64,000 nucleotides of DNA from Owenia fusiformis. Taxonomy: Eukaryota. Of the stretch, positions 1-64,000 are shown one piece after another. Numbering within the stretch: the first letter of the stretch is position 1; each line of letters starts with the position of its first letter. Made by a program: the position numbers and the translations under genes. The stretch is from contig CAIIXF020000001.1 in assembly GCA_903813345.2 (NCBI GenBank), positions 15,438,001 through 15,502,000 of the forward strand, written 5' to 3'. The notes below the pieces were generated by a model. That model saw nothing but the letters and a program-made list of their open reading frames with translations. It was not told where the DNA came from and ran no database searches.

Positions 1-580
1 AACAACAGTGAGATATTAAATCGACGATTATGTTGTACTGTTTTTGTTCGCAAACATGTTCATTCTCTTAAATATATGATATTGACACACGTTTGTGATA
101 AAAATGTCACTGGAGTACCTACAACGCGTGAAATAAGGAAAAAAATCGTAACCTCGAGGTTTCGACTACCTGTAGCCTTTCCCGAGTCGTTGTTCTTTTT
201 ATCTGATCTTGAATTATTACATCGGTTATAATAAATCAAGATGAGTAAAATTAAAGAGACCGACTTGGGCAGGACTAGTTTCGACATTTTGTTACCGAAA
301 CGAACCGTTTCCATACGTTATATAAAAAAAATAATCGAAAATGATTAAAAGTTGGTGGGGGTGACCGGAAGGGGGAGTGATGCGTCTCTTACACGTTACT
401 TGACATGCCCCAATATTTCAGTCTTCAAATGTTACATCCAGTTTCATTTATTAAATACATGAATGAAAACAGTTCAAGATACAACTCCCCCTCCGTTAAA
501 TTCTAGTTGATATCGATTATCTTTTATATTAACGTATGGTAATTTAATTTTAAAATACAGGAATGGCATTAATTTTGTTA

Positions 581-1390
581 ACCCCCCTATCACACCAAAC
601 TCGTTCTTACCCGTTCTTGCCAGTCCTACGAAAACGTCGTAAAACGGGCTCAATCTGGTTGTGGTCGGGAAATATGTCTGAAATAATTAGCTTCTTCGTT
701 CTTAAACAGTCTTCAATACGTCCATCTCGTTCGCAGTTCGTTCAGGTCGCACCACGTCGGTGTGCAACGCCGTAGAACGCGTCCCTTAGTCTAGAAGGTC
801 ATCATGACCTGATAACAGAACGGTATGGTCGCAATCGAATTTTGAATCGATTCAAAATTCTAAAATCACATTCCCGTCTGAGAACGTTCATGAAGTTCGT
901 AAATAGACCTTAGAAAGTTGCAGGTACGTTCATTCCGTTCGCACACAGTTTAAAACCAGTTTTGAAGAACGCAGGGGCAACTTGTTTGGTGTGATAGCTA
1001 TATTTTTGCTAACTCGTTCATAAGCAGTGTTAAATACGTTCTTAATCAGTTTAAACCCGTTTGCAATGAGTTCTACCTCGTTCTCAACATGTCCTCGGAC
1101 AGTTCAACTCGTTGTTAAAACGTCCCTAGTAGGATTGAAGTACGACGGTTCCGTTCGTAGTACGTCCAGCTCGTCGTTAGTACGTTGTCACTCGTTCTAA
1201 TTGTAGAACGTGACGACCACGAGAACATTTTGAGCATTGTCTAAGTTCTAGAGGACCTACCCGTTCGAGTACGTTCGATGAAGTTTCTAAATGGATCCCA
1301 AACGGTTCTTAGTACGTCCAGTCCGTTCGTACACAGTTGAAGCCCGTTTTCGAGAACGTATTGAGAACTAGTTTGGTGTGATAGTAGGGT
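581..1390. mobile_element. Non-autonomous TIR DNA element (ACCC..CTATCACACCAAACT family), copy 1
   Basis: TIR acccccctatcacaccaaact / agtttggtgtgatagtagggt with TA on both sides; near-identical copy at 14052-14821. Confidence 0.85.
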
Positions 1391-1689
1391 TACGTCACTA
1401 CCATAAGTATTTATTATAGGTCGTGTTGACCATTGTTGCTTGGTTTATAGCGAAAGCATTGCCTTTTGAACGTTGGTGACGCTGCGCCTTTTTAATAGAT
1501 CTCATATCTTGGAAGCGTATCGGTTCAAGAACTCTAGAAGATCGAGCAATGCGACAGAAAATCTTCAAGCTTCATTGAATTTTCGAGCAGAAGTTCGCTA
1601 CTCCCCCATCCGTTCATCTTTTCCGATCGCATAGTGTGGTTTTCATGTATCTTTAAAGCCAAGACTTAATGAAACTGAAAATGATTTAC

Positions 1690-1821
1690 CCAATTGATCT
1701 TCGCCATTGTAATCCTCTGTAGTCTTGAGCCCTGCTTCAACCGCTGCATCATAAACATACTTTACACATTCAACTTCATCCACTGTCGATACGTACAAAG
1801 GCCCCGAGGTACCATGGTATT
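1690..1821 (-). CDS. GMC copy A exon 4 ([11 protein letters not shown]...DYNGEDQL)
   Basis: HGxxGPL motif, AG/GT boundaries. Confidence 0.9.
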
Positions 1822-4800
1822 CTAGAATGTACATCAGGTGTAATAACAAAATATACATTTTTAGATACAGAATTGTTACAAAATATACCAATCAAATGAG
1901 GTTGGTCAATTTTGGGTATTTTCTGTATAACATTTACTAAATGGAGAAAATGGCGTTTCCATTTAAAATAGAAGTTACATATTATGTGTTTACAAATAGT
2001 TTATAGATAATAATTTTCTACTTTAAAATTACTAATCTTGGTAGATATGTTTCTCTTACTTGATTTGCTTAATTTTGGATCAAGCTGTGTTTCAGATTTC
2101 TTGAAATATGGAAGTACATCTTTGTAGCTCCACCCTGTGTTTCCCAGTTCTGCCCACATGTCATAGTCATATTTACTACCACGCGTGTATTGCATGCCAT
2201 TATGTGCACTGCAACCTCCAAGTAATTTGCCACGCGTCCATTTACTTTGCTTAAAAAACGTATAAGATGAGTATCATATGATTAAATACCAAATACTATA
2301 TTGAGATATAAGACGTTTTAGCTGTACACTGGCAAGACCAACATTGCTAGATGAGTATGTATGCCCAGGAGTATGCAATATTTTTTATTTCTGCACTGCC
2401 ATGGAAAATTTAGGCAAAAATTGGTCTTTTTGGGCCATTTTTGACCTTTTGCAAATTATTTTTTTCTTTCGTGACTTGAAATGTGATCCCAACCCCTTGT
2501 TGATCTTGTTAATGTAGCTTCTGGTTCCCCCGGTGATAAGGGTTATTTCTCGAAAATTAGTTGATCCATTGTTGATACTTTTAGTAAACAAGAAATTCAT
2601 TTAGGTCCGATATCCACTTGAATTAAAACACAAAATCATAAGTGTTTTACCGTTAATAACATTATTGACTTTAATTACCCTTCACATCGTCTTTGACATA
2701 CCTTTTTTCTTAAAATGATCAATTAAACTATCAATTTCAGCATTAAGAAGTATAAATTCAGTTCAAAGCTTCAAAAGGGGAAATCCAAGAGGAATGTTTA
2801 TCTAGGGGATTTCTTTGTAGAAAATAATAAAAAATAGATGTAAGTCTTGATAAAATATCCAAACTTAAATATATTTTGACACTGGTCCATGATCGTTGAA
2901 TCTTGCTATATTCTGCACTGATTGTTGCACCTTTAATGTTTTGGTATGGTCAACATTGGGCATTTAAAATGATGGGTTCATTCTTAAACACCTTTAAACA
3001 ATATTCTTCATTATATGGTGCGAAAGCACCATTTTATTCTTTTCCATGAGACTATTTTAAGCAAGGTCAAATATATCTTATTTTCTATCATACATCTTTA
3101 TTCTTTCACACTTTAACTGTTATTAAATGTTCTTTCCAATGGTATTTAGTATGTGTGTGTGCCTCTCCAAATCCATGCTGTGGATGGATGCACGACAACC
3201 TGTGTTTAATGATAAGAATCAGGCAAGATTATTTCAAGTATATTTTTATCATAAAGGAATCGTTATAATAGGGTAGATTTTCAAAAATACTTGTATGAAT
3301 TGTATATTATTTATTCACCGAGTTTTCCAAGCCTTTGCAACAATGTTTCTGTGGAACCGTTTTGTATTCCCAGTCCATGCTAGTTCGTTGAAGAAGCGTG
3401 AAGCCAAGCGGTGCCTTTGTGAGAGGGTTTGATGCTTCTCCAGCTTCTAGGAGTAACACTTTGGTGTTTGGGTCTTCTGACAGTCTACTTGCTATAACAG
3501 CACCTGCTGATCCTGCTCCGACTGTAAAAGGTTGAAATATTATTGTTGAAAAATTAACTCCTAGGCACACAAAAAATGGTTCAGAGAAATTTTAGTTCTT
3601 AGTGAATGCCAATGGCCCAAGATATTTGAAACATATTAAGAGCTTAGTTCCAACCTAGATATAGGCCAACAATATTCGTTTATTTGAAGGTTTACACCCC
3701 AGTCACATTTGTCGTACGGCGGCCGTGCATCGACCGCAGATCAATTAAATCAGTGAATTTCTGCGGCGAGTGTAGAAAATCTTACGTTCGCCTTGCGGTC
3801 TCCGTACGGCGTATCCAGTTTTTTACAGGCCGCAGGGTAGTCGTAGAAATTATAATTGGAGTTATAATATTTGTACATTTCTGAGGTCTCCGTAGAAATC
3901 AACAGGCCGTTGCAAGACCGCAGAAAGGTCCAACGGCGGCCACAAGTTATAACATAGTAGCCGAGACATAGTGCTACGGCCAAGCCCATTTGTGTCCAAA
4001 ATACCTAGATTCAATTTGACTTTAGATTCTTGTAGGGGACCCCAAGGCATGTAAAAAAAGTTTGTGAACCCTTGCAAAGCAGGCTCAAAAGTGCTGAGTC
4101 AGCAAATTTTATCATTTTCGAGTCGGAGTTTGACCATATGCTTGAAACTATTTAATATCTCATTTGAGGTTGTTGCAATTATAATGACACATTATTAATA
4201 TATCAATAAGGCATGTATGAAGAAGTCCTGAACGTTTGGGTCTTATCCAACAGAATTTGGTAGAGATATAAGATATTTTGTCCCTAAAAGTACACAATTT
4301 CTCTTCAAAACTTCTTAATCAGTCTACAGTAAATCCGTCATTTAAAAATCAGTAAGGGCCTATGGTGTATAAAACCTGATTAAAAACGTCACTGATGATG
4401 TTAGCAAATATTTCTTGCATAAGTTTCAATGAAAAGTGCTTGCATCTATTTTTCTGATTTTTCTCTTTACCTTCCCCTAAAAATTCAAGAAAGGGGGCGT
4501 GGCACCTTACACTTCAGTTGTTGAACTTATTGCTAGGGTACGTCAAATAGAAAATGTGTATCATTATAGCAAAATTTGTTATTCAAAATAAATCTAAACA
4601 CTATATGTGTCATCATAATATGCTAAACATGTTCATTATCTACCATTTTATATTTTTTACAGCTTATCATTGCCATACCCCATAAAACTGTTTAGGGTAT
4701 GTGTTGTCAGCAATTGGAAATACATGTATGTGTACTAATAACATTTTTCAAAATTGTATTTCAGGTGCCATTCTTTCCTAATGTTGTTCATGTAGTTATG

Positions 4801-7800
4801 GTTTATGTTTATGAATGATAACACTTCCCATCATAAGTTTGGCAACTCGAACCCCTTTGAATCACTTATTAAAGCCTGTTTATTTTTGGCATATGAAATC
4901 GAAGTATCTGAAATATGGTAATAAGGAACATAATCAAGTTTTAAAAATAGACAGACTTTCATATGCTTTCATAATAACTTCCAGTTGCCCAACTTATGGA
5001 GGCGGTGTATTTTTTTGGCGATCAAACTGTATATACTGTATACATACCTTGACGGGGATCCTCGGCACACATGGGGTACCTTTTTGACATTTGGTATGGC
5101 AATGGACCCAAATTTTAGGATGTGGTATGAGAATGCCCCCTCATTATGACTTTTGGGGGATGGAAATGGTCAGATTTTTCAACTTTCTGGTATGAGAATG
5201 GTCATGGAAAATATTTTATCTCACAATTATGGTATGGAATTGGTCTAGTACACTGGTGATCCACTCGATTACGCTCGGGTTACCAAAACGGTTCGTTTTG
5301 GTAACAAAATGTCGGAACACCCGGAAGGTACCATTTTTCTCTTTTCCTTATTTTACACGTTGTAGGCAGAATTCCCACGACATTTTTTAACACAAACGTG
5401 TATCAGTATCATATGTTTAAGTAAGTGTACATATTTGCGAACAAATAGTTCAGAAGACAAGAGAATTGTCGATTTACTTCCTCACTTAAGTTACATCAAC
5501 GGTTTGGGTTAAAAGTGCAGATCTTAACTGTTTTTCGAAAAACCGTTTATGTAACTTAAGTGAGGAAGTAAATCGACGTTTCTGTTGTCCTCTGAGCTAT
5601 TTTTTCGCAAACATGTACATTTTCTAAAACATGATACTGATTTACTGATGCACGTTGTGTGAAAAAACGTCGTGGGGATTCTGCCTACAACGCGTGAAGG
5701 AAAAAAGAAAAATCGTGCCTTCGACGTTCCGACATTTTGTTACCAAAACGGTTCGTTTTGGTAACCAGCGTAATCGAGTGGATCACCAGTGTAGTAGTTA
5801 CACATATCCTAATTCGAGGTTGTTTTGTTCATTTTCCTCAAAGATCATCTTCTTCTTGGGACCTTCTTCAGTTTAAATAAATAGCTTTTTTTCCCAGGAA
5901 ATATTCTACTTTGGACCAGTCGTGGCATTGGTCCTATATTTTGACATTTGGTATGGCATTGTTTTATATTTGGGCATTTGGTTTGGCTTTTGGGCACTAT
6001 ATCGGTTGGTATGGGAACATATCCAAATTTGACATTTTTGTAGGGGAATATATTGATATCTGAGGGTTTAGCCTAGGACCCCCGCCACATTTTGTACACA
6101 GTGAACCCCTCGGGATCGACCCCCCCCCCCCTGAACAAAAGCTGGCTACGCCCCTGTTGTCCCTACAGAATTGGAGATAATGTTTCATCCCTAGTCTAGC
6201 ACCCGATACTTCACATAGTATCAAGGGAATTGATTGTTCTTTGTAAAGGAAACAATTGTATCCCTGTGGATAGAAGAGTTGAGTAGCGCCAGCGAAGTAA
6301 CCTCCTTTGTATATATGCACCAAAACATAGAAATAGATTTTTAAAACCTTGATTATTGCAATCAATTTCACTCGTCGATTACAGTTATTTTAGTTGTGAA
6401 CATCATCATTTATAACGTTAGAGTCTTTATATTTTATAGTGTTGTAGAGTGGAATTACCTTTTAGCATCTTTTTCAACCAGTCAAGTATTTTTGGATTAT
6501 TCATTAAGTTTCTGTCCAGTTTCATTTATGATAAGCTTTTTCTGATGTCATAAGTCATCCCCTCCATGTAAGTATAATAGTGTAAGTGTTCAACGGAGCT
6601 TATTATCATCTTCGACTTCCAAGTTGTTATTCATTTGAAGCAATTGAAATCTTGAGAATCAAGATGGCTAATCATCAGAATTTTCAATCTTAAATGGGTT
6701 TTCATTTGCTTCTACAACCTTGATTATGCTTTATACAGATGACTCATTACTCCTGGAGCAGTATCATTGACAGTAAGTTCCAGTTTTTGTTCCCTGCTAA
6801 CTGTTATAGTACTTAATAAGCTGCTGACTGATAATATCTTGTGATCAACCAATCCACACTCAGTTATCAAGCACTACTTATGTTTTGTCACTCTGATTGA
6901 CTTTTGGAATCTGTTTTTCCAAGACCATATGTTATCACAAAACCCCTTCATAATAAACCTATTCACCAGTTAAAGACATTCAATCCAAGGCCAAGTGTTA
7001 CCAGGGAATGCCTCATCCACTAGGATCCTATAGATTCTGTAGTAACATGTGGTCATGAATTGAATGCAGAAGAAAAAGATCATTAGTTAACGTTTTGATG
7101 AATGTAAACAAAGGAAATTACTTCGCTAAAGCCTAACATGCACCAATACGACATGGTGGGACCTCCATTGATTTAACATTGGGTGGGACCTCATGGAAAT
7201 TTGTTGGAATTCATTGAGCTTTGCCTGATGGAACACCTTGGGATTCCTTGGGACTTTCCCCATGAAGCCCCATTGAGTCCCATGAGATTCGATGGGGTAT
7301 CATTTGGCAAAGTCCCACGAAGCCCCATTGAGAATGAACCTGTTCATTCTCTTTCCATTGGGCATTGTGGGACTTTTGATCATGGGATGTGTCAGCTAAC
7401 TTGGGATAAAAATGACTGCGACATTTATGGAGGAACTCGACGAGACTCCACGGGGCAAAGTTAATAAGGTCTCATGGGACATTGTAGGACTTGATATGGT
7501 ATGGCGGGACTTGATGGGGTGAGTAGGATTCTGCGCCATTGGAATATGTTGGCCTTATGACCAAACTCGGTTAATGTCACATATCATATAAGTAATGTCA
7601 ACAAACCTAGTGCCAAGAAATTGATCACTTGAGAGAATGTAACGCACTATTATTTCCTTTGGCTTCAGGTTTCTACAACTAAACAATTTATGACACATAT
7701 AATACAAAGCATATATATACACCCCCTCTCTAAGCTTGGCAACTGCAAGTTTTCATATGATAACATTTCAACGTCTGTCAATGTTTGAGCCTCGATTTTG

Positions 7801-10800
7801 ATCCTTATTGCTTTATTTCAAAAGCTTGATGTCTTGTTTAAAATTACCAAACAACATGACAAGCTTTGATAAGTGATACAAAGGGGGACTTCCAGTTACA
7901 AAACTTATGATGGGGAGTGTAATATAACATATTATCATCATAATTCATTAACTACATCAACAACATTAGGATAGAATGGCATTTGAAATACAATTTTGAA
8001 CTTGAATGTACACATACATGTATTTCCGATTGCTGACCACACATACCCTAAACGGTTTTATGGAGTATGGCAAAGATGAGCTGTAAAAATATAAAATGGT
8101 AGAAAATGAATATATTTAGCATATTATGATGTCACACATAGTGTTTAGATTTAACACATTTTGCTATAGTGATACACATTTTCTATTTGATCCTAGCAAC
8201 AAGTTCAACAACTGAGGTGTAATGTGCCACGCCCCCTTTCTTGAATTTTTTGGGGAAGGTAAAGAGAAAAATAAGAAAAATAGATTTTTTTTTTATATGA
8301 TAAACTATTTATTTCATGATATTCAAATTTACATCGAATTGCTTGCCAATCGCCTAGTGGCATTATAGGCCAAGCTTAAATACATAATTTATATTTTATA
8401 CAATTAGGAACAGCATTTTGTCCATTGTGGCATAGAAGAACTGGGGGTGTCTGGCTAAGAATGAGAGTTAGGTGTCAAGTTTTTGGTTCCATGAGGGCAA
8501 AAAGGGAGATGAGGATGATACAGAAAAACTATGGAAAGGTCATTACTTCCATATTTCAAAAAATGCATAATTTGGTTTTCATTTTTGATAGTGTTTGGTT
8601 TGTATATTGAGATTTTATTAAAAAACATTGTTCTGCTTGCAAGATTTTGAGGGCATCTAAAAAAGACATGTTTTGGGGTTTCAGGTAATCCACAAGCACA
8701 GTTGGGAGTGTTTAAAGTGGTAAAGTTGTGTGCATATAGTTTGGCTTTAAAAATCAGATCTACTCTGAATCTGTTTAGTACGATTTCTAAGTTCCTGGTA
8801 AGCTTTAGTTTGGTTGTAGGGTCAAATTTAGGTTTTGATTCTTGGATAAGTTTTTTTTGGCGAATTTTAAAGATAGGAAGACTTAGACTTTCTTTTAGAT
8901 ATTGTGGAGCTCTGTTCCACAGTGAGGCAGCAGCTGGCGACTTTTTCAGTTTATCTGAGCATTTTGCGGGCAATCTATAGTCTATCTTATGTCTTAATGT
9001 TCTTGCATTTTGAATTTTTAAAGGCTCAAAAATATCGGTAATGTATTTTGGACATAAATTGTGATTTACACGATACATAAATCTCAAAATTTGCATATCC
9101 CTTCTGGTCTCAAGAGGTGTCCATGCAAGTGTATCAATGACTTTTTCTGTGCTGCTTCCATGAATACAGCCGCTACAGATAAGTGCTGCTTGGTAAAAGT
9201 ATTGGTTCAAAATATTGAGAAGGTATTTATTCGAAGAGTTAAAAATAATGGCACCATATTCAAAATGTGGTCTTATGAATGATACAAAAATAGTTTCCAA
9301 AGATTTAGATGTAAGATTTCGTTGTAGAGACTTAAGCGGATTGATCATTTTATTTACTTTATCTCGAATTGACAAGATGTGTGCTTCATTTGTCAAGTGC
9401 TCGTCACATATAAATCCTAAGTGTTTCTGTGAATTCACACGATCAATGGGTATATTGTTCATGACGGTTTCACTTACCTGTGATAATTGAATTTTTGACT
9501 TATGGAATATTATTTCTTTCGTTTTCTCGGGTTTAAAACTAAGTTTCCATTTTTCAGACCAATGTATAATTTTTCTTATAGATTCATTTACTTTATCGTC
9601 AATTTCTTTTGGATTTTGAGTACTAAATGGAAAATATACTGAGGTATCATCAGCATAGATGAAACAGTCTGTGTCAAGGTCATCCGGTAGATCATTTATA
9701 AATAAAAGGAAAAGCAAGGGGCCTAATATTGACCCCTGTGGGACACCGCTTCTTATAGCATTTGGTTCAGATAAATGTGAGGAAGTGCCTGCTATTGTGA
9801 CCCTAACTCTGCGATCATTTAGATATGACTTCAACATTTTGAGAACTTGGCCACCTATACCATATGATTTTGTTTTTAAGAGTAAAAGTCTATGTGGCAC
9901 ACAGTCAAAGGCTGACGCGATGTCTAAAAATAGGGCTTTTATTCCCTTTCCTTTATCCAAATTAGTTTGTATAAGATGTTCAATGGCGACTAGCTGCGCC
10001 TGAGTACTGTACCCTGGCAGAAACCCTGATTGAAATTTAAACAAAAGGTCATTTGAAATCAAGTGGTTTTTAATTCTGTCAGTGACAATAGTTTCAAAAA
10101 TTTTTGACAGACAGCTCAATAGTGTAATGGGTCGATAGTTCGATATTTCTGATTTTTTTTTTTTGTGAATGGGGCAAATATTTCCAATTTTCCAGGAGTT
10201 CGGGAAAGTGCAATTTTTGAGTAACTTGTTAAAAAGGTCAGCTAAAGGATGAGATATTGTATGTGCAGTCATTAAGAGCATTTTATTAGTTATTTTATCC
10301 GGGCAACAGGCTTTGGAGCTGTAAAAAATAGTAAAAGATAGATGCTGGTACTTTTTATTGAAACTTATGCAAGAAATATTTGCTAACATCATCAGTGAAG
10401 TTTTTAATCAGGTTTTGTATACCATAGGCCCTTACTGTTTTTTAAATGACGGATTAACTATCGACTGATTAAGAAATTTTGATGAGAAATTATGTACTTT
10501 TAGGGACAAATTATCCCATATCTTTACCAAATTCTGTTGGATAAGACCCAAACTTTCAGGAATTCTTCATACATGCCTTACTGATTTATTAATAATGTTT
10601 CATTATAATTGCAACAACCTCAAATGAGATATTAAATAGTTTCAAGCATATGGTCAAACTCCGACTCGAAAATGATAAATTTGCTGACTCAGCACTTTTG
10701 AGCCTGCTTTGCAAGGGTTCACAAACTTTTTTTACATGCCTTGGGGTCCCCTACAAGAATCTAAAGTCAAATTGAATCTAGGCGTTTTGGACACAAATGG

Positions 10801-12242
10801 GCTTGGCCGTAGCACTAACAACACAAGTCCCAAGTCTGTATTTTTACGCTCATTTCTTCATTTTTAAGAGTTAAGTCATCATATTTTGCATGCATATTCC
10901 TTGAAGAAATCCTAACATCTAATTTTATTGGTTTCGATTATAATTTATTTGTTAAAAATATAGAAACATTTGATTTGTATTGGTCCATAATCAGAATTAT
11001 CCATTTTGTGTAACAAATGGAACATTTTGACGTCATTAATAAAAAATTGAAGTTATAAATGATAGATTCAATATGGTGTCTCTAATCTTATTGACAATAA
11101 CTATCATCCAAGATATTTTTTGCCAGTCATCAGATCATGCATTGGAAGAGTACCCCAATGAGAAATGCATTCATTGATTGTGGCAAGCAGTGAATTGGCA
11201 AAACAGTGGTGGAGTCACGCCATTATTTTGCCGCATTTTGGTCCTGAATTTCCCCTTTAAGATCGTTTGTTACTACTGTGACGTCACAATATAGCATCTG
11301 ACGTCATAATACGGGTACCAAATTAACGCACACATTACAAGCTTTAAGATGATACCAAATATGTCATCATTCATTTGATTAAAATGGTTACTGGAATAAG
11401 CCCAAAGGGTATGTCACTCCCCTACCCCATCCATTTTTCAGGAAATTAAAACACGCAAAAAATCTCAAATAATGCAGGCATCTTCAGGGGTCCTTTTTGG
11501 CCCCGTTTTATTTCAAATATCATGTTTCTGCATACCATTTTTCTCGGATATGTCTCAATTACCCCAAAATAGTTACACTTCTGCTGAAAAAGGAAACATG
11601 TGGTCAATTTGGAATTATTACACCAAAAGTAGTGATTTTTTATATAAAGTTAAAATAATGCATTTGGCGCTGAAAATGGCAAATTTTGATTATAGACCAA
11701 TCAGAATCAAATGTTTCTCTATTTTCAACAAATTTAAGTTATAATCAAAACCAATAAAATTCTATGTCAGGATTTCTGCAAGGAATATGCATGCAAAATG
11801 TGGTGACTTAACTCTTAAAAGTGAAGAAATGAGAGTAAAAATACAGACTTGGGACTTGTGTTGTCTCGGCTACTATGTATGCATGCATAGACAAAATAGA
11901 TTTAGTGGTTGAAATGAGCGTTGAGTGTTGTATTTGATGATCTAAGAACCTACACATTTGTTTTTAAAATGACTGGAAATTCAAATATTTGGAAATTTTA
12001 AAATGATCAATTTTTTTCAAAAGTCATATATTTCGTAAATATGTGTCAAATGACTTTTCAAAGTAATATTTGAATGGTCTTCTCCATTTTTTTGCAAATC
12101 TACCCTTTTCCTTACCTACAATATAGTCATATTCCTTATCTAATACATCCTGTATTTTCGAATTAATGTCTTCAGCCCTTTCCTTTGTAAAATAGAGATA
12201 AATCGCAGCAAGAACTATGATATATGACAAACTCTTGAACAT
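1690..12242 (-). CDS. GMC oxidoreductase copy A, exons 1-4 (gene continues beyond the left edge)
   Basis: Exons 12116-12242, 3319-3521, 2060-2249, 1690-1821 have the same sizes and phases (127/203/190/132) as copies B and C. Sequence is more divergent. Confidence 0.9.
2060..2249 (-). CDS. GMC copy A exon 3 ([24 protein letters not shown]...)
   Basis: GMC signature region, AG/GTAAG boundaries. Confidence 0.92.
3319..3521 (-). CDS. GMC copy A exon 2 (VGAGSAG...KGLENS)
   Basis: GxGxxG motif, AG/GT boundaries. Confidence 0.92.
5251..5791. mobile_element. Foldback MITE with CACTGG termini and TAGTA direct flanks
   Basis: cactggtgatccactcgattacgct / agcgtaatcgagtggatcaccagtg; almost wholly palindromic; related fragment at 1-310. 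Confidence 0.85.
8286..10337 (-). mobile_element. 5'-truncated non-LTR retrotransposon (CR1/L2-group RT), ORF still open
   Basis: ORF 8455-10392 has [37 protein letters not shown] and a C-terminal CACG...H...CP. AATAAA plus poly(A) at 8285-8294. Sits in the right TIR of 3969-10817; the first ~19 codons of the listed ORF are host TIR. Confidence 0.92.
12116..12242 (-). CDS. GMC copy A exon 1 ([18 protein letters not shown]...EYDYIV)
   Basis: ATG at 12242, GTAAG donor; homologous to B/C exon 1. Confidence 0.88.
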
Positions 12243-12435
12243 TGTAAAGCAGTGCAATGTCTATACTTGACCTCTCACACTGATCTATCAATACTAATCC
12301 TAAGCATGTATTTTAATCAATTGTGTAATCTACAAGGATCGTCCAGACTCTGGAACATCATTTAAGCTGTGCAGTGTTTACCGTGTATGTTAAGTCTGTC
12401 ACTCTGACACATATACAACGATACTTAATACTCGG

Positions 12436-12530
12436 CATGTTGGCCCAATTCCCATTTATAGGACACTCTGGTAAATAAGTAACCTTTTGAATACCAGGCT
12501 CTAAATATGGTTTAAAGCTAGAACATACTT
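12436..12530 (-). promoter_or_regulatory. Conserved upstream block with TATA-like box (paralogues at ~37113-37205 and ~62286-62378)
   Basis: gtgtccTATAAA(T/C)gg at 12454-12460, 37130-37135 and 62303-62308, 165-210 bp upstream of the ATG; conserved between divergent A and B/C. Confidence 0.45.
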
Positions 12531-12769
12531 TTTTTCAAGTTTTTATATTTTACATGATTTTTCTTTTCAATTTTGTAAAGTAAAACCCATTAATGGTTTC
12601 GGTAAAATAGCTATCAAACCACTACAATAGTTATCACTGCGCACGTCCTTCAAAAAGTTGTCAAACTGGTTTTAAACTATGGTCGAACTGAATGGACGTA
12701 GCTGCAACTTTCTACGGTCTATTTATGAACTTAATGGACCTGCTCAGACGGGAAGGCGATTTAGAATTA

Positions 12770-13426
12770 CCCTCCCCCCCTATCACACCAAACTAGTTCT
12801 TACCCGTTCTTGCCAGTCCTACGAAAAAAACTCATCCGTTAGATTAGAAGGTCATTATGACCTGATTGCAGAACGGTATGCTCGCCATCGAATTTTGAAT
12901 CGATTCAAAATTCTAAATCACATAATCCGTCCGGAAAAGTCAATGGAGTTCGTAAACAGACCGTAGAACGTAGCTACGTTCATTCCGTTCGCACACAGTT
13001 TAAAACCAGTTTTGAAGAACGCAGTGGCAACTTGCTTGGTGTGATAGCTATATTTTTGTTAACTCGTTGATAAATACGTTCTTAATCAGTTTTAACCCAT
13101 TTGCAATTAGTTCTACCTCGTTCTCAATACGTCCTCAGACAGTTCAACTCGTTGTAAAAACGTCCCTAGTAGGATTGAAGTACGACGGTTCCGTTCGTAG
13201 TACGTCCAGCTCGTCGTTAGTAGGTTGTCACTCGTTCTAAATGTAGAACGTGACGACCAAGAGATCATTTTGAGCATGTTCTAAGTTCTAGAAGACCTAC
13301 CCGTTCGAGTACGTTCGGTGAAGTTTGTAAATAGACCCCAAACGGTTCTAAGTACGTCCAGTCCGTTCTTACACAATTGAAACCCGTTTTCGAGAACGTG
13401 AGAACTAGTTTGGTGTGATAGTAGGG
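12770..13426. mobile_element. Same TIR family, internally deleted copy nested in an older inverted relative (~12608-13632)
   Basis: Shared TIRs and body with 581-1390; flanking sequence is the reverse complement of the family's left half. Confidence 0.75.
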
Positions 13427-14051
13427 TAAGGCCTCAATCATACCAAACTAGTTCTCAACCGTTCTTTCCAGTCCTGGTATTGAACTGCGAATGAGATTGA
13501 CGTATTGAAGACTGTTTATGAACGAAGTGGCTAATTATTTTAGACATATTACCCGACCACAGCCAATTTTAGCCCGTTTTACGATGTTTTGATAGGACTG
13601 GCAAGAACTAGTTTGGTGTGATAGGGGGGTTATCAGCCATCAAAAATTCTGAAAATTTTACACATCGTCAATTTAATGATCATCCTTTGAATGTTAACGA
13701 TATAATTTGAAAAGATATATATTATACTTTTCTATATATCGTTTTAGGAAACACATCAGACACCTCTTTTGTTCTTGTTACACGTATCAAATGTTCGAAA
13801 CAAAATGAAACATCTATTCAACCTCATTGGAACAAAACGACATATACACAAGGTGTTTATGTCTAACAATATGTATTTAATGTACAAAGGAAAGTTTGGT
13901 TCATTTTGAAAAAAGGGTATCTTATCAATGAAGTAAAACGTTTAGTTTTAACCCCCCCCCTCCATCTACAGCCAAAACCAAGATGTATTGTACCAAGTGT
14001 GATATATCATTGGAAAGGTCTTCCAAAGTTACGTTTATTAACATATAGCTA

Positions 14052-14821
14052 ACCCCCCTATCACAACAAACTAGTTCTTACCCGTTCTTGTCAGTCCTAC
14101 GAAAACGTCGTAAAACGGGCTCAATCTGGCTGTGGTCGGGAAATATGTCTGAAATAATTAGCTTCTTCGTTCTTAAACAGTCTTCAATACGCACCACGTC
14201 GGTGTGCAACGTCGTAGAACGCGTCCCTTAGTCTAGAAGGTCAACATGACCTGATTACAGAACGGTATGGTCGCCATCGAATTTTGAATCGATTCAAAGT
14301 TCTAAAATCACATTCCCGTCTGAGAACGTTCATAAAGTTCGTAAATAGACCTTTGAAAGTTGCAGCTACGTTCATTCCGTTCGCACACAGTTTTAAAGAA
14401 CGCACTGGCAATTTGTTTGGTGTGATAGCTATATTTTTGCTAACTCGTTAATAAGCGGTGTTAAATACGTTCTTAATTAGTTTAAACCCGTTTTCAATTA
14501 GTTCTACCTCGTTCTCAACACGTCCTCAGACAGTTCAACTCGTTGTTAAAACGTTCCTAGTAGGATTGAAGTACGACGGTTCCGTTCGTAGTACGTCCAG
14601 CTCGTCGTTAGTACGTTGTCACTCGTTCTGATTGTAGAACGTGACGACAACGAGAACATTTTGAGCATTGTTTAAGTTCTAGAGGACCTGCCCGTTCGAG
14701 TACGTTCGATGAAGTTTGTAAATAGATCCCAAATGGTTCTTAGTATGTCCAGTCCGTTCGTACACAGTTGAAGCCCGTTTTCGAAAACGTAGTGAGAACT
14801 AGTTTGGTGTGATAGTAGGGT
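14052..14821. mobile_element. Same TIR family, copy 3
   Basis: Colinear with 581-1390, TA flanks. Confidence 0.85.
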
Positions 14822-16880
14822 TACACATGTCAATCTCACAAATTTTTAAATTGTATCAATTGAGATGACCATAGGCCTAGCTAGAAACATGGCAATTTGA
14901 AGTTTTTGGCAGGATTTTAAGATTCAGGCATAAGAAAAGTCAGCATACAGTGTAAATGAATTTAACCAATTTCTGTAATGAGTGGAATGCGAAAAAGATG
15001 AACCTTTTGACTTAAGGAGGGTACTACACTTAACTATAAAGGTCATCATTAAAATATATATAGGCCTTTCATCCAAAATACTGGAGAGTTGGTGAGTTAA
15101 CATAACCTTGGATGATGTTTCCCATGGTATATAACACTATTTATCTTTTAAGGTTTTTGTTCGCCTGTTATTCACCAAAAATGAAATATTTTTTTACAAT
15201 GTTAAATGTATGACCATGCTTTTTTAAATTTTTTTATGAGTTCAACAATTAGTTGAAAAAGGAGGTGAAAATTAGTTCAACAATTAGTTGAAAAAGAATG
15301 TTGGTTTGTATATTGAAAATTAGTTCAACAATTAGTTGAAAAAGATTGTTGGTTGGTGGTCCTTTGCCTCTTTGATATCACTTAGTCTGGTTAACTTAAT
15401 TATCATTATATACATACCTTGCTTGGAGATGATGAACGAGTCTCATAGATACACCGGTACCCGTGTTCATGATCAGAAAATATTCATAATTTATATTACA
15501 AACGTCTAAAATTGTTTGCGATAAGTTACCTACGTGCTCCTTAAAGGGTGACGCATATCGTTTAGCAAATCGAACGCTCGTTTCTGGTGTTGCTCACCGT
15601 TTGGTATAAAAGGCCCGATCCCGGAATAATACTCAAGGGTTCACAGGTTCGAGGTCGTTGTGTCAACACCTCTAACTGTTATATAGCATAAGTATATTAT
15701 AGATCGTCACACATTTATAAAAGGGTGATTTTTATTTTGACAAATCAATTCCACATTTATGGGTGAAGTTTCAGGATCTTCTATTTGTGTACAATAAGGA
15801 AAAATTGGCATCTAAATTTCCCCATAACGTAATAGCACACAGCTTGACATATGAAATATCCTACAAATGAAACAAAGCAAGACAAACCGGTTTCTAATAC
15901 AAGGATTTATATTGGCTGTTGTACATGTATTCTTTGAACGCAATCACTCTTTGGATAACGTTTTCAAAATCATTATAAAAGGATTTCTTTATCTCAAAGA
16001 CAATTTCAATAAACTGGATTTTACAGAACTCCCCTTATTTCTTAAAAATGGACTGATCCAGTTGATTCGCCTGGAGCCGCCATATTGTTTTTATACGGGA
16101 TGCTAATCGGAACCCTTTAACATGCAGTAGAGAAACCGAATTACCACTTCATTCACCAACAGTTGGCATACCTTAAACTTGAGTTTCAAAACTGAGCCTT
16201 TTACGATTCCCCATGTACACGACTTTTAACTTGGACTTGGAAATTATAATCTGGAAGACCATTTTGCTATTCATTTTGTTATGCATTTTAAATGTACATT
16301 TTACTCGTACATCTCAAAAACAAATACGATGATATTCATTCTATCGGAAAAGTTCGAAAACAATTATGTGTCCATATTAGTAAATGATGTGATGTTTGTA
16401 TGTATATTCATTTATTTCTGTCTCACACGTAAAGTACATCCAGCCCTTGCCGACTTACGAGAGACTCATCAATCGATTTTTAAAGCTAAAGCAGTGTCAT
16501 TCATTTTATTGCATCGTTATCAATTTCAGTCATACTACTGTACGTTAGCTTTAAAATTGGTTCTTGATGTTTATTCATATAATACCAATAAAATGATTCA
16601 TAAAAGACTCACTTTAACTCATTTTTCAACTTACATGAATGTACACTAGTGTGATCCACAAGGGGCCCTTTTGGTCTATTAATTACATCATACAATAAAT
16701 TCAGATATATCTGAACTGTAACGATATATCTGAATTGTAAATACTTTTAAAAATGAATGAGAAATAAGTCTAAAGTTACGATTGTTAAATCAAATCTGCA
16801 GCCTTGATCGTATAAAAAATATCTAGTGCATTGATTTTTGCTGGAAGCATGGTGTTTAAAGTTAATTATGCGTCCATATA

Positions 16881-18909
16881 CAGGCCCGTAAGACACTTTT
16901 CTCCAAGGGGGGTGCGGTTTTAACTAAAGAGAAAATAAAATTGTCAATTTTTTACCGCGTAAATCAAATTGCGTAAGTCAAGGGGGGGGGGTCGGTTACT
17001 CCCTATATTTTGTAGTATTTTATTGTTTTCGTATTGTTTTTAGACTAAATATTGTATGAGCAATTTGGAGAAATACTGGAATAGGGGGAGGGTGTACTAG
17101 AAGGGCATAAATGCCCGAGAACTTTTACCAGTTCAAGATCACATTCAGTGATTTCTGGATCCTTTCAAGGTGTTTTAATTGAAACAGAATCTATTTATAA
17201 GAAATTCAGATTTTTTCAATCATTTTCTTCTTAGGGGGGCAGCAAGGAAAATTTTACAAATTCAAGATGCTGTTTGGTTAATTCTGAGCACTTTTAATGT
17301 GTTTGAGTAAATGAATGCTTTTGTTTTTGGGGTTGGCTGCCAGAAATGTTTATGTTTTTATGATTTCATTATGTCACTTGGTGACTTCTAGGCACTTTAA
17401 ATTTAAAATTAAAACAAATGCAACCTCCAAACTTGTGAGGAGTGACCCACTCCCCTTAGAAAATTTTACACTTTTGAGATGCCATTTGGTGCTTTCTGGG
17501 CACTTTTAAAGTGAATGAGTCGTCGATAAAAAAAATTTCAAATTCTTTTTGGGGATGTCAAAGAGAATGAAAGGGTGAAGTGGGGTGGAGTGTCAGAGGG
17601 GGAGCATTAAGGGGTTGTTCCCAAGAAACAGTGACCATATCAAAGTGCCATTTGATGATGTCTGGGCACTTTAAAAATGTCTGAGACAATACATGAAATT
17701 CAGAATTTTTTCAATTGTTTTGTGGGGGATGTGAGGGGTGGTCAACTCTCCTAGAAAATTTTACAATTTTAAGATGATACTTGGTGCTTCTGGGCACTTT
17801 TAAAGTGTATGAGTCAATCGAAAAAAAATTGAAAAACAATTACATTTTTTCAATTTTTAGGGGTGTCAAAGGGGGATGCCAGAGGGGGGATGCCAGAGGG
17901 GGAGGTGAGATTAGGGTGCCAGAGGGCCAGCAAATGTTTTTCCCCAATATCTGTCCCCAGAAACATTGGCCATATCAAGGTGCTATTTGATGAAGTCTGG
18001 GCACTTTAAAAGTGTCTGAGACAATGCATGAAATAAATTCAGAATTTTTTGTGGGGGATGTGAGGGGTGGCCTACTTCCCTGGAAAATTTTACAATTTTA
18101 AGATGCTATTTGGTGCTTTCTGAACACTTTCGAAGTGTATGACTCAATAAAAAATTTGAAAAAATCACAATATTTTGGGGGTTGTCAAAGGGGGAGGGGG
18201 TGCCAGAGGGGGAGGTAGGGTGGGGATGCAAGAGGGCGAGTAAGTGTTAGTCTCCCAGAATCATTGACTATATCAAGGTGCTATTTGATGATGTCTGGGC
18301 ACTTTACATGTGTCTGAGATGATGTATAAAATAAATTCAGAACTTTTCAATTTTGCTTTGGGTGTGAGGGGTGGCCGACTCCCCCTAGAAAGTTTTACAA
18401 TTTTAAAACGCTATTTAGTGCTCTCTGGGCACTTTCAAAGTGTATGAGTCAATTAAAAATTTGAGAAAATCACAATTTTTTGGAGGGGTGTCCAGGGGGC
18501 GAGGGCCGAGGGTGCCAGAGGGGGAGGTGGGTTGGGGTGGGGATCCCGAAGGGGAGCATGTGTTTGTCCCCCACCAGAAACATTGACTATATCAAGGAGC
18601 TATGTTATGAAGTCTGGGCACTTGGGCACTTTAAAAGTGTCTGAGACAATACATCAAATAAATTCAGAACTTTTCCATTGTATTGAGGGGGTGTGAGGGG
18701 TGACCCACTCCCTCTAGAAAATTTTACAATTTTAAGATGCTATTTGATGCTTTCTGGGCACTCTAAAAGTGTATGAGATGATGAAAAATAATTACAAAAA
18801 AAATATTTTTCAAAAATATTTTTTTTTAATTTTTAAATTTTTTTGGGGGGTATCAAAGGGGGGTGCGGTCGCACCCATCGCACCCCCCCCCCCCCATCTG
18901 ACGGGCCTG
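16881..18909. mobile_element. hAT-like non-autonomous element with internal ~300-330 bp tandem repeats, downstream of the copy B stop
   Basis: caggcccgtaaga / tctgacgggcctg termini; ATATA on both sides; absent at the paralogous site near 39320; about five G-rich repeat units at 17450-18800. Confidence 0.8.
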
Positions 18910-18982
18910 ATATATATGGATCATGTGAAAGCTTTCAAAAATTTTAATAATGTAGGGTCTGATCAATAAGGAAAGGGAATCT

Positions 18983-19109
18983 TTAAGATTGTCTAATCAA
19001 ATCTGCAGCCTTCTCTCCTATCATAATAGATGGCGCATTGGTGTTGCCTGATACGACATGAGGCATAATGGATGCATCTGCCACTCTCAGATTCTCAATC
19101 CCTTTCACT
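18983..19109 (-). CDS. GMC copy B exon 11 (not in ORF track)
   Basis: [41 protein letters not shown]. Confidence 0.88.
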
Positions 19110-19245
19110 CTGCAAAACATGACAATACTTTGAAAGATCTCGGGCAAAGGCATTACTCGTTTAACTAGACATGTAAAAATTGAACAAGTTCAATTTAAGA
19201 CTCCTAAGATTTCAGACTTTTTTAAGCTGGGTAATACCTGAGACT

Positions 19246-19989
19246 TATCCCGTTCCAGGACTATGGTCCTGTACGGAGCCCATACATTTGCCTGTACGAT
19301 TACAACTTGGGAGAATTATCTACGCCCCTTCCACTTAAGAAACCTACCTCAATGCATTCTAGAACTCAAAATGTAACTTCTAATATATTGGAACCGCCGA
19401 TTGTCTGGGTTAGTTGGCAGAACGAGGTCTTTTTGTTTCTTATGGCTCTTTTGGTCGAAGTTCGATTAAGATGGCGGTTATAACGGAATTTCCCGAACTC
19501 TTCCGTAATAGCACGAACTTGGTTTTTCGTTACGTCACTTCCGTGTAAAATGGATTTGTTTCGGGTAAGAGGGAATTTCGAAAATTTCGGACAATATTTT
19601 CAATATTTACTGCCATGTCGACATCCTATGCTCTTAACTGTATACCGAATGGTTAAACAATGTTTCTTACCGGAAACAAATTCATTTTACATGGAAGTGA
19701 AGTAACGAAAAACCAAGTTCGTGCTATTACGGAAGAGTTCGGGAAATTCCGTTATAACCGCCATCTTAATCGAACTTCGACCAAAAGAGCCATAAGAAAC
19801 AAAAAGACCTCGTTCTGCCAACAAACCCAGACAATCGGCGGTTCCAATATATTAGAAGTAACATTTTGAGTTCTAGAATGCATTGAGGTAGGTTTCTTAA
19901 GTGGAAGGGGCGTAGATAATTCTCCCAAGTTGTAATCGTACAGGCAAATGTATGGGCTCCGTACAGGACTATAGTCCGGGAACAGGATA
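19246..19989. mobile_element. Foldback element with ~325-bp near-perfect TIRs, TSD acctgagact (10 bp; an 8-bp reading is also possible)
   Basis: 19246-19570 is the reverse complement of ~19664-19989; direct repeat at 19236-19245 and 19990-19999. Confidence 0.88.
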
Positions 19990-21196
19990 ACCTGAGACTA
20001 ACATAAATGGGATTGGAAGCCTTCCATTGACCATGTATTAAATTTTCAAAATCCCCACGCCAAACGAGATTTCTCGAGATTTGGATTCTAGACGATCACC
20101 ATTGGCGAATTCTTTTCGCCGGAGCTGTGCTTTTCTACAATTATGTAATTATACTCACTGTGTGGTATGTATTTAATCTATTAAATGGTATTATTGGGTG
20201 CATAATTATTGGAAAATAGTAGAATCTGCATCAGAAACGTCCTTACAATACCATAATAGGCGATTGAAAAATTGAGAAAAAATTTCACAAGGAAGACTGT
20301 CGAAGAATCCGTGGATTTTTGACGATTTATGTTAAAAATGACATAATTTATGTGTTTATAAAGTTATATATAGGTTATACATCAACAAGTAGGGCTTTCA
20401 TTCTCACTTTTTCTCACATTTTTGCAAAACATTTTCGTCCATTTTTCAGTCAAAAAAGATTTTTCTCAAAAGTTTTTTCTTGCAGATAAATTATCCAGAA
20501 AAGCCACTGATATGGTCCATATATCATTGGAAAGACCAAACTTAGTAGGTCACCTCAGACTTTTCATTTGGATTATAGATTGGTTCTTTTAATTGACATA
20601 GCTGATTGAAATCATTGTATTGGCAAAACTTCCCCTAACTCCTTGATTGCCTTGTGACTGATTATTTTTCAAAAGGTTCATTATCCAAATATCCTTCAGA
20701 TATGGTTAATACGTCACTGGAAAGAGCAGAATTAGTAGAATTCCAAAGATTATTCATTTAACTGATAGGTTTTCCTCTTTTAATTGTCAAAGTCAACCAA
20801 TCATGGTATTCAGGTTTTGGACTTACTTTACCCTCTTTTCACGATAAATCGCCTATGATTTTTCAAAAGTTTACTTTTCGAAATAAATTCACCCAGACTT
20901 CTCCCATATATGGTTCATATATCACTGGAAAGAGCAGAATTAATAGAATTCCAAAGATTATTCACTGAAATGATAGCTTTCCTTTTTTTATTGTCATAGT
21001 CCACTGAAATCATGATATTGGCCTAACTTTCCCCTCCTTTCGCGATAAATTGCCTATGATTTTTCAAAAGTTTACTTTTCCAAAATATTGATCCAGACAT
21101 CCCCCATACAGTATATGGTTCATATATCACTGGAAAGAGCAGAATTAGTAGAATTCCAAAAATTATTCACTGAAATGATAGCTTTCCTTTTTTAAT

Positions 21197-21576
21197 ATCC
21201 CAGATGCGAGTAGAAATAATCTTGATTAACGTCATTAATAATTCATTAGGAAATGTGGTTTTGAAAAGAGTTTATCAACTTTGAAAATTTAATTTTCTTT
21301 GAAAATGTGACTTCTAGGTCGGGGAGATTCCCCATAGAGCCCATGTTGTAAAACCACACAAAGTGAAATATCTTTTCTTGTGTTGGGCAGATAATATTTT
21401 CTTTTACTGGACATATTTTAATTTGTGACTATCAGATACATAAAGGTAATATGAAAAGTGAACCATTAAAACTGATGCATATTCAAGTAAGGAAATTTTG
21501 TAATACCCTGCCATGTTAATTCCCCCGAATCAGCCACCTGGTGGCGAAACTGGTAACTGCCAACTCGCATCTGAGT
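21197..21576. mobile_element. Small TIR element nested in a repeat unit
   Basis: cagatgcgagt / actcgcatctg termini with AAT flanks; neighbouring units show the empty site. Confidence 0.7.
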
Positions 21577-22239
21577 AATTGTCATAGTCCACTAAAATCA
21601 TGGTATTGGCCTTATTTTCCCCTCGTTTCGCGATAAATCACCTATGATTTTTCAAAAGTTTACTTTTCCAATGAAATTCACCCGTACATCTACAAAATAT
21701 GGTTCATATATCACTGGAAAGAGCAGAATTAGTAGAATTCCAAAAATTATTCATTGAACTGATAGCTTTCCTTTTTTAATTGTCATAATTGTTATGAAGG
21801 TCTCAGGTAATACAGAATAAGATGAGTCATCCAAAATAAGCTGAGTCAACCAGAATATAGACATTTAGACAATTCTTAGGTAGGGTTTCTTCCACCCTTA
21901 CTTCAGAAGTCACACATTAAATTTGGAGAACATTTTGTTTTTATCCACTTTCCGGACACAATATCTCAAAAATGGGCCAAAATACTTTGGAACGGCAAAA
22001 TCCTAAGTCTAATCCTAAGTCTCGGTTTGGAGAACAGTCCCCTGGGCTAATACTTTTTAATGAAAAATATAGAAATATCAACAGATCAACCAAATTAGAT
22101 TATGAATATTCAAAAGAGGACATGTAAATTTACAAGATGTAAAAATATCAAAGTCCGAAGCAGGGGTTTCGCTCAATTAGACCGATCCAATAAAATACAA
22201 GTGGAGTAGTGACAGAATTATAAATCGGGATTAATGTAC

Positions 22240-22465
22240 CTTAACTGTGGGTCTACGACTGAGTTTTTATCAGTAGCTGGTCCCATTCTGCATGTTGATG
22301 ATGGATGGAATGTAGTCCACATGTTTGCTCTTATGAAACAATCCCAGTAAGCATCGGTGCCAAATCGGTGAGCTTTACATAAAGGGTGGTGATTTCTTTT
22401 CAGTTCAAATCCTCCCCTTTTGAATACATTTGTTTTTGCAAGTTTTTCTGTCCACACCTTTATCC
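22240..22465 (-). CDS. GMC copy B exon 10
   Basis: [10 protein letters not shown]...VVDPQLR, 226 nt. Confidence 0.88.
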
Positions 22466-22622
22466 CTATATATGAAACATGATTTCAGAAATATAGCAAT
22501 GATTATTTATTTAGTTAGGTTTCAAATCAGCTAGGCTCACTACATATTGTATGAAAATGTGTTGACCTATTTTTAATTTTTTAGATTAATAATATGATGA
22601 TGAACATGTATTAATTATTAAC

Positions 22623-22806
22623 CTGCCGTCAAATGTTTCACATCAACTGAATTTTTGAGGTAGTTTGGCTCAATCAATGGATGATCAAATGGATCCGTGC
22701 TCTGAAGTCTAATTGTACCATTGGTAGCTGGATGGAGCAATGTGACAAGGACACTGATTCCAGTTTTTCCGTCCAGTTCCTCATCTGGGTATATTGTATT
22801 CCACAC
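22623..22806 (-). CDS. GMC copy B exon 9
   Basis: [28 protein letters not shown], 184 nt. Confidence 0.88.
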
Positions 22807-22809
22807 CTG

Positions 22810-24480
22810 AAATTGTATTGGAACAGTTCATTCCATAACTGAAGATGCATTGACATATACCATTATACAACTGAAAGTACATTGAAATAGACCATTGTAT
22901 AACTGAATGTGCATTGAAGTAGACTATTGCATAACTGAAAGCGGACTAAAATAGTCCATTACATAACTTGAAAGTGCATTGAAATAGACCATTGCATAAC
23001 TGAAAGTGCATTGAAGTAGACCATTGCATAACTGAAAGTACACTTAAATAGTCCATTGCATATCTGAAAGATCATTGAAATAGGCCATTGCATAACTGAA
23101 AGTGCATTGAAGTAGACTATTGCATAACTAAAAGTACACTAAAATAGTCCATTACATAACTGAAGGTGCATTTGAATAGACCATTGCATAACTGAAAGTG
23201 CATTAAAGTAGACTATTGCATAACTGAAAGTATACTAAAATAGTCCATTACATAACTTGAAAGTGCTTTGAAATAGACCATTGCATAACTGAAAGTGCAG
23301 TGAAGTAGACCATTGCATAACTGAAAGTATACTAAAATAGTCCATTACATAACTGAATGTGCATTGAAATAGGCCATTTTATAACTGAAAGTGCATTGAA
23401 ATAGACCATTGCATAGCTTAAAGTGCATTGAAGTAGAATATTGCATAACTTAAAGTACACTAAAATAGCCCATTACATAACTGAATGTGCATTGAAATAG
23501 ACCATGCATAACTGAAAGTGAATTGAAGTAAACTATTGCATAACTGAAAGCGCACTAAAATAGTTCATTACATAACTGAAAGTGCATTGAAATAGATCAT
23601 TGCATAACTGAAAGTGCATTGAAGTAGACAATTACATGACCTACCGTACACTAATCTGGAAGTGCACTGAAATAGGCCATTGCATAACTGAAAGTGCATT
23701 GAAGTAGACCATTGCATAACTGAAGTATACCATTGCATAACTGAAAGTTATAGACCATTGCATGACTGAAACTAGAATAGTCCATTACATAACTGAAAGT
23801 GCATTGGAAAAGACCATTGTATAACTGAGGGTGCATTGAAGTAGACCATTGCATCACTGAAGGTACAGTAAAATAGTCCATTACATAACTGAAAGTGCTT
23901 TAAAATAGACCATTACATAACTAAAGTACATTGAAGTAGACTATTGCATAACTGAAAGTACAATAAAAGTGCATTAAAATAGACCATACATAACTTGAAA
24001 GTGTGAAAGTGCACTGAAATAGACCATTGCATAACTGAAAGTGCCTTGCCGTAGACTATTCCATAACTGAAAGCGCACTAAAAGTCCATTACATAACTGA
24101 AAGTGCATTGAAATAGACCATTGCATAACTGAAAGTGCATTGAAGTAGACCATTGCATAACTGAAAGTACACTAAAATAGTCCATTACATATCTAAAAGT
24201 GCATCAGAATAAACCATTACATAACTTAAAATGTATTAAAGTAGAAGATTGCATAATTGAAAGCGCACTAAAAGAGTCCATTCCATAACTGAGAGTGCAT
24301 TAAGACAAACCATTACATAACTGGAAGCCCCTTGATATACTACATTACATAGTTGAAAGTGCATTGAAACCATTTATAATATAACGAAATGTGCATTGAA
24401 ATATTGCATTCCATGACTGAAAGTGCTTTTGAACATTGCATTTCATAGCTGGTATTAATATTGCACTGAAATAGTGGACT
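22810..24480. repeat. 32-bp minisatellite (ataactgaaagtgcattgaaatagaccattgc) in B intron 8
   Basis: ~50 units, often in a 3-unit higher-order pattern; continues at 26733-26880. Confidence 0.95.
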
Positions 24481-24483
24481 ATA

Positions 24484-26730
24484 CAGGGTGACCAAAAAAA
24501 TGCAACCCTCCATTTCTTCAATATTTTTCTTGGAGGTTAATTGGAGGTTAAATGGAGATTAATTGCTCTGAAATTTGGCACACACGGACTTCATTCAATG
24601 TGGGATCCTCTGGCAAAGTTATAATAATCATAGTCTTATATTGATAGAGTTATGGTCGTTCCAAAATATGCTCCAAATGTCGTCCATTTCCAACGTAAGG
24701 TTTTCGGATGAATCACATTCCCTTCTTTCTGAACATGTAAACTCAGGAAATAATGTGTTCTGGGATGACAAATTCCAGATGAAGTGCTTCAAAGGCCCCT
24801 TCATTCTGTTAAATGCACAGCTTGGGCTGCCAATTTCCAAACATGAAATCATCAGCCACTTTTGGTTTGAGGTTGATAATGGCAACACTGTTACTGTTAA
24901 CACACAGCGCAACATTGACGTTCCCAGGAAGTTCTAGGCAGTTCTAGAGTGACATAGAGGCTTCAATAGACAAGAACAGTGGTTATTGAAGGATGGAGCT
25001 ACTCCTCACACTTCTAATGATAGCATAGCCTGTCTCACTAGTCATTTCTATGAGAAGATTATCTCCACCGTGCCCATGTCAAGCTGCGCGCCTAAGTAGG
25101 CGCGCAGTTTGTTTCGATCACAAACTGCGTGCCTAACAACATTGCATCATTTAAGTTGGAGTCTGTATTTTGAAACGTAATTTAAGGAAATTTATCCTGC
25201 ATTGTTTTCTTGTTCAATGCGTTCATGCTGTGGCGAAAATACAAATCTTGCAAATACTAGCAAAAACTATGTGCAAATGAATCTAAGTTTTAAAACATAA
25301 GCAGATTAATGGCATTTTCGTCACTGATTTAACGGGAATTTATGCGTAATTCGATCTAGCACGTTAAACATAAATGACAAATACTTTAGACTCGTTTTAT
25401 ATTTAATTCCTTACGCATTTATCATGTATAATTCAAAATATTTCGAGATAAAATAGATAATCAGGAGATTAAAAAGAAGTAAACCACAAACTGCGCGCCT
25501 ATTTTAGCCAGAAATTATAAACTGTGCGCATACACTATTAAAACTACATATTATCATTGACATTTTTACAGAGGCACGTAAAGGTGTTTTTCATATAGCT
25601 TTGGAAATTTTGCTTTATTGCAGATTTTATGAGATTTTCATATTGAAAGTCAAAATGTATAATAGAAGTGACAATTAAGTTGGGAACGAAAGAAAGTATT
25701 TTATTTTTAGATCACCATTTGGTGGATGGACTCTCATAGTGTTTCAATTATAGGGTTCTACTATTAGACACATATGTGCCTTACATAATGGCGCTTACGT
25801 TTTCTAATAATACAAAACAAGCTTGGATAGGCAAGTTTGGAAATATTAGGCACGCAGTTTGGGAAATACATGTGAATATAGGCGCGCAGTTTGACAAGAA
25901 AAATGTTTAAATCACGTTTATGGCGTATTATCGTTTTGAACACAAACTATGCTGCTTTAATCAGATGGAGTGATCCTATATATTCGAGCATACACAGACA
26001 CAATGGCTGAATAAACGGCATATGACGATAAAAATACAAAGATATAACTTTACACTGAAAATTTTGAGCACAGAAGTTACTTAAGACCCTTATATTGAGA
26101 TAACCAGGTTAACATCGGGGAAAACATTGAGTACTAAGAGTAAATTAAGTTCATCTTCACAGAATGGTACTACTTATAGAACGAGACTAACCTTGTATTT
26201 TTCGTATTTTGGCTCTTTTTGGGAGTCGTGTCCTCCCCGTCTTCATTTTGAAATATGCGCGCAGTTTGTCAGAGTTTCAAACTGCGTGCTTAGTAGGCAC
26301 GCTGCTTGACATGGGCATCGTGATCTCTCCTAGGACGGATAACCCATGGTCATCCCACAGTCTTGATCTCAAAGCCCCTGACTTCTATAAATGGGGTTAT
26401 GTAAAGGATAATGTGTATGAAAATAACCGCAATTGTAGAACTTCTACAAGCAATGGCTGCAAAATTTGAGCCATACCCATGGGGAAGAATGCACCCGTGT
26501 TATGAACAGTTTTCCTTGAACATTGCAAGTTTGTTTTCAGCGAAATTGACGACATCTGGAGCATATTTTGAAACAACTATAGCTCTATCAATATAAAACT
26601 ATGATTATTAAAACTCTGCCAGAGGATCCCACATTGAATGAAGTCCCTGTGTGCCAAATCTTAGAGCAATTTACCTCCATTTAAGAAAAATATAGAAGAA
26701 ATGGAGGGTTGCACTTTTTGGGTCACCCTG
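24484..26730 (+). mobile_element. Degenerate Tc1/mariner-superfamily transposon
   Basis: cagggtgaccaaaaaa / tttttgggtcaccctg TIRs (~180 bp), TA TSD. Transposase relics FSDESH, KDGATPHT, WSSHSLDLKAPDFYKWGYVKDNVY. Only the right part survives in C (42201-42483). Confidence 0.88.
25066..26322. mobile_element. Transib-like non-autonomous element (CAC termini, 5-bp TSD ATCTC) inside the mariner
   Basis: caccgtgcccatgtcaagc / gcttgacatgggcatcgtg; ATCTC at 25061-25065 and 26323-26327; repeated aaactgcgcgccta motif. Confidence 0.8.
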
Positions 26731-27014
26731 TACATAACTGAAAGTGCATTGAAACAGTCTGTTACATAAATGTAACCTCAAAACCATGGAAATATTGCAA
26801 TCCATACCTGAAAGTACATTGACATATTGCATTTCATACTCGACATTTCATTGAAACAATTCATTCCATAACTGAAAATACATCCATATTATATTTGAAG
26901 GCACCTTGAAATATATTTGAAGGCACCTTGAAATTTAAATTGATACAAAAGCTCCGTCGACTACTAGGCCTATATAAGGCGTACGATATTCTGCAAGCTA
27001 TGTTTCAACAGTAC

Positions 27015-27178
27015 CTCGTCAGTATATCCCATATTGCCTTTTATATAATCTGTTCCTTTATCACTTCCCCATATTACTGATAATACATGAAACTGGATGT
27101 ATGGGAATTTGTGATCATCTGGCTGGTAAGGAGATCTCATGAAGTACATCATATTTGGCAGTGGATTCTTCCATACAC
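27015..27178 (-). CDS. GMC copy B exon 8
   Basis: VWKNPLPN...PYIQFH..., 164 nt. Confidence 0.85.
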
Positions 27179-27315
27179 CTGTGAACGACAGATATAAAAT
27201 GGTCCACTCTTTATTTGTAGTTCCACATAAAATGCCTAAGAACAAGATCGTTTTTTCAAAAACCATGTCCATTAAGAACTGGTTAATACACATGGTTATT
27301 ATTTGAGACACCAAC

Positions 27316-27466
27316 CTGTTCCAAAGAGGTTATACTTCAAGGTCTCAAGTAAAGATAACGCTCGGTTTTCTGTTATGGCATCAACTTTGGTAAAAAATGT
27401 CAGCATGTCTGATGTAGGATGTTCCTCCATATTTTCCCCAACTGGTAGGTCTGCCACTACTGGTAT
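27316..27466 (-). CDS. GMC copy B exon 7 (not in ORF track)
   Basis: [17 protein letters not shown]..., 151 nt, AG/GT. Confidence 0.88.
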
Positions 27467-27479
27467 CTAAGAAAGGGAT

Positions 27480-27740
27480 GAATTGTTTCATTTCCCATTG
27501 GTTTACATTAGGGAATGATGATTTTCAAAAATTCATCATATTTATCATCAATTTTCGACCTACTTTAATTGAGGAAATTGGAAATTGGGAGGCATTGGAA
27601 ATGAAGTCAAGTTACATTTTCATCAATATCATAAGTATTTTCCTCGCAGGTCATGTAAATCTAAATCCAAACATAAAGAGGATTTAATACGTAGTTCAAT
27701 GAGGGAGTTAAGGTTGCCAAACTTTTTGAGGGAAGTGTAC
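27480..27740. mobile_element. Fragment of the cactcccctccataagtttggcaacc MITE family (paralogue at ~49740-49996)
   Basis: Matches the right arm of 59289-60305. Confidence 0.65.
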
Positions 27741-27790
27741 ACGAAAGAGCTCTGGATGAGTTTGTACGTATATGATTCTACAAAACTCAC

Positions 27791-27958
27791 TCCTATCTCT
27801 TTAAGGTGTTTCTTAGGTCCTATTCCAGACAGTAGGAGAATGTGAGCTGATCCAACAGCACCTCCTGATATTATAACTTCCTTTCTTGCTTTCACATTTT
27901 TCTTGACCAATCCTCTTACATAAGCTACACCAACTGCTTTCTTGCCTTCCAGGAGGAC
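27791..27958 (-). CDS. GMC copy B exon 6
   Basis: [25 protein letters not shown], 168 nt. Confidence 0.88.
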
Positions 27959-28486
27959 CTGTTTCAAATACAGTTGCAATAGAAAAACAATGTCGATTTG
28001 ATTAAACATTTAACACGTCTAACTATCGACAACGTACAGTGACAAAATATACTGGTGTACATGTTAGTTGTTTATAGCAAAAATTGTGATGTTGATGTAA
28101 AAAAATGTATCTATGGAATATGATGAAGTATCTCATGTTAAATTTTATGTTCATGCTCTTGGCAAGACTTTTAACTTTCAGAGTACGATTTTTTCTAGGT
28201 CATTCCCCCCATGTACATGTGAATGTAACCAACATTTTCCATCCATTATGTGGTTGGGATACCTAGAAAAAATTCGAGCACTGCTCGAAAATCAATTAAC
28301 GTAATATACGCTTCGAATAATATTATTCGAAAATTTTAGGCCGCCATTTTTGTTTGTCGATTTTGACCAATTAGAGACGTATGTCTCAATATAGGTCTAC
28401 ATTATAAGCGTAGGTCATATTTGAACTCTAGAGTAATACCCCTGAACGCGAACCTTTAATTTTATTTCAACTAGCTCAAATATGAC

Positions 28487-28611
28487 TTTTGTGACGTGAG
28501 CTTGTGTTGCTACGTGTAGATTTTTTCTGTCCATATTTGGCTCTAAGAAGGCAGTTGCAGTACTAGACCTCTCTCCATTGGCATCTACAGTTACCTGGGC
28601 TGCGTTCCAGC
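28487..28611 (-). CDS. GMC copy B exon 5
   Basis: [23 protein letters not shown]..., 125 nt. Confidence 0.88.
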
Positions 28612-28675
28612 CTAGGGAAGATACAAAATAACACCGAGTTGATATACAGCATTCCATAATACATAGTACGATGTA

Positions 28676-29664
28676 CAGGGCGTATCAAAAAAACGCAACA
28701 AGTAGTTATCTTGTAAAATTCCAAAACTAGTGATGACTACATGAATTTCATTTGATGTACCATAAAGCCACGTCTCTCCTCTTTGCAATGATATGTCGTT
28801 CATTCACATGTGGTAATGTTTGGGTGAGAAATCCTTCCATTTGCACAGTGGATCAAAATCAACTCTGGGCCAAGTTTTAGATATTGCAAAAATCAGTGCA
28901 AGGGCTAAGTGCCAATGGAAGTTCCCTTGACTTGAATTGTTGTGACTTTTTCTTTTGGAGCTATCTCGGGAGCATTTGTGCTCACAATTCCTCCACCAGA
29001 TATTGCAAAACCTCAAGAAAGAATTGCCCATGGGCTGCTTTTCTCTGCTTTAACCCACAGATGACTCAGAACCATGCATGACGTGGACAGATGAGCGCAT
29101 CTTTATATGCAAGGAAGTGGTGGCAATTTGGAGGGGTATAGGATGTATTCTTGCAAGAGTATGAGTATGAACACTTTACTGTCTATCCCACACCTGTCAC
29201 AGCTTCTTCCAATAGCCCCTATGCCCCTTGTACTGACTTTCGCAATGTTTAAAACTTGGGTCCGAGCTGAATTTTGCCCCACTTTGCAAAATTAATGATT
29301 ATTCGGCCAGAGATGACTCTCTGTGAATGAATGATATTCTATTGAAAAGAAGAGTAATTTGGCTTTTTGGTACATTGAATGAAAAGGATGCAGTCAGCAT
29401 TGGTTTTATGTTTTCTTCCAATTTTGCATCGGGCTCCATACACTGAGTTTTGCGAAGTTTATAACTTGGTCAAAAGCTAATTTTGGCCGACTTGTCAAAT
29501 GGAATGATTATTCGCCGAACCATGACCAAATATCAATGAATGATATATCATTGTAAAGAGGAGACACATGGCTTTATGGTGCATTGAATGAAATCAATGC
29601 TGTTATCACTGGTTTTGTGCTTTTCCGAGATAAAAATCTGTTGCGTTTTTTTTGATACGCACTG
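28676..29664. mobile_element. Tc1/mariner-type non-autonomous element, B-specific
   Basis: cagggcgtatcaaaaaaacgcaaca TIRs, TA TSD, empty site in C near 50975; transposase relic SLDLNCCDFFFWSYL. Confidence 0.85.
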
Positions 29665-30966
29665 TATATGCCGCCAACGATTTAACGTTTTAATGGTTGT
29701 AAATGCAATTGTATTTGGAATGGTGCACAACTGTTTAACTATAAATGGTCAACAATTAAGAAGATGTTTGTTCTACAAAAAAAGTATATTTGATGACCTG
29801 ATGGTCATATAAACCTTGTAAATTCTATCAAATATTGAAAAATTTCCATGTGAAGCCTTCATAACAAAAATCCCCGTTAAAATCAATTGGGCATTTTTTA
29901 TCTATGAGAGTATGAGTATTTTTATATTTTGAGTTCTAAAAAATATTTTTCTCAGATGCGCATCAGGTAATTATAATGTATTAAAAAGTAGAGACACTAT
30001 TTTAGTTTTTCACCTTTTAAAATGAATAATACCGGAGTCTGAACTAAATGTGCCGTTTTGACTTTATTCTACACTCAAAATGGGGACTTTGTGTCCCGTT
30101 TCATCGAAATTAGAGAGGACAGATTTTATTAAAATAATTGGAAAGCTTTTTTACTTGTCTGCGCATGTTCCATACTTTACTGTATTGGTACCAAATGATA
30201 GGGTAAACCATACTTCTTCAGGTTATAATTCGCAAGAAAACGTAATAAGCGATTGACGAGTCCCGCATTAAAAGTTATCAGAACACATTCTCTACAAATT
30301 ATAACTTTCAATCATGATGAATTGTCATTTCGGAAATGAAGATGCACATGTCATTTTGATGTAATGTTTATCTATTGATATTAATAATGATTATATCCTG
30401 TAGGATTTGCATATAAATCCATCAAGAAAAGGGACATTAGTACAAAGCTTTCAATTTCAAAGTTTAGAATTTTTCTTGGTTTCCATGTTTATTCAATTTT
30501 AAATCGATGTTTTGATTGAAATTGCTTGGTTTGTTTCGAAATACGTTTTCATCGATACATTTCTTAGATTGAATGTAGGTAATAAAAATGTAATGTCATT
30601 TTCATAATTTTATGTACATGCTTCAATGAATTTCGAAAGAATGACGACGAATGTTCGTCAAATTGCGAGAATATTCTTCATAACGTCACATTTCATTGTT
30701 TCCTGTGAAACAGGAGTGTGCACCATTAGCGTACTTATAGTAATTATCAGTTAACTTATTTTTGAAGCCCATATTGTAATTTAGCCCACCCTGTGAATAT
30801 TACTATGAACAAGTAAGTCAAGTGGTATATCTGATCCCCAATATTGCTCGGTGATAGTGTAGATATGCAAATTGCAATAGTATCCCCAAAGGCTTTTCAC
30901 TTTCAGGACTACTTTTCATGTATCTTAAAGTTAAAACTGAAAAATACCCATTTGATCTTTGCCATT

Positions 30967-33862
30967 TAGTCTGGCAGAAATATAGGGTATTTTGACATTC
31001 AATCGTTTTCTTCGGATTACAATGTTTTTTTAACTTATCAACATGAATATAGGATTGGGACCTCAAAACCACCAGATGCCGGTGCGGCACCCTTGGGCAA
31101 CTCTCTACAGAGCATTTCTTATACCCCCCTGATAAAATATACAGGGGGTACTATAAGACACCCTCATATCTCAGATACTGATAAATATATTAACTTGAGA
31201 TTTTCAGGAATTAGTTTTAGTATGATGCTTGACATGTATGACAAAAATCAAGAAAAAATCTTAATCCGTTGCTATAGCAACAGTAACAGAACACTATTTG
31301 TTACCGTAGAGATGCATCATTTTGCTGATTTTCAACATTTCTTCAAATAGTTGATTCTTAAACTAGTATATAGTATTACACTAGTATATAGGACACTGCA
31401 TATTTTATATTTAGTATATACATGTATATCAAATGAAATCTAATGCATTCATACAGTAGTGAGGTTGGCATATAGTCGGTCTAGACGGCTTTGGCATTTA
31501 GAACATGCATCATAATAAAATCTATTGAATTATACAATAGAGAGGTTGGCATAGTCTAGATTTTGGCATAATGTCTAAATTTTATAAGCATTGGCTTTCC
31601 TCATCTGAGCAATCAGACTACTGGGGGCCCTGTATAGCTTCTGGGGGCCACTGGGGACCATCGTATAGCTTTCAAAGGCACTGTAAATATTTGATTTAAC
31701 ATTGAATTCAATTGGATATTTCTTTAACAGTGAAATTTAATGGCCATGAAACATTTCAGATTGACAACATCGTGAATTTTTTGTCAGTGAAAATTTGGGC
31801 TTACTTCTGGGGGCTACTAAGGGCCCTCGTATGGCTTCTGGGGGCCACTAGGGGCGCCTGTATAGCTTCTGGGGGCTCCAGTTTAGCTTCTTGGGGACAC
31901 TAGGGGGCCACCATATAGTTTTTGGGAGCCACCATATGGCTTCTGGGGGCCCCTGTATAGTTTCTTGGGGCCATTAGGGGCCACCGTACAGCTTCTGGGG
32001 GCTACCATATAGTTTCTGGGGGCCACTGGATGCCATCCTATAGCTTCTGGTGGCTCCTGGGGGCCACCGTATAGCTTCTGGGTGCCATCATATAGCTTCT
32101 GGGGCCTACCATATAGCTTCTTGGGGCCACTAGGGGCCCCTATATAGCTTTTGGGGGCCACTTTAAAGCTTCTTGGAGCCACTGGGAGCCACCGTATAGC
32201 TTCTGGGTGCCATCATATAGCTTCTGGGGCCTACCATATAGCTTTTTGGGGCCACTAGGGGCCCCTATATAGCTTTTGGGGGCCACTTTAAAGCTTCTTG
32301 GAGCCACTGGGGACCACCACATAGCTTCTGGGGGCTACTAGGGGCCTCTGGATATGCTTCTTGGGGCCACCATATAGCTTTCCGGGGCCACCATATAGCT
32401 TTAAGGGGGCACTAGGGGCCACTGTATAGATTCTGGGGGCTACTGGGGGCCCCTGTATAGCTTCTGGAAGTCACCATATAGCTTCTAGGGGCCATTTGGA
32501 GCACCTGTATAGCTTCCCGGGGCTACCATATAGCTTCTGGGGGCTACTAGGGGTCCCTGTATAGCTTCTGGGGGCTCCTGTTTAGCTTCTTGGGGACACT
32601 GGGGGGCCACCATATAGTTTTGGGGAACCACCGTATAGCTTCTGGGGGCCCCTGTATAGTTTCTTGAGGCCATTGGGGGCCACCGTACAGCTTCTGAGGC
32701 TACCATATAGCTTCTGGGGGCCACTGGATGCCATCCTATAGCTTCTGGCGGCTACTTGGGGCCACCGTATAGCTTCTGGGTGCCATCATATAGTTTCTGG
32801 GGCCTACCATATAGCTTCTCGGGGCTACTAGGGGCCCCTGTATAGCTTTTGGGGGCCACTGTGAGGCTTCTTGGAGCCACTGGGGACCACCATATAGCTT
32901 CTGAGGGCTACTAGGGGCCGCTGGACATGCTTCTGGGGCCCACCATATAGCTTTCCGGGGCCTCCGTATAGCTTTAAGGGGGCACTAAGGGCCACTGTAT
33001 AGATTCTGGGGGCCCCTGTATAGCTTCTGGAAGTCACCATATAGCTTCTAGGGGCCATTTGTAGCCCCTGTATAGCTTCTGGAGGCTACTAATGGTCCCT
33101 GTATAGCTTCTTGGGGCCATCTTATAGCATCTTGGGGCCACTAGGGGCCCCTGTATAGCTTCTGGGGCCACTGGGGTCCATGGTATAGCTCCTTGGGGCC
33201 ACTGGGGGCATTTTTTATTTAAACCTTGAAATTTTTTTTCAAATTCATGTGACTATTTATCTCTTAAGCAGCACTTTTTTACCTAGGGAGCATAACCTTT
33301 TCAAGAAGTGTTATTTTGGACCACCTTTTTAAAGAAAGTGAAATGTAAAAACCTGATTATTAAGTGATGTTACCATAGCAACTGAAATGTTAGATATATT
33401 ACATAAACCATATGATGAATTATTTCATCTTTACTTCTAATCATGTATATAACAGATACATATATACTTCAGATGCTTTAAGAATCAAGAATATGAAGAA
33501 AATTATGAAAATCAGCAGAATAATGCATTTCTACGGTAACAAATATTGTCTATTTCTGTTGCTATAGCAACGGATTAAGATTTTTTCTTGATTTTTGTCA
33601 CATGTGTCAAGCATCATACTAAAACCAATTCCTGAAAATTTCAAGTTAATATATTTATTAGTGTCTGAGATATGAGGGTGTCTTATAGTACCCCCTGTAT
33701 ATTTTATCAGGGGGGTATAAGAAATGCTCTGTAGAGAGTTGCCCAAGGGTGCCGCTCCGGCATCTAATGGTTTTGAGGTCCCAACCCTATATTGATGCTG
33801 ATAAGTTAAAAAAACATTGTAATCCGAAGAAAACAATTAGCTTTGAAGTTTCTGCCAGACTA
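30967..33862. mobile_element. Academ-like TIR element (TAG...CTA, 3-bp TSD ATT) inserted in exon 4 of copy B
   Basis: tagtctggcagaaa / tttctgccagacta; ~400-bp TIRs; ATT at 30964-30966 and 33863-33865; empty site gccattgtaat in A and C. Confidence 0.88.
31620..33210. repeat. GC-rich minisatellite (tatagcttctgggggccacca / ctaggggcccctg modules) inside the Academ-like element
   Basis: Dozens of 21-32 bp modules. Confidence 0.9.
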
Positions 33863-33978
33863 ATTGTAATCCTCTGTAGTCTTGAATCCTGCTTCAACCG
33901 CTGCATCATAAACATACTTTATACATTCAACTTCATCCACAGTTGATACTTGTAGAGGCCCTGAGGTACCATGGTATT
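33863..33978 (-). CDS. GMC copy B exon 4, 5' part (remainder at 30948-30966)
   Basis: Matches copy C 57680-57811 up to the insertion point. Confidence 0.85.
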
Positions 33979-34220
33979 CTATAAATCATAGACACATATT
34001 TGATATTTATAAAAAGCCAATACTTGCAGAGCTGTATCCAACTCTAACTTCTATCTGGGTCATATAATTGATATAATCACATTTTGTTAATAGAGGCTAG
34101 GACTTGAGTGAACGCTTCTTTCGAAATTTACTTCCATAAGTCATACCAGAATAAGAAACAGGAAAATGTGGTAGGCATTGCGACAATGCTCGTTTACATT
34201 TTTAGATACGTTTCACTTAC

Positions 34221-34410
34221 TTGATTTGCTTAATTTTGGATCAAGCTGTGCTTCAGATTTCTTGAAATATGGAAGTACATCTTTGTAGCTCCACCCTGTG
34301 TTCCCAAGCTCTGCCCACATGTCATAGTCATATTTACTACCACGCGTGTATTGCATGTAGTTATGTGCACTGCAACCTCCAAGTAATTTGCCAGTTGCCC
34401 AACTTCTTTG
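34221..34410 (-). CDS. GMC copy B exon 3
   Basis: [24 protein letters not shown], 190 nt. Confidence 0.88.
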
Positions 34411-35044
34411 CTTCAAAACAAGTAAAATGTGTATTTTTCATTAGTAAAAGAAAGCAATTATTATAAAATTATGGTGATAATTTGAGATTTTAGCTACCTG
34501 TGCAAGATCACCCACATTTATTGCTTTACTAGAAGAGTATGTATGCCAAAGAGTAATTGGACTTTTGATTATAGTTAATTTTTCTTAATTAATTTTGTCT
34601 TCAGCTCAAGTTTTGCACAAGTACACGTTGAACCCTCCCGGGGAATATGGCAATCGCAATGTGGTCAATTTTGGATATAACTACTGGTCACTCAAGAAAA
34701 TTGCGAACATAGCATATAAAATGACTCCATGTTAATTTTCAAATGTTGTGAATTCTTACTGAAATCTAAATAACTTACCTAGATACCAGTGGGTAATCAG
34801 TTTCACCACCAAGTGGCTTACACTCAGGTAAGATAACATAAGAGGCATCAAGAACTTTGCCCAAAACTAATCAATAGACTTTAAAGATAATTTATCTAAC
34901 GTTTTTGAGTAAAATGGGATTTGGAATAGGAAATCACCTTCTCTAAATTTTGAATGGTTTAATGAAATTATTTCAAGTCTATTTAAATCACAAAGAATTT
35001 ATTATAACCGGAATTTTCAAAAATATGAATTTTATAATATTTAC

Positions 35045-35247
35045 CGAGTTTTTCAAGCCTTTGCAACAATGTTTCTGAGGAACTGTTTTGTACTCCCAGT
35101 CCATGCTTGTCCGTTGAGCAAACTTGGTCCCCATTGGCGGTTTTGTGAGAGGGTTTGATGCTTCTCCAGCTTCTAGGAGCAAAACTTTGGTGTTTGGGTC
35201 TTCTGAGAGTCTACTTGCTACAACAGCACCTGCTGATCCTGCTCCAA
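35045..35247 (-). CDS. GMC copy B exon 2
   Basis: VGAGSAG, 203 nt. Confidence 0.88.
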
Positions 35248-36839
35248 CTGTAACCATACAGGGATTCATTTTCTATAAGACTAAAGGGCTATAAGACATT
35301 GTGAGGGCCTTCCTATGTACCATATTTGAAGGCCCATACTTTTTTCTCTGAGGCTATTTGATGGACCAATTTTATGCTAAACCCAAGCTTAGAGACCTAG
35401 AACAACCTAAGACCAGCATCCGAATAGAAATCAAAACATTCCACCAGAAATATCAAATGTGATGAACAATGTAGTAGTAAGGATGCAGACTGTCATCGAA
35501 ATATGAGGTTAAATTGAAAATGTGGTGTATTAAAAGGTAACGGGTTAAAGTATCAAAAAGGCAAAACTGAATTAAAAACTGTGTATAGGGGAAAAAACTT
35601 TTATCTACAAGACCATGCAAAAATTGTCTGAGAATATTGATTGGTTTGTCTATTCTGTTGATATACTTTTTGGTACATTTTTGAGACACCCTTATATAGT
35701 CACATACCGGCTGGTACTGTATATGACTTTGATATTGTAATTGTGACTTCGGACTTTTGTATTCCATACATGATAAAGTGTATTATACACTAACCTTTAG
35801 CGTTCTATGATAACCCAAGGGCAATTTATTCAATGTTGTCTCGTTGAGACTGACAAACGCTACCATTTCAACACTGGTTGGGATCGAAAGATTTGTCCGT
35901 TTACTACATGAAATGGGTACAGTAAATCATTTACACCTTCAGACCTTTCACCGTTATTGAAAATCCATAAACGCTGGGGGTAAAAGCGATTGAAAACGGC
36001 GCCAGAGTATTTATCATACTCTAAAGCGTACCTTTTTAATGATATCTAGATGTATTTGGTCTTTTGAATTTTTATAAAAAATCATTTTTGAATTTTTTCT
36101 TACCTCTACTATAGAGGAGTAGTTTCAAATGTGAAATACATTAAGAAAGACATTAAGGAATTATCATTGAAAATTTGTTGAAAATAAGCAGAAAATTAAT
36201 TCCAAAGCGCAGAATTAAATGGTTTGAAATTTTGGATTTCATTGAATCATAGTACATAGGCCCAAAATATTTGAAATATTATAAGAACTTGTTTTCAACC
36301 TAGATAGGCCAACAATTAGTTTATTTTGAAGGTTTAGCATATTTGGAAAATATTTGTGCCGGAAAAAATGACAATTTCTGATGAATATCTTTTGCCTGAT
36401 CTATTCTGTTCTATGGAGTCAAGAAATGATGTGTTTTACAGTGCTAAGTGTTGTATTTGACCTAGGTCAGCAGCTGAGCACATTTTAGAAAATAAAGTCC
36501 AGTTTCACACTGGATTTAAGGTCTTGGGCTTATTTTGAGCTTGGGTTCTCTGACCTAGCCCCTGTATCACCCCCTGCAATTTACCCCCAAATTTAAAACT
36601 AATTGTTTCTAAAATGGCGGGAAATTCAGATCTTTAAGAATTGTAAAATGAATAATTTTTTCAAAATCCTATTTTTCAAAATATGTCAAGTCAAGTCATG
36701 AAAAGAAATATTTGAATGGTTAACTATATTATCAATTTTAACACGGATGTTTTAAACATCACACCCTGATCAAAACCTGATCACATCACAATCATTTATA
36801 CTGATTCTCCATTATTGCATACTTTATATTTTTCCTTAC

Positions 36840-36966
36840 CTACAATATAATCATATTCGTCATCTAGTACATCTCGTATTTTTGAATTAATGTCTACAGC
36901 CTTTTCCTTTGTAAAATAGAGATAAACTGCGACAAGAACTATGATATATGACAAACTCTGGAACAT
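36840..36966 (-). CDS. GMC copy B exon 1
   Basis: [18 protein letters not shown]..., 127 nt, GTAAG donor. Confidence 0.85.
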
Positions 36967-38439
36967 TGTAAAGCTGTGCAGTGTCTACTGTCTAGGTCGT
37001 TGGCCTCTCACAATGACCCACAGATACTTATACTCGACATGTATTTTTAATAATTGTCACGGTAGATCTCTATATACCCAATGTAAGGTCGGCCAATAGC
37101 TACGTGTTGGGTTGTTGGCCCCATTTCCGTTTATAGGACACTGGTGGGTAAATCAATAACTTTTTAAATGACTGGCTCTAAATATGGTTTGAAGCTAGAA
37201 CATTATTCCTTTTCTCAGTTTTTATATTTCACTTGATTAATATGCAATATTTTCTGTTAAATTGTGTAAGAAAGTAAACATAGACCCATTAATGATTCGG
37301 TAAAACAGCTATGACACCACAGTAGCATGGTAGAACTGTCGCTGTGCGCGTTCTTCAAAACTATGGGCGCCGGAACAGAAACAGAACGTAGCTGCAACTT
37401 TCTACGGTATATTTATGAACTTCATGGGTGCATTGGGACGGGAAGGTGATTGACTGAGGCCCAGGGACTGAGGACTTATTTAAAGAGTGTTTATGAACGA
37501 AGTAGCTAATTATTTTAGGCCTATAGCTTTTTCTCGACCACAGCCAGATTTAACCCATTTTACGTCTTTTCTTTAGATCTGGAAAGAATGGTTGAAAACT
37601 AGCCTAGTTTGGTGCAATAGGGGTTTTACATTAATTTTACGGCAAAGAGAAACGGTAGAAAAATGTCTGCGGCGGCTGCAGATTGGATAGTTTTGTATTT
37701 TCAAGAATACTTTAAAGTATGTTAAAGTTACCTCTTACCCATATTTTACCTGTTCATTATAATTCAAGATTCAAATGTATGAATAGTGTAGATATACTGA
37801 GTGAAAATTTCAGCCAGATTGACTGAGAAACAAAAAATAGAGTACTTTTGCAAGAACTTTATGAACGCCATGTATGTATATGATTTGTCAAATATTTGTA
37901 TCCTCCAACACATCGTTCATGTTAATATACACTATTGATGCATTATTTTGGTGAAAGCTATGCCTTAAGGTACATTTTGATGACATGTCTTCCATTGCAG
38001 ACAATGGAGATATATGATTGAGTGTAGTTTCTGTCGTGAAGTCAAGTTGTCTAGATGAGGCTGTCCAATATTTTGTATCCTCCAAACATTAAAATATCAT
38101 CTTTGGGAAAAAATATTTTTAGATTATTATTTCGAGAAATGAAAGTACTTTAATAAAAGTGTTTAGATCATTATTATTTAATTTTTGAATTATTTGAATT
38201 GTTTTAGTAAGACTTTATTAAGCATATGTTGGAGGATACAAAATGACTTTAAGATTATGTGGAATATAAACGTACAATCAAAAGTTAGTTGCATAATCAT
38301 GTTATAACTTTGTTGGAATAGCGATGCATGTAACATTTACATTTCTATTCCACATGGTATGCTTCCTTTTTGTTTCCATGACCGACACATAACCATAAAA
38401 ATTTGAATGATGTTTCTCATTCCCTCATTGCCCACGCTG

Positions 38440-38735
38440 CGTGTTTTTTCATGATATTATATTTTGAATGCCGTTTGTTGTTCCCTGATACTTATACCGG
38501 TCCACAACAGTAATCTGGTGGGCCATATACAGAAAAACGGTATTAGTTCTTGGAATACCCCTCGGTCGATAGTGCACAATGTTCGTTTTCTTAATATTTA
38601 CGGAAAGACGCCATTTGCTGCACCAAATGTTTAGTTCATCAAGCATACGTTGAATTCCATCTTCTGTGCTAGATATTAACGCAACGTCGTCGGCATATAG
38701 AAGTATTGATATTTCCTCGCCGTTAACATTAACAT
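38440..38735 (-). mobile_element. LINE RT fragment (duplicated at ~63475-63768)
   Basis: ISILLYADDVALIS...GIQRMLDELNIWCSKWRLSVNIKKT. Confidence 0.85.
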
Positions 38736-39520
38736 TTTGTTATGCATTTTAAATGAACCGTTTTACTCGTACATCTCAAAAACCAATACGATGATATTCA
38801 TTCTATCGGATAAGTTCGAAAACAATTATGTGTCCATATTAGTAAATGATGTGATGTTTGTATGTATATTCATTTATTTCTGTCTCACACGTAAAGTACA
38901 TCCAGTCGTTGCCGACTTACGAGAGACTCATCAATCAATTTTTAAAGCTAAAGCCGTGTCATTCATTTCATTGCATCGTTATCAATTTTAGTCATACTAC
39001 TGTACTTAAGCTTTAAAATGGGTTCTTAAATGTTCATTCATATAATACCAATAAAATGATTCATAAAATACTCACTTTAACTCATTTTTCAACTTACATG
39101 AATGTACACTAGTGTGATCCACAAGGGACACTTTTGGTCTATTAATTACATCATACAATAAATTCAGATATATCTGAGTTGTAAATACTTTTAAAAATGA
39201 ATGAAAAATAAGTCTAAAGTTACGATTGTTGAATCAAATCTGCAGCCTTAATCCTATAAAAAATATCTAGTGCATTGATTTTTGCTGGAAGCATGGTGCT
39301 TGGAGTTAATTATGCGTCCATGTATATGGATTATGTGAAAGCTTTCAAAAATTTTAATAATGTAGGGTCTGATCAACTCAGTAGCCTAATATCTCCTGTC
39401 ATAAATGATGGTGCATTTCTGCTCGAAGGCACCAGAGTTTGCAGTCAAATATGCTTCGATGTTTGTCGCTCATATATTAAATTTGTAAACGCTTTCATGT
39501 TATGAATAGGAAAAGGAATC

Positions 39521-39647
39521 TTAAGATTGTATAATCAAATCTGCAGCCTTCTCTCCTATCATAATAGATGGCGCATTGGTGTTGCCTGATACGACATGAG
39601 GCATAATGGATGCATCTGCCACTCTCAGATTCTCAATCCCTTTAACT
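39521..39647 (-). CDS. GMC copy C exon 11
   Basis: 127 nt to TAA, GNTNAP motif. Confidence 0.9.
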
Positions 39648-42600
39648 CTGCAAAACAGGCATTACTCGTATAACTAGACATGTAAAAATTGATATATCTG
39701 CCTAAATATCTGTTTGATATATCTCTGTATTGGAGTAGGGACAGAATTATAAATCAGGATTAATGTACCTTAACTGTGGGTCTACGACTGAGTTCTTATC
39801 AGTTGCTGGTCCCATTCTGCATGTTGATGATGGATGGAATGTAGTCCACAAGTTTGCTCTTATGAAACAATCCCAGTAAGCATCGGTGCCGAATCGGTGA
39901 GCTTTACATAAAGGGTGGTGATTTCTTTTCAGTTCAAATCCTCCCCTTTTGAATACATTTGTTTTTGCAAGTTTTTCTGTCCACACCTTTATTCCTATAT
40001 ATTAAACATGATATAATTTCAGAAGTATAGCAATGATTATCTATTTAGCTAGGTTTCAATTCAGCTAGGCTAGCTACATATTGTATGAAAATGTGTTAAC
40101 CTATTTTTAATTTTTTAGATTAATAATATGATGATTGAACATGTATTTATTATTAACCTGCCGTCAAATGTTTCACATCAACTGAATTTTTGAGGTAGTT
40201 TGGCTCAATCAATGGATGATCAAATGGGTCCATGCTCTGAAGTCTAACTGTACCATTGGTAGCTGGATGAAGCAATGTGACAAGGACACTGATTCCAGTT
40301 TTTCCGTCCAGTTCCTCATCTGGGTATATTGTATTCCACACCTGAAATTGTATTGGAACAGTTCATTCCATAACTGAAGGTGCATTGAAATATACCATTA
40401 TACAACTGAAAGTACATTGAAATAGACCATTGTATAACTGAATGTACATTGAAGTAGACTATTGCATAACTGAAAGCGACTAAAATAGTCCATTACATAA
40501 CTTGAAAGTGCATTGAAATAGGCCATTTCATAACTGAAATTGCATTGAAATAGACCATTGCATAACTGAAAGTGCATTGAAGTAGACCATTGCATAACTG
40601 AAAATACACTTAAATAGTCCATTACATAACTGAATGTGCATTGAAATAGTCCATTGCATAACTGAAAGTGCTTTGAAATAGACCATTGCATAACTGAAAG
40701 TGCATTAAAGTAGAGTATTGCATAACTGAAAGTATACTAAAATAGTCCATCACATAACTGAAAGTGCATTTAAATAGTCCATTACATAACTGTAAGTGCA
40801 TTTAAATAGTCCATTGCATAACTGAAAGTGCTTTGAAATAGACCATTGCATAACTGAAAGTGCATTAAAGTAGAGTATTGCATAACTGAAAGTATACTAA
40901 AATAGTCCATCACATAACTGAAAGTGCATTTAAATAGTCCATTGCATAACTGAAGGTGCATTTAAATAGACCATTGCATAACTGAAAGTGCATTAAAGTA
41001 GACTATTGCATAACTGAAAGTATGCTAAAATAGTCCATTACATAACTTGAAAGTGCTTTGAAATAGACCATTGCATAACTGAAAGTGCATTGAAGTAGAG
41101 TATTGCATAACTGAAAGTACACTAAAATAGTCCATTACATAACTGAATGTGCATTGAAATAGGCCATTTTATAACTGAAAGGGCATTGAAGTAGACCATT
41201 ACATAACTGAAAGTATACTAAAATAGTCCGTTACATAACTGAATGTGCATTGAAATAGGCCATTTTATAACTGAAAGTGCATTGAAATAGACCATTGCAT
41301 AGCTTAAAGTGCATTGAAGTAGAATATTGCATAACTTAAAGTACACTAAAATAGTCCATTACATAACTGAATGTGCATTGAAAAAGACCATGCATAACTG
41401 AAAGTGAATTGAAGTAAACTATTGCATAACTGAAAGCGCACTAAAATAGTTCATTACATAACTGAAAGTGCATTGAAATAGATCATTGCATAACTGAAAG
41501 TGCATTGAAGTAGACAATTACATAACTGACCGTACACTAATCTGGAAGTGCACTGAAATAAGCCATTGCATAACTGAAAGTGCATTGAAGTAGACCATTA
41601 CATAACTGAAGTAGACCATTGTATAACTGAAAGTTATAGACCATTGCATGACTGAAACTAGAATAGTCCATTACATAACTGAGGGTGCATTGAAGTAGAC
41701 CATTGCATCACTGAAGGTACAGTAAAATAGCCCATTACATAACTGAAAGTGCTTTAAAATAGACCATTACATAACTAAAGTACATTGAAGTAGACTATTG
41801 TATAACTGAAAGTACAAAAAAGTGCATTAAAATAGACCATGCATAACTTGAAAGTGTGAAAGTGCACTGAAATAGACTAGTCTTGACGTAGACTATTGCA
41901 TAACTGAATGCGCACTAAAAGTCCATTACATAACTTGAAAGTGCATTGAAATAGACCATTGCATAACTGAAAGTGCATTGAAGTAGACCATTGCATAACT
42001 GAAAGTACACTTAAATAGTCCATTGCATATCTAAAAGTGCATTAGAATAGACCATTACATAACTTAAAATGTATTAAAGTAGAAGATTGCATAATTGAAA
42101 GCGCACTAAAAGAATCCATTCCATAACTGAGAGTGCATTAAGATAACCCATTACATAACTGAAAGCCCTTGATATACTCCATTACATAACTGAAGGTACA
42201 TTCTATAAATGTGGTTATTTAAAGGATAATGTGTATGAAAATAACCGTACCGCAATTGCAGAACTTCTACAAGCAATGGCTGCAAAATTTCAGCGAAATT
42301 GACGACATCTGGAGCATATTTTGAAACAACCATAGCTCTATCAATATAAAACTATGATTATTAAAACTCTGCCAGAGGATCCCACATTGAATGAAATCCT
42401 TGTGTGCCAAATCTTAGAGCAATTTACCTCCATTTAAGAAAAATATAGAAGAAATGGAGGGTCGCATTTTTTGTGTCACCCTGTACATAACTGAAAGTGC
42501 ATTGAAACAGTCTGTTACATACATGTAACCTCAAAACCATGGAAATAATGCAATCCATACCTGAAAGTACATTGACATATTGCATTTCATACCCGACATT

Positions 42601-45600
42601 TCATTGAAACAATTCATTCCATAAAGGTACGTTCACACCAACGGCGCTTTGATGGCGCTTTAAAGCGGCTTGTAAAGCGGCACCAAAGCGTAACAAAGTT
42701 TGATTAAAGCGTCGGGGTCGTAATAGGTAGTAGAAAAGCTCGGAGTTAAGCGGGATATTCGGCAAGAGCACTAAAGATTTAAACTGTTCAAGCTACGTTC
42801 GCACCAACGGCGCTTTGATGGCGCTTTAAAGCGGCTTGTAAAGCGGCACCTAAGCGTAACAAAGCTTGATTAAAGCGTCGGGGTCGTAATAGGTCGTGGA
42901 AAAGCTCGGAGTAAAGCGGGATAATAGGCAAGAGCGCCAAAAAATGTTAAACTGTTTAAAAATTTTGGGCGCTCTGTTACGAATTGATTAAAGCGCCGAG
43001 AGCGTATCAAAGCTTAACAAACAGTAATAAAGCTCAACAAAGCTTGACCCAAAGCGTAGGAAAGCTTAACAGAGCTTGGTTCAAAGCGGGGACCCTAGTA
43101 TCTTCACGGTCTGTTACCACTTGACACGCTTTGTTAAGATGTCTCAAGATTTGCTACGATCTGACGATGAAGATCTGACACGAGGTCAGACGCTTTCATC
43201 AATATCTGACAATCTTTGTTACACTTTCATGAAGGACTCTCAAGCTTTCCAACGTATTGAGACGCTTTAATGAAGGATTGAAACGTTTGGCTAGGCTTTG
43301 TTACGCTTGACAAGTTTTCACACGCTATATCACGCCGTGCGACAAACATCATGCCTTCTTCAGATAGGTCATGCTCTGGTCCATCTGGAATTTCTGGATC
43401 TTGTTGTTCTGCCATCGTGTTCTCGAGTCAAAGATGCAATGGTTTTATGGATCTACTGCATCTTTATTTTTTTATTTTTTTTTTATTTTTTTTCAAGTAA
43501 TAATTTAATACAATTCAAGTACAAGCTTCATTAAATACAAGTAGTTCTTTCATATAGATATATGTACTATGTATATAAATCATTTTTAAATATAGTAATA
43601 ATAACAAAAAATTATTACATGATCTTACTGACTCCATTCACACCCATTCATTACATTCGTGCATGCATTCATTCACCCACTATTCATACATTGACTATGA
43701 CACAAATTTGTAAAATAAGAATTTATTTGTGTATTCATAAAAGTCTATATAAAGCATGTATGTCTACACCCTTTTGATCAAGCAGCTTAACGCTGTTCAA
43801 ATATATTCTCAGATAATTGGTAAATTTGAAAAAGTAAGGTAATTCATTTTCTAAAAAAGATTTGTATATGACATATTTCATAATTAATATGCACAGATTT
43901 AGTTCTGCACCTTTTCTCTATTCCCGATAATACCTAATGAAATATCATTTTCAGTTAGATTTAATTCTTTATTTAGTTTTAGTTTCCACCATTCAATAAA
44001 TTGCTTCCATATATCTTTTGTTATTCTACACTTCACCAGCATGTGCTCCGTGGTATGAGTATCATCACACCATGGACATTTGTCTGTCTGTGAAATGTTC
44101 ATCATTTTTAATTTACGGTTGCACACTAGTGTATTCGTAAGTATTTTGTACTGAAAGCTCCATATTTTAGTTTCATATGTAACCTTTTTGCAAGTGTATA
44201 ATAGTATTTCATGTCATTTTCATTAACATTGTTATTTTGTATCCACTTTGTTAGTGATGTGGGTTTCTCGATTTCTTTTTCAAGGATTTTGTTGTAAATA
44301 GCTTTACACGACAATTGACTAGGGTTAGGAACATTTTTCTTTGAAGGATTGTTTTTCAATATGCAATTTTTAAGAGTTTTCCATTTTTTGGGAATAGCAC
44401 TGAGTATGCTGGCATACTTTAAAAAGTCTATAGGAATGTTGAATTTTCGTTCAAGTTCTGTCAGGGATAAATAGTTATTATCTCTAGTGTCTAGGATGTC
44501 ATAAATTGTTGCAATACCTGCTTGATGCCATGTTTTATAGTACCATTTTATTATTGACTAAAATGTTTTTATTATTCCATATAACTTCATCTTTAACATC
44601 ATTCCAATTATTGACATCATGATGGGTTACTTCAGCCCATGTTCTAAGCATTGCTAAGTAAAATTTGGGAATTGCTTTATAGTTTTCAAAATACTTTATG
44701 TCATAATTACACTGAGAGAGAAGACCAATTCCACCATGTGGTTCAATGAATAAACTTGGAATTTCTTTCCATGCTGACTGCCCTTTCTCTAACAATCGTT
44801 TTATCCATGTGCATTTTAGTGATTGATCCATAATATCATAATCTTTCATTTTTAACCCCCCTTGTTCAATTTCAGCAATAAGTGATTTTCTTTTTACTTT
44901 TGGTGGTTTCTTTTTCCACACAAATTCGAAAATAATTTTGTTTATTTCTTGTAAAATTTGGGGTGGTATATGCATAACTGAACTAACATATGTTAGCTGG
45001 GAAATACCTAAAGATTTAATAATTTGAATTCTACCTATTAGTGTTAAGTTTCTCATATTCCATAATTTTATTTTATTTTTCATTTCATCAATTTTCTTTT
45101 CAATATTCAGTTTTGTTCTATCATCTATATCATAAGTAAATGTTATTCCCAAAGCTTTTACACTGGTTTTTGATTTAATTCCATTTATGTCTTGTTTGTT
45201 TCCTTTATCTCTTCCGATCCACATTATTTCAGTTTTGTCTTTGTTAATTTCTAAGCCAGAGCATCTACCAAACTTTTCCACTAATTCTAAGGCATTATTT
45301 GCAGACTCTTGATCGTTTAAAAATATAGTAGTGTCATCAGCATACTGACAAAGCTTGACTTCATATTTATCCTTAATAGGAATTCCTTTTACGTTTCGAT
45401 CAGATCTAATTGCAATACTTAATAATTCGGCAACAAGTATAAAAATTACCCCAGAGAGTGGGTCACCTTGGCGAACTCCCCTTTCTAATTGGAACCATTC
45501 AGATGTGTATCCATTATTTATGACACAACTCTGTGGTTTTGCATATATCGCATTAACATAATTTATAAGTGTTTCCCCAAAATTGAATTTTTCTAGTGTT

Positions 45601-48600
45601 TTTATCATAAACTTCCAGTCAATGCTATCAAATGCTTTCTTATAATCAATTAAAAGAAGAAGACCTTTAATGCTGTTTGTCTTTGTGTAATCCAGCATAT
45701 CATAAATTAGTCTTATACTTTGTCCTATATATCTGTTTTTAACATACCCAACTTGGTCACTGTGTATCAGTTTTGGTAAAATATCTCTGAAACGTTCACT
45801 AATAGTTTTTGTACATATTTTATAATCCACGTTTAAAAGAGTTAATGGTCGCCAATTTGTGAGCTGTTGCCTATTTTTCCCCTTTTTGGAATAAGAGAAA
45901 TAATTCCTCTATTTTGCGAAATTGAGAGTTCTCCTTTTATAAGTGAATAGTTAAAGCTATCTGTCATTTCTAGTTTAATCTCATCCCAAAAGATACAATA
46001 AAATTCAGCTGTAAGACCATCTGTCCCTGGCGTTTTATTCTTTTTAAAAGTTTTTAATGATTTATAGCATTCTTCACATGTAATTCTCTTGTCGCAATTT
46101 TCTTTATCAATATTATCAATTGTTGGAATTTCATTTTTAAAAAATATGTTTGAATATTTACCATCCGGGTCATTATTCTTTTTACTATATAAATCTTTGT
46201 AAAATGATTCTTCTGTTTGTAATACTTGTTTGGGGTCATTAACTAAAACATCTCTTTTATCATAAATAGAATTTATCACTTTATTGGAGTAATTATGCTT
46301 TTCTAAATTTAGAAAGTATTTGCTTGATCGTTCACCATACTCACACCACCGTGCTTTGGATCTCATTATACTACTTTGTGTTTTTCTATCCTGTATTAAT
46401 TCTACTTTAAGTTTGCATGTATTATATTTGTTAACAGTTTCAATATTATTATTTCGGTCAAGTGCTACCTGAGCTTCATTTAGGTCTTTCAGTGCTGTTT
46501 CCTCTTCCAGTTTATGTTCCTTTGCCTTTGTCTTACAATATCTCTTACAGACTGATCTGATATCCATTTTAATAAGATCCCATTTTAACCCCACATCTTG
46601 AGTATGTTTGTGTTTTTCCTTAGAATTTTTAATCTCCTCTCGTATTAACTTTTTATATTCCACATCATTATCCCACAATGAATTATATTTCCAGAACCCA
46701 GGTCCCCGTTTTTTAAAATTTTTCGTTTGAAATGTTATAAATGCCGCATTATGATCAGGAGACGGACCAAATCCTATTTCAGAGCTAACCTGTTGATTTA
46801 AATCTGTTGATATTAACCAATAATCCAGCCTGCATTGTATTTTACAATTGTTATTTTGCCAGGTATATCTATGTTCTAGAGGGTGCTGATAGCGCCATAT
46901 ATCTTGTAAATTATTAGTAGTTTTTAAGGTTAAAATCTCATTGATTACTTTGCTTTTGTCTTGTATTGATTTTCCTCCATTTTTGTCCTTTTCTGTAAGT
47001 GCACAATTAAAATCTCCAGCGCAAAAACAATAATTTGTATCAACTGAATTTACCAATAACTGGTTCAATGTTTGAAAAAAGGTTATCTGTTGGTTTTTAT
47101 CATTAGGCGCCTATATATTAACAAAACAATATGTATCGCCATCTATTGCATCTTTATATAGTCATTGGATCAAAAGCGGCATGAAACCGTCGATCTCGAC
47201 ATTTTCCAATGCTTGACATAGCTTAACAGAGCGTAACAATGCAACAGAGCTTGGCAATCGTATCAGAGCCTGATTTAAAGCGTCATAATCGCCTCAAAGC
47301 GCAATAATCATTATCAAAGCTTATCAAAGCGTGATTTCAAGCGTAACAAAGCCTGGTCAAAGCGGGATCAAAGCGTGAGGAACCTATCAGAGCTTTGTTA
47401 AGCTTTCCTACGCTTTCTGAGCTTTGTTACTTATTGTTAAGCTTTGATACGCTCTCGGCGCTTTAATCAATTCGTAACAGAGCGCCCAAAATTTTTAAAC
47501 AGTTTAAAATGTTTTGGCGCTCTTGCCGAATATCCCGCTTTACTCCGAGCTTTTCTACGACCTATTACGACCCCGACGCTTTAATCAAGCTTTGTTACGC
47601 TTTGGTGCCGCTTTACAAGCCGCTTTAAAGCGCCATCAAAGCGCCGTTGGTATGAACAAAAATGACAAAAATGACGGCGCTTTGCTCGCCGATTTAAAGC
47701 GTGACATTCGCCGTTGATGTGAACGTAGCTTAAAGGTACGTTCACACCAACGGCGAATGCCACGCTTTAAATCGGCGAGCAAAGCGCCGTCATTTTTGAC
47801 ATTTTTCTTCATACCAACGGCGCTTTGATGGCGCTTTAAAGCGGCTTGTAAAGCGGCACCAAAGCGTAACAAAGCTTGATAAAAGCGTCGGGGTCGTAAT
47901 AGGTCGTAGAAAAGCTCAGAGTAAAGCGGGATATTCGGCAAGAGCGCCAAAATTTTTTTAACTTTTTAAAAATTTTGGGCGCTTTGTTACGAATCGATTA
48001 AGCGCCGAGAGCGTATCAAAGCTTAACAAACCGTAACAAAGCTCAGAAAAGCTTGATCCAAAGCGTAGGAAAGCTTAACATAACTCTAAAAGGTTCCTGA
48101 CGCTTTGATCCCGCTTTGATCAGGCTTTGTTACGCTTGAAATCACGCTTTGATAAGCATTTTTACGCTTTGATGCGATCATGACGCTTTAAATCAGGCTC
48201 TGATACGATTGCAAAACTCTGTTGTGCATTGTTACGCTCTGTTAAGCTCTGTCACGCATTGGAAAATGTCGAGATCGCCGATTCCATGCCGCTTTTGATC
48301 CAATGACTATATAAAGATGCAGTAGATCCATAAAACCATTGCATCTTTGACTCGAGAACACGATGGCAGAACAACGAGATCCAGAAATTCCAGATGGACC
48401 AGAGCATGACCTATCTGAAGAAGACATGACGTTTGTCGCACGGCGTGATATAGCGTGTGGAAACTTGTCAAGCGTACAGCAAAGCGTTTCAATCCTTGAT
48501 TAAAGCGTCTCAATTCTTTGGAAAGCTTGAGAGTCCCTCATGAAAGTGTAACAAAGAGTGTCAGATATTGATGAAAGCGTCTGACCTCGTGTCAGATCTT

Positions 48601-51600
48601 CATGCCAGATCGTAGCAAATCTTGAGACATCTTAACGAAGCGTGTCAAGTGGTAACAGACCGTGAATAGACTGGGGTCCCCGCTTTGAACCAAGCTCTGT
48701 AAAGCTTTCCTACGCTTTGAGTCAAGCTTTGTTGAGCTTTGTTACGGTTTGTTAAGCTTTTATACGCTCTCGGCGCTTCAATCAATTCGTAACAGAGCGC
48801 CCAAAATGTTTAAACAGTTTTACATTTTTTGGCGCTCTTGCCGATTATCCCGCTTTACTCCGAGCTTTTCTACGACCTATTACGACCCCGACGCTTTAAT
48901 CAAGCTTTATTACGCTTTGGTGCCGCTTTACAAGCCGCTTTAAAGCGCCACCAAAGCGCCGTTGGTGCGAACGTAGCTTGAAAAGTTTACATTTTTAGTG
49001 CTCTTGCCGAATATCCCGCTTAACTCCGAGCTGTTCTACTACCTTTTACGACCCCGACGCTTTAATCAAATTTTGTTACGCTTTGGTGCCGCTTTACAAG
49101 CCGCTTTGAAGCGCCATCAAAGCGCCATTGGTGTGAACGTAGCTTTACTGAAAAGACTTAAGACATCCATATTATATTTGAAGGCACCTTGAAATTTAAA
49201 TTGATACAAAAGCTCCGTCGACTACTAGACCTATATAAGGCGTACGATATTCTGCAAGCTATATTTTAACAGTACCTCATCAGTATATCCCATATTGCCT
49301 TTTATATAATCTGTTCCTTTATCACTTCCCCATATTGCTGATAATACATGAAACTGGATGTATGGGAATTTGTGATCATCTGGCTGGTAAGGAGATCTCA
49401 TGAAGTACATCATATTTGGCAGTGGATTCTTCCATACACCTGTGACAAACATAAAATGGTTCACTCTTTATTTGTAGTTCCACATAAAATGCCTAAGAAA
49501 AAGATCGTTTTTTCAAAAACCATGTCCATTAAGAACTGGTTAATACACATGGTTATTATTTGAGACACCAACCTGTTCCAAAGAGGTTATACTTCAAGGT
49601 CTCAAGTAAAGATAACGCTCGGTTTTCTGTTATGGCATCAACTTTGGTAAAAAATGTCAGCATGTCTGATGTAGGATGTTCCTCCATATTTTCCCCAACT
49701 GGTAGGTCTGCCACTACTGGTATCTAGGAAAGGGATGAATTGTTTCATTTCCCATTAGTTTACATTAGGGAATTATGATTTTCAAAAATTCATCATATTT
49801 ATCATCAATTTTCGACCTACTTTAATTGAGGAAATTGGAAATTGGGAGGCATTGGAAATGAAGTCAAGTTACATTTTCATCAATATCATAAGTATTTTCT
49901 TCGCAGGTCATGTAAATCTAAATCCAAACACAAAGAGGATTTAATCCGTAGTTCAATGAGGGAGTTAAGGTTGCCAAACTTTTTGAGGGAAGTGTACACG
50001 AAGGAGCTCTGGATGAGTTTGTACGTATATGATTCTGCAAAACTCACTCCTATCTTTTCAAGGTGTTTCTTAGGTCCTATTCCAGACAGTAGGAGAATGT
50101 GAGCTGATCCAACAGCACCTCCTGATATTATAACTTCCTTTCTTGCGTTCACACTTTTCTTGACCAATCCCCTTATATAAGCTACACCAACTGCTTTCTT
50201 GCCTTCTAGGAGGACCTGTTTCCAATACAGTTGCAATACAAAAACAATGTCGATTTGATTAAACATTTAACACGTCTAACTATCGACAACGTACAGTGAC
50301 AAAATATACGGGTGTACATGTTAGTTGTTTCAAGCAAAAATTGTGATGTTGATTTTAAAAAATGTATCTATGGAATATGATGAAGTATCTCATGTTAAAT
50401 TTTATGGGCATGCTCTTGGCAAGACTTTTAACTTTTAGAGTACGATTTTTTCTAGGTAATTCTCCCAATGTACATGTGAATGTAACCAACATTTTCCATC
50501 CATTATGTGGTTGGGATACCTAGAAAAAATTCGAGCACTGCTCGAAAATCAATTAACGTAATATACGCTTCGAATAATATTTTTCGAAGCGTATATTACG
50601 TTATTAATCGTATTAATCGTATTTCGAAAATTTTAGGCCGCCATTTTTGTTTGTCGATTTTGACCAATCAGAGACGTATGTCTCAATACAGGTCTACATT
50701 ATAAGCGTAGGTCATCTTTGAACTCTGGAGTAATACCCCTGAACGCGAACCTTTAATTTTATTTCAACTAGCTCAAATATAAACTGACTTTTGTGACGTG
50801 AGCTTGTGTTGCTACGTGTAGATTTTTTCTGTCCATATTTGGCTCTAAGAAGGCGGCTGCAGTACTAGACCTCTCTCCATTGGCATCTACAGTTACCTGG
50901 GCTGCGTTCCAGCCTAGGGAAGAGACAAAATAACACCAACTTGATATACAGCATTCCATAATACATAGTACAATGTATATGCCGCCAACGGTTTAACTTT
51001 TTAATGGTTGTAAATGCAATTGTATTTGGAATGGTGCACAACTGTATAACTATAAATGGTCAACAATTAAGAAGATGTTTGTTCTACAAAAAAGTATATT
51101 TGATGACCTGATGGTCATATAAACCTTGTAAATTCTATCAAATATTGAAAAATGTCCATGTAAAGCCTTCGTAATAAAAAACCCCGTTAAAATCAATTTG
51201 GCATTTTTTATCTATGAGAGTATGAGTATTTTAATATTTTGAGTCCTAAAAAATATTTTTCTCAGATGCGCATCGGGTAATTATAATGTATTAAAAAATA
51301 GAGACTCTATTTTAGTTTTTCACCTTTTAAAATGAATAATACCGGAGTCTGAACTAAATGTGCCTTGGCAGTTTTGACTTTATTCTACACTCAAAATGGG
51401 GACTTTGTGTCCCGTTTCATCGAAATTAGAGAGGACAGATTTTATTAAAATAATTGGAAAGCTTTTTTACTTGTCTGCGCATGTTCCATACTTTACTGTA
51501 TTGGTATCAAATGATATGGTAAACCATACTTCTTCAGGTTATTATTCGCAAGAAAACGTAATAAGCGATTGACGAGTCCAGCATTAAAAGTTATCAGAAC

Positions 51601-54600
51601 ACATTCTCTACAAATTATAACTTTCAATCATGATAAAGTGTCATTTCAGAAATGAAGATGCACATGTCATTTTGATGTAATGTTTATCTATTGATTTATT
51701 TTATTTATTTACACTCTTAAAAATTATTACTTGGATTTCCTTATATTGAGAAATTGTACTACTCATTTTAAGTCAAGAATTACTTAAATAATCTTGAACT
51801 ACTGAATAATTTTTAAGTAATTTTTAAGTAATTCATTTATGGTGAATTTACTAATGCAAGGAGAGAAATTGAAATACTTACTGTAGTAATTGTAATACTC
51901 ATTTACATAATTAAGCAATTGAAAAACTCAAAATGACAATATATGTTAAACCTAAGTAAAATGAAGTAAAACTAAGTATTTAACTTGAAGTAATTTTTAT
52001 ACTTGGGAAATACTCAAGTAATTCATTTTTAAGAGTGTAGTATTTAAGTCAGTGGCTCGGTCAACTTGACATTATGAGCCATTTTTACAGAAATATAGGA
52101 GTTGACGTACATCGGTGTTACATAGTTGAAGGTACTGTATACAGCCAAGTGAGGCTCGCATGACTAGTAGCATGTTGGTGCCGGTGGTGCTCTAAAGAAT
52201 GACTCAGCGGTTAGAAAATGCTATGTCTAGATATTCAGCAAATGATTTGATGATACATGAATTTTCATTTTTATTACAGAGATGATGACCAAATAGTAAA
52301 GTGTTAGCCTTATTGGCTCGAGATAGAGAGTTAAACTTTATCATTGGATTTTCACGTGTTATTTTATCGTTAAGCAACTTGAAATCATCTACATGGAGGG
52401 GGCATCTGAAAAGAAAATGGATTAGTGTTTTTGATTCTAGTTCGCAAGCGCACATTGGGGAATCAACATTGTTAAAATTATGTGAGTGTAGTTGCGCTTT
52501 GAGGACTAGGTCGCATCGGAGTTGGTTCAAGAGTTTTTCCCGATGTCTGGTAAGATTTAATGGAAAACTTGCTATTATAGGAGTTGGTAGTGATTTGGAG
52601 GCCATTTTACGTTTAAATGTATCACACTGGGGGGTATCGTGATGCAACAACACCGTGTTGTTGCATCAAGATGGCCATACTTCCGGTGATAGATTTTCGT
52701 ACGATGTTTTGTTTTCCCAATTCATTACACCCATTTCTAGGACGAGTTGCTCAATAATCATACACATGCAGTTAGCGCATGATCTATATTTTAAAAAACT
52801 GTCATTGGTATACATGTAGCATCATCAAGAAGCGATAAAAACTATTGATGCAACAACACCACTCTGTTTCTTATCGATGATGCAACAACACCAATGTGCT
52901 GATGCAAAAACGCCAATATAATGTATCATTGAACAACAAGAGAAACTGTTTTATGTTCTGTTTACAGGTGTAGGTCGGGACATGAATAAAACGCGTGAGT
53001 CAGTGGTCCATGAACGAAACGTATTTTGTTTGGTTTCTTTGTCTATATTAAAGTTAAAAGGATATACAATTGCAAGGCAAACTAAATAAAGTACTGAATC
53101 CCCGGGAGGCAATCTCATTGATATTGTATCTGAAAAATAAAGATTATACATTTTCTAAATTAAATGCCCTTGATTTACCGCCTGTGGAAATTGTTTACAA
53201 ATAACTAAATAATTTTGGAAAGACAACAGATATCAGTTAGTTTGTGTTGTTAGTACCTCAATTGAAATACTCAATTCTGATTGGTTGATGAGCGGTCAAC
53301 AAAATGTATTGTTAGTGCCTCAACTGAAATACTCGATTCTGATTGGTTGATTAGCGGTCAAAATTATGTACTGTTGACCGCTACTAGGTACTGTTGACCG
53401 CTACTTCTGAAAAAAAGTTTCATGACGTCACAAAAAAAACATGGAAGACGGACATTTTGTAAACGTTGATGAAAATGACTTTACTAGGCGACAAGTACAG
53501 CAAAAATACAAATAGAAATTAACATTAATTCACTAACGAGTACGCCGTGATGTGCCAAATACAGAGTTAAGCTACTTGCACTGTCTCCAGATTTTCTAAA
53601 AAAATATTGCTAACGTGGTTCGAAGAAAAGGTTGTGAAATGAAGCCATGCCGATTGATGATTGTAGTCTTTATGTGTATTATTAGTTTATTCGGACTAAC
53701 AAAACAAATGTAGACCTCTCCATTAGATCAACCGTCAAAATCATATACCTCGACTGTAAAGGTCGGTCTCTGTCAACAGTACTTTTTCGGTTTACAGCCT
53801 CGGTAAACAATTTTGCCGGTTGACCTCTGGGGAGGTCAACAATTGTAAACTGTTGACCACTACTAGGTACTGTTGACCGCTATTTTTGAAAAATTATTTT
53901 TTTAATGTTGAAATCTTTTTAATTTTTAAAAAATAAGTTGTGTAAAAAATTACAAGTATTTGACGGTTTGGGGATTTTTTGCTAAAAAATAATACCTTTA
54001 CTTATCAAATATGTGATACGTGATATTCGATTATCTATTCGTCCAATTATTATATTATTTGGACTAACAGAACAATTGTTAACCTCTCTTTTCGGTCAAC
54101 TGGCAAAAGTGTCCTCGACCTCTGGTCTTGATCAACAGTACTTTCAAGGTTTACAGTATCGGTATACAATTTTGCCAGTTGACCTTAAGAGAGGTCTAAT
54201 TTGGTATATTATATCCTTCAAATTATTATATTCTTCGGACTAACAAACAATTGTTAACCTATCTATTCGGTCAACTGACCAAAGTGTATACCTCAACAGT
54301 AAACCCTGAGAGTACTGTTGACCTCGACCTTCGAACTTTCAAGGATTACAGTATCGGTATACAATTTTGCCAGTTGACCTCAAGAGAGGTCTACAATTGT
54401 ATATTGTATATCCTTTGTTATCCCACTCAAAGTATGATGTCATATATCAAGTTGAAGAGTTGTATACGCTGCTCAGGAGTTTACGCTATCCAGGAGTTGT
54501 ACATCGTTCTCAAGAGATGTATAGGATGAGTGTTGGTTTAATGATATTGCAGTTATACAATGCTATTATATAAAGGTTATTTACTGAGAGGGATTCAATA

Positions 54601-57600
54601 TTGGTTTTATTCCGAGAGACAATACCTTTTTACTCAGTCAGAGAGAAGGAATCCAAAGAGAGCAATAATTCTACATGTGCGTCGTGCAAGATTTCCATTA
54701 AACGTGTAACTAAACGGCCTCTCTAATAAAGTCAATTAGACGTTTTTACACGTTGGCTCTCCAAATTGGAGGAAATAAAGAATCATATTATATTACAGTG
54801 TATCATAGATGAAGCAATCATCCCATCATCAACATTAGCTCACGAATGTCACAGTTAAACTGTTTTAGTTATAATTTGATAAACAGTGGTAACGTACATC
54901 TACTAGTTTATCACTGTTCCACAGATGGATGACAGATAATTTCCAATAGCTCGTCATGTTTACAGAGAACGAAAGATGTTTGTCCACCATTTTGAATGAT
55001 ACTAACTGGAGTCAGGGTCATCAAGCTATGGAACAGTGGTTTATGAAAATAGATTGTGTTACTATAAGCTTACCATGTTAAAGGCGATTGAACTATGTTC
55101 TAGAACAACGTCCAGTACATTATATAATATTTAAAAGTATAAATTTTTGAAAATACATATAAAGGATCTTCGCCCGCAGGACGTGTATTTTGAATGCCTT
55201 GAGAAGAACGCAAATATGGGTAATGGGTAACGGTGTTGCAATAGTAGCATTTAAAAATCTGTTCCTCTCGAGATTTATGGTCTTCTGAAATTATCTATTA
55301 ATTGGTGTTGCTGCATCATTGCTCAAATCTAGAGGAGTGTTGTTGCATCTTCGGTTTGGTGTTGTTGCATCAATAGTGAAGAACTAAAAAAATGAACTTA
55401 TTGCTTCTTGGTGATGGTACGTGTAAACTAATGACAGTTTCTTTAAATATAGATCGTGAGCTAACTGCACGTGTATGGTTATTGAGCAACTCGTCCTAGA
55501 AATGGATTTAAATTGGGGAAACTAAATATCGTACGAAAATCTATCACCGGAAGCCTGGCCATCGTGATGCAACAACACGGTGTTGTTGCATCACGATACT
55601 CCCCAGTGGTATCAAGTGTGTTTGATTGTTTGATTTTCAGGGGTAGATCATTCCATTCTTTTATACTTCTGTAAACACATGATTTTGATTTAATAATAGC
55701 ACGGTTTGCGGGGAGGATATATGATGGTTTGTTGCGAAGAACGCGTCTATTGTCAGGACGTTGGAACTTTCTGAAGATGTCAAGTATATAATTTGGACTA
55801 TTTCCATTTGTGACACTGTACATCATGTTCATGCGGCGGTGGAATCTTCTAGTTTCGAGCGGTAACCAGTTTAGGCACATGAGGACTTTGACTGAGCTAG
55901 ATCCTGAAATGGTACCGGATATAATAATACCAGCTTTGTACATTAGTGAGTCAAGGGATTTTAATTTGTTTATATTTGCGCAGCCATAGATTATATCACA
56001 AAAGTGTGGCCTTATGTATGTATTGTAGATGTTTAATAGGTGGATACCATTAAGTTTTGATTTTAAGACTTTCAGGGGATTGATTAATTTGTCAATGCGC
56101 TTCGAGATTTCAGTAATGTGATGGTTGAATTTTAGATTTCCGTCCAATATAAGTCCAAGGTGCTTATGGTGATCATACTTAGGTACGCGTATTTCCCAAA
56201 TGAAGAGGATAAATGTTTTCAATTGTTTTTCTTCCATGAAATATCAGATGGGCACTCTTAGTTGCATTGAAATTGAGATGCCATAGGTTTGACCAGTCAT
56301 TAATAACATCCATGTCTTCTTGAAGAGTTGTCATTTTATCAATTAGATTATCTTTATTATATGGACAATAGATGGACGTGTCGTCGGCGTAAAGAAAGGA
56401 TGTATTTGTTAACTTGTCTGGCATATCATTGATGTACAGTAGAAACATAAGGGGACCTAATATCGACCCTTGTGGCACTCCTGCATTTATATAAGAATCA
56501 GCTGAGTAGTTAGATTCGTGACCGTCGACCAATACGCGAACTTTCCTATTTGACAAATAAGATGATAAAAGATCAATTGTATTGGAGCCAAAACCATAGC
56601 TTTTCAATTTTGTAATAATATATTTATGAGGCATTGTATCGAATGCCGCAGAAATATCTAAGAACACACCAGATACTTCATCACCATTGTCTATACAGGA
56701 AGTTATGTAATCAATTATAGAAATTAACTGGCGTTCACAGCTATGCCGTGGTAGAAACCCACTTTGAAGGCTATATAGGGTATGATTTTCTATACAGTGT
56801 TGAAAGAGCCGGTTGAAGATAACGCGTTCGAACACTTTTGACATTGAACTTAAGAGCGTGATAGGTCGGTAATTAGCAGCATCAGATTTTGATTTTTTCT
56901 TGTGGACTGGTATTATATTGCCAAGTTTCCAAGATAGAGGAAAAGTTTTACACAAAAATATTTTATTAAAAAACTGATATAAGATTATTGATAGTTCAGG
57001 CGCAGCTATTTTCATCATATTATTATTTATCACATCAGGCCCCGGTGCTTTTGATACATTTAATCCCGTTAGAATCTTATCTATTGATATTAATAATGAT
57101 TATATCTTGTAGGATTTGCATATAAATCCATCAAGAAAAGGAACATTAGTACAAAGCTTTCAATTTCAAAGTTTAGAATTTGTCTTGGTTTCCATGTTTA
57201 TTCAATTTTAAATCGATGTTTTGATTGAAATTGCTTGGTTTGTTTCGAAATACATTTTCATCGATACATTCCTTAGATTGAATGTAGTTAATAAAAATGT
57301 AATGTCATTTTCATAATTTTATGTACATGCTTCAATGAATTTCGGAAGAATGACGTCGAATGTTCCTCAAATTGCGAGAATATTCTTCATAACGTTACAT
57401 TTCATTGTTTCCTGTGAAACAGGAGTGTGCACCAATAGCGTACTTATAGTAATTATCAGTTAACCTATTTTTGAAGCCCATATTTTAATTTAGCCCACCC
57501 TGTGAATATTACTATGAACAAGTAAGTCAAGTGGTATATCTGATCCCCAATATTGCTCGGTGATAGTGTAGATATGCAAATACTAAAAACTGCAATAGTA

Positions 57601-59931
57601 TCCACAAAGGCTTTTCACTTTCAGGACTTCTTTTCATGTATCTTAAAGTTAAGACTGAATGAAACTGAAAATGGTTTACCCATTTGATCTTCGCCATTGT
57701 AATCCTCTGTAGTCTTGAACCCTGCTTCAACCGCTGCATCATAAACATACTTTATACATTCAACTTCATCCACAGTTGATACTTGTAGAGGCCCTGAGGT
57801 ACCATGGTATTCTATAAATCATAGACACATATTTGATATTTGTAAAAAGCCAATACTTGCAGAGCTGTATCCAACTCTAACTTCTATCTGGGTCATTGAT
57901 ATAATCACATTTTGTTATTAGAGGCTAGGACTTGAGTGAACGCTTCTTTCGCAATTTACTTCCATAAGTCATACCAGAATAAGAAACAGGAAAATGTGGT
58001 AGGCATTGCAACAATGCTCGTTTACATTTTTAGATACGTTTCACTTACTTGATTTGCTTAATTTTGGATCAAGTTGTGTTTCAGATTTCTTGAAATATGG
58101 AAGTACATCTTTGTAGCTCCACCCTGTGTTTCCCAGTTCTGCCCACATGTCATAGTCATATTTACTACCACGCGTGTATTGCATGTAGTTATGTGCACTG
58201 CAACCTCCAAGTAATTTGCCAGTTGCCCATTTACTTCGCTTCAATAGTATGTAAAATGTGTATTTTCACAGTAAAAGAAAGCAATTATTATAAAATTATG
58301 GCGATAATTTGAGATTTTAGCTACCTGTGCAAGATCATCCACATTTATAAAGCTTTACTAGAAGAGTATGTATGCCAAAGAGTAATTTAACTTTTGGATT
58401 CTCTTTAGTTAATTTTTTAATTAATTTTGTCTTCAGCTCAATAAAAAAGAAACATGCAAATTAAAAAGAAGAGATCGTTTTGCACAAGTACACGTTGAAC
58501 CCTCCCGGGGAATCTGGCAATCGCAATGTGGTCAGTTTTGGATATAACTACTGGTCACTCAAGAAAATTGCAAAAAAACATATAAAATGACTCCATGATA
58601 ATTTTCAAATGTTGTGAATTCTCACTGAAATCTAGGTAAATTACCTAGATACGACCAGTGGGTAATCGGTTTCACCACCAAGTGGCTTACACTCGGGAAA
58701 GATAACATAAGAGGCATCCAGAACTTTGCCCAAAACTAATCAATAGACTTTTAAAGATCATTTATCTAACGTTTATGAGTAAAGTGGGATTTTGAATAGG
58801 ATATCACTTTCTCTAAATTTTGAATAATTTAATGAAATTATTTCAAGTCTATTTAAATCACAAAGAATTTATTATAACCGGAATTTTCAAAAATATGAAT
58901 TTTATAATATTTACCGAGTTTTCCAAGCCTTTGCAACAGTGTTTCTGAGGAACTGTTTTGTACTCCCAGTCCATGCTTGTCCGTTGAGCAAACTGGGCCC
59001 CTAATGGCGGTTTTGTGAGAGGGTTTGATGCTTCTCCAGCTTCTAGGAGCAAAACTTTGGTGTTTGGGTCTTCTGAGAGTCTACTTGCTACAACAGCACC
59101 TGCTGATCCTGCTCCAACTGTAACCATACATGGATTCATTTTCTTTCTGCACGAGGTGCTTCGGATTGAGCAAATCCTCAAAATGGATTTCAACTAATTA
59201 TTAATTAATCGGTTTATTGGTCTCTGGAACTCATTTAAGGTAAATCGAGATGAAAGTCCGACAAAGCAAATAAAACATTTATGTATATACACTCCCCTCC
59301 ATAAGTTTGGCAACCTTAGCTCCCCCGTTGAACTACGTGTTAAAGCCTGAGTTTTTATTTACTCAACCGGTGATGAAATAACTATTACTATTGATGGAAA
59401 CGTAACTTGCTTTATTTCCAATACCTCCAAATTTTCTCAATTTTTCCTCAATTACAATAGGTCGCATATTAATGATAAAGATGATTTTTTGAAAATCGTC
59501 ATTCCCATGTAATCCAATTGGAAATGGAGGGTTCGAGGCAAATCAGAAACCGGGATATCTTTTCAGTAAAAGATTCAGCAAAAAAATATTTTTATAAAGA
59601 AAATTGAATTGTCTAACTTTTTATACACTAAGTGTTTAGTTTATTTGATGAATACTAAAGTTACAGCGCTTAATCTAAGTCATATTTAAAAATAATTTTT
59701 CGCCTCTTGTGTTATTTCAATGGGAGAAGTTTTTTGAAAAACAATTTTGATTTTAAACCCCGATAACTTTGTTGAATCTGAACAAACATATCAAGTTTTT
59801 GTTAAATTATATTATTTGGAAATCCTCTGTACATGGAGATGAGCTGTTCAAAATAGTATCTATTGTAAAAATGTTAAATAATTATATGAACATGTATGTA
59901 TATTATGTATGATGTATGTGTAAGATCCAAT

Positions 59932-59962
<31 letters not shown>

Positions 59963-62135
59963 TTGTTAAATAAAGTTAGCAAATTCAATTGCCTGCCTAA
60001 CTCGTATTTTTGCAAGGATTCGGAGTGATGGATATTCTATCATATGACTTGCGGCAAACCTACCATTTCCCATTGGTTAACATAGGAATGTCGATTTTCA
60101 AAATTCATCAAATTTATTATCAATTTTCGACTAATTGTAATTGAGGAAAAAAATGAGAAATTTTGGAGGTATTGGACATAAAGTCAAATTACGTTTCCAT
60201 CAATAGTAAGTATTTTCATCGTAGGTTAAGTAAATAAAAAAATTCAAAGGTAAAGCGGCTTTAACACGTAGTTCAATGCGGGAGCTAAGGTTGGCAAACT
60301 TATGGCCCTGATTTAACATCAATTTAATAACTAGTAATATTATGAGCTCTGTGACCTTGCATTAAGCTTAAGTTTAATGTCATGGAATTATATGAACTAC
60401 TGTGTTTTGATTGGTTGGAATTAGGCACACAGACTGTCATCGAAATATGAGGTTACATTGAATATGCATCGTCGGTTCCCACGCTCAATCACTACGATAG
60501 GATAGGTCCGAAGCTTGATGAAGCAAGATGTTGAATATGTGGTGTAAAAGGAAACGGGTTAAAGTATCAAAAAGGCAAAACTGAATTAAAAACTATGTAT
60601 AGGGGAAAAACTTGCATCTTGTATCTACAAGACCATGCAAAAAATGTCTGAAAATATTGATTGGTTTGTCTATGCTGTTGATATGCTTTTTGGTACATTT
60701 TTGAGACACCCTTGGCCTACTAGTATATAGTCACATACCGGCCGGTATGACTTTGATATTGCAATTGTGACTTCGGACTTTTGTATTCCATATATGATAA
60801 AGTGTATTATACACTCACCTTTAGCGTTTTATGATAACCCAAGGGCAATTTATTCAATGTTGTCTCATTGAGACTGACAAACGCTATCACTTCAACACTG
60901 GTTGGGATCGAAAGATTTGTCCGCTTACTCCATGAAATGGGTACAGTATATCATTTACACCTTCAGACCTTTCACCGCTATTGAAAATCCATAAACGCTG
61001 GGGGTAAAAGCGATTGAAAACGGCGCCAGAGTATTTATCATACTCTAAAGCGTACCTTTTTAATGATATTTAGATGCATTTGGTTTTTTGAACTTTTATA
61101 GAAAATAGTTTTTGAATTTTTTGACCGCTACTATGGAAGAGCAGTATCAAATGTGAAATACATTAAGAAAAGACGTAATACATTAAGGAATTATTATTGA
61201 AAATTTGTTGAAAATAAGCAAAAAATTAACTCCAAAGCGCAAATATTTGAAACATTATAAGAACTTGTTTTCAACCTAGATAGGCCAACAATATTAGTTT
61301 ATTTTGAAGGTTTAGCATATTTCGAAAATTTTTGTGCCGGAAAAAATGACAATTTCTGATGAATATCTTTTGCCTGATCTATTCTGTTCAATGGAGTAAA
61401 GAAATGATGTGTTTTACAGTGCTAAGTGTTGTATTTGACCTAGGTCAACAGCCTGAGCACATTTTAAAAAATAAAGTCCCCTAAGTTTCACACTGGATTT
61501 ATATTGAGCAAGGTCTTGGGCTTATTTTGAACTTGGGCTCTCTGTCCTAGCCCCGGTGTGAAAGAAATGATGGTCCCCCAGGGATTATGGTCCCCTTTCT
61601 TAATGGCCCTGATTACGTGTAAGATAATGAGGGAAAGACTTGTATTTAGGTCACCATATAAATCAATGGAGAGTGGGACCATTATTTGATAGGACCTCCT
61701 ACCCTTTTACACCGGCAACGATCGAAAAATAGGTGCTAAAGGTGGCACCCCTTGCAAGTTAACCCCAAATTTAAAACTAATTGTTTCTAAAATGGCGGGA
61801 AATTCAGATATTTAAGAATTATGAAATGAAAGATTTTTTCAAAAGTCCCTATTTTTCAAAATATGTCAAGTCAAGTCATGAAAAGTAATATTTGAATGGT
61901 TAACTATATTTTCAATTTTAACACGGATGTTTTGAAAATCATACCCTGAATACACCACAATCATTTATACTGATTCTTCATTATTGAATACTTTGTATTT
62001 TTTCTTACCTACAATATAATCATATTCGTCATCTAGTACATCCCGTATTTTTGAATTAATGTCTACAGCCTTTTCCTTTGTAAAATAGAGATAAAGTGCG
62101 GCAAGAACTATGATATATGACAAACTCTGGAACAT
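39521..62135 (-). CDS. GMC oxidoreductase copy C (glucose dehydrogenase [FAD, quinone]/choline dehydrogenase-like), 11 exons, 598 aa, apparently intact
   Basis: Exons 62009-62135, 58915-59117, 58049-58238, 57680-57811, 50789-50913, 50048-50215, 49573-49723, 49276-49439, 40158-40341, 39769-39994, 39521-39647. All introns are GT-AG with compatible phases; total 1797 nt. Motifs: YDYIVVGAGSAG (FAD-binding), [70 protein letters not shown]. Hydrophobic N-terminus. Confidence 0.93.
39769..39994 (-). CDS. GMC copy C exon 10
   Basis: 226 nt, catalytic His motif [10 protein letters not shown]. Confidence 0.9.
40158..40341 (-). CDS. GMC copy C exon 9
   Basis: 184 nt. Confidence 0.9.
40345..42200. repeat. 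Same 32-bp minisatellite in C intron 8
   Basis: Paralogous array with a different unit number. Confidence 0.95.
42625..47730. mobile_element. PIF/Harbinger-like non-autonomous element 1 (~1.41 kb of its own sequence, interrupted by a LINE)
   Basis: aggtacgttcacaccaacggcg / cgccgttgatgtgaacgtagct termini, TAA flanks; empty site ccataactg in B near 26870. Confidence 0.82.
43468..47140 (-). mobile_element. 5'-truncated L1/Tx1-clade LINE (partial APE, RT and C-terminal Cys-rich domain), frameshifted
   Basis: [56 protein letters not shown]...EH. Poly(A) at 43468-43493. 17-bp TSD atctactgcatctttat (43451-43467 / 47141-47157, one mismatch). Confidence 0.93.
47734..49144. mobile_element. PIF/Harbinger-like element 2, inverted relative to element 1
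   Basis: 1411 bp, reverse complement of element 1 without the LINE; TAA/TTA flanks. Confidence 0.82.
49276..49439 (-). CDS. GMC copy C exon 8
   Basis: 164 nt, AG/GT. Confidence 0.88.
49573..49723 (-). CDS. GMC copy C exon 7
   Basis: 151 nt, [11 protein letters not shown]. Confidence 0.9.
50048..50215 (-). CDS. GMC copy C exon 6
   Basis: 168 nt, AG/GTGAG. Confidence 0.9.
50789..50913 (-). CDS. GMC copy C exon 5
   Basis: 125 nt, AG/GT. Confidence 0.9.
51712..52037. mobile_element. MITE with CACTCTTAAAAAT termini (EnSpm/CACTA-like), TA TSD, in the LINE tail
   Basis: cactcttaaaaat / atttttaagagtg. Confidence 0.8.
52625..55608. mobile_element. TIR element with CACTGGGG termini and 6-bp TSD GTATCA, inside the LINE ORF
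   Basis: ~250-bp TIRs with gatgcaacaacacc subterminal repeats; removal restores the LINE frame SNTLDT-FKRK. Confidence 0.85.
53240..54400. mobile_element. Nested repetitive element, possibly Crypton-like non-autonomous
   Basis: Duplicated ctgattggttgat.agcggtcaa boxes and three ~160-bp ggactaacaaaacaa...gttgacct..gagaggtc units; family assignment is resemblance only. Confidence 0.4.
57680..57811 (-). CDS. GMC copy C exon 4
   Basis: [11 protein letters not shown]...DYNGEDQM, 132 nt. Confidence 0.9.
58049..58238 (-). CDS. GMC copy C exon 3
   Basis: [24 protein letters not shown], 190 nt. Confidence 0.92.
58915..59117 (-). CDS. GMC copy C exon 2
   Basis: VGAGSAG, 203 nt. Confidence 0.92.
59290..60305. 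mobile_element. MITE (cactcccctccataagtttggcaacc TIR), right end clipped, C intron 1
   Basis: Long inverted arms, 59290-59520 versus 60070-60305; absent in B. Confidence 0.78.
59808..59956 (+). mobile_element. Short retroposed insert with poly(A) and 15-bp TSD
   Basis: AATAAA running into ~27 A; aagtttttgttaaat at 59793-59807 and 59957-59971. Confidence 0.85.
62009..62135 (-). CDS. GMC copy C exon 1
   Basis: [18 protein letters not shown]..., 127 nt. Confidence 0.88.
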
Positions 62136-63474
62136 TGTAAAGCTGCGCAGTGTCTTCTGTCTAGGTTAACCTTGGTCTCTCACACTGACCCACAGATACT
62201 TATACTCGAAATGTATTTTTGATAATGTGTCACGGCAGATCTATATATACCCAATGTAAGGTCAGCCAATAGCTACGTGTTGGGTTGTTGGCCCCATTTC
62301 CGTTTATAGGACACTGGTGGGTAAATCAATAACTTTTTAAATGACTGGCTCTAAATATGGTTTGAAGCTAGAACATTATTCCTTTTCTCAGTTTTTATAT
62401 TTCACTTGATTAATATGCAATATTTTCTGTTAAATTGTGTAAGAAAGTAAACATAGACCCATTAATGGTTCGGTAAAATAGCTATGACACCACAGTAGCA
62501 TGGTAGAACTGTCGCTGTGCGCGTTCTTCAAAACTATGGGCGCCGGAACAGAAACAGAACGTAGCTGCAACTTTCTACGGTATATTTATGAACTTCATGG
62601 GCGCATTGGGACGGGAAGGTGATTGACTGAGGCCCAGGGACTGAGGACTTATTTAAAGAGTGTTTATGAACGAAGTAGCTAATTATTTTAGGCCTATAGC
62701 TATTTCTCGACCACAGCCAGATTTAACCCATTTTACGTCTTTTCTTTAGATCTGGAAAGAATGGTTGAAAACTAGCCTAGTTTGGTGCAATAGAGGTTTT
62801 ACACTAATTTTACGGCAAAGAGAAACGGTAGAAAAATGTCTGCGGCGGCTGCAGATTGGATGGTTTTGTATTTTCAAGAATACTTTAAAGTATGTTAAAG
62901 TTACCTCTTACCCATATTTTACCTGTTCATTATAATTCAAGATTCAAATGTATGAATAGTGTAGATATACTGAGTGAAAATTTCAGCCAGATTGACTGAG
63001 AAACAAAAAATAGAGTACTTTTGCAAGAACTTTATGAACGCCATGTATGTATATGATTTGTCAAATATTTGTATCCTCCAACACATCGTTCATGTTAATT
63101 CATGTTTTGTATCCTCCAAACATTAAAATATCATCTTTGGGAAAAAATATTTTTAGATTATTATTTCGAGAAATGAAAGTACTTTAATAAAAGTGTTTAT
63201 ATCATTATTATTTAATTTTTGAATTATTTGAATTGTCTTAGTAAGACTTTATTAAGCATATGTTGGAGGATACAAAATGACTTTAAGATTATGTGGAATA
63301 TAAACGTACAATCAAAAGTTAGTTGCATAATCATGTTATAACTTTGTTGGAATAGCGATGCATGTAACCTTTACATTTCTATTCCACATTGTATGCTTCC
63401 TTTTTATTTCCATGACCGACACATAACCATAAAAATTTGAATGATGTTTCTCATTCCCTCATTGCCCACGCTGC

Positions 63475-63768
63475 GTGTTTTTTCATGATATTATATTTTG
63501 AATGCCGTTTGTTGTTCCCTGATACTTATACCGGTCCACAACAGTAATCTGGTGGGCCATATACCGAAAAACGGTATTAGTTCTTGGAATACCCCTCGGT
63601 CGATAGTGCACAATGTTCGTTTTCTTAATATTTACGGAAAGACGCCATTTGCTGCACCAAATGGTTAGTTCATCAAGCATACGTTGAATTCCATCTTCTG
63701 TGCTAGATATTAACGCAACGTCGTCGGCATATAGAAGTATTGATATTTCCTCGCCGTTAACATTAACA
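63475..63768 (-). mobile_element. LINE RT fragment, paralogous copy
   Basis: Near-identical to 38440-38735. Confidence 0.85.
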
Positions 63769-63769
63769 T

Positions 63770-64000
63770 TTTGTTATGTATTTTAAATGAACCGTTTTAC
63801 TCGTACATCTCAAAAACCAATACGATGATATTCATTCTATCGGATAAGTTCGAAAACAATTATGTGTCCATATTAGTAAATGATGTGATGTTTGTATGTA
63901 TATTCATTTATTTCTGTCTCTCACGTAAAGTACATCCAGCCGTTGCCGAGACTCATCAATCAATTTTTAAAGCTAAAGCCGTGTCATTCATTTCATTGCA
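63770..64000 (-). other. 3' flank/UTR of a probable fourth GMC copy lying beyond the right edge
   Basis: Near-identical to 38737-38975 (downstream of C) and 16275-16515 (downstream of B). Confidence 0.7.

Follow-up and report, generated by a model that had tools for sequence, protein, structure and literature searches.

Why and how enzymes acquire a covalently bound flavin is an old question. Choline oxidase of Arthrobacter globiformis (2jbv, 3ljp, 4mjw) and pyranose dehydrogenase (PDH) of Agaricus meleagris (4h7u), both of which are GMC enzymes, carry 8alpha-(N3)-histidyl-FAD according to Table 2 of PMC3541233. The histidine lies in a loop that reads GGCSxHN in choline oxidase and GGCSTHNGM in PDH. 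For fungi, PMC6509819 reports that this position is His in 93% of covalent PDH and, in AAO clades, hydrophobic in 87-92%, and that the residue found there tracks covalency in the AAO-PDH branch. Patulin synthase (8bxl), also a fungal GMC enzyme, has another unusual state of the loop, with Arg in place of the His (GGSSARN).

Other members of the GMC superfamily have the equivalent histidine and a flavin that is not covalently bound. His127 of PsG3Ox is about 6.5 Å from the FAD C8M and the FAD is non-covalent, as it still was after the fungal motif had been grafted in (PMC10646112). The His is likewise conserved in ScPOx, which binds FAD non-covalently (PMC9659204; PMC11673046), and MPOx and MtCarA are reported to hold non-covalent FAD as well (PMC11673046). 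The case of PsG3Ox means that the His alone is no guarantee of a covalent bond. PsG3Ox has a His/Asn pair, but both it and ScPOx belong to the pyranose oxidase branch.

Among animals, honeybee glucose oxidase (AmGOX) and AmGLXr-2 carry a His at this place in the loop (GGTTLHHGM and GGTSSHNGM, respectively; Iida et al. 2007, PMC1891103 supplement S8), although they have Thr rather than Cys three residues before it (-3) and belong to the insect GLD/GOX branch. We found no statement on the FAD binding mode of these two proteins in the open-access literature, and within the same literature we found neither an animal GMC enzyme described as covalently flavinylated nor a paper treating Owenia fusiformis and GMC oxidoreductases together. 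None of the 57 PDB matches is recognisably an animal GMC enzyme by its molecule name.

A tandem array of GMC genes in Owenia fusiformis

The window analysed here is a stretch of 64,000 nucleotides of O. fusiformis DNA. Six-frame translation places three peptides with the GGCSAHN motif on its minus strand, starting at 2231, 34392 and 58220, and each lies within a 190-bp exon with ag...gt borders (2249-2060, 34410-34221 and 58238-58049), so that the three predicted positions are borne out. The motif is not a chance match, since it stands in register within a full GMC protein. With 30 kb of neighbouring DNA added on each side, the locus comprises four tandem GMC copies, one of them beyond the window end. 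Copies 1 and 3 and the copy past the window end are open frames of 598 amino acids with GT-AG introns.

Copy 1 (39521-62135, minus strand) has 11 exons and 10 introns, and its 598-residue product is identical to P0001, a protein labelled Owenia fusiformis in the source databases whose numbering is followed here (Cys123, His126, His535, Asn579). Its exons 1-6 are at 62135-62009, 59117-58915, 58238-58049, 57811-57680, 50913-50789 and 50215-50048, and exons 7-11 are at 49723-49573, 49439-49276, 40341-40158, 39994-39769 and 39647-39521. The His126 codon occupies 58191-58193, while exon 10 (39769-39994) carries the catalytic His535 (FHPSST) and exon 11 (39521-39647) the catalytic Asn579 (GNTNAP).

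Copy 3, also on the minus strand, begins with an exon containing the start codon and a hydrophobic N-terminal helix (12116-12242). Exon 2 (3319-3521) encodes the GAGSAG dinucleotide-binding motif, exon 3 (2060-2249; 190 bp) bears GGCSAHN, and the His126 codon (CAT, 2202-2204) specifies the predicted 8alpha-attachment residue for FAD, which aligns with His99 of choline oxidase and His103 of PDH. Exon 4 is at 1690-1821, and the remaining exons (5-11) fall outside the window, extending to 4.7 kb before its first position; the whole gene is open. FHPSST and GNTNAP each occur twice in the window. The original prediction had given these as the C-terminal motifs of the subfamily, which is right for copy 1, but copy 3, at the coordinates it gave, reads YHPTST instead of FHPSST. 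Just upstream of its intact exon 10, at about 2.87-2.98 kb ahead of window position 1, copy 3 also has a small partial repeat of that exon, which covers its first part and carries a one-base insertion.

Copy 2 (18983-36966, minus strand) also has 11 exons and is broken in exon 4. Exons 1-3 are at 36966-36840, 35247-35045 and 34410-34221, exon 4 is split into 33978-33863 and 30966-30948, and exons 5-11 are at 28611-28487, 27958-27791, 27466-27316, 27178-27015, 22806-22623, 22465-22240 and 19109-18983. The His codon is present at 34363-34365. An insertion of 2896 bp introduces an in-frame stop after Asn212, and the annotated protein of this copy, P0004, omits exon 4. All three copies thus have the motif, as had been claimed, but the one at 34340-34410 belongs to a broken gene. 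The Arg that usually precedes GK has been lost from copies 1 and 2, which read WATGK.

Among the three intact array copies dN/dS is 0.27-0.36, and dS among array copies is 0.06-0.23. The 3' flanks of the copies are conserved (16272-16880, 38733-39324 and 63767-64000), and the presence of such a flank on each copy shows tandem duplication of whole units.

The product of copy 1 contains the domains PF00732 and PF05199 (precomputed assignments), with GAGSAG at residues 44-49. Its AlphaFold model has a pLDDT of 96.3 and is best matched by choline oxidase in VIA-align (Z 55.8, rmsd 1.7, 510 aligned residues), followed by an enzyme with Z 54.1. When Foldseek matches are ordered by E-value, two bacterial alcohol oxidases come first and choline oxidase is 13th, with TM-scores of about 0.8 to solved GMC enzymes. 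In a whole-protein alignment with 3ljp, His126 falls on His99 of choline oxidase with no gap in the loop, and His535 and Asn579 fall on His466 and Asn510. The catalytic pair is therefore His/Asn as in choline oxidase, as was predicted, and it is present in 12 of 12 Owenia proteins. The loop profile is also gapless against residues 115-142 of PDH (4h7u), where the His falls on SEQRES 128; this is His103 after the 25-residue offset of the signal peptide, the structural-match range beginning at mature residue 1. The proposed correspondence with both attachment residues thus stands. PROSITE pattern PS00623, which has [LIVM] before [NH] (PMC12198266), does not match the Owenia loop, where His replaces [LIVM] and Cys occupies a [GST] position; choline oxidase and PDH deviate from it likewise.

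The Owenia proteins share with choline oxidase the GMC fold, the GGCSxHN loop, the His/Asn pair and the Cys at -3, but they are only about 33% identical to it, have Thr333 for Glu312, have Tyr or Gly at +2 instead of Ser101, and are encoded by intron-rich genes with an N-terminal hydrophobic helix and a sequon. The covalent bond is shown in choline oxidase and inferred in Owenia. PDH has the same gapless loop, extended to HNGM in Owenia copy 3 as well, and the derivation of the His from a hydrophobic ancestral state would parallel the AAO-to-PDH change. PDH differs in its His/His pair (His512/His556), its identity of 31% and the fact that it barely reacts with O2. The nearest relatives outside Owenia are lophotrochozoan proteins (molluscs, nemertean) named glucose dehydrogenase [FAD, quinone]-like by automatic annotation, which are 43-49% identical, have the same His/Asn C-terminal motifs and mostly have Leu, Phe, Ile or Tyr in place of the His. 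All six Owenia proteins examined have a hydrophobic stretch that starts at residue 5 as well as an NGT sequon, which suggests that the enzyme is secreted or faces a lumen.

Distribution and origin of the histidine

In the Owenia genome, His is found in 11 of 18 exon-3 matches, spread over five contigs, and the other seven have Ile, Thr or Leu; these counts are lower bounds, and the 11 are counted by exon 3 rather than as whole genes. Both CAT and CAC serve as His codons among the Owenia copies. The 11 His copies have only 37 of 63 exon-3 columns invariant, but they are close to each other, so the fact that the His has been kept is a weak sign of selection on this residue.

In the 120 best-ranking homologues, His occurs in 7 of 12 Owenia proteins (two of the 12 are without the motif region) and in 4 of 108 proteins from elsewhere, 101 of which have Leu, Phe, Ile or Tyr. 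Close homologues as a whole accept L, F, I, Y, S, A and M at this position. In a set of 150 distant representatives, His was found in 4 of 148 motifs read, nine proteins having no pattern match; the bearers include the mites Medioppia (GGCSAHN, partial protein) and Brevipalpus and the sawfly Neodiprion. With the sawfly motif region as the query, only 10 proteins, all of diprionid type, were recovered. By eye, the sawfly proteins look like bee GOX/GLXr immediately ahead of the motif. Four ENA proteins that carry the His (P0146, P0148, P0149 and P0166; GGCSMHNA) group together inside a set of bivalve-type GMCs, with the Leu-bearing P0132 within or beside their group. In the insect alignment of PMC1891103 (supplement S8, read by eye), His appears in 2 of 74 GMCs, AmGOX and AmGLXr-2, and the four glucose dehydrogenases have Leu or Met.

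The list of animal GMCs with the His is incomplete, and from the sequences collected the His state is rare but recurrent. As the original prediction presumed, the motif is not common in metazoan GMCs (4 of 108 homologues; 2 of 74 insect proteins), most of which presumably bind FAD non-covalently. The idea that the His is special to the Owenia subfamily fails, since several other animal lineages have it too, honeybee glucose oxidase among them.

A FastTree phylogeny was built from 315 of 374 proteins, 46 having been dropped for length or motif count and 13 as near-duplicates. The seven Owenia His proteins fall in an Owenia-only clade of ten (support 1.0), and the tree requires seven changes of the His state. 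An IQ-TREE phylogeny of 41 selected rows, computed after the motif columns had been taken out, confirms the clade (100/99) and places the Thr-bearing P0101 as sister to the rest (100/99), while two Ile paralogues fall among the His proteins with weak support. "Owenia-only" is bounded by sampling, as no other named annelid is among the matches. A single gain of the His with later loss in Owenia is possible on these trees. The gain lies inside the Owenia-only clade and is independent of the microbial-type His proteins in the tree, as had been proposed. A single origin in animals was rejected when the ten His-bearing animal-type rows were placed together (p-AU 2e-41, LG+G4).

The subfamily is a recent expansion, in which paralogues with Thr, Ile and His stand at 58-68% identity and two His proteins, P0001 and P0097, are only about 68% identical. 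The paralogues have ATT (Ile) or ACT (Thr) at the His position, each two base changes from His.

The residue at -3 is a candidate partner of the His. Cys is found there in 18 of 21 proteins with His versus 11 of 218 without it. In a scan of 597 columns, which followed the noticing of the Cys, this column ranks first, with Cys in six of seven His lineages (binomial p 1.8e-7). Homologue matches biased towards GGCSA were excluded from both counts. Choline oxidase and PDH, both outside the scanned set, have Cys at -3, and the two Ile-bearing Owenia paralogues do not. A paired test that takes kinship into account had six pairs, with 4.2 changing the same way and 0.1 the opposite way (median p 0.125), and is underpowered. 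His without Cys is seen in P0336, P0370, P0371, P0372 and P0373, the last two of which were dropped from the tree, and in the two honeybee proteins. The pairing of Cys and His is thus suggestive. Pro332, which follows the conserved His331, came second in the scan (five of six His lineages) and was rejected as a marker of the His: the paired test gave a median p of 0.625, and Pro332 is present in choline oxidase and also in the non-His proteins P0101, P0374, 9avh and 8b7s.

Proposed flavin attachment and alternative explanations

Given the register of the loop and the analogy with choline oxidase and PDH, it is fairly probable that the Owenia GGCSAHN proteins bind FAD covalently at His126. The bond, like secretion and the substrate class, is something that we infer. 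After the split from the Thr-bearing paralogue, a residue packing against the flavin 8-methyl (Ile or Leu) would have been replaced by His126, together with Cys123. The FAD would most likely attach itself as 8alpha-N3-histidyl-FAD, as in choline oxidase and PDH. During turnover, His535 would deprotonate a primary alcohol or a sugar hydroxyl with assistance from Asn579, and a hydride would pass to flavin N5. If PDH is a guide, such a tether would raise the redox potential and keep the cofactor from being lost outside the cell.

Alternatively, and with distinctly lower probability, His126 might form no bond, and together with Cys123 it could reshape packing and hydrogen bonding near the dimethylbenzene ring around a non-covalent FAD, as in bacterial glycoside 3-oxidases. 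PsG3Ox and ScPOx provide precedents within the superfamily for a His with non-covalent FAD, with MPOx and MtCarA as further non-covalent enzymes, and the range of residues accepted in close homologues suggests that the position is not tightly constrained. These counter-examples, however, come from the pyranose oxidase branch and have a different local motif (AAHW), whereas both aligned His-bearing solved enzymes of the branch with the gapless loop are covalent, and the recurring Cys-x-x-His-Asn mirrors these same two enzymes.

It is improbable that the His is a near-neutral change that reached fixation a single time and was multiplied by recent tandem duplication, with no functional effect and several copies decaying. 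The youth of the copies as judged from dS, the break in one of the four array copies, the absence of the motif region from the annotated paralogues P0095 and P0098, and the Ile paralogues among the His copies, in which the His may have been lost again, are all compatible with such a history. So is the lack of RNA coverage of copy 3: in three raw RNA runs, of which 6-12% each was searched over window positions 1600-3600, about one read fell on exon 3, and it had three paralogue-like differences. One of these runs, X1, covers introns and looks like DNA, the other reads fell on an intronic repeat, and as the check concerned copy 3 only, with tissue and stage unspecified, it is not evidence of silence. 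Against near-neutrality, the His is common to paralogues only about 68% identical on five contigs, would have needed two base changes from the Ile or Thr codons, and has arisen alongside the same Cys in lineages unrelated to one another.

The reading of these genes as animal choline oxidases, inherited or transferred from the bacterial enzyme, that make glycine betaine is scarcely credible and was rejected in spite of the best structural match, the loop and the His/Asn pair, given the alignment of Glu312 to Thr333, an identity of only about 33% versus 43-49% to most mollusc and arthropod GMC matches, the 10 introns, an Owenia-only clade apart from bacterial-type rows, and scores below the cut-offs of choline dehydrogenase profiles from a prokaryote-built library (betA, 395 versus 732 bits; PRK02106, 461 versus 605).

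The DHPE of choline oxidase aligns to EHPT in copy 1, and all 12 Owenia proteins have Thr, Ser or Ala at this place. Glu312 is the residue that binds the trimethylammonium group of choline, and its replacement by Thr333 means that the substrate is probably not choline. Whether electrons would pass to O2 or to a quinone-type acceptor is about evenly balanced. The original prediction had linked covalent FAD to unusual oxidase chemistry, a link that is unsupported and breaks down in PDH: this enzyme has covalent FAD yet very poor O2 reactivity, and its H103A variant shows 414% of the wild-type O2 reactivity together with a lowered redox potential, roughly a fourfold gain on loss of the bond (PMC4950071). 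According to PMC3541233, neither flavinylation nor any single sequence feature is sufficient for oxygen reactivity. The one hint in the other direction among animals is that bee glucose oxidase has the His and glucose dehydrogenases are without it. A role of the Owenia enzymes in mucus or tube secretions is conjecture.

The Owenia case is probably a real, convergent version of a mechanism known from microbes and is not unique to the worm; it extends that mechanism and reveals no new one. More tentatively, and at somewhat less than even chances, animals may have evolved self-attached 8alpha-histidyl-FAD repeatedly, mostly through Cys-x-x-His-Asn. The lineages concerned would be Owenia, the clade nested among bivalve proteins, the two mites, and the sawfly and bee GLD/GOX branch. 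The change may accompany a shift from dehydrogenase to secreted oxidase, at which bee glucose oxidase beside insect glucose dehydrogenase hints. If gain was indeed repeated, the Owenia paralogues would form a natural series for gain and loss of covalent flavinylation, and closely related paralogues that differ in having the His would, should the bond prove real, allow a direct test of its needs and effects. Honeybee glucose oxidase, which has already been purified, offers a cheap first check. Alcohol oxidoreductases with covalent FAD are useful as biocatalysts because the cofactor is not lost.

Insertions and repeats in the locus

The 2896-bp insertion in exon 4 of copy 2 (30967-33862, strand not assigned) has terminal inverted repeats starting TAGTCTGGCAG and is flanked on both sides by a duplicated AAT. 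It contains a long subterminal inverted repeat and internal tandem repeats, and its longest stop-free stretch is 126 codons. By these features it resembles a non-autonomous DNA transposon. Its TAG...CTA ends and 3-bp duplication are reminiscent of Academ elements.

Two fragments of LINE-type retrotransposons, identified by eye, lie in introns of copy 1 (43900-47110 and 55480-57100, both minus strand) and contain endonuclease-like and reverse-transcriptase-like frames with breaks. Long inverted repeats (42622-43467 versus 49147-48311, 94%) bracket a region with a LINE fragment (42620-49150). Minisatellite arrays are found at 17250-18800, 22800-24450, 31800-33200 and 40330-42200; those at 22800-24450 and 40330-42200 occupy matching intron positions in copies 2 and 1 and are thus older than the duplication that separated these copies. 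An intronic repeat at 2700-2940 is very abundant in DNA and is found in RNA reads from other loci.
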